NCBI GenBank assembly: GCA_000002435.2
Contig: CM018793.1
DNA from: Giardia intestinalis
Lineage: Eukaryota
Direction: 5' to 3' (one strand)
Length of the DNA: 64,000 nt
Shown here: positions 1-64,000 of the stretch, one piece after another
How positions within the stretch are numbered: the stretch's first letter is position 1
How the letters are laid out: each line of letters opens with the position of its first letter
Made by a program: the position numbers and the translations under genes
Notes under the pieces: model-generated
Told to the model about the DNA's origin: nothing
Seen by the model: only the letters and a program-made list of their open reading frames with translations
Databases searched by the model: none

Positions 1-403
1 TCTTGCTCTTTGGTTCCAGCGGGATAGGGGAAGAAGCAACAAGCTTCCCATTGGACTCAACCTTAACAACGACGACGCCAGCTGCGTTGCAATAAGCATA
101 GCGGAAGTCAGTCCTTTCTCCGGGATAGACGACATACTTTGTAATGGGGGCAGCAAACTCCACGGAGTCAAAGCGTTCGCCAGTGACACAGTCACAGCAC
201 TCCAGCTTCGATCCGCCATTATACACAAGTATAAGGAAAGTGGTGCCTTGAATCATGTGAACCTCCTCGAGATCTCCGACAGTTCCCATCTTGGATACCT
301 TCTCAAACTCAGACGTGGAGAAGTAGTCACTGTTGTATCGCATGCGTTGCACGCTGACCTCCGCATCCTTTTCCGTAATGTTGAGATAGGTCTTGGGAAT
401 CAT
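1..403 (-). CDS. Hypothetical protein, 5' part only (N-terminal ~134 codons; continues past the left window edge)
   Basis: I translated the minus strand by hand from the ATG (complement of 401-403). The frame stays open to position 2 and reads MIPKTYLNITEKDAEVSVQRMRYNSDYF...VYNGGSKLECCDCVTGERFDS... An A/T-rich initiator (AATAAAAATC) sits directly upstream of the ATG. The ORF track omits it because the stop lies outside the window. I do not recognise a family. Confidence 0.45.
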   Translation of the reverse strand, partial: MIPKTYLNITEKDAEVSVQRMRYNSDYFSTSEFEKVSKMGTVGDLEEVHMIQGTTFLILVYNGGSKLECCDCVTGERFDSVEFAAPITKYVVYPGERTDFRYAYCNAAGVVVVKVESNGKLVASSPIPLEPKSK

Positions 404-839
404 GGATTTTTATTCCGTTTTTGTTCATTCTTCGTTATTCTTCCTTTAAATCTAAAACAGTTTCCAGCTTTTCATTGCTTTTTATCTTGCATAAGAAAGA
501 GCGCTGCAGCGTAAGCATATGAACTGCGTTGGACAGACACTTGCTCCTTATTTCTGGGGCCACGTGCCGCGGGCGTATCAGCATGCAAATCTGTTCACTT
601 GTATTCAGCGGCAATGTGGTAGCCCGCATTCTGCCTATGATGCAGAGCTGTCAAGAGCAAAGCACGACATCACGCCTAGTAGCGTTTACTGCTATAGAAT
701 CATACGCGAGCCCCATGTAAAGCGATCATTGCCACGGTACTTTCTGTACTGTATCGAATCGCCCTTCTGCCTTCGGTCCGGGAGCTTACCAATGTAACAC
801 CTGATGTGTAATAAAGTCACTGTCTTGGTATCCTATGTC

Positions 840-1286
840 CTACATGCCGGTCTTCTTGTTGAATCTCCTCTTTTGAATTAAGCAAGATACACAAAAGGTG
901 AGCGCGTAAGCAAAAGCCAGAAGCCCGTTGCAGCGCTTGCTTCGCAGCTCTACGAGCGCCAAGACCAGACTGACGCCAGCCACAAGGTTGAGGAGGCCCG
1001 AAACATAGCCCTCCGTGGAATACTGGGTCATCATTCCGCTTGCGATGAACACTTGCTTCGTCTCATTAACTCCAACCCTCTCTATCCCATAGGGTGGAGG
1101 CGTATTGATGAGATTGTAAATTACGCCAGATGTGGAAAACGTATAGGCTATACAGAGCAGAATGTAAAAGTAGAGAGGCCTGATGTGTCTGTAGACACGT
1201 GCCACCAAATTATCACAAAAACTCCAAGCCTTATCAATACGTTTTCGTAGAGTGGTTGTCTGACTCCTCTGAATCCGTTTGGCCAT
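840..1286 (-). CDS. Small 3-TM membrane protein resembling oligosaccharyltransferase subunit OSTC/DC2
   Basis: The 148-aa ORF has ATG at 1284-1286 (complement), TAG stop at 840-842 and an upstream TTTTAAAA initiator. Three predicted TM helices. Segments SGVIYNLINTPPPYG and QYSTEGYVSGLLNLVAGVSLVLALVELRS align with my recollection of human OSTC (GGIIYDVIVEPPSVG ... [26 protein letters not shown]). The assignment rests on memory of that sequence, not on a search. Confidence 0.5.
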   Translation of the reverse strand: MAKRIQRSQTTTLRKRIDKAWSFCDNLVARVYRHIRPLYFYILLCIAYTFSTSGVIYNLINTPPPYGIERVGVNETKQVFIASGMMTQYSTEGYVSGLLNLVAGVSLVLALVELRSKRCNGLLAFAYALTFCVSCLIQKRRFNKKTGM

Positions 1287-1445
1287 TTTTAAAAGGGAGT
1301 AGGGGCATGTTTCAAGGACGAAAAGATAGGTTTACTGAGGGCTGGGGCACCACTCTAATCTGCCACAGATGAAGCAGAGTGCAAGTGTTGAGCTCTGCAG
1401 TCCGACCAAGAGGCTGACAGAGAGGGTCACAGTTATGGATAGAGC

Positions 1446-4400
1446 CTACATTATATCTTTGTAATCAAAGCCGTCGTTTTCCCACCGTGGCCCTAATCGA
1501 AGTCCATTTGCACGTATAGAATCCTCTATTATGTCCAGAAATTCCCCAAGATCGTTCTGAATGCATCCATCAGATTCATAGGCACCCACAATCTGCATTT
1601 CATGAGTCATACGTGATCCTGAGCTACGTTTGTCTGTGTGATTGGCTTTCCCCCACACTGTGTTTATGTACAAGGCACACAGTTCTTCTGTCTCTGCGAC
1701 TATGTCATTGTATCGCTCTATCTCTAGCATCTTGATTGCCCGAATACGCCTCTTCATACAGTCCTTTGAAAGCATTCGCAGTTTTTCCTGGGACATAAGA
1801 AGCTCATCCAGTACCTCGTTCTCTAGGCTCCTACCTTGTCTCAAGAGAAACTTAATGCACCGCACCTCTTCAAGCTCATGAATAGCTGAAAAGCCTGACT
1901 CGTAGGCACTGGCTATGCAATACGGTGTCTGGAAACAGCGATTGTCTACGTCCCCAATCAGAAGCGGATTAAGAAGAGGGTAATGTTCCCACAGGATTGT
2001 CAAGAACATCTCTATTTCTACTATGCGGGCATCTAGTGACGTATTCGTGCCCCACATATCTATTCCTTTAAGAACAGCCACCTGTGATGGATACTTGCTT
2101 ATGTTAGACTGTTGTATGACGTTCTTGACTAAGGACGAGTTCTTCACCGCAGAGAGAATGTGTGGGTCACTCTTCCGTGATCTCCGCATGACGGAAACAG
2201 CATCTTCTACTGTGCTGCTTTCAATACGGACCTGTAGGCTATGGCTCGGTAGTGGATGTGGACCAAACCGAGCTTTTGGTGCAGTGCTTTTTCGCTCCCA
2301 CAGCTGCGGAGAGACGTTAGACTTGATGTGCCTGTACGTATCGTTCACCGGTATGCTTGAAACTATATAGCCCCAAACTGCTTCGTCGATATATCTGTAC
2401 GATTCGTGTCTCGACCGAGATATTTGGCTCTTGTTGGCGTTTGCAAGTAGGTCTAAATACTCACGTATTAGCAAGCATACCTCCTGCACTGCATGAAGGA
2501 CAAGTTTAGAAAAGATGCTATCTCTACTGACATCATCACCAAGATCGGGGGGAGTATAGTAGGGAGACATAGAGAAGATAGACTGGTGCAAAGTCTGTGG
2601 TTGGAAAGATGATTGGCTGGGGAGAAGAACAGCATGGAACGAGCCACAGGCACATTTGGATGAAAGGGTCTGTACGCTTGATTGACGCTTGACCACAGAG
2701 GTGCCCGAAGTTGACCCTGTAGCATCAGGTTTTGCAGGATCTTCGTTTAACATGTTATTGTACCGGGCATCTGCCTTAGTAAGCTCCTCTTTGAAAAGCT
2801 TCTCTGCTGGTGTTCTAATGAGCTCAGAGGGATCCATGGGGATTATATCTAGCGTGCGCTCTTCTAAGGACCAAAGGGGGTTCCACAATGACCTAATTCT
2901 CTCTGGAGTGATATATCTGCATTTAGGAATGCTTATGGACCAGTAGTCTGTCAGAAACGTGTTTGTTGAATCTTCTGCTGACGGATTGGGCGGGTTTTCT
3001 GCATCAGGAATTAGTGGGGTGTTTTTCACCGTGATGTCTGTGCATAGAGTGTATGGAACGGTTGACCTCAATTCCCGCTGAGCGATATCAAAGATTGGTG
3101 CGGCACCACGCTCCTCTAAAAGTGTGTAGCGTTGGAATAGAGGGGCATGAATACTAGACAGATGTGCGGGGTCGTTTTCTCTCTCGTCTATTAGTGCCGA
3201 GATGCTGTCCAGGGTGGGAATAGGAAGAAGCCTTGACTCCCCCAGCTTTACCGGCCGGTGAAGAATGCGTTGATAGTTCTCCATCACCTTGTCCACAGAC
3301 TCATACGAGGGATGCTTTTTGGTACTTGCTATGTCACTGTCAGGACTTATCTTCCCTAATAGCACATGTTTGGCTATTTCCAATCCACGGCACCGGGCAA
3401 GTCGAATTATCTCCTTGCTCTTCCAGCGATCAAGCTTGTCGAGCGATCCATAGGACAGCAGAGATGGATGAATAGCAAGCATAAGATTTAGTAAAGGCCG
3501 TATACCGTGATGATAGTTGGGTAATGTAATAAGCTGCAGCTCGGAGGGCGTGAATGGGGAATCCGAGCACCTAAGGGGTGAACACAATCTGTTACTAATA
3601 GCACTTATTGATCGCCGCTCTTCATCAGTTCTTTGCACGCCACAACGCCGCTCTTGCAAATAATAGTACTTTGCAGTCTCCTCATCCTTTTCATCGAGAG
3701 TCTGGAAGTCAATGTCATCGTAGAGGATAGCCGCTTCAATGGACAGCATCAGGTCTTCATCAAAATCAAAGACACAGCCGTCCACAATCTCAAACAGAGC
3801 AGCATGATTTTCTATTACAAAGTCATAGATGTCATCCCAAATAGTGAAGGGAACGAGGGGATCATCGTCTTCCTGCACCGTCTTAATCAATTGATCATAA
3901 GCGCGAAGGGAGGAGAAGTCCTCTGCTTGTGGAAGCTTAGCTACAAGTAAAATAGATTTATCCGAGTCACAGCCTAATAAATGATAGAGCTGCTTTGTCA
4001 TATTCTCCTGGTCGTAGGTAGATGTCACCAGGAGATCGAGAACAGTTGTTGGAAGGATCTGTGACGAGGGGAGCTGTTTTGCAAAGGCAGAGAATTTCCT
4101 ATTATACAGTTTCGTCATTAGGATTGACGTTGCCAAATTAATAGACAACTGCCCGCTGGTTAGCATGCTAGAAATAAGGGAGTTTTGTGGGTCATATGTG
4201 TAGACTGCTTCGTTCAGATGCTTGGCCGTCAAGAGATATGATACCCTGTTAGAAACAAGACACGATGATGCCAAGTGTTGGACTTTTTCTTCAGGTTCTG
4301 TATTTTTTGCCAGTTTTGCTGCAGCACGGGGTAGAGAGTGTCCAAATTGAGCAGATGGCTCCTTCTGTGGCTCGTCGCTGTACACGCCTGTTGCAGTTTT

Positions 4401-7400
4401 TATAGCTTCAAGCTCTTGACTATGGATGCCATATGCTTCATAGTTAGTTAGGTCTAAGGTGGAGGAAGAATTCATGCTATTGGTACCTGGAGCATTCAGT
4501 GGTGCAGCTGCCAACGTAGCTATGCCCGTGAGGCTGTTCAGTGACATATTGCTTATTAAGCTTGTGCTAGCGGGGTAGAGGCAGCGCAACCCTTGACTGA
4601 CACCTGATATATTCGCTACAGTCCCATAATACTCATTGATGTCGAGTTGCTCCGACGATGGGGCAACCCACCCTCCAATCCTGTGGACGTCAAAGATCGA
4701 CTTCACGAAGAAGTACCCATACAGTGGCATATACACTATGGCTGGAACAAAGCATTTAGGATGGCAGAGCATGTCGTGAATTGTAGCGAGCAAGGACGTG
4801 TTAAAAAACGATCTCAGGCGTTGATTGGCGATTATTTGTTCCAGAACTCCGACAAAACTCGTGGAGCTGCTGAGTCCCTTTATACCCTCTGAAAGGAGCT
4901 GATAAAGCTGAAAGTTAATGTAGAATGTTAGAGATTGCTGCTTCCACGCATTTGCAATCTTCCAAGATATGTGTGGATTGGTACTGAGCACTTCGTTGTT
5001 CAGGCCAGGTACACTGGGTTGTGAGTGGGCACCCAACGAGGACATGCTGGTAGAAGCCTTCAGAGTAGCTACATCTAGAGGGCTAATGGAGATCCCAAGA
5101 GAAGAACAGTACTCGACACACTTCTTCTCATGGTCAAGGATGGTTAGATCCACAGAGCCAACTGAATGGGGAACCATGTATACACGTGAGTACTGAAGCC
5201 GTAGGTTCAATGGACTAAAGATTGGCAGGCGAAAAGGGCTGTTCATAATCAGAGCCAGGATGCACAAGAAGCTGACGGCCTTGGGAAATAGCTCCTCATC
5301 ATCAAAGCGAACAATATCAACAGACAGCCTTTGGATAGCAGACCCTAAAAGAACTGCATCAACGGTTTTCATGTATAGAGCAACGTTGGTGATGGCTGTC
5401 TCTACCTCACTTCGAGTCCCCGGGACGCTGATAAGAAAAGGTGATCTTTCCCTGTACTCTAAAAAGGAAACAACATTGGGAGGAAACAGCGAATCATAGT
5501 CACTGAATACTGGAGTAAACAACCTTGAGGAGTGGGAAAGATCAATGCTTGTGACAGTTGGAGGCATGCAGAGGCCCAATGCAGTAGTTAGGAAGCCTGT
5601 TGGACTTGTGTATTCAGCTCTTTGAAAAGAGGATGTCCAAGGGAGAGCCTTATCCACGTCGCCTCTACTATCTTTCTGTTCCGAATTAAGATCTTGTGCA
5701 CCGCTCTCAATCAATAGCCACGAGATATCGTTTAGTACATCAGACAGAAAGTCTAGGGGATCATTAAGTGTGCATGTGCAACTCTCGAAGAAGCCATGGG
5801 CGCATCTCTGTTCTCTTGGCGTAGAGCTATCGTAGGCTTGAGAGCCCATGGTCGGGCAAAGTATTCTATCCCTAACTAAGATAGATTGCATGTAAGGAAG
5901 CGAAAGGCCCCATATAAGGTAGATGGCTGGAATCCCTCCTCCTATTTCATCGTGAAGCACTAAGTCCCGTGCACCCAAAACTAACTTTGGAGCCTGCATA
6001 GGAGAGGGGATGAAGAGGGAGGTGAGAGATACTGATAGATCAATAAGAGAACCCACCAGAGAAGATACTGGCTGGGGTCCATGGTTCCACGAGGAGAGTA
6101 GAACACCTGGCAGGGTTTGGCTCATTGGGCCAGTAGCACCTGGGGTAGCACGCAGGTCCAGAAATGTGTGTGAAGGGTCTGGCGTAGCAGTTGATAGAGT
6201 CAAGCCAATATGCTCTCTAAATAGAGGGTATACCAATTCAATAGGCGCTGTATCAATATGGAGAAGCTCAGCATTGGGCAAGGAAAATATGAACAGCCCG
6301 CTTTCCGATATACCTTTGAAAAATGTAGCTGCACGTTCTTTCAGCGCTGGGTCCTTGCGTAGCTTAGAAAGTCCGAGTGAAAAGAGCGATGCAGCAGATC
6401 TATCCTCCATGACTTCACTCTTGCACCGAGAGTGAAGAACGAAGTGAAGCCCTGCTGTGTCTGGAGATCCAGTGATGGTATATGTGCTTAAATCTAAAAT
6501 AGAATTCAGTGACGCGTGTCCTATGGCAAGAGACCCAGTGCGAAAGTCAGGGGCAAGCGAAGCGAGGACAGCCTCGCCGTAATCCTTACAATACGCTTGC
6601 ATTATCCCAATCTTCTTATTGAGAATGCTGGTCAATACAGTACGTGTAAAGCTGGAACAAGACGGTGCTGCAAGGCGCTCAGAGGTATCTGTGAATTCCC
6701 TCTCATGGCCTAGTGAGGCAGAGCTGCTGTCGCTACTCTCATCAGCCTGGACAGTAGGCCTTTGAGATCCCCGCGCAGACACCTTAACGGTTGAGCTAGA
6801 TCGAAGTGTTACAGGATCGATGTCTACTTGAGGTGTTACGATAGAGCTAGACTTTAGAAGCGAAGACCCAAGAGTAGACAGGCCTAGAGACTCGTTAGAG
6901 CCGGCAGACAGCTCCATGTCATTTCCACGGAGACAGGCCTCAAGGGGCTCATCGAGAACTACCTTAAAAACATATTCTGATACGAACGGCTTTGTAGGGG
7001 ATGCTGCTTTGGTTTTGGAGTCGTGTCGGTGAGTTTTGCGATGAACTGAGTTTCCATGCTCAGCAACCTTGGATGCGGCATAATACGGTTCCAGCTCCTT
7101 GACTGTATTTAGCTCATCGAGGAATGATACTGGTAAAGGAATCTCCGGATCTATTACGATGTTACCCAAGATAATTTTTGTTATGAGCACTTGAGGCTTC
7201 GGTGAGTCCTTTTGGTCTTGAAGTGTGGACTTAATAAGCATCTTATCACTAAATGGAATCGGCAGTGTCTTTTTTGCATTGCTATCAGAATCTGTTAGTG
7301 TGAAAGTTAGAGTACTAGTAGATTGCTTAGGGCTTACTGGCAAGCTTTTTGCTTGATCAGATAGACGGAGTGGGGATGTATGAAGATGCGTTGGTTGGAC

Positions 7401-8666
7401 GAACTGTAGCTCTGAAAACACAACGCACCCCTGGTCAGTTGTGCTTCTCAAAGGTATAAGGATGTTGACACACTGGAGATAGGAGAGATCGTCCACTCCC
7501 TTGATGATGTCCATAGTTTTAATGTTGCTGGGCAGATCTGCAAATGATCCCATAGAGCTTGTGGGGGTGCCCATGGACATAGCCTGTGGAGAAATTGTTA
7601 AGAGCTGGCGTCTCCGCCCGCGCTTACCGGCACCAACTCCACCACTGAGATTAACCTTAATATTCTTCTCTTGAATGTTATAGATATCTGCTTTAAATCC
7701 CTGCTGGCTGGTTCTCTGAAGCATCTCCTGAAGAGCATCCTCATTAAAAACTGCCGAGAGGGTATAACGCTGTCCTTTTATATTCTTGTTGAGCAGCCCC
7801 TTGCTAGAAAATTCTGGAAACAGTCCCAATAGCTTCATGCTGGCATTGAGGGGTCCGTGAACTTCTAGCTTGACAGAGGAAAGCTCGGAGCAGGTATAAA
7901 AGCGCAAAAGCTGCGGGGAAAGAAGGGAGTTAGATAGTAACAATTCGAGATAGATCTGTCTGATGCGGTTCGGGTGGAATAGAGAGTGAGGGCTGTAATC
8001 CCCCGGCAACATCAAGTGAGTGGGGAAAATGAGGGTTTCTATAGGAGATAGAGTCAGCGGTGCTTCCCTTGAAAGATTTTGTGCCGTGTATTTGCGGACT
8101 GCTGGGGATAACGAAGAGTATGCAGCCTGCTTGTTCACGCGGGCCGATAGAGAGATGGATTCAGAGTAAGTGTAAGGAATGTTCAAGTCTATCCCAAACA
8201 TAATAGAGAACAAATTGAAGTTACCCCTGACCATGCGGGTAACAATCTCCATGGCCAGGATGAAGTGGTTTGGAGCAGTGTCAGCTTTTAACGCTGACTC
8301 TCCATAACCGATAATAGCAGCAGATGGCCTAGGAAACTGGGCATCTGCCAGCTCTTGGGGGGTGAGCTGCATATGAAGGAGTCGCTGAATATAGCTTAAC
8401 AAAGTAGAATTCTCCCTCATATAGTCGTAGAGTAATATGTCTGACCGTATAGCGGAAATATTGGTAGTCGATGTTATGTGATGCCCCACGGGCGCCTTTG
8501 TGTTATCTGGAGTGCCGTGCAGAGGAGAGGTTGTAGCAAAGTCAGACAAAGGAATAAAGGCACAAGACAACCCGTTCTTCTCTAGCTCTGCTTCTTCTCC
8601 CCTATTCAGCTTAACAATGACAATGCCCTGCATCATAACAATGAAGCGGCGGGAACGTCTTCCCAT
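1446..8666 (-). CDS. Very large hypothetical protein (2406 aa)
   Basis: Uninterrupted 7.2-kb ORF, with ATG at 8664-8666 (complement) after an A-rich leader and TAG at 1446-1448. No P-loop, kinase, motor or other motif I can name. Only small out-of-frame ORFs overlap it. Confidence 0.8.
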   Translation of the reverse strand: MGRRSRRFIVMMQGIVIVKLNRGEEAELEKNGLSCAFIPLSDFATTSPLHGTPDNTKAPVGHHITSTTNISAIRSDILLYDYMRENSTLLSYIQRLLHMQLTPQELADAQFPRPSAAIIGYGESALKADTAPNHFILAMEIVTRMVRGNFNLFSIMFGIDLNIPYTYSESISLSARVNKQAAYSSLSPAVRKYTAQNLSREAPLTLSPIETLIFPTHLMLPGDYSPHSLFHPNRIRQIYLELLLSNSLLSPQLLRFYTCSELSSVKLEVHGPLNASMKLLGLFPEFSSKGLLNKNIKGQRYTLSAVFNEDALQEMLQRTSQQGFKADIYNIQEKNIKVNLSGGVGAGKRGRRRQLLTISPQAMSMGTPTSSMGSFADLPSNIKTMDIIKGVDDLSYLQCVNILIPLRSTTDQGCVVFSELQFVQPTHLHTSPLRLSDQAKSLPVSPKQSTSTLTFTLTDSDSNAKKTLPIPFSDKMLIKSTLQDQKDSPKPQVLITKIILGNIVIDPEIPLPVSFLDELNTVKELEPYYAASKVAEHGNSVHRKTHRHDSKTKAASPTKPFVSEYVFKVVLDEPLEACLRGNDMELSAGSNESLGLSTLGSSLLKSSSIVTPQVDIDPVTLRSSSTVKVSARGSQRPTVQADESSDSSSASLGHEREFTDTSERLAAPSCSSFTRTVLTSILNKKIGIMQAYCKDYGEAVLASLAPDFRTGSLAIGHASLNSILDLSTYTITGSPDTAGLHFVLHSRCKSEVMEDRSAASLFSLGLSKLRKDPALKERAATFFKGISESGLFIFSLPNAELLHIDTAPIELVYPLFREHIGLTLSTATPDPSHTFLDLRATPGATGPMSQTLPGVLLSSWNHGPQPVSSLVGSLIDLSVSLTSLFIPSPMQAPKLVLGARDLVLHDEIGGGIPAIYLIWGLSLPYMQSILVRDRILCPTMGSQAYDSSTPREQRCAHGFFESCTCTLNDPLDFLSDVLNDISWLLIESGAQDLNSEQKDSRGDVDKALPWTSSFQRAEYTSPTGFLTTALGLCMPPTVTSIDLSHSSRLFTPVFSDYDSLFPPNVVSFLEYRERSPFLISVPGTRSEVETAITNVALYMKTVDAVLLGSAIQRLSVDIVRFDDEELFPKAVSFLCILALIMNSPFRLPIFSPLNLRLQYSRVYMVPHSVGSVDLTILDHEKKCVEYCSSLGISISPLDVATLKASTSMSSLGAHSQPSVPGLNNEVLSTNPHISWKIANAWKQQSLTFYINFQLYQLLSEGIKGLSSSTSFVGVLEQIIANQRLRSFFNTSLLATIHDMLCHPKCFVPAIVYMPLYGYFFVKSIFDVHRIGGWVAPSSEQLDINEYYGTVANISGVSQGLRCLYPASTSLISNMSLNSLTGIATLAAAPLNAPGTNSMNSSSTLDLTNYEAYGIHSQELEAIKTATGVYSDEPQKEPSAQFGHSLPRAAAKLAKNTEPEEKVQHLASSCLVSNRVSYLLTAKHLNEAVYTYDPQNSLISSMLTSGQLSINLATSILMTKLYNRKFSAFAKQLPSSQILPTTVLDLLVTSTYDQENMTKQLYHLLGCDSDKSILLVAKLPQAEDFSSLRAYDQLIKTVQEDDDPLVPFTIWDDIYDFVIENHAALFEIVDGCVFDFDEDLMLSIEAAILYDDIDFQTLDEKDEETAKYYYLQERRCGVQRTDEERRSISAISNRLCSPLRCSDSPFTPSELQLITLPNYHHGIRPLLNLMLAIHPSLLSYGSLDKLDRWKSKEIIRLARCRGLEIAKHVLLGKISPDSDIASTKKHPSYESVDKVMENYQRILHRPVKLGESRLLPIPTLDSISALIDERENDPAHLSSIHAPLFQRYTLLEERGAAPIFDIAQRELRSTVPYTLCTDITVKNTPLIPDAENPPNPSAEDSTNTFLTDYWSISIPKCRYITPERIRSLWNPLWSLEERTLDIIPMDPSELIRTPAEKLFKEELTKADARYNNMLNEDPAKPDATGSTSGTSVVKRQSSVQTLSSKCACGSFHAVLLPSQSSFQPQTLHQSIFSMSPYYTPPDLGDDVSRDSIFSKLVLHAVQEVCLLIREYLDLLANANKSQISRSRHESYRYIDEAVWGYIVSSIPVNDTYRHIKSNVSPQLWERKSTAPKARFGPHPLPSHSLQVRIESSTVEDAVSVMRRSRKSDPHILSAVKNSSLVKNVIQQSNISKYPSQVAVLKGIDMWGTNTSLDARIVEIEMFLTILWEHYPLLNPLLIGDVDNRCFQTPYCIASAYESGFSAIHELEEVRCIKFLLRQGRSLENEVLDELLMSQEKLRMLSKDCMKRRIRAIKMLEIERYNDIVAETEELCALYINTVWGKANHTDKRSSGSRMTHEMQIVGAYESDGCIQNDLGEFLDIIEDSIRANGLRLGPRWENDGFDYKDIM

Positions 8667-8958
8667 GAGCCTTTTTTTGGAGGTCTGACTTAAGAACGCA
8701 AGCTGATGTGTGAGCTAGGTATCCTGTGCAGAGATCTCTCCACAGAAAAGGTTGAATAAATGTGGCTGCAGTTTAGCTGGCACGTGGTGGGAGACAGGCG
8801 CCGGTCATCCTGCAGCATATGTGCTCCGGTGGGAGAGCAAAGCCGTGTCCAGCATCTCCAGTTCATCGTCCAGCGCAGCCAGAACGGCCACAGACGTAGA
8901 ATAGCTGGCGACGCGGTCCGTCTTTGCCACTATGATGGGAGCTTTAAATAAATATAAT

Positions 8959-11900
8959 ATGAACACAAAGACATCGTGGAGGCAGGAGCTTTGCAACTTG
9001 AGCCGCTCAGACAGGCCTGAGCCTTTCTTCCAGCGTGCGAAGGCTATTGTCCACATCCTGCAGACCAATCCCGAGGAGCGGCAGCAAATCTTGGAAAGCA
9101 TTATCTTAGAGATGGAGGAGGGGGTCTTGCTTGCATGTGCAGGATATTCGTCTGTCCTGGGGTACCTGCATCGTCGCGTGGGGTACATGAGCGAGTACAC
9201 AGCGGACAATATTATTTTCACAGTCACAGCCTATTCGGAGAAACACAAAGGCTCTGGAGATGAGCAGGCGCAGATTATCGCGTGTGCTTGCTTCATTTCA
9301 ATCATGTCTGCTCTCAGTTCCGTGAATGCTGAGTCTTCGGAGAAGTGTCTCTGCGCATATCAGACATCGTACGTGAGACTCTTCAGCCCCCTAGCTCGGG
9401 CACACTGCCAGGCGAGTCTTGCCCTCTCGCTCGTCATTATTGCAGGATCGCATCCCATCCGCACACTCTCAGTGGCTCAAGACCTGCTAATCAGACCATC
9501 TGATGGAGCTTCAAGCAAGGGAGTCGTTAACTATCTGCTCTTTCTCCTTGCTACGTTTGGAGAGCAGGACATAGAGCTTGCTGGCCCATACGTCGGCCCA
9601 TTTTCCCTTCCAATTGTGAGCTCTGACGATATTAAGGCAAAGATAGTACCGGTCAGCCTACTCAAGCAGCTTGACACGACCCTCATCTCTGAAGCCGCAA
9701 TATGGATATACTCACGTTCACAAGACATTTATCCTGGCAGAGTGCCCTCTGCCCAAGGGAAAAAAACTAAAGAATCAGAGGAAGACATACCCGCAAAGGA
9801 CATGCAGCTGCATCCTGTCTGGAAATACTTGTTTGCTTTCTATGCTGCTCTTTATAAGGCACACGGAGAAAATGGTGCAGAAGTGGCCGTGGCCATTCAA
9901 AGCCATCTTGTCCGTTCTCTTCACACACCCATCAAGGACTACAGTCAAGATATGTGCTATATTCTTGCTTCAATTTTCGAAGTAGCAGATGGAATTCCAG
10001 AGTACGATAATTTATTACCTAGACTACTTTGTGCAGGTGGTTTTCTGAAGACCTATATTCTTCCCAACAGCAACAAACATATATGCTCCAAGCTTATTCG
10101 TTATGTCTCCAAGTGGTGCTATACGGACATACGTCGTGGTCGTGAATTTGCCGTCAGTCTTAACTTAGAGCCGTTAGAAATCTATGGACTTATTGGTACG
10201 GAGTTTGGAAAACTTGTTCTCAAGCGTGCGCCAGAAGATGTTACTATTGGAATGCTGACTCATATGGCATCACAATTGCAGCGCTGCCTAACAACGCCTC
10301 TTTCACCGGAAAAGCTGGACGCTTTTCTGGTGGACTTCTCCTTTAGTATGAAAGCCCTTGCCCCCTCTTTTAAATCTTTTGCAAACGAGCTCGTGACCAT
10401 CTTTTTCAAATTCTTTTCGCTGTTCTATTATCAACTCCGTGATCACAGTCTCGTTAAGCATCCCATCAACACGGAGGAGTCTTACGCAATTCTGCGTAGA
10501 GGAAGACAAAAGTTTCTTATGACCTTGGAACCCTTGGCCACAGCTGATGCATTTGGTCAACTGGCTGCCCTTGTACTCCCATCTTTGTCTGCTAGTTACA
10601 GGTCGGCTGTTACCGGGGCAAAAGATAGCACGAGCATCAGACTGCATTATCCTGTTTTATTACAGACAGGCACTACGGCGCTGAGCCACCTTGACGGATT
10701 GCAGGTGGTTGATAGCGACCTTTCCTCCGTCTTTGCTAGGCATTATGATGCAGTGGCCATAGCAGCTCTTTGCTCACTGTTGATGGGCCTTGATGACGAG
10801 CACGTCTTATCGCAATCGACTACTGTGCAGAGCGTTTTAACGTCGGTTCATAGAGTCGCACAGTTAGCGGCTAAAGGCCCCCAAGAAGTTGACTTGGATG
10901 CCATACAAGTATCCCTACTTGGGCTTAATCATCACTTTCACGTTAGTAATAGTAACTTCGGCCGTGTGGCCTCGGTGGCCATAATGAAGCAGATTGCTAT
11001 TGACTTAACCGACAGAGCATTTAAATCCCTGCTATCAGCTATTCGCATTGCTCCACCTGGTCAATCTACAGAAAGCGAGGATGAAAGTGAGGCTGATCTC
11101 ATGGAGTTTCCTCAACCAAAGACAGACAATGAAACAGTGCAGGACGTCAATATTTACAGCTTAAAGGGTCTGGAGCAGGATGGAAGCCAACCACCCCAAA
11201 CGGATGTTAGTTCAGAGGGGTCCCGGGATGAGGTCTCGGCGATAAATGGTGTTGACGATCAGTACGATAAGATCCTTGTAGATACCTTCAAGGCGCACAG
11301 AGCTGCGCAAACAGAGAGCACACACGTGTTCATGAGGGCAGCGCGGACGTTGTATCCCCTCTCAATAGCTATGGAGGCCATTCCAGATCGCCCTATGAAT
11401 TGGGACGCCCTAGAGGCCTTATACATCCTCGTTTCAAATCCCCTTGCTGCAACAAGGGACGAGTACGGGTTTCAACACCCAGCCGTCAAGCAGACACCAG
11501 CCAACAAGCAGTACATTGAAATGATGGTACACCGGGCATCTGAGCTCATCGGATCCTACACGCAGAACAAGATCGTGCGCTCTAAGCTCTTCGTGAGTGA
11601 CTTATTTATATGCTATGAGATGGATACCCCCGAGAAATATGAGTTAAGATTCAGATGGAGTGACCTGACAAACACATTGATTCTGGCCGTTGTCAACTCA
11701 AAGCACAAAAGTCGCAAGCAAGCAGAAGATCTACTTGCCTTTATTGTTTGCCTTTTAAGCACAGCTAAGCGAGAATCCTTTGCAGAGATTGCCGAGGATC
11801 TACACGAACAATATGGCACTCCGATCGAAGATGCAATTGAATGCTGCGCAAAGCTGTGCAGAAGCACTGCAGATAAGTTAGTTGAGGCCACAATAAAGAA

Positions 11901-12360
11901 GATGGTGCGAAATCGGGATCTGGGAACCTCGTCGCACATTATGAAGCAGTTCATAGATGCTGGCTGCTACTCCACAATTGCAGTTATCACAGACCAGTTT
12001 TCTAGCGATGCATTTGTGTCTCTCTTTGTGGCTGAAGAATTCGTACTGCTTGTCAGCGACGCATTATCAGATTGGTGCAATGGTGTACGGCTCAAGAGGA
12101 TTGAGGGGGATATATACGTTAAGGACCTGATCAAGAAACTCTTAAAGAGTATGTTTGAGTGGTTGGCACTGAAAACTAATGAGGCTGGGCGTTCCCAGCA
12201 GTTGACTAAACTAAAGTATGCAGCGAACCGTGTCAAGAAGATCGTTAAAATGTGCGAAGGAATTGTAAGTTTAGAAGATGACTTAAAAGCTTTAGATGAT
12301 ACGCGTCAAAAGATCATCACAGGCAGAGAGGCGATGAGGGCAAAGGCGATAAAGAGATGA
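8959..12360 (+). CDS. Large hypothetical protein (1133 aa from the preferred start; the track ORF begins at 8932)
   Basis: The ORF is open from 8932 to the TGA at 12358-12360. I prefer the in-frame ATG at 8959 (MNTKTSW...) because it is directly preceded by CTTTAAATAAATATAAT, a typical A/T-rich initiator. The sequence upstream of 8932 is GC-rich. No recognisable domain. Confidence 0.7.
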   Translation: MNTKTSWRQELCNLSRSDRPEPFFQRAKAIVHILQTNPEERQQILESIILEMEEGVLLACAGYSSVLGYLHRRVGYMSEYTADNIIFTVTAYSEKHKGSGDEQAQIIACACFISIMSALSSVNAESSEKCLCAYQTSYVRLFSPLARAHCQASLALSLVIIAGSHPIRTLSVAQDLLIRPSDGASSKGVVNYLLFLLATFGEQDIELAGPYVGPFSLPIVSSDDIKAKIVPVSLLKQLDTTLISEAAIWIYSRSQDIYPGRVPSAQGKKTKESEEDIPAKDMQLHPVWKYLFAFYAALYKAHGENGAEVAVAIQSHLVRSLHTPIKDYSQDMCYILASIFEVADGIPEYDNLLPRLLCAGGFLKTYILPNSNKHICSKLIRYVSKWCYTDIRRGREFAVSLNLEPLEIYGLIGTEFGKLVLKRAPEDVTIGMLTHMASQLQRCLTTPLSPEKLDAFLVDFSFSMKALAPSFKSFANELVTIFFKFFSLFYYQLRDHSLVKHPINTEESYAILRRGRQKFLMTLEPLATADAFGQLAALVLPSLSASYRSAVTGAKDSTSIRLHYPVLLQTGTTALSHLDGLQVVDSDLSSVFARHYDAVAIAALCSLLMGLDDEHVLSQSTTVQSVLTSVHRVAQLAAKGPQEVDLDAIQVSLLGLNHHFHVSNSNFGRVASVAIMKQIAIDLTDRAFKSLLSAIRIAPPGQSTESEDESEADLMEFPQPKTDNETVQDVNIYSLKGLEQDGSQPPQTDVSSEGSRDEVSAINGVDDQYDKILVDTFKAHRAAQTESTHVFMRAARTLYPLSIAMEAIPDRPMNWDALEALYILVSNPLAATRDEYGFQHPAVKQTPANKQYIEMMVHRASELIGSYTQNKIVRSKLFVSDLFICYEMDTPEKYELRFRWSDLTNTLILAVVNSKHKSRKQAEDLLAFIVCLLSTAKRESFAEIAEDLHEQYGTPIEDAIECCAKLCRSTADKLVEATIKKMVRNRDLGTSSHIMKQFIDAGCYSTIAVITDQFSSDAFVSLFVAEEFVLLVSDALSDWCNGVRLKRIEGDIYVKDLIKKLLKSMFEWLALKTNEAGRSQQLTKLKYAANRVKKIVKMCEGIVSLEDDLKALDDTRQKIITGREAMRAKAIKR

Positions 12361-12395
12361 AGCTGCACATGTGCGCCAAGCAGAGTACTGAGTCG

Positions 12396-12866
12396 TTACC
12401 GTAGTGAATTTAAGTTGCGCTGCTGAATTCTTAAGACCAAGAGAATATCTTTTGACATGAGGGTGACTCGGTTGGCGTGGTAGGTTGCTAGCAAAGCTGT
12501 GGAGAATAGTTCAACTATGTATTCCTCTGTTGCAGATTGGAGAGCCTCCATGGCCATCCCTTGGAAGCGGTATGGACCCTTGGATCCATCTCTTTGCGCA
12601 ATTTGTTCAACAAGCTCCTGGACCAGTCTGGCGAATGGGAGCTTCTGTATTAGTGTATCTACATTGTGCTGATAGTGATATATTTCTCGCTCCATGTGTG
12701 ACACTCGTGCGGGCCGTCGTGGGACAGAGGAGAAAGGATCAGAAGAAAGCTTGCTGCGAGATTGGCGTGCATTTACGACCACCCCAGGTATCATGTTCCG
12801 TCCTGAGATCTCTCGTCTACGATGCCCAGTGTTTCGTGCCACTTGTGACCGTGAGCCTCCGCTCAT
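12396..12866 (-). CDS. Divergent histone H3 variant (cenH3-like)
   Basis: The 156-aa protein has a C-terminal histone fold matching H3: EREIYHYQHNVDTLIQKLPFARLVQEL...RFQGMAMEALQSATEEYIVELFSTALLATYHANRVTLMSKDILLVLRI versus canonical [26 protein letters not shown]...[48 protein letters not shown]. The N-terminal tail is long and non-canonical (no ARTKQTARKS), and loop 1 is slightly longer (QRDGSKGPYRFQ), as in centromeric H3 variants. Confidence 0.75.
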   Translation of the reverse strand: MSGGSRSQVARNTGHRRREISGRNMIPGVVVNARQSRSKLSSDPFSSVPRRPARVSHMEREIYHYQHNVDTLIQKLPFARLVQELVEQIAQRDGSKGPYRFQGMAMEALQSATEEYIVELFSTALLATYHANRVTLMSKDILLVLRIQQRNLNSLR

Positions 12867-12925
12867 CTTCTGTTTTTTCTCGAATTGAAAATTTACTCTT
12901 CACGCGCAGCTAGATCTCTTTGTAC

Positions 12926-15445
12926 ATGTACTCCACTCCTATCCCCACCTTCGCTAACAAGCCTGGGACAGTTCCCAGGAAAAAGGACGGTGTGACCACA
13001 GGCCCCCGTGTGAAGCAAGCTCTCCCCCCTATTAACCAAGTCCACGACCCCGAAAAGAAGACTCAAACCTTTTCACGTTCAGCAATTAGTGCGCTCAGCG
13101 CTGCCTCCCAGGAGGTCTTCAGTGAATCGAGTCAGCACAGTCAGGTTTATGCGGCCGAGATGCGGAACATTAAAGAGCGCCTTGCTAACCGAGCTCAAGC
13201 AGATGACGACTCCATTCAGCTGGCCATTCGTGCAGCAGACAACGATACTAGAAAGGCACTGGAGGCAGCAGGCTTCTTTCGAGATGAAGCAGCCAGCGCA
13301 CGCCAGCAGAGTGAGATGCTTATGCAGCGCGTGTTGACGCTTGAGAAGGACAACGATGCATTATCTAAACGTCTTGATAAGAGTAGCAGCATGCTGAATT
13401 CAGTCGCACTCGAATTGTTCTCTGATATTTCTACTCAGACCATCGATAAAGACATGCTTCTTACTCAATATTCACGCATAAAGTCGCTTGTAGCAGATTG
13501 CAATCACATATCTTCGGAAATAGGTTTCCCATCAACGTCGGTTCCAGAAATCGTGGAGCTTCTTGATTCTCAAATGCTTCAGGGCATGAGTGGGAACACA
13601 CTTGTTCTTGAAGGAGTGCCGCGATCTATTCAGTCCATTGCCCTGTCATTGACTCTTGCTGAATGCCAAATCCTACGCTCTCTCAATTTCCTTCTCAAGC
13701 ACCTGATCTCAGAGAATCAAAAGGTGGCCGCTCAAGACAGTTCGAACGCACAAATGAGCACTGAGACGGCAGGAGCCAAACTGATTAAAAGTATCTCGAA
13801 GGAGATGCCTATAGGAGCGAGCCACCAAAGTGACCCAGCACTCGATGACATCATTCGGCAAGCGACACTATCTTCTCCACTAATGAGCTCAGAGCAGCTT
13901 CAGCATCCCAACGATGTCTTCCGCATAGAGTTCCAGGGATCCGGCGTTGCCGTCGCAAAGGCCCTTGTTGAGCTCCGACGAAGAACTGCGTCGTTTTTAC
14001 TCCGAGAGGCCAGGTTTGATCACGATCCACTTCTCAAGCGTGCTGCTACTGATAATACAACCTTGCGCACGTTGGTTGCAGCTTTGCAGAACGAACTGTA
14101 CTTTACCCGTCAAGCGCTTGAAATGGTCAAGGGATTGGGGCTCAGTTCTGATATCTTTCCCATTGAGAGCCAAGCTAGCACTGATAACTTAGCCCTTAAC
14201 GACGGTGGTCAGGATACTCAGTCCGGCTTGAGTAGTACTGGACGCAGCGACACTAGCGCTTCCACTCCGGTCCCTGGGACTCACCTCTCACTGCCAAACT
14301 TCTCTTCTACTGATATTATTAAGTTGGCGGAGAACGCTTTAACCAGCGCTGTGGACCTTGAGCTCTTGCCATCGGAGCTGACCAAGAAGTTAGAGGATAT
14401 AGTGGAAAACGCACTAGCCACGTCTGATGATGTAGATAAGGCCAAGGAGACTCAGCAATACAGTTCTGAGGAAAGGGTTTCGGTAACAGAGATTCAGAGA
14501 CTTATTATGCTTCGTGAAAAGGCACTACAGCATATAGACACTGCAGCCCAAGAGTTTATCGACCAACTGGCCACTTCTGATGTAATGTCCGCCATTGCAA
14601 CTATAGAAGAGGGCTCATCTGAAATGCAGGGTATTTTTGGTGTAGCTACATATGATGAGCCTTCTTCCCTTCTATCCTTTGCTAAAGATGCAAACGAAAG
14701 TCAAGCCAAATTGTTAGCACGCTTTTCAAAGGAGCAGGACAATTTCATTGGCGACATCAGACAAATAAGTATTAATATTGGCGAAGGCCATACTGAGAAA
14801 TACAATAGAGATGGATCGGGCTTTCTAGATGTCCTCTATAGACACGCCACTCTCTTGGAGCACACTTTAGAATTGCATAAAATAGTCGTTGCACGTAACA
14901 TGGCGTTAGTCAGGCTTCAGGCCATCATCCTTTGTCTTCAGAAGAATAATGAGAAGAACATTCGAGAAGTAGCCTATCTGGCCGCTGTTCGCAACGGTAT
15001 TTTAAAGGGCTATGTAGAACAATCTCGAAAAATGGCTGTTCTGCGCCAGGAAAATGATTATTTCAGGCTCCAAATTGCCCGATCGTCCTCTCGGGATATC
15101 AATTCACAGGAAAAGAGAAAACATGACGCCCTCTCAGCGGCCATAACTGATGCAGCCATAACTGGCGATCCTCAGTACTGTTCTTCCCTGGCCAGCTGTG
15201 TCGAGTCCTTAACGCAGAGCTATCGAACAAAGATTGCAGAATGCAAAGCAGAAATGTGTGCATTTGGAAATACACTTACTGCTACCTCAGACAAGATCAT
15301 GCAAATCCTGGAAGAGTATCGCTTGCTGATAGAAACAAGGGCCTGCAAACTAGTCCAAACGGACAGGAAGAGACGTACCTTCGACACAGCAGTCGCCACC
15401 GAGGATCCAGAGGCAGCCCCTGCTGCAGTGCCGAAGAAGAAGTGA
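12926..15445 (+). CDS. Hypothetical protein (~840 aa), possibly coiled-coil rich
   Basis: The track ORF starts at a TTG (12920); the first ATG is at 12926. It is open to the TGA at 15443-15445. Transcribed divergently from the H3-variant gene across a 59-bp spacer. No recognisable domain. Confidence 0.7.
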   Translation: MYSTPIPTFANKPGTVPRKKDGVTTGPRVKQALPPINQVHDPEKKTQTFSRSAISALSAASQEVFSESSQHSQVYAAEMRNIKERLANRAQADDDSIQLAIRAADNDTRKALEAAGFFRDEAASARQQSEMLMQRVLTLEKDNDALSKRLDKSSSMLNSVALELFSDISTQTIDKDMLLTQYSRIKSLVADCNHISSEIGFPSTSVPEIVELLDSQMLQGMSGNTLVLEGVPRSIQSIALSLTLAECQILRSLNFLLKHLISENQKVAAQDSSNAQMSTETAGAKLIKSISKEMPIGASHQSDPALDDIIRQATLSSPLMSSEQLQHPNDVFRIEFQGSGVAVAKALVELRRRTASFLLREARFDHDPLLKRAATDNTTLRTLVAALQNELYFTRQALEMVKGLGLSSDIFPIESQASTDNLALNDGGQDTQSGLSSTGRSDTSASTPVPGTHLSLPNFSSTDIIKLAENALTSAVDLELLPSELTKKLEDIVENALATSDDVDKAKETQQYSSEERVSVTEIQRLIMLREKALQHIDTAAQEFIDQLATSDVMSAIATIEEGSSEMQGIFGVATYDEPSSLLSFAKDANESQAKLLARFSKEQDNFIGDIRQISINIGEGHTEKYNRDGSGFLDVLYRHATLLEHTLELHKIVVARNMALVRLQAIILCLQKNNEKNIREVAYLAAVRNGILKGYVEQSRKMAVLRQENDYFRLQIARSSSRDINSQEKRKHDALSAAITDAAITGDPQYCSSLASCVESLTQSYRTKIAECKAEMCAFGNTLTATSDKIMQILEEYRLLIETRACKLVQTDRKRRTFDTAVATEDPEAAPAAVPKKK

Positions 15446-15447
15446 AC
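15441..15447 (+). terminator. AGTGAAC polyadenylation-signal-like motif overlapping the TGA stop
   Basis: AGTGAAC matches the diplomonad AGTRAAY consensus. It embeds the stop codon of the 12926..15445 gene. Confidence 0.5.
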
Positions 15448-15457
15448 TTAAAGCGGT

Positions 15458-16429
15458 CTATTCCAAGCAATCAACTGCAAAGGTGCCACGTCCAAGAATC
15501 GGTCCAAGAGCATGGGCAGTCTGCTTCTGAGCATCCAGGGAGTACAGAAGCTCTGCAAAATCTGCCTTATTTCCCTGGGTTAAGTTCATGGTGATGCCAC
15601 CGTTCAGGACCAGAACAACTTTACCGGACCGGTAGCGCAAGAGCCTCCCTATCTTTCCTTCTCCAAAAGTAGTAATAGGACTTTTATTTTGCACCGTGGG
15701 TACATCAGATTGTTGGGAGGATACAGTGTCAGTAGAGCCACCCGGCGGCACCATTGCACCGTCTTTCTGTAGGTAACTAGCAAGTGATCGGCCGTCGCCA
15801 TGCGATCCAGTGGCGAGGATAGATGAGATAGGGCCGGGAGCAGACTGGGACCGTGCCCGGGCGGCACTCTGAGTGCGTGTCATCTTTGCGACGGGCAAAT
15901 GAGCAGGAAACTGAAACACCGTCAAATGATCCGAAAGTAGGACACGTTCTCCCGAGCGACTGACAACAGGCATATCAAATACCTCGTCAGTCGGCCGCGG
16001 AATGTTGAGCTTTGCTTTGAAGACGCCAGAGTAGATAGATTCCTTGGCGACCAACGAGAGTGTTCTATCTCCATCTGCGTGGGGAACAATAAAGGGGAGT
16101 GAGGTGGGGTAGTTTCCTTTGATCTTGGCTGCCTCCATCACCTGGTAGTCCGGAGAATATGCACCGAGACCCTGTCGAGGCCCCTCATTGCTATATATGC
16201 TAGAAGTCCGTGCTCCCAGATTAGCAATTCTAAAGTCGTCCTCCTTGTTCGCGCCCTTTCGAACCTGTCCTCCCTCTCTTTTAGGGTTCAGCCCATCGGC
16301 CAGAAGAGTCAAATTTGTCGTTGAGCGCTTGACAGACTTAGGCCGATACACCTGTGCAGAGGACTTTTGCTGCTGCTGCTGCTGCTGCTGAAGCTTAAAG
16401 CTAGCAGAGTATGGGTTGGAAATACTCAT
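15458..16429 (-). CDS. Hypothetical protein (323 aa) with N-terminal poly-Gln tract
   Basis: ORF with ATG at 16427-16429 (complement). Eight consecutive Gln residues are encoded by (CAG)7CAA. Its 3' end lies 12 bp from the convergent upstream gene, and its start is 18 bp from the stop of the next minus-strand gene. Confidence 0.65.
   Translation of the reverse strand: MSISNPYSASFKLQQQQQQQQKSSAQVYRPKSVKRSTTNLTLLADGLNPKREGGQVRKGANKEDDFRIANLGARTSSIYSNEGPRQGLGAYSPDYQVMEAAKIKGNYPTSLPFIVPHADGDRTLSLVAKESIYSGVFKAKLNIPRPTDEVFDMPVVSRSGERVLLSDHLTVFQFPAHLPVAKMTRTQSAARARSQSAPGPISSILATGSHGDGRSLASYLQKDGAMVPPGGSTDTVSSQQSDVPTVQNKSPITTFGEGKIGRLLRYRSGKVVLVLNGGITMNLTQGNKADFAELLYSLDAQKQTAHALGPILGRGTFAVDCLE
16367..16390. 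repeat. (CTG/CAG)n trinucleotide microsatellite inside a CDS
   Basis: TTG(CTG)7 on the plus strand, equal to (CAG)7CAA on the coding minus strand. Confidence 0.9.
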
Positions 16430-16447
16430 AGATTTATTAAGACAGGA

Positions 16448-19400
16448 TCAAAGCAAAAGCAAGCGAACGAGCCACGCCATGAGTCCGACAAGAAGGATGA
16501 GCCCCCAGAGCCTCTTACTGGCTAGTACTCTGAACGTAAGAGTAAACCCTTGCTCAAGGCGACGTTCCAATCGGGGGCTTTTGTGCACTAAATATAGGAC
16601 ATGGACTATTAGCGAAAGAAAGTAATTGATCCACATCGCCAGTGCATCTAAAGCAATGACCAAAACTGCAAATTCATCGGGCCGTACTGGCTGGATTATT
16701 GTGGACACATGCCCCGTTGACTCACGAACAGCTGCCAGCATACTGTGGCTCATATCCCCTTCTTTGTCTTCTAGAAGTCCAGAATTGACAAGGATCTTTG
16801 TTGCGCTGTTAGACATGCAGTATGCTGCATACTTCAAAGCATTGGATGATCCACTGATTTTCCTCAATCGCTTGTACTCCGGGCTGGAGACAATGTCCAT
16901 CGGCCGGTCCCTGGGCCCCCTATTAGCAACCCTCCGCGGTGATACCCCGTGCTTGGTTGACGAGATAACGCCTGCAAATCCCCTCGTCATATCTGCATAG
17001 AGTAGATTGTAAATATGTGAAATGCTATACACATTCTTCAGTATAGGAACCCCTCTCTGCCACCCAGCCAATCGTAGCAGAAGCCTTTCCCAAGGAAAGA
17101 CAGCAGACTGCAGTGAAAGAACACTGTTCATGGTAACATTGCTTGAGTGGTTTAATCGAGACAGATATGACTTCACCCTGCTGCTGTAGTGTGTGAACTG
17201 GTCCATGTATTCCTTGAAGAAAGCCCTGTCTTGGTCGTGTGGAAGATGCTCTTCCCCGCTGTGTGCCAGTGCCATATCCAGGAGTCCTATGTAGCCCGTG
17301 CATAACGGGTATGCTTTCTGTGCTGCTATGTCCGTGAGCATTCCAGCAGAGTCTATCGATAGATAGCAACGAGTGCCTTGTCGAGAATCAAACCGCAGAC
17401 CAGAAATCTTGTGCTGCTTGGACATAGCAAAGTATACATGGTGGATGTCCTCCAAAAGAGAGTGAGATGCTTCAGAAACAGACCTCTTGAAGTACTCAGT
17501 ACTGAGTAGACACTTTGTCGCTGGCGTAGGGTACAATTGCGAGGCTATAGTTGCAACGCGAGAACCTGCTGAACCCTTCTCAATCGCAGGTCTCCATAGC
17601 ACCGGCTCACATGCAGCGTATACCATAAGCGCCCTGGCACGCGCCGTAAAAAGCAGGGCATCAACCTCTATGTCCAGCGGTGTGATCTTCGAAGCAATAG
17701 TGCCAAGTGAAGACAGGATCGGTTCTACAAATGAATGGGAAAGCCAGCGGGTCACAGAGCTTAAGGCAGCCAAATGCTGAATAGGTTTGCAATAATTCTG
17801 ACAGTATAAGCTTCTTAAGTTAAACAACGATAGAGGTGACCCATAACGCAGCGCTCCTTTATCTATTAGGCTGGTAGTCTCTGAGAGAATCTTGATGTGG
17901 ACTGAGGCCACATGGCGGAGCCACTCAACAAGAAGTGTGGTGTAAAAGGGTGCCCGGATTGCTATGGCTGCTCTGAGTCTCCGTTCGTCTTCTATGGACA
18001 AGCGCAACTCTGCAGACTCATCGGTTAAATATGTTTCAGTATCAGAAGACAGCTTGGAAGGGTCCAAGCAGAGAAGCTCCCCGTATATTCGCGACATTAA
18101 TAAGTATAGGTAAACCTTATTAACTACTGGCTCTCCTTGGAATAGCGAGCGAAGGAAGGAGAAGAATATAGGGAGAACACGTGTCTCAACGATTTCTGAG
18201 AAGGCCGGCGCATAGCGACGAAGGAAGCTCTTTCCTGTAGCAGCCTCTAGCTTATTGGACACCCCATTAGTTCTTACGAAATAGCTCAGAATTGCTTCAC
18301 TGCCATTGCGCATAACATACAGGTAGTTAGATTTTTGGAGCATGGCGTCGTCTGGTGTGTAAATAGACTTGCGGCCCCCGGCTACCAGGGAGGGATCAAC
18401 AGTATGTGAGGGAGGACACTCTGCTTGCCAATCAGCAAGGATTGCATGCCTTGTCGATTCCATGATATTGCTAATTGTGTTTAGAGCCCCGTAGTTGAGA
18501 GATGCGGCAGGAGAGACAACATAGCGAGCGAACATATATGCAAGGTCAAGTATGTTTGTGAGGAAGCAAGGCCTATCGGTGACAGGTCTCACAGTGCAGT
18601 CGTAAGCCAGGGTACGGTAGTGGCTGGACCCCAAAGCACGGGTATGAAGGGCCCGCTCCTCCGCTGTTGCATCTGGGGAAACCTCCCTAGTCTGGCAGAA
18701 ATCCTTTAGGGCCTCTAGTGGCACGGAGATCTGCTCAGCCGTACTGATGGGGATGTTTCGAGCAAACCAACAATCGCATGCCAGAGAGATGAATAGGTCG
18801 CCGACTGTTCGTGGAAACGTAGATACTGAAAAGGGTGAAAAGGAGATTGTACAGGAGCGTTGCATTGAGACATCATCTGCCCGCTGGACGTCTTCCATCG
18901 CAAGAGGTTTGTACAGAATACTGTCCTGCTTGCGGAGTGCCTGCAAGTATTCGAGAATAAGCTTGTTGTATGGTGTTGTCCTTATCTTGTCCGTAGCATT
19001 GTCTTCCTTGGAGCTCACTCTGCAGTTGATACCTGCCGAGCAAATCGTAACTATTGCATACTCTAAGGTGTTCAAGACAATGTCTCCATCAGACGACTTA
19101 GTCATTTTATAGTGATAATAGCGTGGTAGCAGGATAGAATTTATATCGACAAGCTCTGCATAGAGCTGTGATATGGCGCTTAAGGGAACCTTGTATGAGG
19201 TAATGGACCGCAGAGACCGTGTGTAGACTGCTTTGATGAATGGTCCATATGGCCCAAAAAAGAATACTGCGCTTCGTTCCAGTGCTGCCGGACAAGAAGT
19301 GACCAAAAACAAAGAGCCTTGCTTGACAAAGAACTGTTGTAGTAGAGACTGTATTAGAGTGTCGCAGGCTGCACTCGATACAAAGGAATCGCTAGAAAGG

Positions 19401-19456
19401 TGCTCACTCGCTGTGTATAGTTGATTAATCAGCTTGTGCACCATGGAGCGACTCAT
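16448..19456 (-). CDS. Hypothetical protein (1002 aa)
   Basis: Long uninterrupted ORF with ATG at 19454-19456 (complement). No recognisable motif. Confidence 0.75.
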   Translation of the reverse strand: MSRSMVHKLINQLYTASEHLSSDSFVSSAACDTLIQSLLQQFFVKQGSLFLVTSCPAALERSAVFFFGPYGPFIKAVYTRSLRSITSYKVPLSAISQLYAELVDINSILLPRYYHYKMTKSSDGDIVLNTLEYAIVTICSAGINCRVSSKEDNATDKIRTTPYNKLILEYLQALRKQDSILYKPLAMEDVQRADDVSMQRSCTISFSPFSVSTFPRTVGDLFISLACDCWFARNIPISTAEQISVPLEALKDFCQTREVSPDATAEERALHTRALGSSHYRTLAYDCTVRPVTDRPCFLTNILDLAYMFARYVVSPAASLNYGALNTISNIMESTRHAILADWQAECPPSHTVDPSLVAGGRKSIYTPDDAMLQKSNYLYVMRNGSEAILSYFVRTNGVSNKLEAATGKSFLRRYAPAFSEIVETRVLPIFFSFLRSLFQGEPVVNKVYLYLLMSRIYGELLCLDPSKLSSDTETYLTDESAELRLSIEDERRLRAAIAIRAPFYTTLLVEWLRHVASVHIKILSETTSLIDKGALRYGSPLSLFNLRSLYCQNYCKPIQHLAALSSVTRWLSHSFVEPILSSLGTIASKITPLDIEVDALLFTARARALMVYAACEPVLWRPAIEKGSAGSRVATIASQLYPTPATKCLLSTEYFKRSVSEASHSLLEDIHHVYFAMSKQHKISGLRFDSRQGTRCYLSIDSAGMLTDIAAQKAYPLCTGYIGLLDMALAHSGEEHLPHDQDRAFFKEYMDQFTHYSSRVKSYLSRLNHSSNVTMNSVLSLQSAVFPWERLLLRLAGWQRGVPILKNVYSISHIYNLLYADMTRGFAGVISSTKHGVSPRRVANRGPRDRPMDIVSSPEYKRLRKISGSSNALKYAAYCMSNSATKILVNSGLLEDKEGDMSHSMLAAVRESTGHVSTIIQPVRPDEFAVLVIALDALAMWINYFLSLIVHVLYLVHKSPRLERRLEQGFTLTFRVLASKRLWGLILLVGLMAWLVRLLLL

Positions 19457-19625
19457 TTCAATTTTTAGAGTCTCCCGTCACGGCGTATCCCAAGAGCCAA
19501 CGCAGTTTTAAATACGTTGTATCCCAACCTTAATAACAAGACATCGTCTTTTACACATGTCAATGGACCGCTATAGCGTCAAAGATCGCTGCTAAAGCCA
19601 ACGGAATTTAAAATTTACATCTTAG

Positions 19626-20717
<1,092 letters not shown>

Positions 20718-20745
20718 ACCATCTCACGTTGCCAGCCACAGCCGC

Positions 20746-21231
20746 TTAGTAGTACATATCACTAGAACTAGACTCCACAAGTATGCACTGGCGGTGGTTA
20801 CTGCTAGGGGGTCGCCGGTCTGCATTCTGTTCAGTCTGGACTGACACGGAGGCTTTAAACTCTTCTGGCCAATCTCCCCTTTCAACCAGCTGGAAAATAT
20901 TTTTCTCTGTCAGCACGGCGTCGATGACAGCCAGTATATCCTCGATCTTCTCTATGTTAGGGCGAGCCCCGTCCGGTCCTGATTCAGACCCAAGCTCAAG
21001 TCCAAGCTCTACACGGGTATACGGAAGTGTTGCAAGACAGAATTTATGCTTTCCGAAGAACACCCGATCGTTGAACTTGCAGGGTAGTTGAGCCTTGAGC
21101 CGTTGTTGGCAGCCAGGAACCTTCAGTGCAAACAGCGACGAACCCAAAGGCTGAACATTCTGGCCTATCACCTGATAGCTCGACAGGTAGGGCACCTCAT
21201 CAAGAAGAAGATTGCTGGCATCGCGCGACAT
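20746..21231 (-). CDS. Hypothetical protein (161 aa)
   Basis: ORF with ATG at 21229-21231 (complement). Convergent with FEN1 across a 28-bp gap and divergent from the kinase gene across an 81-bp A/T-rich spacer. No family recognised. Confidence 0.55.
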   Translation of the reverse strand: MSRDASNLLLDEVPYLSSYQVIGQNVQPLGSSLFALKVPGCQQRLKAQLPCKFNDRVFFGKHKFCLATLPYTRVELGLELGSESGPDGARPNIEKIEDILAVIDAVLTEKNIFQLVERGDWPEEFKASVSVQTEQNADRRPPSSNHRQCILVESSSSDMYY

Positions 21232-21312
21232 AAACGCAAATAGGATTTTTTCCTTTAAAAATAGTTTGGCACTTTTATTGAAACCAAACAGCCAATCAGA
21301 CAGACGCTCAGA

Positions 21313-22206
21313 ATGGATTGCTATGAAAGGGTCTCCGTCATCGGCAAAGGCCCTCTGGGATTAACCTACAAGATGAGAAATAAGGGAACAAATGAACTTG
21401 TGGCTTGTAGAATTATCGACCGAGTTGACGAGCCATCAGGCCAGGTCCGGACCATTCTCGAGGAGACGATAGTCTTTGCTCCCCTAGCCCATCCGCATAT
21501 TGCTGGCTGTCTGAGCCTCCACCACGATCGAGCAAAAGATATGTTCTACTTTGTCCAGGAATACTTTCCATGCACACTGCACGATCTTTTGATAAAGCAC
21601 CAACACTCGGGGACGTACTTTAGCGAAGACGCCATCTGGGAGGTTCTTACACAAATGCTGTTAGCACTCACATTTCTACACAGCTCTGAGGGGAAGTCTG
21701 TCAAGAACTGCAACTATGAGCCTCTCATTGTTCACCGGCTGATCCATAGCAATCTCAAGCCATCAAATGTAATGATAACACCTGATGGACGAATCAAGCT
21801 CGTGGATAACCGCATTCGACAGCCCATCCGTGCGTATCTTGAGAGATGCGGAGACATGTCTCTCCACTACTATACGGCTCCGGAGCTTTACGACTCTGAG
21901 GATAAGTGGACCGAGGCAATTGACGTCTGGTCTGTCGGGTGTATCGCTTACCACATGGCTGCTCTCAAGCCGCCGTTTCAAGCTGCCATGTTGGATCAAG
22001 TACTTGCCCAGCAGCGCGCCGGCACTTGTGCCTCAATCCCTTCGCACTACTCCTGTGATCTTCAGAAGCTTATATCTTCTATGTTGACTGTGGATTGTGC
22101 CAGCAGACCGTCCATCTCGAGCCTCTCTTCTCATCCACATATTCACCTCACCATGGACCGACTTTCTAGTTCCTCACGGACAAGCCTTGCAGTGTTGCTC
22201 ACATAG
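21313..22206 (+). CDS. NEK-like protein kinase-fold protein, predicted catalytically inactive (pseudokinase)
   Basis: The kinase fold is recognisable: Gly-loop IGKGPLG, the SPE/APE-like YYTAPE, and the DxWSxG motif DVWSVGC. Key catalytic residues are replaced: beta3 Lys to Arg (LVACRII), HRD to HSN with a 4-aa insertion (HRLIHSNLKPSN), and DFG to DNR (KLVDNRI). Confidence 0.8.
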   Translation: MDCYERVSVIGKGPLGLTYKMRNKGTNELVACRIIDRVDEPSGQVRTILEETIVFAPLAHPHIAGCLSLHHDRAKDMFYFVQEYFPCTLHDLLIKHQHSGTYFSEDAIWEVLTQMLLALTFLHSSEGKSVKNCNYEPLIVHRLIHSNLKPSNVMITPDGRIKLVDNRIRQPIRAYLERCGDMSLHYYTAPELYDSEDKWTEAIDVWSVGCIAYHMAALKPPFQAAMLDQVLAQQRAGTCASIPSHYSCDLQKLISSMLTVDCASRPSISSLSSHPHIHLTMDRLSSSSRTSLAVLLT

Positions 22207-22231
22207 TCCAAAAGAGCACACATTCTCGTCC

Positions 22232-22238
22232 GTTTACT
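22232..22238 (-). terminator. AGTAAAC polyadenylation-signal-like motif embedding the TAA stop of the karyopherin gene
   Basis: On the minus strand the sequence reads CAAGTAAAC. The TAA stop (complement of 22234-22236) lies inside AGTAAAC. Confidence 0.5.
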
Positions 22239-25221
22239 TGTCAACACAACTTCCAGTGATCAGCGACGAGCAGGCATTCAAGAAGGAGCGATGGATCTCG
22301 CTGTAATTAGGATCAACCTCCCCCTCGACCTCGTTAGAGATCTTCTTCAGGAACGAGTAAATAGAAGAACGGCATGCATAGTTGCTGAGCATTGCCACGC
22401 GCGCAGAGGCAATGGTGAACATCGACAGGAAGATGCCTTTAAACGGCATGTTGTAGATCATCTTCAGATTGAGCTGGATGGATTCATCTTCGTAGGTATG
22501 ACACTGAATGATGGTCTCAATAGAGCCGCTCATAGACTCTAGAAAGACATCTAAAGGAATCGTGTTCGTGACAGACGTGTAGAGGACCATCTCGAAGAGC
22601 TTTACTGTGGCTTTAGAGAGCTGAGCTAGATCAACAGAGACATACTTGAGGCCCCGCTTATCTGTTCTTACGCCGTTCTTGCATAGCAGCGAGCAGTCCT
22701 TCAGAAGCCTATAGAGCTCTTCAATAGGCTTCGTATAGCACTGGCAGGCCTGTGACCCAAAGGAATCAGACTGGAAGGAAAGGTATCTCAGGCGTGTTGC
22801 TTCAAACAAAAGAAGAACGATTGCCTCTTTTGTCTTTATAGTAGATGCACCGTTGAATCGCGAGAGCATTATTTTATAAACAAGCTCCATCTTGTCCGGA
22901 GAGGTTAGATGGAGCAGACTTTGCACCAATGCCACAAACGTGTGATGTGTGTGGTAGGCATCTACATTCACCTCGATGAAGTGACCGCAGATGGCGAGAA
23001 GGGTTGGCCGCTCAGAGCTTGTGCTCCCAGGGGTCGAGCATGTGGAAACTGATACTCCGGGCTGAAGCCACTCTTGGATACAGGTGCTGATTTGTGGGAT
23101 CAAGTTCTCAATGAAGATAGCCTGGATAATGAAGTCTGCGGCAGCCATTTGCACCTTATCTAGATCTACTCTGGTATAAATTTCTAGAAGTAGCTGCAAC
23201 ACAAGTGTAAGCGCTGATAGGATCAAATCGACATTGAAGTTCTTCGAGCTGCAATAGGCGTACGATACCAAGGTCTGGGTCATATACGTGAGGACCATCT
23301 CCATGAAGGAGGTCCCTGCAGGCATCTCATCGCCATTAGACGTCAGGATACGAGGCCCAATATCTTTTAGCACAGTGATAAAGAACGAGAGGCACTTATC
23401 GAGACCTTCCACGCTGTTTGCCTCGGAAAAGCAGGCTGTTATAAGCTCTGCATGCTGATTCCCCGCTTGAATGAGGGCGCCGGCATTCACCTCGTCCTTT
23501 GAAAGCACAAAATTGGCTATCTCCGTGGTTACATGCTGTAGGATTGGAGGTAGATATGCTATGAGATATTGGCATATTTCTGCGTTCTCATAGAAGTATG
23601 TAAAGACTTGGAGCCCGTATCCCATTATCTTTCCGGATGGTAGCTTGTTATACAGAAGGGGCTGGACACACTTATTGAGGTACAACTCTATAAGCGGTGT
23701 AAGGCGTTTCGGCATTTGCTCGGCCAGCCGTGTAACCAACTCTGCAGCCAAAACAGATAAAGACGGCATAAAGTGGGGAAGTCCTTCTGTTGCATTTTGT
23801 GTCACAATAAAGGACACCCGATCGAAGGTCAGATTGAGAAGCCATGTGATTTGGGGTGTCAGGGTATGAGACTCTGGTAGCCCGTCTGCCACTTTACAGA
23901 TAAATGCTCTAATGATGAGGAAAATATTTAGATCCTGCAGGCAGCCCGTTAGGTTACTGGGGTCTTTGCACGGCCCAGTCTGGAACAATGCTTCGAGGGA
24001 CTTAAAGACTAGCGGAAACATGTTGGTGTAAAAGTGAACACTAGATGACACTATATACCCAAGGGTTATCGATGCAGCGTCCTTTATGTTCCCCACATCT
24101 GTTGCATGGATGCTCTGCTCGGTAAATTGGTCGGAGAAAATAAGAGGGAGAAGTACCCCCGAAACCAAGGACTCCATCATGGTGGCAGAGAATTCTGAAC
24201 GACCTATGAGCTGGGTTGTTGCCATGACATTCCAGAACTCCAGGACAGCCAAGATGTTCGCCAGTGGGTCGTGGTAATAACCAGATGGCAGACATCCGCC
24301 AGGGAGTTGGGCTTGCAGCTCCAGGTGCGCCTGTTCTGCATCTGGGCTCCCTGACTGAGCAATGTAAGCTGTTTTGGCCAAGGTTGTTATGCGCACGGCC
24401 AGTGATAGAGGCAGCGACACCTGTGTATTCATCCCATCGTTGACCGTAAGAGCATCAGGGGACGTAGTGAGAAGAGCAATTAGCATGGCCATGATAGGAG
24501 TAGTAAGAAGAACTGAGTGAGAGGCGCCAAGGGAAAGGAGTACTCCCAATAGCTGACAAACAAACGTTGGGTCGAGTGCCCCATACTTGAACTTCTGGGT
24601 CAGGATCTTTAGTCCAGCAGACATGGTACCAGGTGTAGGGTCAGTCCCTATGGCGTCCTTGACGCAGAATTCAACGATACCACTGGGGTCATCCAGTTTC
24701 TGTGCTTCGGCGGGGGAAACATCCTCGTAGAAATATACAAAAATATTGAGCACTTCCTCACGCATCTTAGGAGAGGCCTGTTTTGCATCCATGTATACGA
24801 TTCTAATGTTGTCTAATATTAGTTTAACTGAATTGTGAGCGACCGCCATCTCTGCCTCTAGAACGGCGCTCAATATGTTTGCCATGTACATGCTCACCAC
24901 GGGATCAGCCAGAGATGAGAACAAAGAGCTCACTAAATCTGCACGTTCTCGCTGTCTAAACGCATGCCAAACCTCTAAATGGTGCTGCCTCATGGCGACG
25001 TCGACGAAACGCATGAAGTTTTTTGCTTGGATTGCAGCCTGTTTGCGGATGCCCGGGTCCTTTGTCTGGTCTGATACAAGTTGGAGCAGAAGACGATAGT
25101 AATCTTTGTCGGCATCGACCACGTATTTGTTAATAGCTTTTGCCGCATCCACTCGTGCGGTAGCATCGTGAGACGTTGCACTTGCCAAGAGAGCCACAAG
25201 ATAATCGAGCGTAAGTCTCAT
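22234..25221 (-). CDS. Importin-beta family karyopherin (importin/exportin)
   Basis: The track ORF (to 25284) begins at a TTG. The first ATG is the complement of 25219-25221 (MRLTLDYLVALL...), preceded by an A/T-rich leader. The N-terminus carries the importin-beta N-domain signature DATARVDAAKAINKY...DPGIRKQAAIQAKNFM (compare VRQxAAxxLKN). The remainder is HEAT-like and about 1000 aa long. Confidence 0.7.
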   Translation of the reverse strand: MRLTLDYLVALLASATSHDATARVDAAKAINKYVVDADKDYYRLLLQLVSDQTKDPGIRKQAAIQAKNFMRFVDVAMRQHHLEVWHAFRQRERADLVSSLFSSLADPVVSMYMANILSAVLEAEMAVAHNSVKLILDNIRIVYMDAKQASPKMREEVLNIFVYFYEDVSPAEAQKLDDPSGIVEFCVKDAIGTDPTPGTMSAGLKILTQKFKYGALDPTFVCQLLGVLLSLGASHSVLLTTPIMAMLIALLTTSPDALTVNDGMNTQVSLPLSLAVRITTLAKTAYIAQSGSPDAEQAHLELQAQLPGGCLPSGYYHDPLANILAVLEFWNVMATTQLIGRSEFSATMMESLVSGVLLPLIFSDQFTEQSIHATDVGNIKDAASITLGYIVSSSVHFYTNMFPLVFKSLEALFQTGPCKDPSNLTGCLQDLNIFLIIRAFICKVADGLPESHTLTPQITWLLNLTFDRVSFIVTQNATEGLPHFMPSLSVLAAELVTRLAEQMPKRLTPLIELYLNKCVQPLLYNKLPSGKIMGYGLQVFTYFYENAEICQYLIAYLPPILQHVTTEIANFVLSKDEVNAGALIQAGNQHAELITACFSEANSVEGLDKCLSFFITVLKDIGPRILTSNGDEMPAGTSFMEMVLTYMTQTLVSYAYCSSKNFNVDLILSALTLVLQLLLEIYTRVDLDKVQMAAADFIIQAIFIENLIPQISTCIQEWLQPGVSVSTCSTPGSTSSERPTLLAICGHFIEVNVDAYHTHHTFVALVQSLLHLTSPDKMELVYKIMLSRFNGASTIKTKEAIVLLLFEATRLRYLSFQSDSFGSQACQCYTKPIEELYRLLKDCSLLCKNGVRTDKRGLKYVSVDLAQLSKATVKLFEMVLYTSVTNTIPLDVFLESMSGSIETIIQCHTYEDESIQLNLKMIYNMPFKGIFLSMFTIASARVAMLSNYACRSSIYSFLKKISNEVEGEVDPNYSEIHRSFLNACSSLITGSCVDK

Positions 25222-25344
25222 CCCTCCAGTAACACAGTTTATTTCCAACTGTTTCAATAAACTTTGGCAATTAATACTTAGCAAAATAAATTTAAAATGA
25301 GTACTCCCAGGATAAATTGAGGAGCATAGGTGAGATCGCAGGCG

Positions 25345-25665
25345 ATGTCTTACGAGCAGATGTCAAGGGAGGAGCTTCTTGTCGAAATTAAACAGTTGCA
25401 GACGGCTAATTCCCAGTTGGCGCAGCAGAACATGAAGCTGGTCTTTCTTAATAAGGAAAGAGATCAGCGTCTCATGCGCTGCGAGGCCGTCATTCGGCGA
25501 TACCGGTCTAGGCTTGTAAGGTGGTTTGAAGACATGCAGCATGACCCTCTAGCATTTGATATTCCCGAGCAGGAGGAGGTCGCCATGGCTACCTATGGGG
25601 TGGTATCCACAACGAGTATCCATAACGAACAAGATGCACTGCAGGCAGAGGAAGACGGCGTTTAG
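25345..25665 (+). CDS. Small hypothetical coiled-coil protein (~106 aa)
   Basis: The track ORF starts at a GTG (25330); the first ATG is at 25345. The ORF ends with TAG at 25663-25665. Heptad-like pattern LLVEIKQLQTANSQLAQQNMKL. Coding status is uncertain. Confidence 0.45.
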   Translation: MSYEQMSREELLVEIKQLQTANSQLAQQNMKLVFLNKERDQRLMRCEAVIRRYRSRLVRWFEDMQHDPLAFDIPEQEEVAMATYGVVSTTSIHNEQDALQAEEDGV

Positions 25666-25692
25666 TGGGGTGGCCAGGCATCCAAACACTCA

Positions 25693-25699
25693 AGTAAAT
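25693..25699 (+). terminator. AGTAAAT polyA-signal-like motif overlapping the initiator of the next gene
   Basis: CAAGTAAATTAAAATG: the motif lies 28 nt after the TAG at 25665 and 4 nt before the enkurin ATG at 25704. Confidence 0.45.
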
Positions 25700-25703
25700 T
25701 AAA

Positions 25704-26585
25704 ATGCCCACTCAGCGTTATCATCACCAGGACTCTGTGGTTGGAGACCTCATCAACCCAGTTCAGGGGATTCGCGACGAGCAGCGGCGGAAGGGAATCC
25801 AGCCCAAGGACCATATGGCTGAAAATCGCCGAATCATTCGAAATATTAGCCATCAAAAGCAGCGCGAGGCCCTGAAGAAGGAGGAGGAAGCCAATGCAGA
25901 GAAATTCAAATTAGCGGAATACCAGAACGTAGGGTCTCGAGTCATGCAAAAGGTGAATGAAGCGAAGGCAGAAGAGCCGAAGGATTTCCTTAAAGCTCAC
26001 TCCGGTGCAGCAGGAGCTCCCCACATGTATCCCAGAGAGGCCACCACAGCTGGGTCTTATGTCCCTCGGCAAAGCGCCTTGCCAAGCGTTCCAAAACAGG
26101 AGGATCTTGCGCGGGAGTATGAGGAACGCAAACAAGCCCGAATCACCAAGGAGGTCAATATCATCAAGTCAAACATGAACGCTATAAAGCGCCAGACAGA
26201 GGCCATGAGGGCAGCCGAGGCTGCTCGGGCGGTAGGAGCCGAGCAGACACACAAGCGCGGAGAAGTCCCGGCATATCTAAAGCGGTTTCAGAAACAGCAC
26301 GCTGCTGAAGAGGCACAGAAGCAACGGGAGCAGGAGGAAGCTAGAGAGCGTGCTCGCGTACCCCATGGGACGCGACTTGTTGGGCCCGAAGAGAAGGAGC
26401 AGCTGCTTTCTGAGTTGCGCAAATCTTTACAACTAGAACTAAAGCGACTTAACTCCTTTAGCGTGGCCAACGATTCCATGCAGCTTATTAAGGCACGAGA
26501 GGAGTGCGAAAGAAAAATAGATCAGATTGAAAAGACCATTCGTGAGTTTGAACGCCCAGGAGACCTGTTTTTGGCACTCGACTAG
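25704..26585 (+). CDS. Enkurin-domain flagellar protein
   Basis: 293 aa. The N-terminal PKDHMAENRR and PKDFLKAHSG motifs resemble the enkurin PKDFLKKHSKE motif. The C-terminal region VPAYLKRFQKQ...GPEEKEQLLSELRKSLQLELKRLNSFSVANDSMQLIKAREECERKIDQIEKTI aligns with the mammalian enkurin IQ/enkurin domain (TPEYICKRNEE...SDEEREAVLQGLKKNWEEVHKEFQSLSVFIDSVPKKIRKQKLEEEMKQLEHDI) as I remember it. An AGTAAAC follows the TAG stop. Confidence 0.68.
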   Translation: MPTQRYHHQDSVVGDLINPVQGIRDEQRRKGIQPKDHMAENRRIIRNISHQKQREALKKEEEANAEKFKLAEYQNVGSRVMQKVNEAKAEEPKDFLKAHSGAAGAPHMYPREATTAGSYVPRQSALPSVPKQEDLAREYEERKQARITKEVNIIKSNMNAIKRQTEAMRAAEAARAVGAEQTHKRGEVPAYLKRFQKQHAAEEAQKQREQEEARERARVPHGTRLVGPEEKEQLLSELRKSLQLELKRLNSFSVANDSMQLIKAREECERKIDQIEKTIREFERPGDLFLALD

Positions 26586-26614
26586 GTCCAGACAGAGTAA
26601 ACAAAAAATCAACT

Positions 26615-28732
26615 ATGGCCGATGGTCCAGCCCAACCCGGAGAAGCACTGGTGGTCATCACAAATGCAGACATATATATTAAGGAGTCAGCTATCACCCA
26701 GCAGCTCCGCGATACAGGAATAGAGTTCAATCGTGTCATCAAGAAGCGAGGATCCCAGCGGGCATTTGTTTTCTTCCAGACGGCTGACAATCTTGACCAG
26801 GCTGCTGCTTTAATACGGATGCTCAAGGCCCCAATTAGCCAGCAGCTTTACGTCTGCGATGTAGTCTCGCATGGGTCTGTCCCCACGCTGCCGGCCACTG
26901 TCATTGGTGCGGATGTGAAGACGGTGAAAGGCCTCCTCAACTTCTCTCAACTTAATGACAATCCAGAGGACGAGACAGTTCCAAACAAATCAATGACTCT
27001 CCCATTTGATGAGCACAGTCTGTCGGCTGCCACAGACCAACCTCAACAGCCAATCAACTTCCTACCACCCAAGCGGTTAATAGCACGATCATCAGCGCAC
27101 ATAGTGCAGGTTGTTGCTCCGTATTATAGTGACAATTCCGAAGATGAGCTCCAGACTAAGTCCAAGTTGATACGAAACGCAGTCAAAGGCCAGATGGCAA
27201 AGATGTACAAAAATCATAGAAATACAGCTGTAATTCCACTGTGGGCTAAAAGGAATGAGTGTGTGATTCACCTTCGGCAACCAGTGCCCGTTTACTCTCC
27301 GCCCCTCCTAACGGAATATAGATCAAAGGTGGAGTTTACTATTGGATGGACAGAGAGTGTACTGGACTCCCCATGCGGCTCGGTCAAAGCAAGGAGTGAC
27401 GCCTCTGATGGCGCCCATTCGCCAATAACCATTGCTGTTGGCCCATGTGTTCGTCAAGGGAAACGTGTTACCATTTTTAGTTCTGCCCATCTGCACGAAG
27501 CATGCATCTTTCCACCCGTTACTACGAAGTTATCAAGCACCCTTGAAACTGTGCTCTCCGAGGCCCATGCGTCAGGGCACCTGTCTGAAGATGATCTATC
27601 TCTCTTTACTACTCTGGCTATAAGGTGTACCGGCAGTACGTCGGTCGTACGCTTCGATGTGACACAGCTCCTTGTGGGAGTCTTCCTCCGTATAGAGTTG
27701 CCTGATGCAACGCCTCCCGACGATTTTCAGCATCCAGAAAGCGATCCCAATCAACTCTCCTCTTCATATGTAGCCCAGGAAGTAACTTCAGACTATAGCA
27801 TTGCGCTTCAGAAGGCATGGCCACTAATTCTGAAGTTTCACGACCATGTGCATGACACACTGAAGAGTCGCTATCATATTGTGTTTTATGTTAAGGCTAC
27901 AGCCGTTCAGAAAGGAACGCCCCACCGTGATCGTTACTATCCAGTGACGTCTACACCGATGGAGACGAGCCCGTCACGCTTTTACATTACGCAGACACTT
28001 TATAATCTCAATTTCCGAATAGGGCCAGAGACTTTCTTTCAATCTAATCTAGCAGCATTCACTATGCTACTGGACTACATCTCAGACATAGTGGTCACCA
28101 TACTGGAGTCATCCCATATGAGCTCCCATAAGGATGAGATCAGCTCCTCTCTCCTGACTGTTGAGCTACTCGACATCTGCTGTGGAAGCGGCGTTATTGG
28201 ACAATGCCTGGCGCAGGTCGTTCTTAAGAAGATGATAAATGTTCAAAATCTGCACGTCAACATCAAGGGACTAGATTGTTCACAGAATGCAATCTGGAAC
28301 GCCGAATTTAACGCTTCAGAAAACTTCAAAGACAATCCTAATATATCTGCGCTTTATATATGCGGAAAGGCAGAGCAAACGCCAGAGTATTTTTCTGGAT
28401 CGGCAAAGATAGGTATTCTAGATCCACCAAGAACAGGGGTTTTTCAGAGTGTCCTCACGGCGATACGTCACTCAACTTTAGAGTACTTAATATACATATC
28501 GTGCAATCCTAAAACAATGAGCCAAAATATCATCGACCTTTCGATTGTATCTACAGATTCAGACCTCTCTAAGCGGACGGCGCCCTTCTATGTCGAGTCT
28601 CTTGTAGGTTTCAATATGTTTCCTGGCTGTGAGCATGTAGAGACGGTAGCTATTTTGCATCGATGTCCCGACTTGGAGGGTACACCTCCCAAGAAAATAT
28701 CTACCCCTGTCTCTGCAGACGAACAAGCCTAG
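26615..28732 (+). CDS. TRM2/TrmA-family tRNA (uracil-5)-methyltransferase with N-terminal RRM-like region
   Basis: 705 aa. The C-terminal SAM-methyltransferase motifs are LDICCGSGVIG (motif I), ILDPPRTG (the DPPR motif) and YISCNPKT (the catalytic-Cys motif), which is the TrmA/RumA signature. The N-terminal region RAFVFFQTADNLDQAAALIRMLKA is RNP-like. Confidence 0.8.
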   Translation: MADGPAQPGEALVVITNADIYIKESAITQQLRDTGIEFNRVIKKRGSQRAFVFFQTADNLDQAAALIRMLKAPISQQLYVCDVVSHGSVPTLPATVIGADVKTVKGLLNFSQLNDNPEDETVPNKSMTLPFDEHSLSAATDQPQQPINFLPPKRLIARSSAHIVQVVAPYYSDNSEDELQTKSKLIRNAVKGQMAKMYKNHRNTAVIPLWAKRNECVIHLRQPVPVYSPPLLTEYRSKVEFTIGWTESVLDSPCGSVKARSDASDGAHSPITIAVGPCVRQGKRVTIFSSAHLHEACIFPPVTTKLSSTLETVLSEAHASGHLSEDDLSLFTTLAIRCTGSTSVVRFDVTQLLVGVFLRIELPDATPPDDFQHPESDPNQLSSSYVAQEVTSDYSIALQKAWPLILKFHDHVHDTLKSRYHIVFYVKATAVQKGTPHRDRYYPVTSTPMETSPSRFYITQTLYNLNFRIGPETFFQSNLAAFTMLLDYISDIVVTILESSHMSSHKDEISSSLLTVELLDICCGSGVIGQCLAQVVLKKMINVQNLHVNIKGLDCSQNAIWNAEFNASENFKDNPNISALYICGKAEQTPEYFSGSAKIGILDPPRTGVFQSVLTAIRHSTLEYLIYISCNPKTMSQNIIDLSIVSTDSDLSKRTAPFYVESLVGFNMFPGCEHVETVAILHRCPDLEGTPPKKISTPVSADEQA

Positions 28733-28783
28733 AAGCGATGAATTATGGGCAAAAGCCACCGTTTACATAGACCATACAACGCG

Positions 28784-31306
28784 TCACGCTTCTTCGTTTT
28801 CTTCGCCCTCCTCTGCTGCTAATCTCTCAGCCTCTTCGCGCTCTCTTTTCAATCTCTTCTTCTCCTGCTCTGCTTCATACATTTGCCTTTGCTCTGCAAC
28901 AGGTAGCTCGTCCTCCTCAACCACGTCGAATGGCACCATGCACATGTCCGGCAGGTTGATGTTGCTCTCTACATTCGACAACGAGACCCCGTCTCCGAAA
29001 TACAGCAAAGAGTGCCGCTTTCCACGAGCCCCGTAAAGAAGATTGACCGAGCCGGGCCAGTTGGTGCAGTACACAGTCAAGAATGCGTCGCCATTCAATG
29101 GATCTTGGTGACAAGAAAATTGCCACTTGGACATAACTGTGTTAGAAACGGCCATGGAGTTCTGCAGATCCTTCTCATCGATATGGTACCTGCACTTCTG
29201 TGGAGCCTTAAAGTTAACACGGGTTCTGTCCTCGGCATCCAGGGGCTGAAAGAGCTGAGGCAGGGGTATATTTGTTTTGTTATCTAGTAGAGGGAGATCC
29301 CACGGGCATATCGGTCTGTGGAAGATGCGGAGCTTGGTCCACAACCTGTACATGTGATACTTGCACCAGTCGTCGTAGCTTCCCTCCTCTGGATCGGGTT
29401 TCTCCAGCTCCTCCACCTCGTAATCATCGGGCTCTATATGTAGGTCATCGGGGTCTGACGGATCTTCCTCTTCTTCCCCCTGATCTTCTCCTTCCTCCTC
29501 CCGCTTTGCCATGTACTTAGCAAATCTTTTTTCTCCTAGCTTTTCACGGAGCTCCTCCAGCTCACGCTCTTTCGCTTCCTTCTTTTCCTGCTTAATACGT
29601 TCGCGTTCCTCCTTGCGCTTCTGCTTAAGCGTCAACGCCACATCAACCTCCCAAGGCTCTGGGTCATCTATTGCTTCATAGTCTTCGTAGCTAAGAGGAT
29701 GTACACGGCCTTGGCCGGTGATTCGGGGCAGTAAGTAACGCCATTCTGTTGGAGATAGCAAGAGTCTTATGTTATTAAAGCCAGTAAAGTCCTCCGCGAG
29801 CTCTGCATATATAGCATCGCAGTTCTCCGGCTCTTCGTCTTCGCTTCGCTTGCTGAGGGAAGGAAAATGATAAAGTATCTCATGAACCTTTAGAGTCCGC
29901 GTGAGTTCCAAGAGCTTTCGTTCTTTTCGCAGTTCTATTGCACGAGCCTGCTTCTCGATTTCAGTAAGAATAGTCTCCTCCGGTTCTGGCTCCTCAACCT
30001 CAGCCACGTACATTTTATTCGGCACAATAGTACACTCATGCTGAATCCTTGCAATGACACAACGAAGAAGATGACTCTCCTTGCCGTCAAATCTGGGCAG
30101 GCTTGTATTAACAGTTCGCTGGAGGTTTCCTGTGAACATAAGGCTAGATGCCGGAAGAAGACTAGCAACACGCACTTGTTCAGGAGTTACTTCAGGTAAT
30201 GGAACAAAGGAAAGAGGCTTCTTGTAAAGGTTATGCAAAAGCTTATCTACAAAGGTTGGGCGCTGTTGAAGGCGGTTCTCCTTGCGGTACTGCTTCATGC
30301 GTTCCTCCTCCATGAGCTCGAGAGCAATCTGTGCTGCAAATTGAGAAAGTTCGAAATCTGTTGCAACAAAAAACACATCCTTATTAACCCCCTCGTGCTC
30401 CTCCATTGGTAGTCTATTTATGTGACTGAGAGGAAATGGCTTTCCACAGTATACAGGCACCTTTTTTGCTATTTTTGTTGGTACATTAAACTCCTCCTCG
30501 ATAGACTGGTCTGAATGAAGTTCTTCCTCGGCTTCTTCGGCCTCTCCTTTGTCTTCTTCGTTATCCTCACCGGCCTGATGGTTATCCTCACCAAGGTCAT
30601 CGCCTTCAGCGTCATCTTCATGAGCCTCTTGGTCGCCATCCTCTTCTGCCTTTTCTTCAGCCTCTTCAGCGTCTTCTCCTTCTCCCTTTTCTTCTCCGTC
30701 ATTAAGCTCTTCTTCAGGAACATCTTCAAGAGGTTCTTCTTCCACCTGCTCCTCTTCGGGCACCTCAAATTCTTCTGGAACCTCCTCTTCGGGCTCGATG
30801 TACGCATCTGTTTCCGCACGGAAGACCCAATAGCAGCCTATCTTTCCAAAGAGAGAAAGCTTATCGCCGTCACGCCCCTCTGAGGTGGCCAGACGACGCA
30901 TAGCTAACTGGAGTTCAGCGGCATCGTGAGAAGAGAAAGGAATGCCTACCACCTGGAGTCTGGTAGAAAGAGATACTAGGTCAGGAATGTCAGGGTACTC
31001 TGCAGGGTCCTCAGGCTCGGGCTCAGGTTCTGGCTCTTCCTCTTCTCCAGTGCCCGACGCTTCAAAAGTTTTATAAAACGAGTAAAGAAATTGGGACAGA
31101 AGGCGCTCATCCTGCTGGACTGTCCTAACCTGGTTGGATTGCTGCTTGCTTACAGCCAGTTCAGACGCCTCTGCTTCAAATTCACGATAAGTGCGCTCCT
31201 GTGGCGGCCTTTCCAAAAAGAGCTTGAGCAAGAAGCTTCCTATCTGATCGTAGGCGGAAACGTTGTACTTGTTCTTCCGCTTCAAATAGCTGATGCCCTT
31301 CTCCAT
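28784..31306 (-). CDS. Acidic protein with a radial-spoke-head (RSP4/6)-like N-terminus
   Basis: 840 aa. The N-terminal SAYDQIGSFLLKLFLERPPQ resembles the RSP4/6 motif NLYDHLxxLLxKILxERP. There are long Glu/Asp-rich low-complexity stretches (the Glu/Asp-rich C-terminal region of the protein). The coding status is clear. The family assignment is tentative. Confidence 0.5.
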   Translation of the reverse strand: MEKGISYLKRKNKYNVSAYDQIGSFLLKLFLERPPQERTYREFEAEASELAVSKQQSNQVRTVQQDERLLSQFLYSFYKTFEASGTGEEEEPEPEPEPEDPAEYPDIPDLVSLSTRLQVVGIPFSSHDAAELQLAMRRLATSEGRDGDKLSLFGKIGCYWVFRAETDAYIEPEEEVPEEFEVPEEEQVEEEPLEDVPEEELNDGEEKGEGEDAEEAEEKAEEDGDQEAHEDDAEGDDLGEDNHQAGEDNEEDKGEAEEAEEELHSDQSIEEEFNVPTKIAKKVPVYCGKPFPLSHINRLPMEEHEGVNKDVFFVATDFELSQFAAQIALELMEEERMKQYRKENRLQQRPTFVDKLLHNLYKKPLSFVPLPEVTPEQVRVASLLPASSLMFTGNLQRTVNTSLPRFDGKESHLLRCVIARIQHECTIVPNKMYVAEVEEPEPEETILTEIEKQARAIELRKERKLLELTRTLKVHEILYHFPSLSKRSEDEEPENCDAIYAELAEDFTGFNNIRLLLSPTEWRYLLPRITGQGRVHPLSYEDYEAIDDPEPWEVDVALTLKQKRKEERERIKQEKKEAKERELEELREKLGEKRFAKYMAKREEEGEDQGEEEEDPSDPDDLHIEPDDYEVEELEKPDPEEGSYDDWCKYHMYRLWTKLRIFHRPICPWDLPLLDNKTNIPLPQLFQPLDAEDRTRVNFKAPQKCRYHIDEKDLQNSMAVSNTVMSKWQFSCHQDPLNGDAFLTVYCTNWPGSVNLLYGARGKRHSLLYFGDGVSLSNVESNINLPDMCMVPFDVVEEDELPVAEQRQMYEAEQEKKRLKREREEAERLAAEEGEENEEA

Positions 31307-31360
31307 CCTGCTGCAGAAGCCAGTTTTTTAATTTCCAAATTTACTCTTAGCCAGAAGTGC

Positions 31361-32389
31361 CTATCGACAGGGAGGAAGTGGGAAAAATAGAGGGGTGTCT
31401 GGGAAGGTGAGGCCGGCAAGCTTTGTGGTGTATTCTTCTATTTCGTAGGGGTGCAGTAACTCAAGTTTCTGTTTTAAATCTAGCCCTTTACCTGGCGCAA
31501 TCTTCCAATAAGGAGTGGGGGTTCCTTGGACCCGAGAGCCGTCCATTTCTCCAGAGTGGTTCTTGCTTTGCTCCTTGTCCCATGATGGCGGGAGGCCCGC
31601 TATTTGACCAGGATTGTCTATAAAAGTAATTCTATTCTGGGGCACTTTTGGATGTACATACTCATTGAAGCGGCGCTTATTGTTTGTGTCCTTTTCTGTG
31701 AAGATTATATGATCATCTCTAAGATCGTGAAGAAACATGCAATCTTTGTTAGCGCATTGCTTACCATCTAGGAAGGAAGTGCAAAACTTTGTCGTCCCAA
31801 ATGAGCACCTAAGTAAGTTTCCACCAAGGTATGTTTCTGTAGACGATAGGATACAGTCTTTTGCACTTTCGTCCGTACTATATGTAATGTAAAGTGCATA
31901 TGTGTGCCGATGAGCTTCTATGTGTGCGTTGTGCTTGGCTACTATTTTTAGCACAGTTCCATACTTACCAAAAAAGCTAGAAGACTTCAGCTCGTCCACT
32001 GTCAGTGAATTGGGAACCCCTGTCACATAAACAAGATTACTTTGCAAGACCCGCGTTTTGCTCAATTCGCTCTTATTAATATGTGAATGGCTGGAAGAAA
32101 GAAGGGTGCTTTGCCTATGAGACTTTACAGGTCTGGAACGAGGTTTAGATTGAGGCAATCTTTTGTCGGGAAATTGCCGCATAAACTCTTCGGGAGTCAA
32201 TCTTCTATATACTTTAGGGTCATATACTGTCCTGCAATGAGGGCATTGGCCACCTTTGACTTTGTCGAAGCAGAAAGCACAGACCTGGTAATTGCAGGTA
32301 CATGGGAAGAAAAGGAGTTCATCCTGTCCAGTCATCTTATTGCAGCACAGGGGACAGGTGTTGAGGTCGTCACTCGGCTCTTCACTCAT
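31361..32389 (-). CDS. CNOT4: CCR4-NOT subunit 4-like protein (RING + RRM + C3H zinc finger)
   Basis: 342 aa. The N-terminal RING CPLCCNKMTGQDELLFFPCTCNYQVCAFCFDKVKGGQCPHCRTVY matches the CNOT4 RING (CPLCMEPLEIDDxNFFPCTCGYQICRFCWHRI...CPACRKPY). It is followed by an RRM (NLVYVTGVPNSLTVDELKSSSFFGKYGTVLKIV) and a CCCH finger (CTSFLDGKQCANKDCMFLHD). Confidence 0.8.
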   Translation of the reverse strand: MSEEPSDDLNTCPLCCNKMTGQDELLFFPCTCNYQVCAFCFDKVKGGQCPHCRTVYDPKVYRRLTPEEFMRQFPDKRLPQSKPRSRPVKSHRQSTLLSSSHSHINKSELSKTRVLQSNLVYVTGVPNSLTVDELKSSSFFGKYGTVLKIVAKHNAHIEAHRHTYALYITYSTDESAKDCILSSTETYLGGNLLRCSFGTTKFCTSFLDGKQCANKDCMFLHDLRDDHIIFTEKDTNNKRRFNEYVHPKVPQNRITFIDNPGQIAGLPPSWDKEQSKNHSGEMDGSRVQGTPTPYWKIAPGKGLDLKQKLELLHPYEIEEYTTKLAGLTFPDTPLFFPLPPCR

Positions 32390-32435
32390 CTCCGTTCCGG
32401 GAGTCTCTAACCAAATTATTAGACCTCGGTTTAAC

Positions 32436-34499
32436 TCAATTTACAGGTATGGTCGAGGCGTGCCCTGCCGCCTCGCTAATGGTATCTTCTACCATGTCCA
32501 TGCGCTGCCTTGCCTCCACTGCTTCTGCGCGCTTCATCTCTGCAAGGACAAGCTCATAAAGGAGATCTCCTTGGCTGTTCCTTAGGCTTCCCTCAAATGG
32601 AAACAGGGCTTGAATACACTCTTTCTGTCCGGCACGAATAGCTGCCACAAGAGCAGTTTGCCCGTTGTCTGCAGTCATACCCTTCTCTCGTTCTAACAGC
32701 AGACGAAGGCTGGCAAGACTCCCCTCTCGGGCAGCATACATCAGCGCCGTCCAGCCGTCCTGATCTTGCATGCAAGCCTCCCGCTCTAATAGCAACCTGA
32801 CACTGTCGTAGTGATTAGCTTGAGCAGCCAGCATCAGTGCAGTCATACCGTCTGCCTTTCGGGCTCCAGCCTCCAGAAGAAGGAGTTCTGTTGTGACGGC
32901 GTGTCCATTCTGCGCTGCCTTCATTAGAGCAGTCCATCCACTTACATGAGCAAAGACCGTGACAGACGTATGCTTCTGGATTCCGATCTCAGACAGCAAA
33001 AGCTTGACGCACTCTAAGTGCCCAGCAGATGCAGCAAACATCAATGCCGTGTCGCCCAGGTACACATGTCGCACCAAGGAGAGATTTGCGTTGACAGTGG
33101 CTGTAGCGCCCATGTGCGCGGCCCACATAAGAGGCGTCTTCTCTTGAACTTCTATGAGGTGCTGGGATTGGTATCGGAAGATCTCTGCTGCGTTTATTAA
33201 AACGTTATGTATATAGATGTGAGAGAGCAAGGCAAAGAGGAGCTGGGGGTTATTAGATGCAAGTGAGGTTGTGACGGCTTCATAGGGAGACACAGAGAGT
33301 AGCCGTATCTTGGACTCTATTACCGCCTTCTGGTTGTGTAGTGTAGAGCCAGGACTATTGAAGTGAACAAAGGACGTGGCAATATTTCCATATTCTTGAA
33401 TATCGCTATTAGAGTCTGTGGACACAACGCTTGATGGAGTGCCCGGAAGCTTCGCCTGCCTCCCGGAGGACGGCGTGTCGTCACAAGCGGTCGTAAACTT
33501 AGGCAGTTCTGCTTCAGGAGCATCGGCATCGATATCTGGAGCTGAATTAGTTTTTGGGAGGTCTAGTATTTGCGAGGGGCCGAGTGCCTGGTGCATCAAT
33601 CCCGCGTCGTGATGTTGAGGAGAAACAAAAAAGTCTGTATAACAAAGCGAGTCTGAAAGGTAGTCTGCAGGTGTCCTGCTCGCTATTATGGCATTGTAAA
33701 CCGCAGCACGGGCCGCCTGTTGGGTGGGCAGTAATGCAAATATCTCAGCAGCCGTTATGCGCTCAGTTGGATCAACGAGCAGACAGGAGTGGACCAGCCA
33801 GGTAAGCGTCTCGGAATACCCAGAAAGGGAAAGTGAGCTAAGATCGTGTGCGGCGGAACCGTAGCGTACAGTCAGCGTGGACGCAAGATCTAAAATGATG
33901 AGACCTAAAGACCAGATGTCTGCAGCAGGCCCGCTGGTTTGCCACCGCATCGTCTCTGGCGCAACATAGAGCCGCGCATCGGCGAGGCTCTTCCGGTTTG
34001 GGCGCCGCATGATGAACCGCGAAAGACTAAAAAAGGATAGCTTAAATATGTTTTGCTTCCGTAAAATCGTTGCAGGGCGAAGGTCGCAGTGGGCGGTTGG
34101 AGCCCGGCCATTGATGCGGCTGTGCAAATGGGCAAGACCTTCTGTCACGTCTCCGAGAATCTGCCATATGTCCACCTCTGGAATCTGGGACCCGTGGTTT
34201 CCGACGAGGTACTGCTCCAATGTGCCGCCAGGCATGTATTCCATCTCGACCTCGATGTGTCCCGACTCCCAATCAATCATAGGCTCGTTGAACTGAACTA
34301 TTTTATGATGCTGATATTGGAAGTACAGCCTGCACTCCTCAGCAAGGTGCACAAGGTCATCAGGAGAGGCCTCTGGCATGTCGGCCACACGCAGAGCAAT
34401 AAATCCCTCGGTCCCGCTCTTCTTGACCCGATAGAGGTACCCAAAGGACGCCTCCGCTAGAAGAGATACATCGTAGTACTGACTTGCCCGCAGCCCCAT
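32436..34499 (-). CDS. NEK-like kinase-fold protein with C-terminal ankyrin repeats, predicted pseudokinase
   Basis: 687 aa. The N-terminal kinase fold is degenerate: the Gly-loop is reduced to EASFGYLY, beta3 Lys is replaced by Arg (FIALRV), the catalytic loop reads HCDLRPAT, and DFG is replaced by SFF. At least 6 C-terminal ankyrin repeats follow (GWTALMKAAQNGHAVTTELLL, DGMTALMLAAQANHYDSVRLLL, DGWTALMYAAREGSLASLRLLL, NGQTALVAAIRAGQKECIQAL, and others). This architecture is typical of diplomonad NEK expansions. Confidence 0.8.
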   Translation of the reverse strand: MGLRASQYYDVSLLAEASFGYLYRVKKSGTEGFIALRVADMPEASPDDLVHLAEECRLYFQYQHHKIVQFNEPMIDWESGHIEVEMEYMPGGTLEQYLVGNHGSQIPEVDIWQILGDVTEGLAHLHSRINGRAPTAHCDLRPATILRKQNIFKLSFFSLSRFIMRRPNRKSLADARLYVAPETMRWQTSGPAADIWSLGLIILDLASTLTVRYGSAAHDLSSLSLSGYSETLTWLVHSCLLVDPTERITAAEIFALLPTQQAARAAVYNAIIASRTPADYLSDSLCYTDFFVSPQHHDAGLMHQALGPSQILDLPKTNSAPDIDADAPEAELPKFTTACDDTPSSGRQAKLPGTPSSVVSTDSNSDIQEYGNIATSFVHFNSPGSTLHNQKAVIESKIRLLSVSPYEAVTTSLASNNPQLLFALLSHIYIHNVLINAAEIFRYQSQHLIEVQEKTPLMWAAHMGATATVNANLSLVRHVYLGDTALMFAASAGHLECVKLLLSEIGIQKHTSVTVFAHVSGWTALMKAAQNGHAVTTELLLLEAGARKADGMTALMLAAQANHYDSVRLLLEREACMQDQDGWTALMYAAREGSLASLRLLLEREKGMTADNGQTALVAAIRAGQKECIQALFPFEGSLRNSQGDLLYELVLAEMKRAEAVEARQRMDMVEDTISEAAGHASTIPVN

Positions 34500-34582
34500 C
34501 GTCAGATCGATGCGTGTTGCAGGACTGAGGATGTGAAAAAGAAGTCGGCGTCAATTTTTTTTGAATTTTTTGATTTTTAAGG

Positions 34583-35797
34583 ATGATAGTGGCCGGCGTG
34601 ACTTTAGGGGTCACCGCTGTAGCTTTAGTTGCGCTTGGTGCCTTTTTGGCGACCAGAAGAAATGACCCTCTTACTAAAGACTTTCGAGAACAGTTGGGGG
34701 GCAAGGGTGCTGGGAAGATGTTCACCATTTCCACCGCTCTCCTCGTAGGTCTCTACGTAATAGTGTCAAGGCTCCGCCAAGACATACTCCCCATTCTGAT
34801 GAAGGCCTACTTTTGCTATGTCCTTGTAATGATGGCTATCAACTTTCTGCGTCCGTTCCTATTTAGGAGTATCTACCCCGGCTCTCTTGACAACCCTCCT
34901 CAGTATCTAGTGAAGTGGATGAAGCTTTATGCTGTAGATCTAGTCTCGGTTGCTGCTGCGCTCCCCTTGCTGCTTATCTATTGGCTTTCAGATAACTGGA
35001 TTGTCATGAACTTCTTGGCTGCTTTAGTGGCACTGTTTTCGATTGAAATCACACGCTTTAAGACACTAACTATTGCATCAATCACGTTGGTGGCGTTTTT
35101 CTTTTACGATATCTACTTTGTGTTCTTCACACCCATAATGCTTACGGTTGCAAAGAAGGTAGTCATCCCAGTCAAGATTGTGTGGCCTCGTGAGTTTTAT
35201 ACTTTTAGCATCTGGACATCATACAGTGATACGGCCAAATTTGCGCTGCTTGGCCTCGGCGACATAATTCTTCCCGGAGTATACATTGCACTTGTTTCTA
35301 GAATAGAGGCACAGATTGCCGCCACAAAAGGCCTGGTTGTAAGACCTTCGCTTACGCAGGCCTGCATCGCAGCGTATGCCGTCTCAATCATTGTAGCCAT
35401 GTGTGTTTTGTACTTCTCCCAGAAAGGACAGCCAGTACTACTTTACATTGTACCGTCGCTGCTATCAACGACCTACGGGCTCATGTATTGCAAGTATGAC
35501 AGGGACCTGCGGGATGCTGTCGTAAGTTATGTGGACGAAGATGACGATGAGATAGTACCTTTCAAACCTGGCGCTAAGTCCAAGGCCGGTGCGGCAAGGG
35601 AAGACGAGCACATTGATAACCAGGAGGGAGACAAGAGCTTATCCTGCACTGAGGAAGCTCGGACGCTCCTCGATGTTCCAGAGGTAGATACAAATGGCAT
35701 GAATGGCATGAATGGTATAACTGATAAGGATGATAGAGGTGACAGAAATGATACTCCCGCTGACAACGATAATAGCAACACAGTGGTTGACCAGTAA
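34583..35797 (+). CDS. Signal peptide peptidase (presenilin-type intramembrane aspartyl protease)
   Basis: 404 aa and polytopic. It carries the YD motif (FFYDIYFVFFTP), the GxGD motif (LGLGDIILPG) and a PAL-like motif (KGQPVLLYIVP), in the order expected for SPP/SPPL. Confidence 0.85.
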   Translation: MIVAGVTLGVTAVALVALGAFLATRRNDPLTKDFREQLGGKGAGKMFTISTALLVGLYVIVSRLRQDILPILMKAYFCYVLVMMAINFLRPFLFRSIYPGSLDNPPQYLVKWMKLYAVDLVSVAAALPLLLIYWLSDNWIVMNFLAALVALFSIEITRFKTLTIASITLVAFFFYDIYFVFFTPIMLTVAKKVVIPVKIVWPREFYTFSIWTSYSDTAKFALLGLGDIILPGVYIALVSRIEAQIAATKGLVVRPSLTQACIAAYAVSIIVAMCVLYFSQKGQPVLLYIVPSLLSTTYGLMYCKYDRDLRDAVVSYVDEDDDEIVPFKPGAKSKAGAAREDEHIDNQEGDKSLSCTEEARTLLDVPEVDTNGMNGMNGITDKDDRGDRNDTPADNDNSNTVVDQ

Positions 35798-35916
35798 ATC
35801 TAATGCTTCAGCAGAACTACTGAGTGCAGCACACCTACAGACAGGTTTGAAATTCATAAAAGATGCAATGCACGACCTAATCAGCACAAAGAGGGACAAA
35901 GACCGTAGAGGTGGGA

Positions 35917-36714
35917 CTAAGTTTGTTCGTCCAGGGCCATCGGAGGATTTAGTCCACGCTTTGCAAGTACCCGCTTAGCCGGCTTGTGTGCATCTCTGTA
36001 ATAAAGCTCAGTCATGCGATCAAACTTGGAGACGGGTATGTTGCGTGGCACGTGCTCTACGTCACAGGGGATGGTACCACCGACATCTTTATAAATCTTG
36101 TTCTCCCTCGCGTGTATCTCTGCGGGCCGCCGAAGGGGATCATCAAGCTTGATGGCTGTCTTGCTGCGCATGTATTTGGATAATTTATATGGGTCGTACT
36201 TGTTTGTGGGCATGTCCAGGCTTATATGCATGCTATTTCCTGCGTTAAGGTATTCCTGGAAGGCTGCACGGCGAAGATCAGCAGTAAACTCTGGATTTCG
36301 GTCGGCAACTTCGTTCATTATTCGCTGCTGAATGGGCAGAAAGACGTTCATTTCCCAGTCTATAAACAGTCTCTCCTTGTTGAGCTGTTTTTCGGTGTTG
36401 GCGATGGCAAGCGTGGCGTCGCAATCTCTTAGCGTCTCCTCGTTGCCTTTTGTTAGTTTCTCTTGTAGAGATCGTAGCCTTGCATTTGCCTTGTTGTGCA
36501 TGAGCTCCACCTGTCGCTTGCTGGTGAGTCGCATCTGCTCCATTCTCTGCTCATAGCCTCTCCGCATGGCCTCGGCTTTCTCACGTCTTCTGCAGTCTAA
36601 GCCATTGTCCTGTGCCACTGCACTTGTCGAAACAGCTCTCCGTTGCGGTGTGATCCAGTTGCTGGTTAAATCGGTAAAGTTTGCAGCGAGGAGTTGCTTG
36701 TCGTTTACCTGCAT
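35917..36714 (-). CDS. Hypothetical protein (265 aa), basic/charged; possibly flagellum-associated
   Basis: ORF with ATG at 36712-36714 (complement). Transcribed divergently from the LRR gene across a 62-bp spacer. No confident family. Confidence 0.6.
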   Translation of the reverse strand: MQVNDKQLLAANFTDLTSNWITPQRRAVSTSAVAQDNGLDCRRREKAEAMRRGYEQRMEQMRLTSKRQVELMHNKANARLRSLQEKLTKGNEETLRDCDATLAIANTEKQLNKERLFIDWEMNVFLPIQQRIMNEVADRNPEFTADLRRAAFQEYLNAGNSMHISLDMPTNKYDPYKLSKYMRSKTAIKLDDPLRRPAEIHARENKIYKDVGGTIPCDVEHVPRNIPVSKFDRMTELYYRDAHKPAKRVLAKRGLNPPMALDEQT

Positions 36715-36776
36715 TTACTAAAATTTAAGCTGTCTTGACATAAGAGAAAGAGGCGTGCAAGCGCGTTGACACCAGC

Positions 36777-39700
36777 ATGGATTATCTCCTTTCGGCCGCG
36801 CACAGTGAACGAGATTCTGGCTCCAACGGCTCTATCCAAGATTATCTGGACTTTGATCTTATACCGCGACCCCTGGCATCTATGCAGTCATTTTTAATGA
36901 AAGATATTCTGGACAAGCTCGTTGTGCTTAGTCTTTCTAACTGTGGACTAGAGAAAGTTCCTGCGTGTCTTCGCGCTCTTCCGTGCCTTCAAGAATTGGA
37001 TCTGTCGCGAAACAGACTGACACACTGTGCCTCTCAGTTCATCACTGCCAATCTTCCCTTCTTGAAGGTGTTAGACCTCAGTGACAACTACCTGACGGAT
37101 GTCGGGGAGCTGCAACATCTGGGAGTCCTCAATGATCTAGAAGTCCTCAATATAGAGGGCAACCCGCTACCCTTTGCAGCCAGTCGCTGCGAAGCAATTC
37201 GTGCCTTACTCTTCCAAACAGCTCACACAGAAGCATTTAGTTCTCGTGCCCGGCAACTGCATGCCACCCACCGTACAAACATCAAGTACAGCCCATTTCT
37301 TTTGTTAGGCAGCTACAAGACTATCGTCAGTGATTATCCATCTGCGGTGGCTAATGCTGTGAAGGCTTCGTTAGCCGTCAAACAAGGCTCCTATGATGCT
37401 CTAGACACTAGCGACTACTTAAAGAAGCAGCTGTCCATTGATGCTCATAAGTTGACTAATGGATCCTTCTTTAGTCGGTCTTCGTGGACTAATGAAGGCA
37501 TTGTTGTTTCAGGCCCGGGCTGCGTCCTGCTCAGTGATGCGCGCCTGGAGGCCCCCTTGGTCTACATTGGTAAGCGCGATGATATCTTCAACACATACAA
37601 TTCTTGCCTAGGTGCAACAGAGACCTATGCTAATCTTATTTATCGAAAAGCCAAAAACGCGAGCTCTGCAGCAAATACAGGGATCAACCAAGCTAAGCTT
37701 GTTAAGACTCAGCTAGATAACTGCTCAGATGAAGATCACCTGCGATTCTTCGGGTCGCTTAACTTCAGCTATCTTGACTCATATACGGACCAGCGAAATT
37801 CTCTTTCAAATACCACAAAGAGGCCTGTCTCCACAAGTGAGTATTTACGAAAAAGAGCCAGCAGCCATTCGCTCATTGTTTCAACCGCGAGTGCTGGGAT
37901 GATAGACAATTATAATATTAATCGTGCCATAGATATGCCGGCAGACATAGAAGCCAATCTAACAAAGAAAGGACAAACGCAACATTTTTTTATCAATCTG
38001 AATCAGAGGCCTCTCCATAACATAGATTCTCCGTTTCCAAGGCTCCGGATTTTGAACAATCTCATTATAACGGTGGATGACTATGACAGAGCCAAACAAC
38101 TCAATACCACGGTGCAGTACACGAACTACCTCCTTTCTCCTCGTGCTCAATTCAGATCGACTAGGCGTAGCTCTGCCACAAGACGGGGTCTCTCAGGAGA
38201 GAAAGGCAAATCACTAGGATTGCTGTCCTTTAACCGCTCTCACTGCATCCCTCCATCTGAAATACTCCAACAGAGACAGTTTGCAGATAGAGAACGGCAA
38301 AACACGCTGATGTTGGAGCAACAGGTATGCGATCATCTTAAACAATTCATTATGACAGGCGAAATTAACTCTAACGACGGGGAAGAGTCTATAGATCTTC
38401 TACAAGCCTCAAACGAAAGCATCGGTGACACTCTAGACGATGCAACAACGAAAATGGCACATACCAATCCGCCCGCTATGTTGACACAACGGACTGGGCC
38501 AACAAGTGCCTCGGCTAATGGTTTGATCAGTGGCTCGTTCGCCTCTGATCGTGATGCAGATCTCCAGCATCTTGATCAACACTTAGCGATGACCCAGCTA
38601 GCCTCTGATGCCTTCAATCCACTTCCGTCGGAACACTCGGCTATGCGCGTTTCGGAGTTAGGAGTTGCCAGGACTGGTGTTATTGGCAATTTAGCGATGG
38701 ATAAACATGTTCTAGAAGAGAATGAGCTAAAGACAAAACGAAGGTCTGGCGCCGCTGCTTTAGCTAGCTCTTCAATAGCTTTCACAAGCAATGCATTTAA
38801 AGCGCTCGCATCTTCTCAGTATGCCCACAAAGATACATTTAAGCAATCTGAGAATAAATTAGGTTGTACTCAAACACTAGGCAAAACTGAGGCAGACACA
38901 ACCGAGTATGCTTTATCATTGGCCTCCACTACTAAGTTGGGACGGACAACAGTCAATGATGACACTATGACCCATCTGCTGGAATCGACTCCAAGCGTGG
39001 GGGTCATGCATGCTCGCGCCAAGAGCCAATTTATGAAAGTACGACCGCTCAGCTCCACCCAGCAGGAGTCTTTTATGAGAACAGCTGTGGAGGCAAAAGA
39101 AGCATACCCAAGCAGACTCGAGCAAGTCACGCTAGAGTCACTGATAACAAAGCAAGCAAATGACAGGTTATCTGACCAACATCAGCAGCGTAAAAGAGAG
39201 ATTGCAGCCTCTGAGAACATGCTCCGTGCACCGGGGTTGAAGACTACAATTGGGATCATTGATGACGACGCCTTGGTGGTGCAGCGTGATACTATTGCAA
39301 AAACAGCCGAGCCCCTGGACATATTGATAAGAAATGCTGACACAACTGAAGAGTTTGACAGAATTATGAGCCTAGATGGGCAGTTTCGAGCAAGTAAGAT
39401 CAGTCCAGAATACAATACAGCATATAGCATGAAAATGTTTGGAAAATCTAATGTATCTGGTGGAGCCTCGGCCAAACCAGTCGGAACCCCTGAAGAAGCT
39501 ACAAGCGGAACAACTGTTGCCGACTCCGTGGCTGCACGCTCGATACATCCCACCGCTCAAGATGCTGACGAAGATGCGTACGTTCGTCTTGTCAAGGCAT
39601 CAATCAGTCAAAATCCACTCAAGTTGGAAACAAATGCAATCTCGTACGAAAAAATGGCCAATCCGGAATTTGCTGACAAAGATTTAATTCCCAACACGTC

Positions 39701-41147
39701 CATAGCCACTAAGATCACACCAACCTTTATTGATGTCATTCAGGAGGAGTACAGACTCCAGAAGAATGCAACAGACAAGCTATTTATTGAGGCAGCACGA
39801 AACATGGACAGAAAAGTCCGAGAGAGCGTTACACGGCCATCTTCACAAATCTTTGTCCGGAATACTCCACAAGCCAGGTTCTCGGCCAATAGTGATACAG
39901 ACCCATCAGCGAAGATTAACCGGCACTCTGTGTTGCTTGATATAGCCATGCAAGGAGATCGATTGGCAGGTGATGGGGATCTGGTTCAGGATCACTTCAC
40001 CGGAAAAATACCTGCCAGTACCATAGCAGAAGCTCAACACTTAACAAATAAGATCGGTAATCCTAAGAAATCTAGAACATCTAACACATTAAGTCCATCC
40101 CGGAAACCCACCAGACCTGCATCAGCCACACAGATTAGAAAAGCATCTGGAAGCGTGTTGTCATATACGTCAAGAGAGATAATGCAGTCAGTGGACACAC
40201 AGCTCTACAGACAGCAATTGAGCATGGAGAAGAGTCGCTATCGGTCGTCCAGCAATCGCACAATAACTAAGTCAGATGCAGACGAAAAGCGAGAGCAAAA
40301 GAATACCATGAAGCTTTTGTATCAGAATAATGAAGACTTGATGCGGCAAGAGAGACAGGTGCAGCACCAAGAGCATCTCAATCGCATAGCACTTATAAAG
40401 AATACACCATCCAAGTCTTACATGACTGATGAGAAGAACGCCGGAATAGCCGTCTATAGGAATGCAGCCAGGAGAGCACGTACAATATCTAAGAGGAATC
40501 GCAACATGTCCAAGACATCAAACACAGCAGAAGAGATCAGGCGGGCTGTCTGCAACGACAAGCTGCGCTACCAAGGCCTGTCGTCTGCCGAGCTCGCAAA
40601 GGGCCTTGTCATCTCCACTGGTGAGCTGGTAAAACCACTCAACGTGCCTTGCCTAGAGGAAGTGGTAGAACACGCAGGAAAGATAAAGGTGGCTCCTTTA
40701 GAGCTCATAGGCTTGAGTACAGATGTGATCAGGAATATAGAACCTGATTTGAAAAGCCTATCTGCTGCAGGAGAGCAGTTTCTAAGCGATGAATTGGCAT
40801 GGGAGGAGCAGATGCGCGACCCGGACTACAAGTTCCAGAGGACAACGAGCCGAATGGCAATGTGCAGTCACGTCAATAATAGCAAGCTAGATGCTAGTAG
40901 GATTCAGAATTTACAGGTCCTTACCTTTAGCAGCCTACCCATTAACGAAGCTGGGCAGCATATGAACGGTATTCTGCAAGAGATGACATTTAGGGCGGAC
41001 GCAGGCCTAACGCTTAAGGGCTTTACCCCAGGAGAACAAAGCCCCGTGCATGCAAAGGCTAGCGAAGCGCGCTGCATTGCACAGCAGCTTCTGCAGAAGG
41101 CCAGTGGGAAGGCCTTGAGAGCTAACTCTAAGACAAGGTCACTTTAG
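36777..41147 (+). CDS. Large leucine-rich-repeat protein (1456 aa)
   Basis: N-terminal LRRs: LVVLSLSNCGLEKVPACLRALPCLQELDLSRNRLTH, LKVLDLSDNYLTDVGELQHLGVLNDLEVLNIEGNPL. A long low-complexity Ser/Thr/Asn-rich remainder follows. Stop TAG at 41145-41147. Confidence 0.75.
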   Translation: MDYLLSAAHSERDSGSNGSIQDYLDFDLIPRPLASMQSFLMKDILDKLVVLSLSNCGLEKVPACLRALPCLQELDLSRNRLTHCASQFITANLPFLKVLDLSDNYLTDVGELQHLGVLNDLEVLNIEGNPLPFAASRCEAIRALLFQTAHTEAFSSRARQLHATHRTNIKYSPFLLLGSYKTIVSDYPSAVANAVKASLAVKQGSYDALDTSDYLKKQLSIDAHKLTNGSFFSRSSWTNEGIVVSGPGCVLLSDARLEAPLVYIGKRDDIFNTYNSCLGATETYANLIYRKAKNASSAANTGINQAKLVKTQLDNCSDEDHLRFFGSLNFSYLDSYTDQRNSLSNTTKRPVSTSEYLRKRASSHSLIVSTASAGMIDNYNINRAIDMPADIEANLTKKGQTQHFFINLNQRPLHNIDSPFPRLRILNNLIITVDDYDRAKQLNTTVQYTNYLLSPRAQFRSTRRSSATRRGLSGEKGKSLGLLSFNRSHCIPPSEILQQRQFADRERQNTLMLEQQVCDHLKQFIMTGEINSNDGEESIDLLQASNESIGDTLDDATTKMAHTNPPAMLTQRTGPTSASANGLISGSFASDRDADLQHLDQHLAMTQLASDAFNPLPSEHSAMRVSELGVARTGVIGNLAMDKHVLEENELKTKRRSGAAALASSSIAFTSNAFKALASSQYAHKDTFKQSENKLGCTQTLGKTEADTTEYALSLASTTKLGRTTVNDDTMTHLLESTPSVGVMHARAKSQFMKVRPLSSTQQESFMRTAVEAKEAYPSRLEQVTLESLITKQANDRLSDQHQQRKREIAASENMLRAPGLKTTIGIIDDDALVVQRDTIAKTAEPLDILIRNADTTEEFDRIMSLDGQFRASKISPEYNTAYSMKMFGKSNVSGGASAKPVGTPEEATSGTTVADSVAARSIHPTAQDADEDAYVRLVKASISQNPLKLETNAISYEKMANPEFADKDLIPNTSIATKITPTFIDVIQEEYRLQKNATDKLFIEAARNMDRKVRESVTRPSSQIFVRNTPQARFSANSDTDPSAKINRHSVLLDIAMQGDRLAGDGDLVQDHFTGKIPASTIAEAQHLTNKIGNPKKSRTSNTLSPSRKPTRPASATQIRKASGSVLSYTSREIMQSVDTQLYRQQLSMEKSRYRSSSNRTITKSDADEKREQKNTMKLLYQNNEDLMRQERQVQHQEHLNRIALIKNTPSKSYMTDEKNAGIAVYRNAARRARTISKRNRNMSKTSNTAEEIRRAVCNDKLRYQGLSSAELAKGLVISTGELVKPLNVPCLEEVVEHAGKIKVAPLELIGLSTDVIRNIEPDLKSLSAAGEQFLSDELAWEEQMRDPDYKFQRTTSRMAMCSHVNNSKLDASRIQNLQVLTFSSLPINEAGQHMNGILQEMTFRADAGLTLKGFTPGEQSPVHAKASEARCIAQQLLQKASGKALRANSKTRSL

Positions 41148-41390
41148 GGAAATCGCCTCCCATGGCGCAGCACAGAGTGGGCAAATGACGTTGCTAGTCA
41201 GCCATGTGTGTATACATTCTGTGTGGAAGACATGGCCGCACTTGCTCTTGACCAAAGAGCACGTCGAGTCTGTGCTGGCGCACGTTGGACAGAGTTCATG
41301 GCAAGGGATCTTGCAGACAGCACATGCTGCAAGCTCGCTGGCGAAGCGCCAGGCAACGAACTTATTTACAGCAAGGGTTCTTAGGGACAT
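41139..41390 (-). CDS. RBX1/APC11-type RING-H2 finger protein
   Basis: 83 aa: CAVCKIPCHELCPTCASTDSTCSLVKSKCGHVFHTECIHTWLTSNVICPLCAAPW. The Cys/His spacing, including the inserted third zinc site, is that of RBX1/ANAPC11 (compare CAICR...CIECQA...[35 protein letters not shown]). Its TGA stop (complement of 41139-41141) overlaps the last codons of the convergent LRR gene. Confidence 0.65.
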   Translation of the reverse strand: MSLRTLAVNKFVAWRFASELAACAVCKIPCHELCPTCASTDSTCSLVKSKCGHVFHTECIHTWLTSNVICPLCAAPWEAISLK

Positions 41391-41708
41391 TTTTAGGATT
41401 GCACTACAACTATGAATAGCAGTTAGTTCGGTGCTCGGGAGTCTAAGGTAAACGCATACTGTTTACTATTGTCCATGTGAGCTACCAATTGAAGTCGTTG
41501 ACATGGCCAAAGGAGCGAGAGTTCACTCGTCGGCTGCAAATCATGCTTGCAAGCTAGACCCGGTGGCACAGCGCACATATAGAACTATCCATCGCACAGT
41601 CCTCGTGAGTGTTACGTGCACTAACATATGCGCATTAACATATGTTGAGACGCTGAACTCCCATACAGCATTGAGTGCGTTCAATTCAATAGTCTCCATT
41701 CAGAGAGT

Positions 41709-42620
41709 TTACTCGCTCAGGAGCGGCTCTAGAGCCAAAAGGATTGTCTTGTTGGTATCCTCTATTGTCAGAATCCGCTCAAGCACAGCGCGTAGCCGCG
41801 CTTCATCATGATCCTTCGGAAAAGGAGAATCAGAGCAAACAAGCTGAGAAGCCAATACAATCAGCTTTCTCAGGCAGATAGCCATATTATCATTAGAATC
41901 GACGGGGGCTGGGAGTTCGGTATACATTTCAGAGAAGCGGTCGCGAAGGGCTGCTGTTAGAGCTGCAAGCTCACTCTTTGGAAGGCAGCAGACCTGCGTC
42001 AATAGGGTCTCAGCATTGTTATTAACCACATCATAGTCTGCGGCATATGCTTTCAAATCGTGAAGTAAATCAGAGAAGGCACCATGAGCTCGTTGTGCCA
42101 ACTCAGCCAGGCTCATCTTCGAAAGATCGATCAGTGTTGGCTGAGAGGTAGGGGGCCGAAGAAGGCTGTACTGGGTGACGATGTCGCTCAGCGGTCCTCT
42201 CACTGTCCGGTAGGCGGAAACGTCACTGGGCGTGAGCATATCCTTTATGATAAGCTCGTCTGAAATTAAAGTGGGTTCTGTCCCTGCAGAAATGAGAAAT
42301 TGATCCAAAAGAAGGTTGTCTGAAGACACGACGTGATTTGCAAGTAATAGCACATCCTTGCATTCAGTGTATAGTGACTCTTCCAAGCCAGCAAGTGAGT
42401 CTTCCAATACAGAGACCGACTCCGTGAGGGATTCTCGACACTCGATAAAGCACTCAATGATCCCGTCGATATTAGTATCTGGGTTATATGAGCGCGGGTG
42501 TGTGTGGGCGACATATGCACACGTCATCATTGTGCGCTGCCAACGCATGAACTGCAGAGAGACGTTGAGTGCTCCGGCCAGAGCTCTGATAGTCTGCATA
42601 CACATTTTTAGCTTTTTCAT
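41709..42620 (-). CDS. Hypothetical protein (303 aa)
   Basis: ORF with ATG at 42618-42620 (complement). No recognisable domain. Confidence 0.6.
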   Translation of the reverse strand: MKKLKMCMQTIRALAGALNVSLQFMRWQRTMMTCAYVAHTHPRSYNPDTNIDGIIECFIECRESLTESVSVLEDSLAGLEESLYTECKDVLLLANHVVSSDNLLLDQFLISAGTEPTLISDELIIKDMLTPSDVSAYRTVRGPLSDIVTQYSLLRPPTSQPTLIDLSKMSLAELAQRAHGAFSDLLHDLKAYAADYDVVNNNAETLLTQVCCLPKSELAALTAALRDRFSEMYTELPAPVDSNDNMAICLRKLIVLASQLVCSDSPFPKDHDEARLRAVLERILTIEDTNKTILLALEPLLSE

Positions 42621-42624
42621 TCTC

Positions 42625-43815
42625 TCACCCTTTCCGCGCCCCCAGGAATATGGTTAAGTATTCACTTGTGTTGTTGACAGCAGTACAACTCTTACTACGG
42701 GCGTTTCCTGTTAATATTGGAGCGGGATCATTGTCATTTGAACTATCTGAGCTACCTACTAAATTCAGGCGTAAAGCCTTCACCTGATCAATCGAGCTTC
42801 GGGAGTCAGCTGTGGAGGGCAGCCCCTTTGACTCCTTGATCACCGAGGAAGTGGTGTGTATAGCACCAGGTGTCTCAAGGGTGTGAAACATCCGGTCTAC
42901 CTCACATATGTCATCAATAGTAACAAGGGGCTTTCCATATGCACACCGCTTAGTGATTGTTGTCGATGACCGTTTAACTTGCTCCTTTTCCTTTGGCACA
43001 GATCCAAAGGGAGTGTCCGCTATCGCCTGAAGCTCTGGCGAACAATTAGCCATTGCACTGGATACTAAGGATGTGAGGGGCGATGTTCGGACAGTTGCAG
43101 CTGCAGCCATGGATGTGTTATCTGACGATCCTAGTGAAGCACTTTGGTCCCCTATGCTGGGAGGGTTGTACTTATACTTTCGGATGCATGTCGATGACCC
43201 GCTGCTCGATCCACTTGTTGCACGACTTCGACTGTATCTTGGGCCAGGTAATGAAAAGTTAATTGGGGTAAGAGGCTGCTGGATGGGGGTTTTATGAACG
43301 GGTTGTATCCGGGGGCTACTAGATACGCCTGCAGAATATCCTTCTGATATTCTCTTCAGGGAAGAACGCTCTGTGGTCCGAGGGGTAGATTGACCGGCTA
43401 TTAAAGTTGTGCTGACTGAAGGTGGATCGCTATAGTTAGTCACAGGTAAAACATTCTGGGGCCGATGAAGATACAACGAAGATATATGAGGAGAATAGCC
43501 CGATGCCTCTTCAGAGCTCCGGTAATGCAATGCTGATGATAGATTTGAATTCTGTAGGAGCCCTGCTGCATCTGAGGCCCGCCGTTTGTTGTTCTGAACC
43601 AGGCTACCACTCCGCAAGGATGGTAGGACAGGAACATTGGACCTTGACCCAGACCTTGACTGATGTTGAACATCATTAAAAACCCGGCCCGACTTCAGAG
43701 AGTTCCTTCTCAGAGGTTCATTTTCGTGCACTCCAGGCTTCAGCGCCCGAAGGACCTTTTGCCTATCGACATTTGTGTATGTTATTTGCTCTAGTGGGAC
43801 TTTTGGGGTGGACAT
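42625..43815 (-). CDS. Ser-rich hypothetical protein (396 aa)
   Basis: ORF with ATG at 43813-43815 (complement). Low-complexity Ser/Pro-rich. Transcribed divergently from the repeat-containing gene across a 45-bp spacer. Confidence 0.55.
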   Translation of the reverse strand: MSTPKVPLEQITYTNVDRQKVLRALKPGVHENEPLRRNSLKSGRVFNDVQHQSRSGSRSNVPVLPSLRSGSLVQNNKRRASDAAGLLQNSNLSSALHYRSSEEASGYSPHISSLYLHRPQNVLPVTNYSDPPSVSTTLIAGQSTPRTTERSSLKRISEGYSAGVSSSPRIQPVHKTPIQQPLTPINFSLPGPRYSRSRATSGSSSGSSTCIRKYKYNPPSIGDQSASLGSSDNTSMAAAATVRTSPLTSLVSSAMANCSPELQAIADTPFGSVPKEKEQVKRSSTTITKRCAYGKPLVTIDDICEVDRMFHTLETPGAIHTTSSVIKESKGLPSTADSRSSIDQVKALRLNLVGSSDSSNDNDPAPILTGNARSKSCTAVNNTSEYLTIFLGARKG

Positions 43816-43860
43816 TTTTTGAGAGCAATAAACACATCCTCTCTAGGCTTTAACCAACAT

Positions 43861-46161
43861 ATGGACGCAGCCGAGGGTATAACTTGGAAGCCACCGGTAT
43901 ACGCCTTCAAAAGAAAGAGCGATGAGCATAAAGGTCTAGGGTCATCATTGTTTCATTCTACTAAGCCCAACAGCAATATACCCAAAGTCAAAAACGCATC
44001 TAAAACGATGAATGGTATACGACGTGGCGAAGCACTAGCGTCTACAAATCAACACACTGTCTCTCCATACCGTCCGGGGTCTCCAGAAAGAGCCACTGCA
44101 AAATTTATGAAACCACACGGAACCCACCTTTTTTCGGAGGGTGGTAACCATGTAGATATCCCTACTGCTATTTACATTGATAGCTTTTCAGAAGTTCCAG
44201 TAGATCCACCAGCAAAACCTGTAGATACTGCAAAGAAAGCTGTACCTCTTTATTTACAACGTGTCGCATCACCCCAGATATACACTGGTGAGAAGTTCTC
44301 ACCTCGCCTGCAGGGCTCTCCACAACCCTATCCAAAACTGGAGGGAGCCCCCACTAAATGCATCAAGACACGGCACGATAAGCATGATAATCTCATATTT
44401 TCATCACCAACTCAGGATGAATTGCGAGAGCATGACATCGAGATGCATGCCGTAGAAGCAATCGAAAGTGCGTTGCACATAATTTCTCTATCCAATCAGC
44501 CTCTGCACCATAGTCTTCAAAATGAAAGTTCTAACTTTCTAGAACATCAGCGACCAGAGTGGCTCCCTTCCAAGTCTAACTCCTTTACAAACAATGCCTC
44601 ACCTGTGTCAGATGTCGGAATTTCATCAAGTGATACCTTGAGCTATCCCTTTATGGAATCTTTTGAAGAAGTAGTAGACCAGCCGTCGATCAACCCCATT
44701 GAAACGGTGAATAAAACTATGCAAACACATCCTCCTCAAGATCTGACCAAACCGCGCTACGCTCTTCTTACTACTTCATCGCAGATGCAACATACTCATA
44801 GTCACATATCTTACGCAACTCCACAACCACCTTTAGCCTCAGGTGAATTCACTGACGCAGAAACAAACACTTTTAAAGGGGTAGCTATTAATTCACCGAC
44901 GCTAGGTTCAATAGAACACAATCCTTGTAGTATTTTCTCTACTAGAAGCACGCAGACAGAAGTAGACAAGCGAAAACAAGACGATCAATTCACTACAGAG
45001 CACACTATTGAGTCAAAGGATTGGTCCAACAGTAATTTCTCATCCAAGCATCCCGTATCAGCTGAATCTACAAAGAATAGTGCTAGTAGTCACACTGATG
45101 TACCAGTAGTTGATGAGAATGCTGAGCCAGAGGAAAAGATGTCATCTTTCTGGGAGGATTTACCTGGGCTGACCACATACACAATTGACTCTCCGTTACA
45201 ACAAAGCGCCCACACATTCAGCTTGTCAGCGGATGAAGACCGTAATGGTATAGGTACTAACTTAAATAAACCGTCCTACTGTGCTATTGATTCATCATCA
45301 ACGCTCACAGCAAAAAAAGATTTGACAGATCGGCCATACAAGATAGAGCAACAAAAACCCGCCGCACATATCAGGGCAGCCAGTGAGGGAATAAGCTTGC
45401 CTCCTCCATGCTCTATTTTGGGTAAGATCAAGCCCTGTGATAATGAGGAGAAAAGCTGTGATCCATCCGATAGCATATCTGAAAATTCGAAGGAAGTATT
45501 TTGCAATGATGTAGCTCTATCTAACGGTATCGAGTCTGAAGTTTGTCACTCCAGTTGGGAAGAAAATTCAGAAGAAAATCCGTACCTCGCCGTGGGAGAG
45601 GCGTACCGGGACGAGGAGCACCACCGGGACCCGCTACCCGACCGGCCCCGGGAGCGCCTGTACCTCGCCGTGGGAGAGGCGTACCGGGACGAGGAGCACC
45701 ACCGGGACCCGCTACCCGACCGGCCCCGGGAGCGCCCGTACCTCGCCGTGGGAGAGGCGTACCGGGACGAGGAGCACCACCGGGACCCGCTACCCGACCG
45801 GCCCCGGGAGCGCCCGTACCTCGCCGTGGGAGAGGCGTACCGGGACGAGGAGCACCACCGGGACCCGCTACCCGACCGGCCCCGGGAGCGCCCGTACCTC
45901 GCCGTGGGAGAGGCGTACCGGGACGAGGAGCACCACCGGGACCCGCTACCCGACCGGCCCCGGGAGCGCCCGTACCTCGCCGTGGGAGAGGCGTACCGGG
46001 ACGAGGAGCACCATCTCATACATAATCCAAATGGAAAACGCGCAAAAAATCCCTATTGGGGAATAGGAGCCGCATTTTGGTCAGAGCCCTACCACATTCA
46101 GGCACGTATAGAATATATAGAGCTTAGACAGCAGGAAAGCATAACGCACAGGCTTAAGTAA
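43861..46161 (+). CDS. Hypothetical protein containing ~5.5 tandem 26-aa repeats (PYLAVGEAYRDEEHHRDPLPDRPRER)
   Basis: The track ORF starts at a TTG (43819); the first ATG is at 43861. It is open to the TAA at 46159-46161. Its C-terminal part is encoded by a perfect 78-bp tandem array. Confidence 0.7.
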   Translation: MDAAEGITWKPPVYAFKRKSDEHKGLGSSLFHSTKPNSNIPKVKNASKTMNGIRRGEALASTNQHTVSPYRPGSPERATAKFMKPHGTHLFSEGGNHVDIPTAIYIDSFSEVPVDPPAKPVDTAKKAVPLYLQRVASPQIYTGEKFSPRLQGSPQPYPKLEGAPTKCIKTRHDKHDNLIFSSPTQDELREHDIEMHAVEAIESALHIISLSNQPLHHSLQNESSNFLEHQRPEWLPSKSNSFTNNASPVSDVGISSSDTLSYPFMESFEEVVDQPSINPIETVNKTMQTHPPQDLTKPRYALLTTSSQMQHTHSHISYATPQPPLASGEFTDAETNTFKGVAINSPTLGSIEHNPCSIFSTRSTQTEVDKRKQDDQFTTEHTIESKDWSNSNFSSKHPVSAESTKNSASSHTDVPVVDENAEPEEKMSSFWEDLPGLTTYTIDSPLQQSAHTFSLSADEDRNGIGTNLNKPSYCAIDSSSTLTAKKDLTDRPYKIEQQKPAAHIRAASEGISLPPPCSILGKIKPCDNEEKSCDPSDSISENSKEVFCNDVALSNGIESEVCHSSWEENSEENPYLAVGEAYRDEEHHRDPLPDRPRERLYLAVGEAYRDEEHHRDPLPDRPRERPYLAVGEAYRDEEHHRDPLPDRPRERPYLAVGEAYRDEEHHRDPLPDRPRERPYLAVGEAYRDEEHHRDPLPDRPRERPYLAVGEAYRDEEHHLIHNPNGKRAKNPYWGIGAAFWSEPYHIQARIEYIELRQQESITHRLK
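45581..46013 (+). repeat. Perfect 78-bp tandem repeat array (~5.5 copies), GC-rich, in frame within a CDS
   Basis: The unit CGTACCTCGCCGTGGGAGAGGCGTACCGGGACGAGGAGCACCACCGGGACCCGCTACCCGACCGGCCCCGGGAGCGCC is repeated head to tail. Copies after the first start at 45659, 45737, 45815, 45893 and 45971. The only difference seen is CGCCTG versus CGCCCG at the first junction. The last copy is truncated at about 46013. Confidence 0.95.
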
Positions 46162-46196
46162 TCTTCTTCATCAAAGTAACATTTAATTAAAAAGCT

Positions 46197-47906
46197 ATGA
46201 GCACAAGAGACAAGCGTTTCTCTAAAATTGGAAGGGATTCGCGCTTTATACAACTAGAATCACGAACATCTCGTAAAGAAAACGTCGATGGTGATGCCCG
46301 CTTTGCAAACCTGGGCAAGTCTATTGCGGACATGGCCATGGAAACAAAGTCGTCTAAGACTCATAGTACAGAAGAAATGCAGTCTGACCATTCTAGTGAT
46401 GAGCATGCAGAGCCAATAGAAGAGGAGTATCCTCTTAATTCTGACGATCTTGAGGACGAAGTAATTCCATACGTGGACGGAGAAGAATCAACGTCTTTGG
46501 CCATCGTTAACATGGATTGGGACCACATAAAAGCTGCCGATCTGTATGTCGTGCTCCATTCCTTTCTGCCAGCGACAGGAAAGCTGGAGCATGTCAGGGT
46601 GTTTATGTCTGAGTTCGGACGTGAGAGATTGGCCCAGGAAGCAGTCAAAGGCCCGGGATTGGATGCTTATGTCGATAAGGAGCGAGAAAAGATATTTGCT
46701 GAATACCGGAGGAACATGGACAGCGGGGCGGTAGAGTTTAAGAACACTAAGCAGGTGCCGGTGACGAAGTTATCTTCAGAATACTACGACATTAAGGATT
46801 ACTTTGATGCTAACGCTGATGAAGCAGAAGCAGCTGCAGAGAATGCTATTCGGCGCTACGAGCTCGACCGCATGCGTTATGCCTTTGCAATAGCTAAGTT
46901 TAATTCCATACAGACCGCTTCTAACATTTACTCGCAGTTAAATGGCGTGCTCTTTGAACGCTCCAGTTGCACACTAGATCTGCGCGTAGTTATGTTGGAG
47001 GACGAGGCTCAGTTCCTGAAGGGGGACAAACTGATTCCCGTTGCAGAAGGAGGATGGCTGATGGACGCGTGCTTTTCTTTTCCGCAACTCTACGCTGCAA
47101 AAGATGACTTCGAAACGAAAGCGCTCCAAAAGACAAAACCCGAGCTCACATGGGACCAAACAGATCCTGATCGGTTGAAGATAACCACCCGGAAACTATC
47201 GAACGAGGAGGCGCACGATTGGGCAAATGACCCGGCCAACCAGTTTATTGCCATGAGCGATGAAGATGAGAGCGATGGAGCAGGCCGCTTTGATCTTTTA
47301 ACAGGTAATCATAAGACAGAAGATGATAGTAGTGACAGCAATGATGATGATGATGGAAGCAGTATCGGATCAGATGAGCCACAGCACGGCAAGCACAGTA
47401 AGCACAGCAAAGACGACCTTTTTATAAGCTTTGATTCCATACTAACAGGTAGTTCAGTACCAGGTCGGTCAATAATGGCCCCAACTGTGCAAACTCCGTT
47501 TCAAAAGTACCTTGAGCAGCGGACAAAAGAGAAAAAGGCCAATCAACAAGCTCAGAAGGATGAAACAGCACTTGCGAGTTCCCCTAAAGGTCGCGCTGAT
47601 GATAGTAGTTTCAGTCTAGTTGTGACTAGAAAGGAGAAGCTCCTTCAGCAAAAGATCAGTGACGCCAAGCTATCGGGAAACTCTCGCAAGCTGAGGCGGC
47701 TAACCAGCGACCTGCAGAAGCTCTACGATGAGAACCCGTGGCTATCATCCACTGCAGTTTCAGAGGGTGACATTCTGGCTGATGACCGTTTTGCAGCGGT
47801 TCTGCAGAATGGGCGGGAATTCCACATCGACACGTCCATCCAGGAGTATCGAGAGGGAGGCGATCTATCGTCGGTGATTACTGCTCAGCGAAAAATCAGA
47901 CGGTGA
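46197..47906 (+). CDS. ESF1: ESF1-like pre-rRNA processing protein (NUC153 domain)
   Basis: 569 aa. The N-terminal repeated DxRF motifs are KRFSKIGRDSRF and DARFANLG. The central block SLAIVNMDWDHIKAADLYVVLHSFLPATGKLEHVRVFMSEFGRERLAQEAVKGP matches the conserved ESF1 core (RLAVVNLDWDHVKSEDL...SSF.P..G.I.SV.IYPSEFGKERM..EE.EGP). The C-terminus is acidic. An AGTAAAT lies 27 nt after the TGA. Confidence 0.7.
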   Translation: MSTRDKRFSKIGRDSRFIQLESRTSRKENVDGDARFANLGKSIADMAMETKSSKTHSTEEMQSDHSSDEHAEPIEEEYPLNSDDLEDEVIPYVDGEESTSLAIVNMDWDHIKAADLYVVLHSFLPATGKLEHVRVFMSEFGRERLAQEAVKGPGLDAYVDKEREKIFAEYRRNMDSGAVEFKNTKQVPVTKLSSEYYDIKDYFDANADEAEAAAENAIRRYELDRMRYAFAIAKFNSIQTASNIYSQLNGVLFERSSCTLDLRVVMLEDEAQFLKGDKLIPVAEGGWLMDACFSFPQLYAAKDDFETKALQKTKPELTWDQTDPDRLKITTRKLSNEEAHDWANDPANQFIAMSDEDESDGAGRFDLLTGNHKTEDDSSDSNDDDDGSSIGSDEPQHGKHSKHSKDDLFISFDSILTGSSVPGRSIMAPTVQTPFQKYLEQRTKEKKANQQAQKDETALASSPKGRADDSSFSLVVTRKEKLLQQKISDAKLSGNSRKLRRLTSDLQKLYDENPWLSSTAVSEGDILADDRFAAVLQNGREFHIDTSIQEYREGGDLSSVITAQRKIRR

Positions 47907-48012
47907 CACACGTCTGCCAGGAGCCAATCAGAAGTAAATACCATTCACAAAAACGCTCTAGAAGGCTCCTTCCTAACAAGGGTTGAGGTTGCTGTTCTAG
48001 CTGAGATCATTG

Positions 48013-48750
48013 TCATGGTTGTGGTTGGATGTATTGCTTAGCACCAATCAAACCTAAAACGCCGAAAACTACGAAAAACAGAATGACTGGATAAATGGTC
48101 ATAAAGGCCTTTCCTTGGAGGGCTAAGTTCTTAAAGAAAGCATAGGCGGCCAGGGAAGACCAAGTCGTTGCAAGAATGGCAGTGAGCCCAACGATGAGCG
48201 ACCTAATCCAGTTAGCCAGATTGCCTGCCAAAAGCGCCATCATCATTGCCACAAATGTGTATGCCGCAAGGGGCATCAAACAGTAGCCGAGGAAGCAAAA
48301 GGTGCCGGGGATATGCACCCGCCCTCCGACTATGTTTGTGTTGAAGGCCACTAAGTAGCCGACGCAGAAGTATATGGCAAAAGCTATGCCGAAATAGGAC
48401 CCTGTGTTGTCACCGTTCTTTGTAGCTATGATGACCAAGAACAATGAGTATAGTGTCAACCAGAACGTGGGTCCGATGAAGTCATATGTTTCATAAACGG
48501 CATGATCCGCGGTGCTAGACTTGAAAATCCAAAGAATTTGAAGAGTCTTCTTCCCCATGGTAGTGAACTCCCGCTTGAACGTAGTTCCTACGGATTCATC
48601 GAGGGTAGAAAGCATCCATTCTGGAGGCGCAACTGTTCGTAACTCCTCTTCTGTCGGCGGGCCATTCTCGTGAGAAGCACCAGACGGCGCTGTCGGCCCT
48701 GCAGTTCCATTAAACGCATTGGCGCCAGGCTCCTCGGCATAAAAAGCCAT
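48013..48750 (-). CDS. Yip1-family membrane protein
   Basis: 245 aa. A cytosolic N-terminus is followed by about 5 TM helices. The Yip1-family motif YDFIGPTFW (compare DLYGPLW) lies before the first TM, and a GYCL motif is present. Confidence 0.65.
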   Translation of the reverse strand: MAFYAEEPGANAFNGTAGPTAPSGASHENGPPTEEELRTVAPPEWMLSTLDESVGTTFKREFTTMGKKTLQILWIFKSSTADHAVYETYDFIGPTFWLTLYSLFLVIIATKNGDNTGSYFGIAFAIYFCVGYLVAFNTNIVGGRVHIPGTFCFLGYCLMPLAAYTFVAMMMALLAGNLANWIRSLIVGLTAILATTWSSLAAYAFFKNLALQGKAFMTIYPVILFFVVFGVLGLIGAKQYIQPQP

Positions 48751-48841
48751 TTTGTTAGTATTTTATTTCTGCATTAAACTTATGTACAGTAGAGTTCGAT
48801 GAGCTCCCTCCGTAAGCTGTACAGTATTGCGGCAATAAAGC

Positions 48842-49531
48842 ATGTCGTTCTTTGGCTCCTCTTTTGAACAAACGCTAGCACCGGTTTCGCAGGCTAAGGC
48901 AGCTTGCCTTCCGACTCACATGACCGCCTCAAGTGCAGACATGCCGTACACAGCTCATGTTCTTTTTTCTTTACTGCGGGATGAAACTCACGCTCAGCTG
49001 ACACGGGTTCAGAACACAATAGAGACGTCCTGCAACGCTGTAAAGGATCAGCTCATACAGGTAATTCTTGGGGAGAATTCCTTCCGTCAAGAGCAGTTTT
49101 CAGAGCTTATTGGAGCAACCAACTCAATTGCTACAGGGCTGGAGCGGTTTACACAGCAGCTTAGGGATATAAGTGCCCAGATTAAGGGAGTGGAGGGCCA
49201 AATACAGACTCTAATGGCGGAGCTGGAAGCGGTAGAAGGTCGCTTGGATGAATCGCTCAGGGGAAAAATCGATTCTGCTCGCATAGAAATAACTGCCTAC
49301 ATTTCATCACTTTCCAACAGCATGAAAGCAGAAGGTGAAAAGGTTAGACAAAAGGGTCAAGTAGTAGATGGTGACACGGGTGCAAAGGCTAATGAGGGCG
49401 CTCACCTGAATGCGATAAGCTACCAAGGGTTTGCGCAGCATCTGAGCAACATGGGTACACAAATAACAATGACTCAGCCGTTTATACCGGCGCCAGACCT
49501 ATCAACAAGAAGTAATAGCGACCTCATCTAA
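48842..49531 (+). CDS. Hypothetical coiled-coil protein (229 aa)
   Basis: ORF with ATG at 48842. Heptad-rich central region (IKGVEGQIQTLMAELEAVEGRLDESLRGKIDSARIEI). Its 3' end overlaps the stop of the convergent giant gene by 8 bp. Confidence 0.55.
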   Translation: MSFFGSSFEQTLAPVSQAKAACLPTHMTASSADMPYTAHVLFSLLRDETHAQLTRVQNTIETSCNAVKDQLIQVILGENSFRQEQFSELIGATNSIATGLERFTQQLRDISAQIKGVEGQIQTLMAELEAVEGRLDESLRGKIDSARIEITAYISSLSNSMKAEGEKVRQKGQVVDGDTGAKANEGAHLNAISYQGFAQHLSNMGTQITMTQPFIPAPDLSTRSNSDLI

Positions 49532-52500
49532 GACCAGAGTGTGAAGAGGTGCTTGTAGGCATGATTTTTCCGACACATGATACTACGATACTGTCTGAAT
49601 TGCCTGCTAGCGTTTCCCCTTTGACTACTATTTCTGTTGGCCTATGGAGCTTCACCTCAAAATGAAGATCAATGCTTGTTTGTGGGGAGAGTGTGAGTGG
49701 TCCAGTTGGTTCAGAGAGATTGAGAATGTTGCAGTCATATGTCAATGAGACTGAAAGAATATCTTCAGATAGATTTTTTAACAGAACATTAAAGGTTTTT
49801 TGGCGTATGTTGATTTTGGTTGGGATTGCTCGAAGGATTGTAGGATTGTTTTTGCTAGATCCTAGTACACTGCTTCCGCTTGTTGATTGTATAATCGTCT
49901 GGTGTGCTAACATCTTGGATGACATGGCCTTTTCTCGGGGGTCGATATCAGCGGGCACGTATTTCAAAAGGGGATATTTTTCGACATAGCTCTTACGACG
50001 CAGCTCATCAACACTCAGAGCAGCATACTCGACGTCAAGGTCTTCATCGTTAAACTGCCGCTTCCAGTCTAGCGGCGGAGGGCTGATGTTCGCAATTTTC
50101 GGGAGCGCCATATCCACAGGCTTTTTAGTGTTCATGTGCTTTCTCGGCCTTGCGCTTTTGGTGGGTTTATCAACACTGTAATCATAACTCACTTCATTCT
50201 TCTCTTCTTCGTTAGAGCGCACATGTTGTTCTGCAAACAGGGCCATCTGACGCGCCAGCTCCTCTTGTTGTTCCAGCTCACGCATAGCTTCCCTCTCACG
50301 CTGTCTCTTCTCCTTCTTCAGAATTGCAATCACAGATGTCAGAGCTTTACCAAGTGCTATTCCGGTCGTCTCCATCTTTTGGTAACTCTGAATAACTATG
50401 TCTCTTTGTGCGGCACTAAGCTTCCAATTGAGTTTTGTTTGTTCTAAGTGCTGATAACACAAAAGGTCCCCCTTCGTAAGGAATGAATGGAGCTCTATGA
50501 ACTCCACCACATTCGCTGCGTACTTATCGCCAGGGTGTAGCAGATATGGACTGTTAGGATCGAACAATGATAGAAATCTCTCTCCAAATGGGACGTGTAG
50601 AGGGCTAGGATCGGAAGCACCAGTTTCCCAGGCAGACTTTCCTTTAAGTTTCGGAGGCAGCACTATGCCTTGTGCAACTGTTGCGTGTGTCCCGCCCCTC
50701 GTTATCACGCCTTTCGCTCCAGCCTTTCCTCTAGATGTGGTAGAGAGCGTGCTCGCGTCACATGGACTGTCCTCAAGCGCTGAGGTCATCGGTAAATTAG
50801 TAAACGCAAGTGCAGACCGCATGGTGTTTAGTATCTGGCAAACTATGGATGAAAGGGGAAGGGAGAATAGGTAACGAGGCAGACAAGAAAGTTTGCTGGT
50901 GGTTGAAATTTTAAAGTATGCTTGGGACGAGCGTGAGCTTATGGCCGTGTAATTACTGGAGTCGATAAGCTGATGCAGCATTCCGATGTACCGTAAGTAT
51001 GATATGTCTGCATCGTGTAGACAAACCCAGGGCTCACAGTTGCGCAGATATCCCATACACTCGTCCTCTACACTGTAGCTAAGCGCGTTGCGCAAATCTG
51101 GACTGATAGGGTAAATAAAATACCTTGGACTAATGATGGGGCAGCAGGGCAAGGGAATGCCATTTGGATCCTGCATGCAATCATCCAGCAGCCCTTCTGC
51201 TGTCTGCGGATGTTCTTGTCGGGAAAGGTATACGGAGGATACCTTCGGGATACTGACAAAAGCAGGCTCCACCTGGTTTTTAAGATCCTTCCCCTTAGCT
51301 GAGGATTGAGCAACAGCCATAGCAGCCTCTTGCTCCATCTTTTGCCGAGAAATATCTGAGAAATGTTTGAAGAACAATTGGAGAGCGGAGTATGTTTTAA
51401 TTGGGTTGACCTCACTGAGGATGTCGACAATCTCGCGGTGAACCTCTAAAGGCGCATCATTTTCTAAGGGCTCTTCTTTCAGAGTAGTCTCTGGTTTATT
51501 AGTATCTTTATTAGATTTCTTTGGCGACTTCTCTTTTGCATCTTTCCTAGGTGCAGATTCTACAGATTGCTTTTCGAGAACGTCATTAAGCGCTTGCTCT
51601 CTTTTCAATATTCTTTGCATCGCCTTATCCTCACGTTCCTGGAGTACGCGTTCTAATTCAACGACAACATCAGCCTGAACTTTTGGTGGGATGACTGGGG
51701 GTAGGAAGGGTCTCACAGAGTTGAAGCAGTCCAGTTTTTTCTCCACGATTGTACAAGGCGGCTTTGCTAATGCATCAGAAGCAACGTCCTGACTTTGCTG
51801 CTCTGCAGATGTATTGGTGTCGGTGGCTACACGAGGAGGTTCCTTAGAGGTCTTCTTAGACGATTGGGTTCCAGTAGACGATGTCTCTTTCCTGGATGCG
51901 CCCTTTTCTTTAGATAACGACCTTTCGGGTTGTTGTACTGACTCCGTCAGAGTCACGAACTTGGTGATCTTTGGTTCAAAGGTACAGCCCAATCTGCAAA
52001 AGATTGTATTGCCAGTCCAATCCAGTAAGGAAAGACTAGGTGGATACGGGGAAATACTATGACCTCGACAATCAGGCGCATGTACTTCTGGAGACCCCAA
52101 GAGAAAGCGAGTTACACCACGCAAAGGCACAACAACAGAGTCTGTTCCGGTAACAAACGCTTCGTGATGCATTCTCCAAACAGACTCTGTGCCAAAAATA
52201 TCTAAGTAACAAGGATATACTGCAGGAAATTCGGAATACTCCTTCTGTGCTAAGTTACACATTTGCCTTGCCAACGTAAGCGTATCTTTTAGAGCCATGC
52301 TCTCACGTTCAATGTTATGTTGGCCCAAATGCGGTCTGCTTTTTGGATTGAAATTGATACGCTCAGGAATCTTGCGGGTGACCAACCACTTCTTCCGTTG
52401 CTCAAAGAAGACGTTCCAGAAAGGAAATCCCTGGCTGGCATATAAAACGAGCGGGGAGCTATACACTGGAATTGCACTCGAGCCTCCTTGGGTGGGAACT

Positions 52501-55500
52501 AGACAGGTTGATGGAGATGATCTGACCTGAAGAATAGATAAAAAGGCAGTGTCAGAGCGAAAGAGATGCAAGTACGATCCCTCTATAAACACTGCATCTC
52601 CATTACTCAGTAAAAAGAGCGTGCTTTTTGATACCAAAAAACGCACAATAAATGTATTAAAAATAGGTAATTCGATCAACAAAACATGCGTTTCATTGGA
52701 GTATGCACTGTCAGAAAAAAGATCGTCGGGGACCCTGGCCAACACTACGCTTGCAATGTTCGGAACAAGTCTAGCGTACTCCATAGATATTTCGCTTCGT
52801 TCAACTTCGTCGCCAAAAAGAAACGGCGCAGAACTGTGCTTGACGTTACAGTCTTGCCTGGTAGAATATTTTTCCGACGTGGTGCTATGCCTAGACTGTG
52901 ACTTAGCGGCACCATACTCTGTTAGAAACCCAATTATTTCATATATTATGTTGGAGATAAAGTTTGGCAAAGTATCTATAGAATCATTTGGACTCGAGAG
53001 CTTTTCGTGTGCAGTTACTTGGATTTTCGACTCGTTATTTTCTGCAAAAGTCAGATCAACCAGCACAATGCCATTGCACTGGACATTACACGACCCATCA
53101 GAATACATTGCAAACTCAATATGGTCGGTGTTGCAACACGCTGTTGACCTGCTAGGGGTGAGCGCACCACAGAATTCGGCAATCAGCGCAAATCGAGCTA
53201 GATCTGGTCGCTTTGTATAAAGGAGGTCTTCTTCCAAGGCAATTCTACACATGAGAGCGCGCTCAGGCTCTTGTGGTGCAGGGTTTTGAGAAGAACTACT
53301 TTCTACCAGTGAGGATGCTACAGGATTGGCGTCGACTGTCTTAACGCTTCCACGAGCACCACTTCTACTCTGAGTTCTGGACGGGTTGCCTGATGATTCG
53401 TTTGCAGGTCTCTCCGTCTCTTCCGGCGTCAGGTGTGCTGGAATGGGCACTGGCTCCTGGAGAGCCGATGTATCCACAAAAACGCTACAATCTGATAGTA
53501 TGTATGTTAGCGTATACTGCTTTATTATGCCCACACTTTTATCTCCAAAGAGAATATTAAGTTTAGCGGTCATTGGAATAGCAGTCGTTAAGGGACCAAG
53601 CCCATCACCGCTATCCTTCTGGGACACTACTTCAATCCTGGATATGTTTTCCTCTGTTTCAGAAAGCATTACAAAGTGATCAGCGTAGTCTCCAGTACCA
53701 AGGTCAGATTCTGGTTGAACAAAAAGGCTAGCCCACATTCGATAAAAGTCAATTCGTCTCTGTAAGGGTGAGGATGAAATGGAGGATTTGTCGTTTGGAG
53801 TGAGGTAGAATGTGGAGTAATTCCTTAAACTATAATTAGGATGGATCGAGAACGATGTCTGTGCTTTAGCTTTGATAAAATCTGCAAATACCGTTTTAGA
53901 GAGGCGCTGTGGCGTGCTATTTATGCGCCCATATTGACTTTTAGAAAACGCTGAAGCCTCTACAACAACAGTTGTGGGCATCTGCTCTCTTTGCTTTGAA
54001 TCTTTGCCTTTGCCAACGCTTCCTACGGAATCTTTCCTTAACCCCTCTACGCAACTTGCCGAAATAGCCTCTCGAAGGCGACTAATAAGAGAAGCATTCT
54101 TGTTTTGCGAAGTATAATTCAAATACGTACAGTGCGACCCCTTTCCTGCAGTTTGTGCGTAATACACTGCAGAGACACTTATCTTCACATGCTTCTTCAA
54201 TCCACTAAGGCGGAGTTGGGTCACAGGATGCTTTTGCTTTGAGTAACTTTCCTCGTCAATGAGATCCTCATAGTCTGAATTCAGGAACCCCAGAAGACTA
54301 TTAAGTATAAAAGCCGACGGTTCATCACCATATAGTTCAAACAAAATAAGGGAAAGTGCTAACTCCAGGTTAAGCTCAGCGAGATCCTCGGGTGTTATTG
54401 CTGGGTCAACCTGGATAGCAGAGCCCTTGTCTTTTGCAGCACTACTTGCCGGCTTCCCTTTCTGTGGAACGTCCTTTTGATCATTGCGTATAGCATCACA
54501 GTGGTACCTCGTGAAGAAATCTTTGTAGCTCTCTGGCTTCAAAGGCGCAACGGGCCCCAATTGTGCCATTAAGCAGGGTATGCTATCAGAAGAAAAGTAA
54601 ATCCATTGAGAATCCGCTACTAATAGAGAGGCCAGTGACATATCGTTTGTGCAAGAGGAAACAGAAGCACTTGCTCCCCTGTTCTCCTCCATGATGGGTT
54701 CGAGTCCCTCTAATTCCACAGTGTGGTTGCTTTTGTCATCGGTTTCTGAACACTGTGCCTCTAAGCTTGGGTTAACTGCTGGTGAGATTCTTGAGCTACT
54801 TGAATCTCTCTGTTTTGTGCGACTTCCTTGTGGTCTAGAGTCTAACGAAGAGTCCAGAGCGTGTTGTTGACTCGATACTAGATACGGCTCACCATTGTCC
54901 AAATAAAGACTGGATCTCGCAAGATTGTCATCAGAAGAAGACCCGGCCGTTTGACAATTGACCTTCGAGTTTGCAAATTCAGCTACTTGTCGATATGTAG
55001 CCACACATGCTTCGGTAACAGTTTCTATTATAAAGTCTATAAACTGTGAGATTGGGTTTGGCTTTCGGACCCTATGGGGAGAGATACGATAAGATGGTTG
55101 CCCCGTTGATGCTGATTGCTCATTGTGTCCATCTTTTCCATGTAGAAACTCGTTAAAGGATGCGGGACTATCGGCATAGCAGTAGCAAATAGAGTACACA
55201 AGTGCGGGATCTGCCAATTCGCTCGGTGCCGACACTGGCGAAAACTGTTCCAGTGCATTTCGCCACTCCACGTAGCTGGGAACGACCGTTGATAGGACAG
55301 AGATAGGGTCGTATGGAATATCCAGCAATCTGCAGAGCTCTTGCAGATGTCTCAAGAGATACTGTTGTATATTACGCAAAAGAGACTGTTTCAGGACCAG
55401 CTCGTTTGTGTTCTCGAGAGTTCTCAAAACAACTCCATCTTCATTTGGTTCAATGAGCTTCTGGGAGAGACAAAGAGAGTTTGTTAGTGGCTCAAAATAG

Positions 55501-57347
55501 GCATAGTTCATTACTGGAATAATAGGCTTCGGTACCAGGGCTGTGTAGTACGCCAATCGATTTTGCGCCTCAGACGTTTTCGTGCCTAGCTTGATAACTG
55601 CACTGTGCTGAAGGTTCTTATGTACCACTGTCTCCGGTAATGCAGCGGTAATATCTAGGATATTATTAGGTGGTAAAGGACCAGGAGAACCATTGGCTAC
55701 TAATAGCTCATTCAGATGTAGGACAAGGGTCTTCCTGACCAAGGTCTCCGCCTCTTGAATTGAAAGCGGTTGAGGGCTTTCTTTGAGGAATAGCCTAATG
55801 AGCTCCTGAAAGTCTGATCTCCGTAACATCACAGTTCGCGGCGATAGACTGCGAAAGTTTTCAAGAATAGCATAATTCCGTTCTGGGAAGTATTCTTCTA
55901 TGAGTTTTTGAATGTCTAATGTCGCTATTTGGGCGTCCAAGGCCCTCTTTTTATAGGTCTTGACCTCTTCAGAGACACAACGATTCAAGGTTATAGTGTA
56001 AGTGTCATAGAGAGAGGTATATGCTGTCGCTTTGTTCATCTGCGGTGAGAGTGCTTCGTACGTGTTCTGGAGTGGCTCATTTGTGTCACAATTCAAGGCG
56101 TGCCCATCATTGTGTCCTGCTTCCCTGTTACCCTTGGAGCTGCTGTAAAGACGTAATAGACCGGTGATACCAGTGAATGAACTAGGAAGGCCTTCAAATC
56201 TTTGCCTGAACAAATTGCTGTCTTCAAATGGAGCAAAGCAAGTACTTTCAGAATGGATGACACTCCGCAGAGGAAATAAAAGAGGTCCAGTAATTGTGCG
56301 ATCTGATAGAGTAACAGACTCATCAGTTAACGCGGACGATTCCTCGCCTGCGTGATTCCAGCTGAGCTCGACAGGAGTAGACTGACAATCCTCATGTTCG
56401 GCTGATTCTTCTCTATTTCCTGCCAAGTTCGATTCACGTGGTCCACGTGTTTGCAAGACATTGAGAGAGATATCTCCTTCAGAGAGAGGTATGTTGTCTG
56501 CTACAGACGCAGGCTGGGCAAGTTGTGTGTCTGCCTTCTTGGGATCTGGAGAGCACAGCACCACAGCATCAACCATGGCACCTAGCAACACAGATAAGTG
56601 ATTTTGATCTGCTGGGGAGAAGTAGCTCATCCGTGTTCTATAGAGACGCATCATCCTAGGCCCAAGCACAGCCGTATCATACAAAAGGTGTAATGACGGG
56701 CAACCGAGCGTAACAATCATTGGTGGCATAACATCGAGCCAAACGGAATGTCCGCTGACATTATGTACTCTAGATGCGCGCAGATGGGCCATGTAAAGGC
56801 GTCTATGCATCCACTCACGAAGCAGCTCCTGAGCCACAGAAAGGAGAAGCGGGAACTCTATAGCGGTTTCGTTTATAAGATATTCGTGGAAGTCCTTCGT
56901 CTCAACCTTTGGGGCTTCGTTTTTGCTGTCGGATTTTCCCTTGCTCTTCTCTATGGGTTTTGCAGCGACCTCCTGACTGGGGCAATAAAAGTGTCGCAGA
57001 TTGATATCTAGTTCTGGGAAGGTGCAACTATATGAAGCATCTGACGTGCTAGATCCTGAAGTCAGAGTCACCTGCCCGCCGACGCACAAGTCCAAAGCGC
57101 GTAAATCGCTCTGTTCTATTCCATCTATCAATACAAAGGTGGTGTGCTCAACACCCAAGGATAGCGCAGCAGTGCGTTTGGCACTAACCACGTCCTGTAA
57201 AGAAGAAAGAAGCATCGTCTGCTTAGATGCACAATCAGCTGTGAAATCAAGATAGACAAGATCCTTGAACACCGGAGAAGATAAGTCGGCGGCTAAGGCC
57301 TCGGTACAAGGACCAACCCGACGGATGAGGAGGGGAACAATCCTCAT
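49524..57347 (-). CDS. Giant hypothetical protein (2607 aa)
   Basis: 7.8-kb uninterrupted ORF with ATG at 57345-57347 (complement). The C-terminal about 120 aa has an alternating hydrophobic pattern suggestive of a beta-sandwich (ASH/MSP-like) domain. That assignment is weak. Confidence 0.8.
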   Translation of the reverse strand: MRIVPLLIRRVGPCTEALAADLSSPVFKDLVYLDFTADCASKQTMLLSSLQDVVSAKRTAALSLGVEHTTFVLIDGIEQSDLRALDLCVGGQVTLTSGSSTSDASYSCTFPELDINLRHFYCPSQEVAAKPIEKSKGKSDSKNEAPKVETKDFHEYLINETAIEFPLLLSVAQELLREWMHRRLYMAHLRASRVHNVSGHSVWLDVMPPMIVTLGCPSLHLLYDTAVLGPRMMRLYRTRMSYFSPADQNHLSVLLGAMVDAVVLCSPDPKKADTQLAQPASVADNIPLSEGDISLNVLQTRGPRESNLAGNREESAEHEDCQSTPVELSWNHAGEESSALTDESVTLSDRTITGPLLFPLRSVIHSESTCFAPFEDSNLFRQRFEGLPSSFTGITGLLRLYSSSKGNREAGHNDGHALNCDTNEPLQNTYEALSPQMNKATAYTSLYDTYTITLNRCVSEEVKTYKKRALDAQIATLDIQKLIEEYFPERNYAILENFRSLSPRTVMLRRSDFQELIRLFLKESPQPLSIQEAETLVRKTLVLHLNELLVANGSPGPLPPNNILDITAALPETVVHKNLQHSAVIKLGTKTSEAQNRLAYYTALVPKPIIPVMNYAYFEPLTNSLCLSQKLIEPNEDGVVLRTLENTNELVLKQSLLRNIQQYLLRHLQELCRLLDIPYDPISVLSTVVPSYVEWRNALEQFSPVSAPSELADPALVYSICYCYADSPASFNEFLHGKDGHNEQSASTGQPSYRISPHRVRKPNPISQFIDFIIETVTEACVATYRQVAEFANSKVNCQTAGSSSDDNLARSSLYLDNGEPYLVSSQQHALDSSLDSRPQGSRTKQRDSSSSRISPAVNPSLEAQCSETDDKSNHTVELEGLEPIMEENRGASASVSSCTNDMSLASLLVADSQWIYFSSDSIPCLMAQLGPVAPLKPESYKDFFTRYHCDAIRNDQKDVPQKGKPASSAAKDKGSAIQVDPAITPEDLAELNLELALSLILFELYGDEPSAFILNSLLGFLNSDYEDLIDEESYSKQKHPVTQLRLSGLKKHVKISVSAVYYAQTAGKGSHCTYLNYTSQNKNASLISRLREAISASCVEGLRKDSVGSVGKGKDSKQREQMPTTVVVEASAFSKSQYGRINSTPQRLSKTVFADFIKAKAQTSFSIHPNYSLRNYSTFYLTPNDKSSISSSPLQRRIDFYRMWASLFVQPESDLGTGDYADHFVMLSETEENISRIEVVSQKDSGDGLGPLTTAIPMTAKLNILFGDKSVGIIKQYTLTYILSDCSVFVDTSALQEPVPIPAHLTPEETERPANESSGNPSRTQSRSGARGSVKTVDANPVASSLVESSSSQNPAPQEPERALMCRIALEEDLLYTKRPDLARFALIAEFCGALTPSRSTACCNTDHIEFAMYSDGSCNVQCNGIVLVDLTFAENNESKIQVTAHEKLSSPNDSIDTLPNFISNIIYEIIGFLTEYGAAKSQSRHSTTSEKYSTRQDCNVKHSSAPFLFGDEVERSEISMEYARLVPNIASVVLARVPDDLFSDSAYSNETHVLLIELPIFNTFIVRFLVSKSTLFLLSNGDAVFIEGSYLHLFRSDTAFLSILQVRSSPSTCLVPTQGGSSAIPVYSSPLVLYASQGFPFWNVFFEQRKKWLVTRKIPERINFNPKSRPHLGQHNIERESMALKDTLTLARQMCNLAQKEYSEFPAVYPCYLDIFGTESVWRMHHEAFVTGTDSVVVPLRGVTRFLLGSPEVHAPDCRGHSISPYPPSLSLLDWTGNTIFCRLGCTFEPKITKFVTLTESVQQPERSLSKEKGASRKETSSTGTQSSKKTSKEPPRVATDTNTSAEQQSQDVASDALAKPPCTIVEKKLDCFNSVRPFLPPVIPPKVQADVVVELERVLQEREDKAMQRILKREQALNDVLEKQSVESAPRKDAKEKSPKKSNKDTNKPETTLKEEPLENDAPLEVHREIVDILSEVNPIKTYSALQLFFKHFSDISRQKMEQEAAMAVAQSSAKGKDLKNQVEPAFVSIPKVSSVYLSRQEHPQTAEGLLDDCMQDPNGIPLPCCPIISPRYFIYPISPDLRNALSYSVEDECMGYLRNCEPWVCLHDADISYLRYIGMLHQLIDSSNYTAISSRSSQAYFKISTTSKLSCLPRYLFSLPLSSIVCQILNTMRSALAFTNLPMTSALEDSPCDASTLSTTSRGKAGAKGVITRGGTHATVAQGIVLPPKLKGKSAWETGASDPSPLHVPFGERFLSLFDPNSPYLLHPGDKYAANVVEFIELHSFLTKGDLLCYQHLEQTKLNWKLSAAQRDIVIQSYQKMETTGIALGKALTSVIAILKKEKRQREREAMRELEQQEELARQMALFAEQHVRSNEEEKNEVSYDYSVDKPTKSARPRKHMNTKKPVDMALPKIANISPPPLDWKRQFNDEDLDVEYAALSVDELRRKSYVEKYPLLKYVPADIDPREKAMSSKMLAHQTIIQSTSGSSVLGSSKNNPTILRAIPTKINIRQKTFNVLLKNLSEDILSVSLTYDCNILNLSEPTGPLTLSPQTSIDLHFEVKLHRPTEIVVKGETLAGNSDSIVVSCVGKIMPTSTSSHSGLR

Positions 57348-57432
57348 AGTTGCAGGATTTGCTGAAATTTCAACTAGTTATTTACAATTTCAGTATGTTT
57401 GGCAATCAATAATAAACAATTGCAATTAATAA
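57348..57432. promoter_or_regulatory. A/T-rich divergent promoter spacer between the giant minus-strand gene and NOP2
   Basis: 85 bp, about 75% A+T (TTTCAACTAGTTATTTACAATTTCAGTATGTTTGGCAATCAATAATAAACAATTGCAATTAATAA), flanked by two outward-facing start codons. Confidence 0.4.
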
Positions 57433-58941
57433 ATGACGAAGCACGGAGCGAAGGGAAAGAGTAGCGCTGCACGAGGTCAAAGGGCTGCACAAAGAAAGGC
57501 TGTGGAAGTGCCACGTAAGGAGGATGATAGTTCTTCTGTCTCTAGCTCCTCATCCAATAGTGATTTCTCTTCCGAAGGAGCTCCAGGCCCAATGGCAAGT
57601 GGCTTCGTCGGGTTCAGCAAGGGGGCAAGTGAGCCTGGCCGCAAAAGGCTTTTTGACGACAGCGACGAAGAGAATGACCACTCTGATTCTAGCCCACAAC
57701 AAAAGGAAGTGGCAGAAGAGTTTGGAAGTGAGGAGTCTACTTTCACAGACGAGAAGATTGACATAGGCCTCAAAGCTACACGACCTGCAATCCGGGCTAT
57801 GCAAGAGGCGCAGGAAGAGAACATGAAGGAGCTTAGGCATACGGAAATCTACGATCCGCGTGTAGATGAGGTCACCAACATAGAAGGAATTCGTGGAAGG
57901 ATCTTGCGTGTCGTTGGGGTCCTGGCAGACTTCAAGTCACGGCGCCATCCTGATCTGAGCCGCATGTTCTATCTAGAGCTACTTAAGAAGGATATATCGG
58001 TAGCGTATGGTTACTCAGACGGCGTCATTGACATTTTGCTAGGTCTTTTTGGCCCCATAGACTTCCATGCGTTTATAACAGCTTGCGAGAAGCCACGCCC
58101 ACTCACCATTCGTGTCAATTCCCTGAAGGTCAAGCGGCGCCAACTCGCGCAGATGCTTATTGCACGCGGCGTCAACCTGGATCCTCTTGGTGACTGGTGT
58201 AAGGATGGCCTGCAGATCTTCTCCTCCCAGGTGCCCATAGGAGCAACCCCGGAGTATCTGCGTGGATACTACATGATACAAGACGCTGCCTCGTTCTTGC
58301 CGCCCATGGCGTTGAGTCCCAAGCCAGGCGAGCGTATTCTTGACATGTCTGCGGCTCCAGGAGGAAAGACAACGCATCTAGGAGCCCTGATGCAGGACTC
58401 TGGAATGATCCTCGCTAATGACATGAACAGGGACAGAATACCTGCTCTTCAGGCCAATCTGGCTCGAATGGGTGTGACGTGCGCCGTGATTTCTTGCAGT
58501 GACGCTAGAGAGCTGGCACAGTGCACTGGGAACTTTGACAGGGTGTTACTTGACGCTCCTTGTACGGGGCTGGGCGTCGTTTCTAAGGATGCAAGCATCA
58601 AGGCCAACAGGACATTCGAAGATATACACAAGCTTTCTCACCTCCAGAAGGAGCTTCTTAAATGTGCATTTGATCTTTTAGCGAAGCATCCCTCAAGCCC
58701 ACGATTGGTATGCTATTCTACTTGCAGCGTAACACTGTCTGAAAACGAGGCCGTAATAGACTGTATTTTGCGCACGCGGAATGTCGAGGTTGTGGATCTG
58801 CCATTTAACTTCGGAAAACCCGGAATTACGAGATTCAATGGTGTGAGCTATCACCCATCCATTCAGAAGGCACGTCGCTTCTATCCGCATATACACAACA
58901 CCCATGGATTCTTCATCTGTCTGCTGCGTCTCAAAGTGTAG
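57433..58941 (+). CDS. NOP2: NOP2/NSUN-family rRNA (cytosine-C5) methyltransferase
   Basis: 502 aa. The N-terminus is acidic and Ser-rich. Motif I is DMSAAPGGKTTHL, motif IV is FDRVLLDAPCTGLGV (Pro-Cys), and motif VI is LVCYSTCS (Thr-Cys). This is the NOL1/NOP2/Sun signature. Confidence 0.88.
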   Translation: MTKHGAKGKSSAARGQRAAQRKAVEVPRKEDDSSSVSSSSSNSDFSSEGAPGPMASGFVGFSKGASEPGRKRLFDDSDEENDHSDSSPQQKEVAEEFGSEESTFTDEKIDIGLKATRPAIRAMQEAQEENMKELRHTEIYDPRVDEVTNIEGIRGRILRVVGVLADFKSRRHPDLSRMFYLELLKKDISVAYGYSDGVIDILLGLFGPIDFHAFITACEKPRPLTIRVNSLKVKRRQLAQMLIARGVNLDPLGDWCKDGLQIFSSQVPIGATPEYLRGYYMIQDAASFLPPMALSPKPGERILDMSAAPGGKTTHLGALMQDSGMILANDMNRDRIPALQANLARMGVTCAVISCSDARELAQCTGNFDRVLLDAPCTGLGVVSKDASIKANRTFEDIHKLSHLQKELLKCAFDLLAKHPSSPRLVCYSTCSVTLSENEAVIDCILRTRNVEVVDLPFNFGKPGITRFNGVSYHPSIQKARRFYPHIHNTHGFFICLLRLKV

Positions 58942-58961
58942 GACGCGCATCTAGTGTCCAT

Positions 58962-61085
58962 CTAGTCCAGTTTCCCCATAAAGTCTATAATGTTAATGCA
59001 CATACTCTCAAAGCAAACAATTGCAGATATCACAATAGCCGTTATAGCGATTGCCTTGCGCCTTTTGGTCATCTTTGCCAGCTCAGCTTCTCTGTTTATC
59101 GCGCCACAGATGTTCCCTATCTCTACCTGCTGCGCCTCTGCAACGGCAGGCATAATATCCGGTAGTCCACGCGCGCTGTCACTTTCTTCTTCTGTCGATT
59201 CGGTGTACTCTGCCCCAGCTTTGTTCTGAATCTTGTAGGAGCGTTCTCTCGTGCTCTCGCCTGCTCCATCGCGAAGTTCATCGTTCTGGGGGAGATTTGG
59301 TGTGTCATCGTACTTGCCGTCTATGCTATCGATGTCATGCGGTGTCTGACTGGTCGAGCCTCGGAAGCGTGAATTGACCAGTGAACTGTTGTTCCTGCTT
59401 TTTGTGACCATACTCGCTCGGCGGGAGCTGGCTTTGGGAGCCGAGATGTTGACGATGAAAGACGAGGTCCTGTCGCGACCACCCGTCAATGGAGCCCCCG
59501 TGTCAACTGTTGTAAGAGGAGGCAGAGTCGAACCTCGTGCCGCCTCGAAGTTTGTGGCGGCGCTGGAGAGCGTCCTCCCACGCATGAAACCAATGAGAGA
59601 TCCCGTGCGCATAACAGAAACCCCGCGGGAGCGATTGACGGTGACCTCCACCGCATTCACATCCACTGGTGCGGCTGTACTGATAGATCTTGCCCTGGTT
59701 ATGGCATCCTTGACGTCTCCTGGCAGCATAAGGGCCATCAAAGAAGTCCCAACAGCCTCTGTCTCAATAACGCCATTTTCATCAGCAGCTTCGCGAAACT
59801 CCTGACCGACATCGTTTTTTGACTCTACGCGAAGAATGGGGAGCTTGTAATATACCCAAATGGGGACCCCGAAATATAAGATGCCGCCACAGATAGACCC
59901 TAAAAGTCCAAATATGGCGGCAATATTTTCGTAAACTAACGCTACACCGAACCCGAAGATGACAAACGCAAGAGTTAAGCCTGCAAAGATGCCGTACCAA
60001 CGCTTGGGCTCGATGTCCTTATCAATCTTAATGTAGGAAAATATCGAGAGCTTTAGAGGATACAAAACTAGGGGATAGGCCACACAAACAACTAATGCGT
60101 AAAGAATCTTGATCACCACAATCCAATAATCACTGCAAATGTCAAATGACTTCAAAACGTTTGAATCTATAGTCTTCCCAAAGATTAGCGCACCAAAAAA
60201 TCCCACCAGACAATATAGAACTGTGCACAAAGACATGGCAATAATTATAGACAACTTTAGCACACGCATGCGAAGGTAAAGAGGGCCTTTTAACATGCTT
60301 AGCATTGGTGGGGTTACAAGCTGTGCTGTGTAGTTTCCTTGAAGCATGGGTATGTAGCTGAAGAAGAACAGGAACCCCATGGGCAGGGACCCGAGCCCCA
60401 ACCCCTTGCTCGGGGACGGCCACCAGGGGACCGCAGGGCGGAAGAAGCCCCCTGCCGTGCTGCCGTCGGTCGGCTTTGCCGAAGGAAAGCGAGGGCAGAC
60501 CTGCCCGTTGCGTCCGAGGGAGATGAAGTAGTATACAGGGATGGTGACGGCCATGCCCATCGCAAAGAAGATGGAGACAGACGCTATGGCAGAAAGCACC
60601 TTCGTGGACTTGAGGAGAGAAAGAGGAAGGATGATGAGGAAGGAGACGCCGGCTTTTATCACGTATGGTATCCACTTGTGTGAGTCGAACGAAGGAAGGA
60701 ACGACTGCAGAATCCCAATAACTGATTGGCTAGCAATGATGATGTAGCTCGTAAGAAAGCCAAAGTAGAGAACTATAAGCATTGCATCTAGAGTGTATGC
60801 GAACTTTGGCCCAATAACCTTTTGGGTTAGTGCCCGATAGGAGTAAGACCGCGTAAGGTAGCAAGCCTCTATATATCCAAGAATGAGATACAAAGAGATC
60901 CCCAGCGAAATAGGTATAATGAAGAACGTTAAGGTGAAACCAATCCTTGAGAAGATGTATGCAATAGACAAAAGCGAGGCCCCTACTATCTGAGACATTA
61001 ATGTGAAGGATGTTGATGTAGACGAGTTCTCTTCACTGTCCCTCTTTGCATCAGATTTGCCTCGGCTACGCTCATCGGGCGACAT
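58962..61085 (-). CDS. Amino-acid transporter-like polytopic membrane protein (AAAP/SLC38-type) with a large hydrophilic insert
   Basis: 707 aa. The N-terminal region FTLMSQIVGASLLSIAYIFSRIGFTLTFFIIPISLGISLYL resembles the Aa_trans start (FNLxNxIIGAGILxLPYAFxxxG). There are about 10-11 predicted TM helices, and a Ser/Thr/Arg-rich loop of about 200 aa in the middle. Confidence 0.6.
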   Translation of the reverse strand: MSPDERSRGKSDAKRDSEENSSTSTSFTLMSQIVGASLLSIAYIFSRIGFTLTFFIIPISLGISLYLILGYIEACYLTRSYSYRALTQKVIGPKFAYTLDAMLIVLYFGFLTSYIIIASQSVIGILQSFLPSFDSHKWIPYVIKAGVSFLIILPLSLLKSTKVLSAIASVSIFFAMGMAVTIPVYYFISLGRNGQVCPRFPSAKPTDGSTAGGFFRPAVPWWPSPSKGLGLGSLPMGFLFFFSYIPMLQGNYTAQLVTPPMLSMLKGPLYLRMRVLKLSIIIAMSLCTVLYCLVGFFGALIFGKTIDSNVLKSFDICSDYWIVVIKILYALVVCVAYPLVLYPLKLSIFSYIKIDKDIEPKRWYGIFAGLTLAFVIFGFGVALVYENIAAIFGLLGSICGGILYFGVPIWVYYKLPILRVESKNDVGQEFREAADENGVIETEAVGTSLMALMLPGDVKDAITRARSISTAAPVDVNAVEVTVNRSRGVSVMRTGSLIGFMRGRTLSSAATNFEAARGSTLPPLTTVDTGAPLTGGRDRTSSFIVNISAPKASSRRASMVTKSRNNSSLVNSRFRGSTSQTPHDIDSIDGKYDDTPNLPQNDELRDGAGESTRERSYKIQNKAGAEYTESTEEESDSARGLPDIMPAVAEAQQVEIGNICGAINREAELAKMTKRRKAIAITAIVISAIVCFESMCINIIDFMGKLD

Positions 61086-61217
61086 TTAATTTTTGCTTCA
61101 GCGTTTGTCTTTTGATGGAAAGAAGCGGTCTTAGTAATAACGGTATTACAGGAAAAGTTATGAATGTTGCTAATCTTCTGGAAGCTGTTGACCCTCGTTT
61201 ACAGGAAGCAGTAAATA

Positions 61218-61748
61218 ATGGCGCTGATATCATATCCGACAAAGGACACACTCTTCTTACTAGACGCTGGGATAGCGATAAACGCCATGGAGCAGCTACC
61301 GCCCAAAGTCTTTGTTAGAAAGATTGCAGAGGTGTTTCCCAGGTCGGCGGTGCTTCTTGGTCCCAGGCCTGCGGACAACGTGGCACGACTGGGAAGACTA
61401 TCCGAGAACATTCGGTCGTATATAGTTTGCACTCTGCTGTGCATGCAACGGTTGCATCAGCAGATTAGACGCCCAAATAGCATTTTAGACACAAGGAATT
61501 GCCGCAGAAGGCAGCTGGCAGAGAGCAGAGAAGCATTCTACGTGCTCCTAAGGATATACATAAAGCTTTATGAGCAACGAGATCTGCGGGCATCAATCTT
61601 CTCTGGGCTCTGTGACATGTCTCCTAGGGATCTAAATTTCCTCGAGATAGAGCTCCTTTGCATGTTGCACTTTTCACTAATAATCAGCACAGATGTATTC
61701 TTGACCGTGGTTTCTGACATCTGTAAAGGCAAAATGACTAAAATCTAA
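61218..61748 (+). CDS. PHO80-like (P/U-type) cyclin
   Basis: 176 aa. The cyclin-box-like C-terminal block is EAFYVLLRIYIKLYEQRDLRASIFSGLCDMSPRDLNFLEIELLCMLHFSLIISTDVF (compare the PHO80 cyclin motif WAKVGGxSxxELNxLExEFLxxLDFxLxV). The ATG at 61218 follows an A/T-rich leader. Confidence 0.5.
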   Translation: MALISYPTKDTLFLLDAGIAINAMEQLPPKVFVRKIAEVFPRSAVLLGPRPADNVARLGRLSENIRSYIVCTLLCMQRLHQQIRRPNSILDTRNCRRRQLAESREAFYVLLRIYIKLYEQRDLRASIFSGLCDMSPRDLNFLEIELLCMLHFSLIISTDVFLTVVSDICKGKMTKI

Positions 61749-61756
61749 ATTTTCTC

Positions 61757-62533
61757 ATGCGATGTGACTGGGAGGTCGTAAAGCGCTGCTTTGAAGCCCA
61801 ACCAAACTTTGCTGACTATATCCCATCCAAGAAAAATGGCCTGTTTCCTGTAGATGAGAATATGGTCTTTCGAGCTCTGAATTTGGTTGGGAGTCCGCGA
61901 AATGTGCGTATTATCATAGTGGGCCAGGACCCCTATCCTCGTGCAGAATCTGCCGTCGGCATCTCATTCTTAGACGGTGCAGTCGAAAGCTTTCAGAGTC
62001 CTCGGCTAGCTCCAAGTGTCAGGCACGTGCTGCAGGCCATCTTGGTTTCTCGCAAACTAATGGGCCCCCAGGACAGCGTTGATAAATTGCGTGCTGTCTT
62101 GAAGGACAACATCGGAGAAACGCAGACAGAATGGTTTACCTCCCTTGCTACGCGATGCGGTGTTCTGTGGCTTAACCGAAGCCTAACGTTCGGAGGAAAG
62201 GACCCAAAGACCTTGCAAGTGCACCTGACATTTTGGAAGCCTGTTATAGAGACCATTCTGGAGGAGGTTGTGCGAGCAAGGACAAGCAGCGGATTGATTG
62301 TTTTGCTCTGGGGCGCGAAAGCAGCTGATCTTAGGCCCGTCTTGGTAGGGCTTGCAAACAAGCATAAAAACTGCTCTATGAAGCTCCTTTTAAATGTCCA
62401 CCCTCTAGGCCACACCTTTCCCGGCGCAGGAGTATTTGAAGCAGTAAAAAAGGTCGAGGAGGAGCTCAAGATGGGTGTAACTGACTTTCTATCTGCGACG
62501 GTTTCTAAACATGACCACAGTGATGAATTGTGA
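61757..62533 (+). CDS. UNG: Uracil-DNA glycosylase (UNG, family 1)
   Basis: 258 aa. The water-activating loop is IIIVGQDPYPRAESAVGISFL (compare GQDPYH...AHGLCFS). Also matched are VLWLNRSLTF (VLLLNAVLTV), IVLLWGAKAA (VFLLWGSYAQ) and HPLGHTFPGAGVF (HPSPLSVYRGFFG). The start codon lies only 8 bp after the TAA of the upstream cyclin gene. Confidence 0.88.
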   Translation: MRCDWEVVKRCFEAQPNFADYIPSKKNGLFPVDENMVFRALNLVGSPRNVRIIIVGQDPYPRAESAVGISFLDGAVESFQSPRLAPSVRHVLQAILVSRKLMGPQDSVDKLRAVLKDNIGETQTEWFTSLATRCGVLWLNRSLTFGGKDPKTLQVHLTFWKPVIETILEEVVRARTSSGLIVLLWGAKAADLRPVLVGLANKHKNCSMKLLLNVHPLGHTFPGAGVFEAVKKVEEELKMGVTDFLSATVSKHDHSDEL

Positions 62534-62674
62534 TAAAACTGGCTCTTTCAAAAACCTTCAAATTAAAAACTATGATGAGGTTAGCGATCCCAAGCGGGGC
62601 CTGGCCCTGCGTTGCAGACAACGCATCACCGCTCTGACCTTTACTAAATGCTGAGTGTGGCTCTGAGGGCTTTT

Positions 62675-63544
62675 CTACTGGAACACACTCACAATGGTTC
62701 GATTGGCAAGGACAGCTGCAGATGGACATAACCCGCAAAGGATAGAGTCTAAATCTGTGCTACTTTGGGGACGAATCTCCTTACCCACCAAAACGTGGTT
62801 TGTCAGGCGTCGTGCACTACCCGATACCAGTGTGGTTTTGCAGGCACTCATATCCTTGATGGGACCGGGATGACACAGGACTGTATCAGCTACCTCTTCT
62901 GGGTGAGCCGAAGAAAGATCCAGTAAGTGAATTGCGGATGAGCTTGTTCCCGCCAATACCCCGCCCCAGGGAAGAGCTGCTAACCTCGTGACCGTCGTAC
63001 CCCTTGTCGGTGAATCAGCATAGCGCTTGAAGCGAAGCTCTAGGCATGGCGTTTTCCTCCCTATCCGAGCATCAACCACCGAGATAATGTCTTCACAGGC
63101 GGCGCATATGCACCCAAATGTCGGGAGCACAGCTGCATGTGATGAGCAGAGCCTGAAGTGCCTGGAAGCGTCAGAATAGATGGGCATAGTGTGCACAAAA
63201 ACATTCTTGCTGGGGTCATAGATTGTCACCATCCCTCGAGACGTGCTTGCTACCACGAGCTCATAAGCATTTGGGCCCATAGCATGCAAGGAGGTGAGAA
63301 ACGCGGAATCTAACTTCATAGATATTCTATCACCAATTGCTATCTCACCGTTTCTGAAGCTGCAGTACAGCTTGTGCCCCGCTGCCAAGGCTGTCACAGG
63401 CGCGTTTTGAAGACTGCATGAGACGATGATTCTAGTTTGCTGGGCGTTGCTTCCAGTTGTTGAAATGTGCGTCACGCTTCCGCTATATGATCCAATTGCA
63501 TACCCATCTTCGAATTCAACGAGACCGCACGGTGGCCTGCTCAT
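62675..63544 (-). CDS. Hypothetical protein, possibly WD40/beta-propeller-like (289 aa from the first ATG)
   Basis: The track ORF (to 63604) begins at a TTG. The first ATG is the complement of 63542-63544. Repeated strand-like segments (VTALAAGHKLYCSFRNGEIAI, MVTIYDPSKNVFVHT, AIHLLDLSS) suggest WD-like blades, but no clear WD dipeptides are present. Confidence 0.45.
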   Translation of the reverse strand: MSRPPCGLVEFEDGYAIGSYSGSVTHISTTGSNAQQTRIIVSCSLQNAPVTALAAGHKLYCSFRNGEIAIGDRISMKLDSAFLTSLHAMGPNAYELVVASTSRGMVTIYDPSKNVFVHTMPIYSDASRHFRLCSSHAAVLPTFGCICAACEDIISVVDARIGRKTPCLELRFKRYADSPTRGTTVTRLAALPWGGVLAGTSSSAIHLLDLSSAHPEEVADTVLCHPGPIKDMSACKTTLVSGSARRLTNHVLVGKEIRPQSSTDLDSILCGLCPSAAVLANRTIVSVFQ

Positions 63545-63779
63545 GCAAGGAATTTGGAGCGTCGCACTCAGCTTTCTATGCTGTGCAGTGGCCGGTAAGG
63601 GCAAATCCGTCGCCTGGAGAAGCTCAAACCAGCAGGAAAGATGTCGTGGGAACCCAGAGAGGTGCCGAATCGAGGCATCAAGGCCAGGACCGCGAACGTT
63701 ATAACCACTTGGTGGATCCAGCGATGGAATAAATTAGAAATTTACCTACTGCAAACCGTAACACACTAAGTGCAGAGAA

Positions 63780-64000
63780 TTAAAACTCATCTACGCTGCC
63801 CATGAGCTTTATGTTCTCGGCCGCTGTTCTCTTCCTTGAGACTATCTTCGATCCCCGCCGCCTCCGCAGGACGAGCCAGCATGCGAGGGCGACGGCCGCT
63901 ATGATGAGAAGAGAGACAACGACTGCCACAGTGACCGTCGTGGAGCTGGAGCTGGCCTTCCTGGTCTGAGAGACGCATGTGTCATCCTGGAGAATGTACC
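63780..64000 (-). CDS. 3' end (C-terminal ~73 codons) of a single-pass type-I membrane protein; gene body lies beyond the right edge
   Basis: The hand-translated minus-strand frame is open from the window edge to the TAA (complement of 63780-63782): ...YILQDDTCVSQTRKASSSSTTVTVAVVVSLLIIAAVALACWLVLRRRRGSKIVSRKRTAAENIKLMGSVDEF*. That is a Ser/Thr juxtamembrane stretch, a 23-aa TM helix and a basic cytoplasmic tail. It does not end in CRGKA, so it is not a canonical VSP. It could belong to a cysteine-rich surface-protein family, but too little sequence is present to say. Confidence 0.4.
   Translation of the reverse strand, partial: YILQDDTCVSQTRKASSSSTTVTVAVVVSLLIIAAVALACWLVLRRRRGSKIVSRKRTAAENIKLMGSVDEF

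Follow-up and report, generated by a model that had tools for sequence, protein, structure and literature searches.

The locus and its gene content

The DNA analysed here (the window) is a stretch of 64,000 nucleotides from Giardia intestinalis assemblage A, with a G+C content of 48%, in which long intron-less open reading frames (ORFs) are densely packed. A complete 148-codon ORF, referred to below as the OSTC-like gene, occupies 840..1286 on the minus strand and runs from an ATG at 1286–1284 to a TAG stop codon at 842–840. The ORF list and the window sequence contain no further in-frame start upstream, so that 148 amino acids is the maximum length of the product in this genome. Abutting the ATG is an AT-rich stretch, TTTTAAAA on the coding strand (1287..1294, minus strand), which we take to resemble the short AT-rich initiator that typically precedes genes of Giardia. 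A spacer of 159 bp separates the OSTC-like gene from the upstream gene for a 2406-amino-acid protein and contains the sequence AGTAAAC, presumably the polyadenylation signal of that neighbour, which it resembles. Opposite-strand ORFs at 1053–1250 and 1199–1372 were considered as alternatives and rejected as short and unsupported.

The predicted protein is identical to a Giardia intestinalis entry in the public databases (XP_037902202.1 / KAE8305017.1 / ESU39771.1; UniRef D3KGD9). Orthologues were found in assemblage E (86% identity) and assemblage B (approximately 82%), together with further Giardia-like sequences at 73% and 61% identity. The gene order (2406-amino-acid gene, OSTC-like gene, gene of approximately 756 amino acids) is the same in P15 (assemblage E) and in one assemblage B genome. 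Comparison of the assemblage A gene with its assemblage E orthologue gave a dN/dS of 0.11, indicating purifying selection; the same ratio against assemblage B is unreliable, since the BAH15c1 sequence has compensating frameshifts. The ORF is a genuine Giardia gene and encodes a conserved small membrane protein of three helices.

The BAH15c1 orthologue itself (P0007; L003:3001-3600, JXTI01000020.1) is annotated as a 199-amino-acid 'WD-repeat family protein'. It is extended at the N-terminus by 51 residues that assemblage A could not encode, and over some 40 central residues its frame departs from that of the assemblage B sequences P0003 and P0011, to be regained at RRFNKKTGM. These features probably reflect a pair of assembly indels and a wrong name.

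Elsewhere in the window lie long ORFs of the lineage-specific kind that is typical of Giardia. The 2406-amino-acid ORF lies at 1446-8666 (minus strand), and no Pfam family is recorded for its P15 orthologue. Five ORFs of 780–1142 amino acids, at 8932-12360 (plus), 12920-15445 (plus), 16448-19456 (minus), 22234-25284 (minus) and 43819-46161 (plus), matched no Pfam family at E ≤ 1e-4. At 12396-12866 (minus) lies a 156-amino-acid histone-fold protein (PF00125, E = 4e-33) with an N-terminal region longer than that of canonical H3, which may be an H3 variant or CenH3. A 404-amino-acid ORF at 34583-35797 (plus) matches signal peptide peptidase (PF04258, E = 2e-40), a protein-processing component of the ER membrane; it lies approximately 33 kb from the OSTC-like gene and there is no reason to link the two.

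Membership of the OST3/OST6–OSTC family

The OSTC-like protein matched PF04756 in Pfam at E = 4e-8 over profile positions 184–275 of 294; its score of 33.5 bits is significant, the gathering score being 27. This family carries the Pfam name OST3_OST6 and includes OSTC, as the human protein, run as a control, also matched it (positions 168–292) and scored only 37.8 bits. The Giardia protein and human OSTC match the same C-terminal part of the profile, and all fornicate homologues tested scored 30–46 bits. In a search of the PDB with the single Giardia sequence, the top two matches were the human and canine OSTC chains 6s7o_H and 6ftg_3 (E = 5.6e-4), in an alignment that pairs PPPYG with PPSVG and QYSTEG with QYIMEG of OSTC. 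With a profile of fornicate sequences the match to OSTC reached E = 1e-16 (64 bits, residues 33–143 of 149), while MagT1 was matched at E = 0.0097 (19 bits) and yeast Ost3/6 gave no match in this PDB sequence search. An unrelated family of small membrane proteins was rejected as a source of the similarity: no other Pfam family was significant, and the only one to come up was DUF4199 (E = 0.16, under its cut-off). By profile score, the 148-amino-acid protein belongs, with significance, to the OST3/OST6–OSTC family. The original prediction had it align with OSTC over its whole length; the similarity is indeed far beyond chance, but it spans residues 33–146 or so, and residues 1–36 lack the N-terminal motif of OSTC.

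Proteins of the Ost3/6 oxidoreductase type combine a signal peptide and a CxxC-containing thioredoxin domain in the lumen with four transmembrane (TM) segments, a set of features that the Giardia ORF does not have. Pfam gave no thioredoxin match in the OSTC-like protein, in which only 36 residues precede TM1. In contrast, an Ost3/6 protein of Heterosigma (P0040) covers PF04756 from position 2 to position 292 and matches Thioredoxin weakly (18.6 bits, under the 23.5-bit cut-off). Without a thioredoxin domain carrying CxxC, an oxidoreductase function is impossible for the Giardia protein.

Predicted architecture

Hydropathy analysis revealed three hydrophobic segments, at approximately residues 37–60, 92–114 and 121–137. 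The AlphaFold2 (AF2) model used here was built from 21 more diverse sequences and had a pLDDT of 73.9, an earlier run with Giardia sequences only (pLDDT 56) having been set aside; it places helices at 37–61, 83–115 and 121–146. The protein begins with a strongly basic segment (residues 1–36; 1179..1286, minus strand) that contains 10 Lys/Arg residues by charge count and is predicted to form a cytosolic helix (residues 2–34 in the AF2 model). TM1 (residues 37–60; 1107..1178, minus) carries the conserved motif S-T-S-G54-V-I-Y57-N. It is followed by a predicted lumenal loop (residues 61–91; 1014..1106, minus), which, by the alignments to human OSTC, the AF2 secondary structure and a sequon scan, holds PPPYG (63–67), an N74-E-T sequon, a predicted beta-hairpin (66–70 with 76–80 in the AF2 model) and the start of QYSTEG (88–93). 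TM2 (residues 92–114; 945..1013, minus), placed by hydropathy, starts with E92-G93, of which E92 is an invariant alignment column and G93 a nearly invariant one. The short loop between TM2 and TM3 (residues 115–120, RSKRCN) is predicted, by hydropathy and charge count, to be cytosolic and basic (3 Lys/Arg), and the same two measures place TM3 directly after it (residues 121–137; 876..926, minus). The C-terminal tail, QKRRFNKKTGM (residues 138–148; 843..875, minus), includes K145, an invariant position of the alignment, and the profile alignment extends to residue 143 of human OSTC in this region.

The 10 basic residues at the N-terminus and the three in the 115–120 loop fit a predicted topology with the N-terminus in the cytosol. 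The three TM helices expected from the original prediction were recovered. The motifs that it had named are also present, as P63-P64-P65-Y66-G67 (PPxxG) and Q88-Y-S-T-E92-G93 (QYxxEG), and align with EPPSVG and QYIMEG of human OSTC. A three-TM layout with a cytosolic N-terminus has been established for DC2 (PMC5674889). At about 150 amino acids, with no signal peptide, no thioredoxin domain, three TM segments and a predicted cytosolic N-terminus, the architecture is that of the OSTC/DC2 type.

A di-lysine ER-retrieval signal in the C-terminal ...NKKTGM was rejected, as the lysines at −4/−5 are not canonical and the tail is predicted to be lumenal. The N-E-T sequon (residues 74–76; window 1059-1067, minus strand) lies in the predicted lumenal loop. 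Assemblages A, E and B and the Giardia-like sequence P0004 have NET or NES at this site, and the 61%-identical P0005 has NEV. The enzyme that the OSTC-like protein is proposed to assist could thus also act on that protein.

Comparison with OSTC/DC2 and with Ost3/Ost6

Mammalian OST-A contains OSTC/DC2 as its STT3A-specific subunit (PDB 6S7O chain H, 6FTG chain 3, 8B6L chain J), which, at 149 amino acids, is nearly the size of the Giardia protein. Both have three TM segments, a predicted cytosolic N-terminus and neither signal peptide nor thioredoxin domain, and they share S-G-x-I-Y-D/N, PPxxG, QYxxEG at the junction of loop and TM2, and a tail lysine (K145 in Giardia, K142 in human). They differ in that identity is only 21–23% or so, the P-x-L-K/R-L-x-x-P segment of OSTC is replaced in Giardia by a basic helix, and the human tail K-L-P-G-Y-L-M-G corresponds to K-K-T-G-M. 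The OSTC partners KCP2 and ribophorin I are unreported for Giardia.

PF04756 is also shared with Ost3p/Ost6p of yeast and MagT1/TUSC3 of mammals (PDB 6C26, 7OCI, 6S7T), of which TM2–4 are homologous to the three Giardia TM segments and occupy the position of DC2 on STT3 (PMC6761772). These proteins have the PPPY form in common with Giardia, but the Giardia protein is without their signal peptide, CxxC thioredoxin domain and first TM segment, and its match to their solved structures is far weaker than that to OSTC.

Relatives across Fornicata

When 1.8 billion representative proteins were searched exhaustively with an HMM built from Giardia sequences only, 40 matches were obtained. The best non-Giardia matches were all short (132–167 amino acids), those named being from Dysnectes brevis, Spironucleus salmonicida, Kipferlia bialata, Chilomastix cuspidata and Carpediemonas membranifera; thioredoxin-bearing Ost3/6 proteins (e.g. 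of Heterosigma and Cyanophora) appeared only further down the list of 40. The direct relatives of the Giardia protein (S. salmonicida XP_067765161.1, K. bialata GIQ86232.1, a C. membranifera protein, and EukProt entries from Dysnectes and Chilomastix) are short PF04756 proteins of 135–167 amino acids with the same three-TM layout and motifs, and matched the Giardia-only profile at E = 1e-13 to 1e-10. The presence of short homologues in these genera indicates that the OSTC-like family is vertically conserved across Fornicata. The free-living fornicate proteins keep the canonical OSTC tail K-M-P-S-Y and score much higher on OSTC than does the Giardia protein; Giardia and the other diplomonads are the diverged end of this fornicate series.

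Four short homologues from metagenome and Logan assemblies (P0026–P0029; 138–147 amino acids) group with Giardia and Spironucleus in a neighbour-joining tree. Their probable sources are diplomonads that have not been sequenced or labelled and that are present in environmental or host-associated datasets.

Placement of the diplomonad proteins

Sequence scores placed the diplomonad and the free-living fornicate proteins differently with respect to OSTC and Ost3/6. The Giardia protein scored 55.8 bits on an OSTC-like HMM and 66.9 bits on an HMM of the C-terminal Ost3/6 region, and in hhalign the diplomonad profile scored 115.7 against OSTC and 123.9 against Ost3/6; the reference sets for both comparisons were drawn from matches of the exhaustive Giardia-profile search, which may bias the comparison. 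Free-living fornicate proteins, on the other hand, scored 83–92 bits on the OSTC HMM and 45–58 bits on the Ost3/6 HMM, and their profile gave hhalign scores of 175.6 and 96.4, respectively. It is this free-living profile that lies closest to the diplomonad clade (hhalign 154, E = 1.5e-26). In the neighbour-joining tree the diplomonads stand beside OSTC and the other fornicates, with deep nodes below 50% bootstrap.

Individual residues point in both directions. In a trimmed alignment, the PPPY that follows TM1 in Giardia is a form common in thioredoxin-type Ost3/6 (PPPY/PPPF), as opposed to the PPS/A-x-G of OSTC, while I-N-x-P-P-x-x-G and Q-Y are OSTC forms, the Ost3/6 equivalents being typically I-I-R-x-P-P and Q-F. 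A Foldseek search with the AF2 model returned human OSTC chains as the four best matches, ahead of Ost6, MagT1 and Ost3. By sequence alone, OSTC and the membrane domain of Ost3/6 proteins with a thioredoxin domain are at about the same distance from the diplomonad proteins. The assignment to OSTC is based on the architecture, the ranking among solved structures and the clearly OSTC-type relatives in free-living fornicates, and the most economical reading is that the Giardia protein is a diverged orthologue of fornicate OSTC. Of the OSTC/DC2 identity originally proposed, the family, the architecture and the best solved-structure match hold, but the sequences of the Giardia clade do not by themselves separate OSTC from Ost3/6.

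Conserved positions and mutagenesis of human DC2

Four positions, G54, Q88, E92 and K145, are invariant in an alignment of the fornicate and OSTC-like sequences, and Y57, P64, G67, Y89 and G93 are nearly so. The conserved positions lie where the lumenal loop starts, where it ends, and in the C-terminal tail. When aligned with human OSTC, the Giardia protein has each of the lumenal-face motifs, as S53-G54-V-I-Y57-N58, P63-P-P-Y-G67 and Q88-Y-S-T-E92-G93. In the tail, K145 aligns with human K142 (F138-M-R-M-K142, followed by L-P-G-Y); F142 lies three residues upstream of K145, likewise in Dysnectes and Kipferlia, and the P-G-Y part is reduced to T-G-M.

The corresponding regions have been mutated in human DC2. 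Function is abolished by three of five lumenal-loop deletions (Δ4, Δ7 and Δ8) and by the tail deletions Δ9 (FMRMK) and Δ11 (PMC5674889). Incorporation into the STT3A complex is decreased at least fivefold by Δ9 and Δ11 and two- to threefold by Δ4, Δ8, M139A and K142A, while Δ7 leaves assembly unimpaired (PMC5674889). Five-residue deletions in the cytosolic N-terminus weaken functional coupling to Sec61 (PMC5674889). Human DC2 is also impaired by tags placed at its C-terminus. The P-x-L-K/R-L-x-x-P motif of this N-terminus is found by alignment in human OSTC and in OSTC-like database proteins, and loosely in Chilomastix and Carpediemonas; it is absent from Giardia and the other diplomonads in the alignment, where a predicted basic helix takes its place, and residues 1–36 of the Giardia protein are not alignable to it.

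Proposed role

We propose that the Giardia protein would pack against STT3 through its lumenal-face motifs and C-terminal tail, on the surface that DC2 occupies in the STT3A complex of mammals and Ost3/6 in that of yeast. The Giardia oligosaccharyltransferase (OST) would then consist of at least two components rather than STT3 alone. Such an STT3-associated role appears reasonably probable to us. If the protein is DC2-like in a further respect, it would also hold STT3 beside the Sec61 channel and so allow sequons to be scanned co-translationally. Animal DC2 works with KCP2 and with a contact between ribophorin I and the ribosome. It ties STT3A to the Sec61 channel. Neither KCP2 nor ribophorin I is in the published Giardia inventories (PMC2064103, PMC4973528). 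Because the N-terminus of the Giardia protein has diverged and these two partners are unreported for Giardia, a Sec61-tethering function is put forward with less confidence than the association with STT3. That Fornicata run a minimal two-component OST, composed of STT3 and an OSTC/DC2-like adaptor that docks on Sec61, is accordingly a tentative proposal, possible rather than probable. No STT3 gene was found within the 64-kb window.

Alternative explanations

Because the product is short and hydrophobic and the single-sequence PDB search gave a modest E-value, the ORF might be a chance one, or its similarity to OSTC a spurious likeness between hydrophobic segments. This explanation has a negligible probability and is effectively refuted: the Pfam score lies beyond the curated cut-off, the profile match to OSTC is strong, no rival family is significant, orthologues in three Giardia assemblages keep both synteny and a low dN/dS, and homologues occur in at least five other fornicate genera. 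The short form could also have arisen by degeneration of Ost3/Ost6, if a fornicate ancestor had independently lost the signal peptide, the thioredoxin domain and the first TM segment and been left with TM2–4; the protein would then still be seated on STT3, as an Ost3/6 membrane anchor without translocon tethering. The diplomonad profile is equidistant from the two groups or marginally nearer to Ost3/6, and the PPPY after TM1, the missing OSTC N-terminal motif and the low bootstrap (< 50%) of the node that unites the short forms are consistent with such an origin. We nevertheless consider it unlikely, since the proteins most closely related to the Giardia clade, those of Dysnectes, Kipferlia, Chilomastix and Carpediemonas, favour OSTC over Ost3/6 by 33–38 bits and carry the OSTC tail K-x-P/A-S/T-Y, the Giardia protein itself has the OSTC forms I-N-x-P-P-x-x-G and Q-Y, and OSTC outranks MagT1, Ost3 and Ost6 among solved structures in both sequence and fold.

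A different question is whether a protein of OSTC type would have been kept in Giardia for a task independent of STT3, as an accessory of Sec61 or the translocon, a general ER membrane factor or a cation (Mg2+) transporter. A role in Mg2+ transport was once proposed for MagT1/TUSC3 and is the origin of 'transporter family' in the database name. With all other non-catalytic OST subunits reported missing in Giardia, the structural context of DC2 is gone, and the N-terminus has diverged; moreover, the need for accessory subunits is not evident in an organism that transfers only GlcNAc2 (PMC2064103). Against this, conservation in the protein is greatest at either end of the lumenal loop and in the C-terminal tail, and incorporation of human DC2 into the STT3A complex depends on the tail and, to a lesser extent, on the loop segments removed in Δ4 and Δ8. 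We know of no STT3-independent function that has been established for any OSTC. Mammalian DC2 is also unstable without STT3A, and it is the catalytic subunit itself that gives the specificity of binding (PMC5674889). An STT3-independent task seems improbable to us.

Implications for the oligosaccharyltransferase of Fornicata

As examples of an OST consisting of STT3 alone, Giardia and the kinetoplastids are the standard ones (PMC2064103; PMC4973528). The G. lamblia and trypanosome genomes were reported to be without genes for non-catalytic OST subunits (Kelleher et al. 2007; PMC2064103), and only Stt3 is given for Giardia and Spironucleus in Table 1 of Lombard 2016 (PMC4973528). The original prediction, made from the sequence, spoke of an STT3-only lineage, and the exact match to Giardia shows that this description of the literature was apt. 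Family membership of the protein is not new, as an automated name is already in the databases: the exact Giardia protein is called 'OST3 / OST6 family, transporter family protein' in RefSeq and UniProt (XP_037902202.1, D3KGD9), and the Spironucleus, Kipferlia and Carpediemonas homologues also bear the family name through automated annotation. A full-text literature search found no mention of an OSTC, DC2 or Ost3 homologue in Giardia or Fornicata. The protein is a member of a known family that was unexpected in this lineage, and not a new kind of system; the practical weight of the finding is limited by the name already assigned and by a proposed function that rests on homology.

An OSTC-type protein across Fornicata means that the subunit inventory for the lineage needs correcting. 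To credit Giardia with STT3 only is probably too strict, and homology suggests that its N-glycosylation or translocon machinery is less minimal than described. DC2 and KCP2 are described as accompanying STT3A in metazoa, multicellular plants and Dictyostelium (PMC5674889); the OSTC type probably has an earlier origin and a wider distribution than this published picture suggests. Giardia offers a very reduced system in which to ask what DC2 does for STT3 without ribophorins, OST48, DAD1 or glycan-dependent quality control. If the two-component OST is true, the 'single-subunit eukaryotic OST' would not be truly single-subunit in Fornicata. On the current view, coupling of glycosylation to translocation of the DC2 type arose with STT3A in metazoa and multicellular plants (PMC5674889); a two-component OST in Fornicata would make this coupling an ancestral eukaryotic feature.

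Follow-up and report, generated by a model that had tools for sequence, protein, structure and literature searches.

An open reading frame of Giardia intestinalis assemblage A corresponds, with high confidence, to the published centromeric histone H3 gene GL50803_20037

Introduction

Giardia is a binucleate, aneuploidy-prone parasite, and the centromeric histone H3 (cenH3) marks the chromosomal sites of spindle attachment. We analysed a stretch of 64,000 nucleotides of Giardia intestinalis assemblage A (contig CM018793.1, assembly GCA_000002435.2; hereafter the window). An open reading frame (ORF) on its minus strand encodes a histone H3 that an earlier note, made from the sequence alone, had described as a divergent, cenH3-like H3 of a diplomonad and as one of two genes, cenH3 or the variant H3B. 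We wondered which of the two it is, and whether it might instead be an H3 of bulk chromatin or no functional H3 at all.

Identity of the open reading frame

The ORF list of the window gives a frame of 471 nt, stop included, for a protein of 156 amino acids (aa). An exact-sequence look-up showed that the window protein is 100% identical to XP_001709403.1 / KAE8305020.1 / UniProt A8B678 of Giardia intestinalis; among relatives that carry a name, 'Histone H3 [Giardia lamblia P15]' comes closest (94% identity). The database name of the identical protein is just 'histone H3', and its centromeric assignment is found in the literature, not in the annotation.

GlCenH3 (GL50803_20037) was cloned as a 471-bp fragment; the gene-specific stretches of the primers read ATGAGCGGAGGCTCACGG and CCGTAGTGAATTTAAGTT (PMC8011197). 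Both stretches match the window exactly at one site each. The site at 12849-12866(-) covers the opening 18 nt of the ORF, and that at 12399-12416(+) the 18 nt that finish with its last sense codon. A table in PMC6429047, all of it after Dawson et al. 2007, lists Cen H3 (GL50803_20037) with an insert of 470 bp, H3B (GL50803_3367) with 479 bp and H3 (GL50803_135231) with 440 bp. Only the 470-bp insert is compatible with 156 codons. The curated CenpA ortholog set in Dataset EV1 of van Hooff et al. 2017 (CenpA.fa; PMC5579357) has a sole Giardia entry, 'Giardia_intestinalis_GINT008371_CenpA', and this entry is letter-for-letter the window protein.

We are thus highly confident that ORF 12396..12866(-) is the published Giardia cenH3 (GL50803_20037). 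The assignment is made because the sequence is identical to that of an experimentally characterised gene; the hallmark features described below add support. The window gene and published cenH3 (XP_001709403.1; A8B678) are the same in protein, primers and 471-bp coding sequence, with no difference between them, and the analysis met no evidence that contradicts the identification. The gene is therefore already known: its identification, name and localisation date from 2007 (Dawson, Sagolla and Cande 2007, Chromosoma 116:175).

Could the ORF instead be H3B (GL50803_3367), the other divergent and nuclear H3 variant of the same genome, which is non-centromeric? Going by features of the sequence only, each of the two is a divergent H3. 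However, according to two independent papers, one being PMC6429047, H3B has a separate gene ID and an insert of 479 bp (about 159 codons) versus 470 bp and 156 codons, a comparison made by ID and insert. The GL50803_20037 primers are exact on the ORF, whereas the H3B insert is about 9 bp longer; and CenpA.fa holds the window sequence and no second Giardia one, which leaves H3B outside the CenpA ortholog set. We consider it very improbable that the ORF is H3B, a reading effectively refuted by the separation in ID, insert size, primers and ortholog set. The cenH3-like diplomonad H3 of the earlier note thus turns out to be Giardia intestinalis cenH3 (by sequence identity, primers and CenpA.fa), and its choice between cenH3 and H3B falls to cenH3 on gene ID, insert size, primers and CenpA.fa. 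A best match to H3B, which the note would have taken as a refutation, is therefore not borne out.

H3B itself did not surface in our searches. A word-indexed search with the cenH3 protein returned only cenH3 orthologs, no identifiable H3B was among the top 150 of an exhaustive search of representative sequences, and H3B was absent among the 120 listed of 849 profile matches (see below). Proteins of 159 aa were considered as H3B candidates and rejected: they were a fungal protein, a nematode protein and an unassigned metagenome protein named centromeric H3, as well as P0216, which has no resemblance to the Giardia sequences.

Localisation and use of cenH3

A passage of PMC9396995 places cenH3 at centromeres, and one of PMC2995078 states that centromeres can be seen singly in the interphase nuclei of Giardia, both after Dawson et al. 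2007. On the same authority, a passage of PMC5579357 counts Giardia cenH3 among the experimentally identified centromeric H3 variants. Through these passages of the three papers, discrete centromeric foci leading the anaphase chromosomes are attributed to Dawson et al. 2007. Citing papers also credit that study with the nuclear localisation of cenH3. The localisation claim thus rests on papers citing that study and, according to them, the tagging experiment suggested in the earlier note is already published. An antibody to recombinant GlCenH3 gave a signal only in the nuclei-containing fraction, and GlCenH3 was higher in G2/M than in G1/S (PMC8011197).

Since 2007, cenH3 has served as a marker of nuclei and has figured in comparative genomics of the kinetochore. 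Attempts at APEX fusions of Cen H3 yielded no viable ones (PMC6429047). In the literature searched, we found no map of Giardia centromere DNA made with cenH3. The practical value of this known gene is as a handle and reagent for centromere DNA, and for its connection to Nuf2/Spc24/Spc25 without a detected CENP-C.

Protein architecture

The protein matches the Pfam family Histone (PF00125) with E=4e-33 and 114.7 bits, far above chance given a cut-off of 26.4. The motifs listed in the earlier note are all present in the translation: KLPFARLV at aa 75-82, RFQ at 100-102, ALQ at 108-110 and TLMSKD at 135-140. An AlphaFold (AF2) model, computed from a 51-sequence alignment with a mean pLDDT of 66 and used solely for helix boundaries, gives the order alphaN-alpha1-L1-alpha2-L2-alpha3. 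The protein is thus an H3 family member by its Pfam match, its H3 motifs and its modelled helix order (Table 1). The 60 PDB matches listed, of 176, are all H3, CENP-A or Cse4 chains. Another histone-fold protein such as CENP-T is suggested by a weak match to Pfam CENP-T_C (E=8.6e-06), but this match scores 26.2 bits, below its cut-off of 28.1, against 114.7 bits for Histone.

Table 1. Features of the cenH3 locus, in positions of the window
Feature	Position	Strand	Remarks
cenH3 coding sequence, GL50803_20037	12396..12866	minus	ATG to TAA, 156 codons plus TAA at 12396-12398
N-terminal tail, aa 1-56	12699..12866	minus	Arg-rich, predicted disordered, not alignable to the H3 tail, fast-evolving
alphaN helix, aa 57-67 (HMEREIYHYQH)	12666..12698	minus	DSSP on the AF2 model
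alpha1 region, aa 71-93, including KLPFARLV	12588..12656	minus	AF2 helices 71-75 and 77-93
Loop 1, aa 94-99 (GSKGPY)	12570..12587	minus	AF2 model; 6 residues
alpha2, aa 100-131 (RFQGMAMEALQSATEEYIVELFSTALLATYHA)	12474..12569	minus	AF2 helix 100-131, pLDDT 76-87
Loop 2, alpha3 and C-terminal end, aa 132-156 (NRVTLMSKDILLVLRIQQRNLNSLR)	12399..12473	minus	AF2 helix 138-155
Divergent intergenic spacer, 59 bp	12867..12925		Common to cenH3 and the 839-aa gene, ATG 12926(+)
AGTGAAT, polyadenylation-consensus match of the convergent 1142-aa gene	12403..12409	plus	Inside the 3' end of the cenH3 coding sequence

The tail contains 11 arginines and one lysine (K39) and lacks ARTKQTARKS; it therefore offers no K4/K9/K27/K36 context. 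AlphaFold leaves aa 1-56 disordered, with pLDDT below 50 across most of residues 1-46. The sequence and an HMMER alignment to H3 chains bore out, for aa 1-56, the non-canonical N-tail without ARTKQTARKS/K27/K36 context that the earlier note had described. Next to the tail, alphaN carries an 'EIY.YQ' signature that is common to cenH3, its relatives P0038 and P0040 and the Spironucleus protein P0173; the Hexamita protein P0163 has EIYAMQ.

The region between alpha1 and alpha2 is longer than in H3. The PF-to-ALQ spacing is 32 residues in cenH3, versus 26 in canonical H3, 28 in the H3 of 7d69_A and 29 in yeast Cse4. The alpha1/L1 region of cenH3 thus has 6 residues more than canonical H3 and 4 more than the Giardia-type H3 chain 7d69_A, which belongs to a structure that we take to be the G. 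lamblia nucleosome of PMC8421212. In the AF2 model, the extra residues extend alpha1 (helix 77-93) at its C-terminus, making it ~1.5 helical turns (EQIAQRD) longer than in H3, and the 6-residue loop 94-99 follows. The lengthened loop 1 of the earlier note is therefore confirmed by the spacing of 32 versus 26 and is placed by the model at the alpha1/L1 junction; 'extended alpha1/loop 1 junction' is a more exact term than 'longer loop'. According to a passage of PMC2995078, a loop 1 extension is common in cenH3s but not obligatory.

A passage of the same paper summarises the role of L1 and alpha2 in the centromere targeting of cenH3s (PMC2995078). Loop 1 and alpha2 of Giardia cenH3 are the counterpart of the CENP-A targeting region that other cenH3s have. 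The C-terminal end is 4 residues longer than that of H3: the HMMER alignment stops at query 148 versus H3 132/136.

Malik and Henikoff reportedly proposed in 2003, as a criterion for cenH3s, the loss of a conserved glutamine of H3 alpha1 (PFQRLV). In Giardia cenH3 this position is Ala79 (PFARLV), and in the Giardia-type H3 7d69_A it is a serine (PFSKLV). Since 7d69_A has also lost the glutamine, the loss does not discriminate within Giardia.

Relatives in diplomonads and other eukaryotes

A search of 1.84 billion representative sequences returned no near match beyond cenH3's own cluster. The nearest single-domain relatives, including G. muris TNJ28831.1 and a Hexamita inflata protein, carry the signature EIY.YQ..., KLPFAR..., NRVTLM..., VLVLRI. 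TNJ28831.1 (133 aa) lies head-to-head with the ortholog of the 839-aa neighbour in the window (E=0, 47% identity along the entire length), and the shared neighbour order makes it the positional ortholog of cenH3. The G. muris gene can now be named the syntenic cenH3 ortholog. Its fold is just 46% identical to that of cenH3 and its tail is unalignable: cenH3 has diverged rapidly between Giardia species. We know of no canonical histone that diverges to such an extent.

TNJ28831.1, Spironucleus salmonicida P0173 (129 aa) and Hexamita inflata P0163 (130 aa) have RLPFAR...[EAD]A[LV]Q...RVT[LI] in common with cenH3, and all three are annotated plain 'histone H3'. Their fold identity to cenH3 is 41-46% (best local BLASTP), and their tails are shorter and unalignable. 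The PF-to-ALQ spacing is 30 in G. muris and 35 in Hexamita; the Spironucleus protein falls outside the measuring pattern.

A profile built from cenH3 and its diplomonad relatives matched 849 proteins, mostly of the CSE4 type; those listed include one from Spironucleus salmonicida. Among the 120 listed, 15 or more bear an explicit CSE4 or centromeric H3 name, an enrichment that is partly built in, as the candidates were picked by shared 5-mers such as LPFAR. The alpha1/L1 region exceeded the canonical length in 107 of the 111 measurable profile matches.

We then compared cenH3 with the CENP-A / Cse4 / CID class. The H3-type fold, an unrelated tail and a lengthened alpha1/L1 are common to both (+3 in Cse4, +6 in Giardia), and the alanine of 'PFARLV' replaces the H3 alpha1 glutamine as in many fungal Cse4 proteins. 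Unlike CENP-A and Cse4, Giardia cenH3 has a short (56 aa), nearly lysine-free tail and a longer insertion, which in the AF2 model would consist mostly of extra alpha1 helix; the C-terminus, 4 residues beyond H3, is unlike the LEEGLG end of CENP-A in CenpA.fa. In a published H3-family tree, GINT008371 sits in the cluster designated CenpA with local branch supports of about 0-2, so that the tree by itself does not establish CENP-A orthology: its support for a common ancestry of Giardia cenH3 and other cenH3s is negligible.

Similarity and fold searches return H3 and cenH3 alike and therefore do not, alone, separate the two classes. We rejected PDB rank as a discriminator: the top match, 2l5a, is a Cse4-Scm3-H4 fusion whose score is inflated by H4. 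Foldseek on the monomer model was uninformative as well: it returned H3 chains and CENP-A chains side by side, and the TM-scores were poor (0.14-0.28). Scored by single PDB domains, 7d69_A reached 70.6 bits, H3.2 65.5 bits and the Cse4 portion of 2l5a 56.5 bits.

Comparison with bulk-chromatin H3

Giardia histones generally diverge, and the ORF might accordingly be a canonical or H3.3-like H3 of bulk chromatin that diverges with them. The plain name 'histone H3' in NCBI and UniProt is in line with this, as are the Giardia-type H3 chain 7d69_A as the top single-domain PDB match and the features of that chain, which likewise lacks the alpha1 glutamine and has 2 extra residues in alpha1/L1. However, 7d69_A has a recognisable lysine-rich ARTKHTARK... 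tail, against one lysine in the 56 tail residues of cenH3. Identity among the three Giardia H3 proteins is 33-46% (PMC8011197), the folds of the G. intestinalis and G. muris proteins are only 46% identical, and the canonical GINT004958 and GINT005523 lie elsewhere in the published H3-family tree.

The absence of a core-histone promoter motif also argues against a bulk H3. The 'him' motif (GRGCGCAGATTNGG) occurs in all four core-histone gene families (PMC1872034), but near cenH3 we found no match to GRGCGCAGATTNGG at up to 2 mismatches. At that threshold the window has just two matches, at 15836 and 35235, which is the chance level. The absence of him fits a regulation of cenH3 apart from the bulk histones, and cenH3 may thus be regulated separately from them. 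Neither feature of canonical core H3, the lysine-rich ARTK... tail or the him motif, is found in the cenH3 gene. In our judgement, it is extremely improbable that the ORF is a bulk-chromatin H3.

Selection within Giardia

We estimated dN/dS by the Nei-Gojobori method from four sequences of the G. intestinalis group (assemblages A, B and E and lineage ERR3333382). In comparisons with the most distant lineage, dS was saturated. The fold of cenH3 had a dN/dS of 0.007-0.018 (~0.01), and the tail (aa 1-57) one of 0.15-0.25 in the comparisons without dS saturation; 21 of the 27 variable positions fell in aa 1-57. Thus, the fold is under strong purifying selection and the tail evolves much faster. 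Among assemblages A, B and E, changes in the fold were confined to loop 1, at positions 95 (S/A) and 96 (K/R), and aa 132-156 were invariant; ERR3333382 has one N-to-S change in this last segment. Fast evolution, a feature of the cenH3 class, is accordingly seen in the 46% fold identity to G. muris, the tail dN/dS and the loop 1 changes, the rates being those of the cenH3 gene alone.

We also sought positive selection in cenH3 and found none: dN/dS was well below 1 in all regions. Adaptive evolution has been reported for some cenH3s; it has no counterpart in the dN/dS of Giardia cenH3.

The rates bear on the translation start. Codons 1-24 had a dN/dS of 0.02-0.12 in the comparisons without dS saturation, and these low values make M1, rather than M25, the likely start. 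This favours the protein of 156 aa over the automated calls of 131/132 aa.

A decaying pseudogene is difficult to reconcile with these data. The ORF is intact and syntenic in the four Giardia lineages, its fold dN/dS is ~0.01, and the antibody to the recombinant protein detects a signal in the nuclei-containing fraction of Giardia extracts (PMC8011197). Together with the sub-threshold CENP-T_C match, this leaves a pseudogene or another histone-fold protein with hardly any probability, and purifying selection and protein detection have already refuted both.

Proposed mechanism and link to the kinetochore

By analogy with other cenH3s, the fold of Giardia cenH3 (aa 57-156) would most likely pair with H4 and replace H3 in centromeric nucleosomes. 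Together with alpha2, the extended alpha1/loop 1 junction would set cenH3 apart from bulk H3 for targeted deposition, and the disordered, Arg-rich, nearly lysine-free tail is unable to bear the H3 K4/K9/K27/K36 marks. The cenH3 nucleosomes would then mark centromere identity epigenetically and nucleate, in both Giardia nuclei, a kinetochore that captures spindle microtubules. For Giardia cenH3, we infer H4 co-incorporation, L1/alpha2 targeting and a path towards the outer kinetochore from the better-known systems.

In the ortholog sets of PMC5579357, Giardia has entries for CenpA, Nuf2, Spc24, Spc25, CenpE, Aurora, Incenp, Bub3, Mad2, Mps1 and Plk. The CenpC.fa file of those sets has no Giardia entry, and neither do the files for other CCAN or Mis12-complex proteins. 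With no Giardia sequence in CenpC.fa, Giardia may lack CENP-C, the protein that usually reads the C-terminus of CENP-A. Two lineage-specific features of cenH3 are conserved: the 6-residue alpha1/L1 extension and the nearly invariant C-terminal end ...RIQQRNLNSLR. One may speculate that the extension and the C-terminal end form a docking surface for an unconventional linker, specific to diplomonads, from centromeric chromatin to the Ndc80 complex, an idea that we regard as unlikely; divergent CENP-C-like proteins that escaped detection are as good an explanation.

Gene neighbourhood and transcription signals

The order of Rpc4, the ~840-aa gene and cenH3 is conserved: assemblages B and E share it, as does ERR3333382. 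A downstream gene of ~1145 aa is called in B and ERR3333382, and not at the assemblage E locus. Neither gene flanking cenH3 has a Pfam domain, and the neighbours thus give no functional context. Directly upstream of the cenH3 ATG are A/T-rich elements (AAATTTT, GAAAAAAC) that are conserved in the cross-assemblage alignment, and the divergent spacer is a putative shared promoter of cenH3 and the 839-aa gene. A scan for sigma-70 promoters and intrinsic terminators was disregarded as inapplicable to a eukaryote.

The Giardia polyadenylation consensus is AGT[A/G]AA[T/C] (PMC1872034). Over the ~90 nt that follow the cenH3 stop, we found no match to it. The convergent 1142-aa gene has its stop at 12358-12360, 35 nt from the cenH3 3' end, and the AGTGAAT ascribed to it is conserved in four of four Giardia sequences. 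Because this element lies inside the cenH3 coding sequence, the transcripts of cenH3 and the 1142-aa gene probably overlap.

Gene model of cenH3

Automated gene calls in public assemblies frequently start cenH3 (the centromeric histone H3) at an internal methionine, yielding products of 131–132 aa, or of 99 aa when Met58 is used. In those comparisons for which dS was unsaturated, codons 1–24 had a dN/dS of 0.02–0.12, and the region directly upstream of M1 is an A/T-rich initiator region. Together, these sequence features argue that the 156-aa form is the better gene model.

Features of the cenH3 locus, the G. muris locus and the wider window
Feature	Location	Strand	Remark
1142-aa gene	window 8932-12360	+	cenH3 neighbour
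3' junction, convergent 1142-aa gene / cenH3	window 12358-12409		stops 12358-12360 and 12396-12398
AGTGAAT, poly(A)-signal match of 1142-aa gene	window 12403-12409	+	within cenH3 CDS
cenH3 codons 1-24	window 12795-12866	-	skipped in gene calls that start at an internal Met
839-aa gene	window 12926-15445	+	cenH3 neighbour
GlsR16 C/D-box snoRNA (RF02338, Giardia)	window 62565-62641	+	Rfam match
TNJ28831.1, 133 aa, G. muris	L001 (G. muris locus, CM016926.1) 8001-8402	+	annotated just 'histone H3'

Conservation of the locus

TNJ28831.1 is the syntenic ortholog of cenH3 in Giardia muris. Its gene lies head-to-head with the ortholog of the 839-aa gene, 24 bp away. This arrangement is retained in both G. 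intestinalis and G. muris; the 839-aa protein and its G. muris counterpart are 47% identical. The retained pairing may reflect co-regulation or merely local synteny. The gene beyond the 839-aa gene is also similar in size, encoding the 323-aa Rpc4 in the window and, in G. muris, an uncharacterised 299-aa protein that had no Pfam match. On the other side, the downstream neighbour of TNJ28831.1 encodes an ankyrin/RING protein, unlike that in the window, and synteny thus ends there. No Pfam domains were found in the 839-aa and 1142-aa proteins flanking cenH3.

A syntenic cenH3, P0017, is also present in a fourth Giardia lineage (L004, a Logan contig from ERR3333382). P0017 is 88% identical to the window protein, and its synonymous sites are saturated in comparisons with assemblages A and E. 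Its M58V and E59D substitutions fall at the N-terminal edge of alphaN, and additional changes in the fold are I117M and N153S.

The 3' end of cenH3

The stop codons of cenH3 and the convergent 1142-aa gene are separated by 35 nt in the window and by only 19 nt in assemblage B. The Giardia polyadenylation consensus AGTRAAY was not found within ~90 nt downstream of the cenH3 stop, and the AGTGAAT of the 1142-aa gene sits inside the cenH3 coding sequence. Given this configuration, the two transcripts probably overlap in antisense at their 3' ends.

RNA genes

A scan of the window detected no tRNA genes. The sole Rfam match across the whole window was GlsR16, recovered at full length with 106.4 bits (gathering score 100, E=7.7e-28).

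Follow-up and report, generated by a model that had tools for sequence, protein, structure and literature searches.

An in-frame 78-bp coding minisatellite under concerted evolution in a Giardia intestinalis gene

Tandem repeats within coding sequences are known in Giardia from the vsp genes, for which both allelic variation in copy number and condensation of the repeats during assembly have been described (PMC2996952). The 195-bp units of vspA6 and the 105-bp units of vspC5 are in frame, nearly identical, arranged head to tail and variable in number (PMC2996952). The same is true of the array considered here, which lies within a 64,000-nucleotide stretch of Giardia intestinalis DNA (contig CM018793.1, referred to as the window). 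Its unit differs in length, 78 bp as opposed to 105-516 bp in the vsp repeats, and one half of the unit, a short conserved motif, is under strong purifying selection, unlike the vsp repeats. The VSPs are recognized by a domain with CXXC motifs, a signal peptide and a conserved C-terminal TM/CRGKA tail; in contrast to them, the protein that carries the array lacks CXXC motifs, a signal peptide and a VSP domain.

Another likeness is to the rDNA, also a homogenised tandem array with a GC content far above that of the genome, namely approximately 75% for the rDNA of Giardia together with its spacers (PMC10123126), compared with 76% for the array. GC-biased gene conversion has been proposed for the 75% GC rDNA of Giardia (PMC10123126), where Escobar, Glemin & Galtier (2011) are cited for such conversion in tandem arrays and rDNA. 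However, the rDNA is multicopy and subtelomeric whereas the array occupies 434 bp of a single-copy protein gene in the chromosome interior, and in the array the presumed bias appears at synonymous sites under a coding constraint. The array also resembles the multivalent short-linear-motif repeats of disordered regions, in which a conserved motif likewise alternates with variable Pro-rich spacers. Unlike the known repeats of this kind, the putative motif of the array could be assigned to no known motif class, and neither a Pfam family nor a remote homologue was found. In Cryptosporidium, VNTRs (mini- and microsatellite loci) serve for typing (PMC7034008). The literature searched describes minisatellite typing for other parasites only and none for Giardia.

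The array and its host gene

Tandem Repeats Finder assigned positions 45580-46013 (+ strand) a period of 78, 5.6 copies (5.56), 99% matches, 0% indels and a score of 861. The head-to-tail array of approximately 5.5 copies in the original prediction was thereby recovered, with the same end but with a start one base earlier than the predicted 45581. Five full units (45580-45657, 45658-45735, 45736-45813, 45814-45891 and 45892-45969) are followed by a 44-nt partial unit (45970-46013) that closes the array. A 42-mer of the unit matched six times at ≤3 mismatches, compared with no match in 100 dinucleotide-preserving shuffles. As had been claimed, a single nucleotide varies across the 434 nt: reading of the sequence places a T instead of a C at 45659 (+ strand), which converts CCG (Pro) to CTG (Leu) in the first codon of unit 2. 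The Pro/Leu alternation also occurs in P0005, a WB-type protein entry of 818 aa (units 2, 4 and 7), and in P15 (unit 1). The unit comprises 26 codons in frame with the ORF 43861..46161. With tandem units in the range of approximately 10-100 bp, high identity between them, and a length that is a multiple of three and fits the frame of a real gene, the array has the properties of a coding minisatellite. It belongs to the coding VNTRs under concerted evolution and as such is an ordinary kind of feature.

The GC content of the array is 0.759, as opposed to 0.436 for the remainder of the gene and 0.480 for the window; the predicted value of approximately 70% was too low. Since the unit contains only 6% T and 17% A, stop codons are rare and additional ORFs extend over the array. 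Five or six of the six frames through the unit are free of stops, including all three on the + strand, and at this composition a frame of 26 codons has a probability of approximately 0.78 of lacking a stop. The two overlapping ORFs of the original prediction do exist, one of 160 aa in an alternative frame (45543..46025, + strand) and one of 157 aa in antisense (45546..46019, - strand), and their spurious status was upheld, as they are artefacts of the stop-poor composition of the repeat.

The array is part of GL50803_00137720 (43861..46161, + strand), which encodes a 766-aa hypothetical protein of G. intestinalis WB C6 (exact match to XP_037902204.1/KAE8305040.1). The upstream start of some annotations, 'MRAIN', reads TTG in WB, DH and GS, which favours the ATG at 43861 as the likely true start. 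Homologues came solely from Giardia assemblages A, B and E, both in a word-indexed homology search and in an HMMER profile search run exhaustively over 1.84 billion representatives; remote homologues were not found in the HMMER search, nor did a Pfam scan of the protein match any family. Because G. muris proteins are present in the searched database, the lack of a G. muris match is meaningful. In G. muris (L013), each of the neighbours ESF1, Yip1, the LRR protein, RsmB and zf-rbx1 exists, but tblastn did not detect the repeat gene (best E = 2.3); the gene adjoining ESF1 sits on the opposite strand. By these searches, the protein is an orphan confined to the G. intestinalis complex. It is predicted to be mostly disordered, based on an AlphaFold2 model with a mean pLDDT of 32.9 and a pTM of 0.18, a call that is weakened by the shallow alignment of four sequences; the model was too poor for a fold search. 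The main text of the literature contained no mention of 137720, and the protein is absent from a 608-protein localisation atlas, including its supplements.

Unit number in isolates and assemblies

Counted in assemblies, the array contains 7.6 units in P0005, 5.6 in the window and in GS, 3.6 in BAH15c1 and 2.6 in DH and P15. These assembly-derived values bear out in silico the predicted length polymorphism between isolates, and the sequence comparison shows, at the level of assemblies, that the unit number varies. Over 616 flanking codons (approximately 1.85 kb) the sequences of GS and BAH15c1 agree completely, and they differ in the array alone, both in the number of units and in a GGA/GGG variant. 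Outside the array P0005 is the same as WB, and values of 5.6 and 7.6 units are thus both recorded for the WB isolate type, a discrepancy that could stem from differences between alleles, from drift during culture, or from a mistake in assembly or polishing. In short-read assemblies (Logan, ENA), the array is collapsed to 0.6-1.6 units or the contig is broken there. Not all assembly-derived copy numbers can therefore be trusted, and a typing scheme would have to rely on sizing by PCR or on long reads.

It might be argued that the variation as a whole is an artefact of assembly and that the array has one fixed length, possibly above that in any of the assemblies. The short-read data point in this direction, since the collapse occurs even where the flanks show 0 differences from WB (P0006, 0.6 units) and three Logan contigs stop at the 3' edge of the array. 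The two values obtained from one isolate type and the caution in the vsp study that assembly may condense repeats (PMC2996952) would fit as well. However, an array of 434 nt can be spanned by Sanger, 454 and PacBio reads, and the independent assemblies based on such reads (WB, GS, DH and P15) disagree in unit number. The internal GGA/GGG and Pro/Leu patterns also differ between assemblies, which simple collapse would not bring about, and no misassemblies are reported for the WB 2020 assembly, which included split-read checks. A purely artefactual origin of the variation is thus improbable.

Unit architecture and concerted evolution

Each unit consists of two halves. The motif half has 15 codons, PYLAVGEAYRDEEHH (45580..45624 in unit 1, + strand), and recurs every 78 nt, with starts at 45580, 45658, 45736, 45814, 45892 and 45970. 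The spacer half has 11 codons, RDPLPDRPRER (45625..45657 in unit 1, + strand), and recurs at the same interval in the five full units. At the amino-acid level, assemblages A and B are 100% identical in the motif PYLAVGEAYRDEEHH, 64% in the spacer and 52% in the protein; the spacers of A and E are 55% identical. Within an array all units have the same spacer, but it differs by lineage: RDPLPDRPRER in A, QAPLPVRPQEN in E and TAPLPSRPREN in B. Judged by this divergence, the 15-aa motif is strongly constrained by purifying selection and the 11-aa Pro/Arg-rich spacer evolves fast. Twelve codons past the array, the motif occurs once more in an older and diverged form, PYWGIGAAFWSEPYH (46051..46095, + strand), which is nearly in register with the units (27 aa from start to start versus a period of 26). 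Compared with the motif, this copy reaches BLOSUM62 scores of 38-51 whereas the shuffled maximum is approximately 15 +/- 4, and none of 3000 shuffles scored as high. The copy is unchanged in A, B and E and is the most conserved segment of the protein. The alignment identifies the unit as a paralogue of this adjacent copy in the same gene, indicative of an origin by local duplication. The two halves of the unit, the downstream motif copy and an excess of GC at third codon positions that is limited to the homogenised tract had all been missed by the original prediction.

The array would set the number of copies of a short linear motif that are displayed on a flexible tail, beside the older invariant copy. 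Inferred from conservation alone, the most likely function is multivalent binding to a putative partner, with the valency set by the copy number. A different function, that of an immunodominant surface-antigen repeat under host immune selection, comes to mind because the vsp genes of Giardia contain coding tandem repeats of variable copy number that can be immunodominant (PMC2996952), and a VSP gene is located near the orthologous locus in P15. Yet the protein has no VSP Pfam domain and the unit no cysteines. No hydrophobic segment or signal-like N-terminus was found in the protein, its maximum 19-residue hydropathy of 0.94 being below the transmembrane threshold, and the invariance of the motif between A and B is contrary to diversifying selection. 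A surface-antigen function is, accordingly, very unlikely.

The array was found in assemblages A1, A2, B and E, with the frame intact at every copy number. The units differ by 0.4-2.0 nucleotides per 78 nt within an array compared with 9.5-12.5 between lineages, and lineage-specific substitutions occur in every unit of the array of that lineage. These comparisons show, as far as the sampled sequences reach, that the array is old, older than the split of assemblages A, B and E, and that its units are held nearly uniform within a lineage by an exchange between units, i.e. by concerted evolution. The near-identity of the units had been taken to imply either a very recent expansion or ongoing homogenisation; the former is contradicted by the distribution of the array and by the substitutions common to all units, and it is the latter that the within-array and between-lineage differences favour. 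Homogenisation is less complete at the edges of the array than in its interior. In B and E, the terminal partial copy has retained PYH or LYH together with AT-ending codons, and its last six codons are un-homogenised, whereas in A they have been overwritten. Private variants are seen in the first units (CCC in GS, CCA and AAG in DH, CTG in P15). Misaligned recombination or repair between units would add or remove whole 26-codon units and spread variants along the array, with the edge units taking a smaller part in the exchange. Candidate routes would be unequal exchange between sister chromatids or homologues, replication slippage, and gene conversion. Further lineages were sought via the ESF1 neighbour. 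Three contigs (L007-L009) end at the array edge and contain only the terminal copy; L010 and L011, considered as further Giardia lineages, were rejected as they derive from an unrelated organism and lack synteny.

Third-position GC content of the array

GC3 is 0.92 in the array and 0.37 in the rest of the gene (Fisher p = 5e-36; p = 1e-8 for one unit alone), and it is 0.25-0.30 in the 40 codons upstream of the array. In all lineages sampled the array has a GC3 of 0.81-0.93, and in every lineage both halves of the unit share in the excess (motif 0.93-1.00, spacer 0.91). The rise stops at the edges of the homogenised tract, regardless of amino-acid constraint. At the end of the terminal copy, GC3 is 0.17-0.33 where the codons are un-homogenised (B, E) and 0.67-0.83 where they have been overwritten (A), such that in assemblage A the boundary of the high-GC3 tract is shifted. 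The terminal copy of the L007 lineage has a GC3 of 6/16. The invariant diverged motif PYWGIGAAFWSEPYH reaches only 0.40-0.53, and Arg-Asp-Glu is encoded by CGC GAC GAG in the homogenised units, whereas the terminal copy of B, which is un-homogenised, has CGT GAT GAA for these residues. The excess most likely arose as a side effect of exchange, through GC-biased repair of the heteroduplexes that form in the process; the sole evidence for such GC-biased conversion is that the high GC3 and the homogenised tract coincide in position. The one informative case of a variant, GGA fixed in all WB units versus GGG in DH, runs opposite to the predicted GC bias. Furthermore, a transporter gene (58962..61085) contains a GC3 island (0.88 in WB, 0.70 in B) that is non-repetitive, and local GC3 peaks in Giardia thus need no repeats.

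Two other explanations of the excess have to be considered. In one, G/C-ending codons are selected on an important repeated motif as the translationally optimal ones. In G. duodenalis, G or C is the last base of all 26 optimal codons, and the correlation of CAI with GC3s has an r of 0.90 (PMC8393687); moreover, the GC3 island of the transporter spans a conserved protein segment. Selection on codons should, however, distinguish the constrained motif half from the fast-evolving spacer, whose GC3 is equal to it, and should not pass over PYWGIGAAFWSEPYH, which is the most conserved segment of the protein and has a much lower GC3. The two codings of Arg-Asp-Glu point the same way, and selection acting on the mRNA through the expression level is at odds with a rest-of-gene GC3 that is among the lowest in the window. 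Codon selection is therefore considered unlikely. In the other, GC-richness is the cause and not the consequence: the unit was GC-rich from the beginning, by chance or through an rDNA-like insertion, and GC-rich units expand and persist. The high GC3 in all lineages indeed places the enrichment before the A/B/E split, and in the spacer GC-richness extends to the first two codon positions (0.68-0.82). But the paralogy of the unit to an adjacent, AT3-rich motif copy argues for local duplication and not import, for which reason an origin from rDNA or foreign DNA was rejected, and the L007 terminal copy carries the motif with ordinary codon usage. An Rfam scan of 45300-46300 at E<=1 matched no family, rRNA included, and two units fold no more strongly than composition-matched shuffles (z = +0.66 for DNA, +0.88 for RNA). 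The idea of a structured element or of hairpin-driven slippage thus finds no support. Initial GC-richness is regarded as unlikely, although slightly less so than codon selection.

The account that we consider probable as a whole combines an in-frame 78-bp VNTR, concerted evolution of its units, a multivalent motif, and a GC3 excess that arises as a by-product of repair. In practical terms, the locus is a candidate marker, polymorphic in length, by which isolates as close as GS and BAH15c1 can be told apart. It is also a trap for assembly and annotation, given the collapses and breaks, protein lengths for the gene that range from 645 to 818 aa, and the two spurious ORFs. The 15-aa motif and its invariant older copy form the putative functional core of a fast-evolving orphan protein and offer an experimental handle.

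Giardia is tetraploid and binucleate, and its sexual and recombinational biology is still debated. In an organism in which recombination is hard to observe, the coincidence of high GC3 with the homogenised tract is a small, clean example that fits a recombination-linked GC bias. More tentative is the view that GC-biased gene conversion in Giardia has in the array a compact natural reporter; we see this as possible, though with less than even confidence. If it were true genome-wide, it would allow the sites and the strength of recombination-associated repair in Giardia to be read from sequence only, and it would lend backing to GC-biased gene conversion as the cause of Giardia's uniquely GC-rich rDNA.

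A coding minisatellite and its length

The 78-bp tandem array at 45580-46013 (+), part of an orphan gene specific to Giardia, is a genuine coding minisatellite that evolves in concert; arrays of this kind are well known. Tandem Repeats Finder (period 78, 5.6 copies, 99% matches, no indels, score 861) reports it as the single strong array of the whole window, and direct reading of the sequence reveals five full units followed by a partial one of 44 nt, the sole difference among them being a CCG to CTG change at 45659 that replaces proline by leucine in unit 2. A 42-mer taken from the unit occurs six times, compared with none in dinucleotide-preserving shuffles, and the unit comprises 26 codons in frame with the ORF 43861..46161. 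These results bear out the near-perfect coding array of the original prediction. Its estimate of about 70% GC was right in kind and slightly low in value: GC is 0.759 in the array versus 0.436 for the remainder of the gene and 0.480 for the window, which makes the array the top GC peak of the 64 kb, about 6 standard deviations over the mean in 150-nt windows. With 6% T and 17% A the unit is poor in stops, five or six of its six frames are open, and a stop-free 26-codon frame has a probability of ~0.78 at this composition, which explains the two extra ORFs over the array, correctly taken to be spurious. The unit matched no Rfam family and folded no better than shuffles. The only other Tandem Repeats Finder hit in the window is a weak two-copy, CT-rich 36-nt repeat at 30623-30713 in ORF 28784..31306 (- strand), old and diverged (77-80% matches) and without GC enrichment.

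Copy numbers, counted as full units plus 0.6 for the partial copy and all read from assemblies or protein entries, are 5.6 in the window (WB, PacBio assembly), 7.6 in the 818-aa protein entry P0005, 5.6 in GS and 3.6 in BAH15c1 (both assemblage B), and 2.6 in both DH (A2) and P15 (E). P0005 is identical to WB in all 573 upstream residues and the whole tail and differs in the residues that begin its successive units (PLPLPPLP versus PLPPPP in the window); we infer that it is the earlier WB gene model. The codons flanking the array, 568 upstream and 48 downstream, show 100% identity between GS and BAH15c1, and the two arrays have different unit numbers and a different distribution of a GGA/GGG variant. 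Short-read Logan and ENA versions contain 0.6-1.6 units even where the flanks equal those of WB, and three Logan contigs from two further Giardia lineages, whose ESF1 is 79% and 82% identical to that of WB, stop at the 3' edge of the array, all breaking off inside the terminal motif copy, at the expected start of the array (L007 1-233, L008 1-207, L009 1-207). The array is thus a reproducible contig breakpoint at which short-read assemblies are unreliable. Coding repeats of Giardia vsp genes are documented to vary in copy number between alleles and also to be condensed by assembly (PMC2996952). The predicted length polymorphism is therefore upheld in silico, as the 7.6, 5.6, 3.6 and 2.6 units and the comparison of GS with BAH15c1 indicate; the locus is very probably length-polymorphic, single unit counts, including the 5.6 of the window, being assembly-based.

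Homogenisation of an old array

Orthologous DNA from P15, DH, GS, BAH15c1, one Logan assembly and one ENA assembly carries the array at the same position in every lineage. Per 78 nt, full units show 0.4-2.0 nt differences within one array and 9.5-12.5 between lineages. Lineage-specific changes, found mainly in the unit's second half, are carried by every unit of the lineage, as in the spacers RDPLPDRPRER (A), QAPLPVRPQEN (E) and TAPLPSRPREN (B). Such a pattern is the mark of concerted evolution. What is seen at the edges fits an exchange in which units misalign: first units have private variants, and the terminal partial copy retains its own ending in B and E (…RDEPYH or …RDELYH), versus …RDEEHH in A, where it has been overwritten by internal sequence. 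Of the two sources proposed for the near-identity of the units, ongoing homogenisation is supported by the within- and between-lineage differences, and recent expansion is not, since the array is old.

The unit joins a conserved motif to a variable spacer. Its first 15 residues, the motif PYLAVGEAYRDEEHH, show 100% identity for A versus B and 93% for A versus E, compared with 64% and 55% for the remaining 11. Twelve residues 3' of the array lies an older motif copy, PYWGIGAAFWSEPYH, invariant across A, B and E. It scores 38-51 against the motif (shuffled maximum ~15 ± 4; 0/3000 shuffles as high), and its start-to-start spacing of 27 aa is near the 26-aa period. The array therefore represents the young, homogenised portion of a motif duplication in tandem that is itself older. 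As far as conservation indicates, a flexible tail would display one putative short interaction motif in a variable number of copies, with Pro/Arg-rich spacers between them.

The host gene and its neighbourhood

The product of ORF 43861..46161 matches exactly XP_037902204.1, the hypothetical protein GL50803_00137720 of Giardia intestinalis WB C6, the strain to which the window belongs. A Pfam scan revealed no family, and neither a hydrophobic segment nor a signal-like N-terminus was found. AlphaFold, with an alignment of four sequences only, yielded a mean pLDDT of 32.9 with nearly all residues at low confidence, helices at 185-211 and 743-765 (C-terminal) alone reaching 56-73; the model fits a disordered protein but is not proof of one. 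Homologues are DHA2_151320 (A2), GLP15_744 (E), and GSB_151920 and QR46_3034 (B). None was found outside the G. intestinalis complex in a database containing G. muris proteins, and an exhaustive profile search across 1.84 billion representatives brought no further ones. In the G. muris region holding the conserved neighbours ESF1, Yip1, an LRR protein, RsmB and zf-rbx1, no counterpart could be detected (best tblastn E = 2.3). The gene is therefore a rapidly evolving orphan restricted to its lineage, with amino-acid identity of 75% between A and E and 52% between A and B. Its credible start is the ATG at 43861. The models DHA2_151320, GSB_151920, QR46_3034 and the Logan calls use a 'MRAIN…' start 14 codons upstream (43819-43860; orthologous DNA L002 3001, L003 2998), and as this codon is TTG in WB, DH and GS the extensions look artefactual, as if produced by prokaryote-style start calling. 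The gene is absent from a 608-protein localisation atlas, and a search of main texts found no paper naming it.

Three consecutive genes (303 aa -, 396 aa -, 766 aa +) occupy 41709-46161 between zf-rbx1 and ESF1. They lack clear counterparts in the syntenic but rearranged G. muris region (L013 12149-16331), the sole trace being a 15-aa match (E = 0.03) of the 396-aa protein to a 293-aa gene, and may form a small island whose genes evolve fast or are specific to the lineage. In P15, a VSP gene (L001 1-475) lies ~2.5 kb upstream of the orthologous locus, in the place of the LRR and zf-rbx1 genes of WB and DH, which fits reported synteny breaks at multigene families. Farther along the window, the GlsR16 C/D-box snoRNA (62565-62641, +; Rfam RF02338, 106 bits, E = 8e-28) occupies the gap between ORFs 61757..62533 and 62675..63604.

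Origin of the GC3 excess

GC at third codon positions (GC3) is 0.92 in the array versus 0.37 elsewhere in the gene (Fisher p = 5e-36; single unit p = 1e-8), a contrast present in every lineage. It is 0.25-0.30 in the 40 codons upstream, 0.93-1.00 in the motif halves, 0.91 in the spacer halves and 0.78-1.00 in the homogenised first nine codons of the terminal copy; the last six codons of that copy show 0.17-0.33 in B and E, where they are not homogenised, and 0.67-0.83 in A, where they are overwritten. Values fall to 0.17-0.50 in the 12-codon spacer 3' of the array and are 0.40-0.53 in the invariant older motif and 6/16 in the terminal motif copy of L007. In B, Arg-Asp-Glu is encoded by CGC GAC GAG within the tract and by CGT GAT GAA immediately outside. 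The enrichment thus tracks the DNA that is exchanged between units rather than the constraint on amino acids.

An excess that follows the exchange tract rather than the residues speaks against codon optimisation, although every optimal Giardia codon has a G or C at its end (PMC8393687). Since the unit is a paralogue of the motif next to it, foreign or rDNA-like sequence is an unlikely source, and a VSP-like antigenic repeat is excluded by the lack of a VSP domain, cysteines, signal peptide and TM segment and by the invariance of the motif. GC-biased repair during conversion, proposed for the similarly GC-rich Giardia rDNA (75% GC, PMC10123126), fits the array as well; the case is correlational, one variant, GGA, is fixed in WB counter to the bias, and this origin of the excess is a serious candidate that falls somewhat short of being probable.

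The second-strongest GC island of the window, 60307-60580 in ORF 58962..61085 (- strand; 150-nt GC up to 0.72), covers a conserved segment of an Aa_trans amino-acid permease. Its GC3 (0.88, a 60-codon value, versus 0.56 gene-wide in WB; 0.70 versus 0.46 in B) forms a milder peak, and since this island is non-repetitive, repeats are not required for local GC3 peaks. In the orthologous G. muris block GC3 is not raised over the gene average.

Tentatively, and with the odds rather against it, the array might serve as a natural reporter for gene conversion biased towards GC in Giardia.
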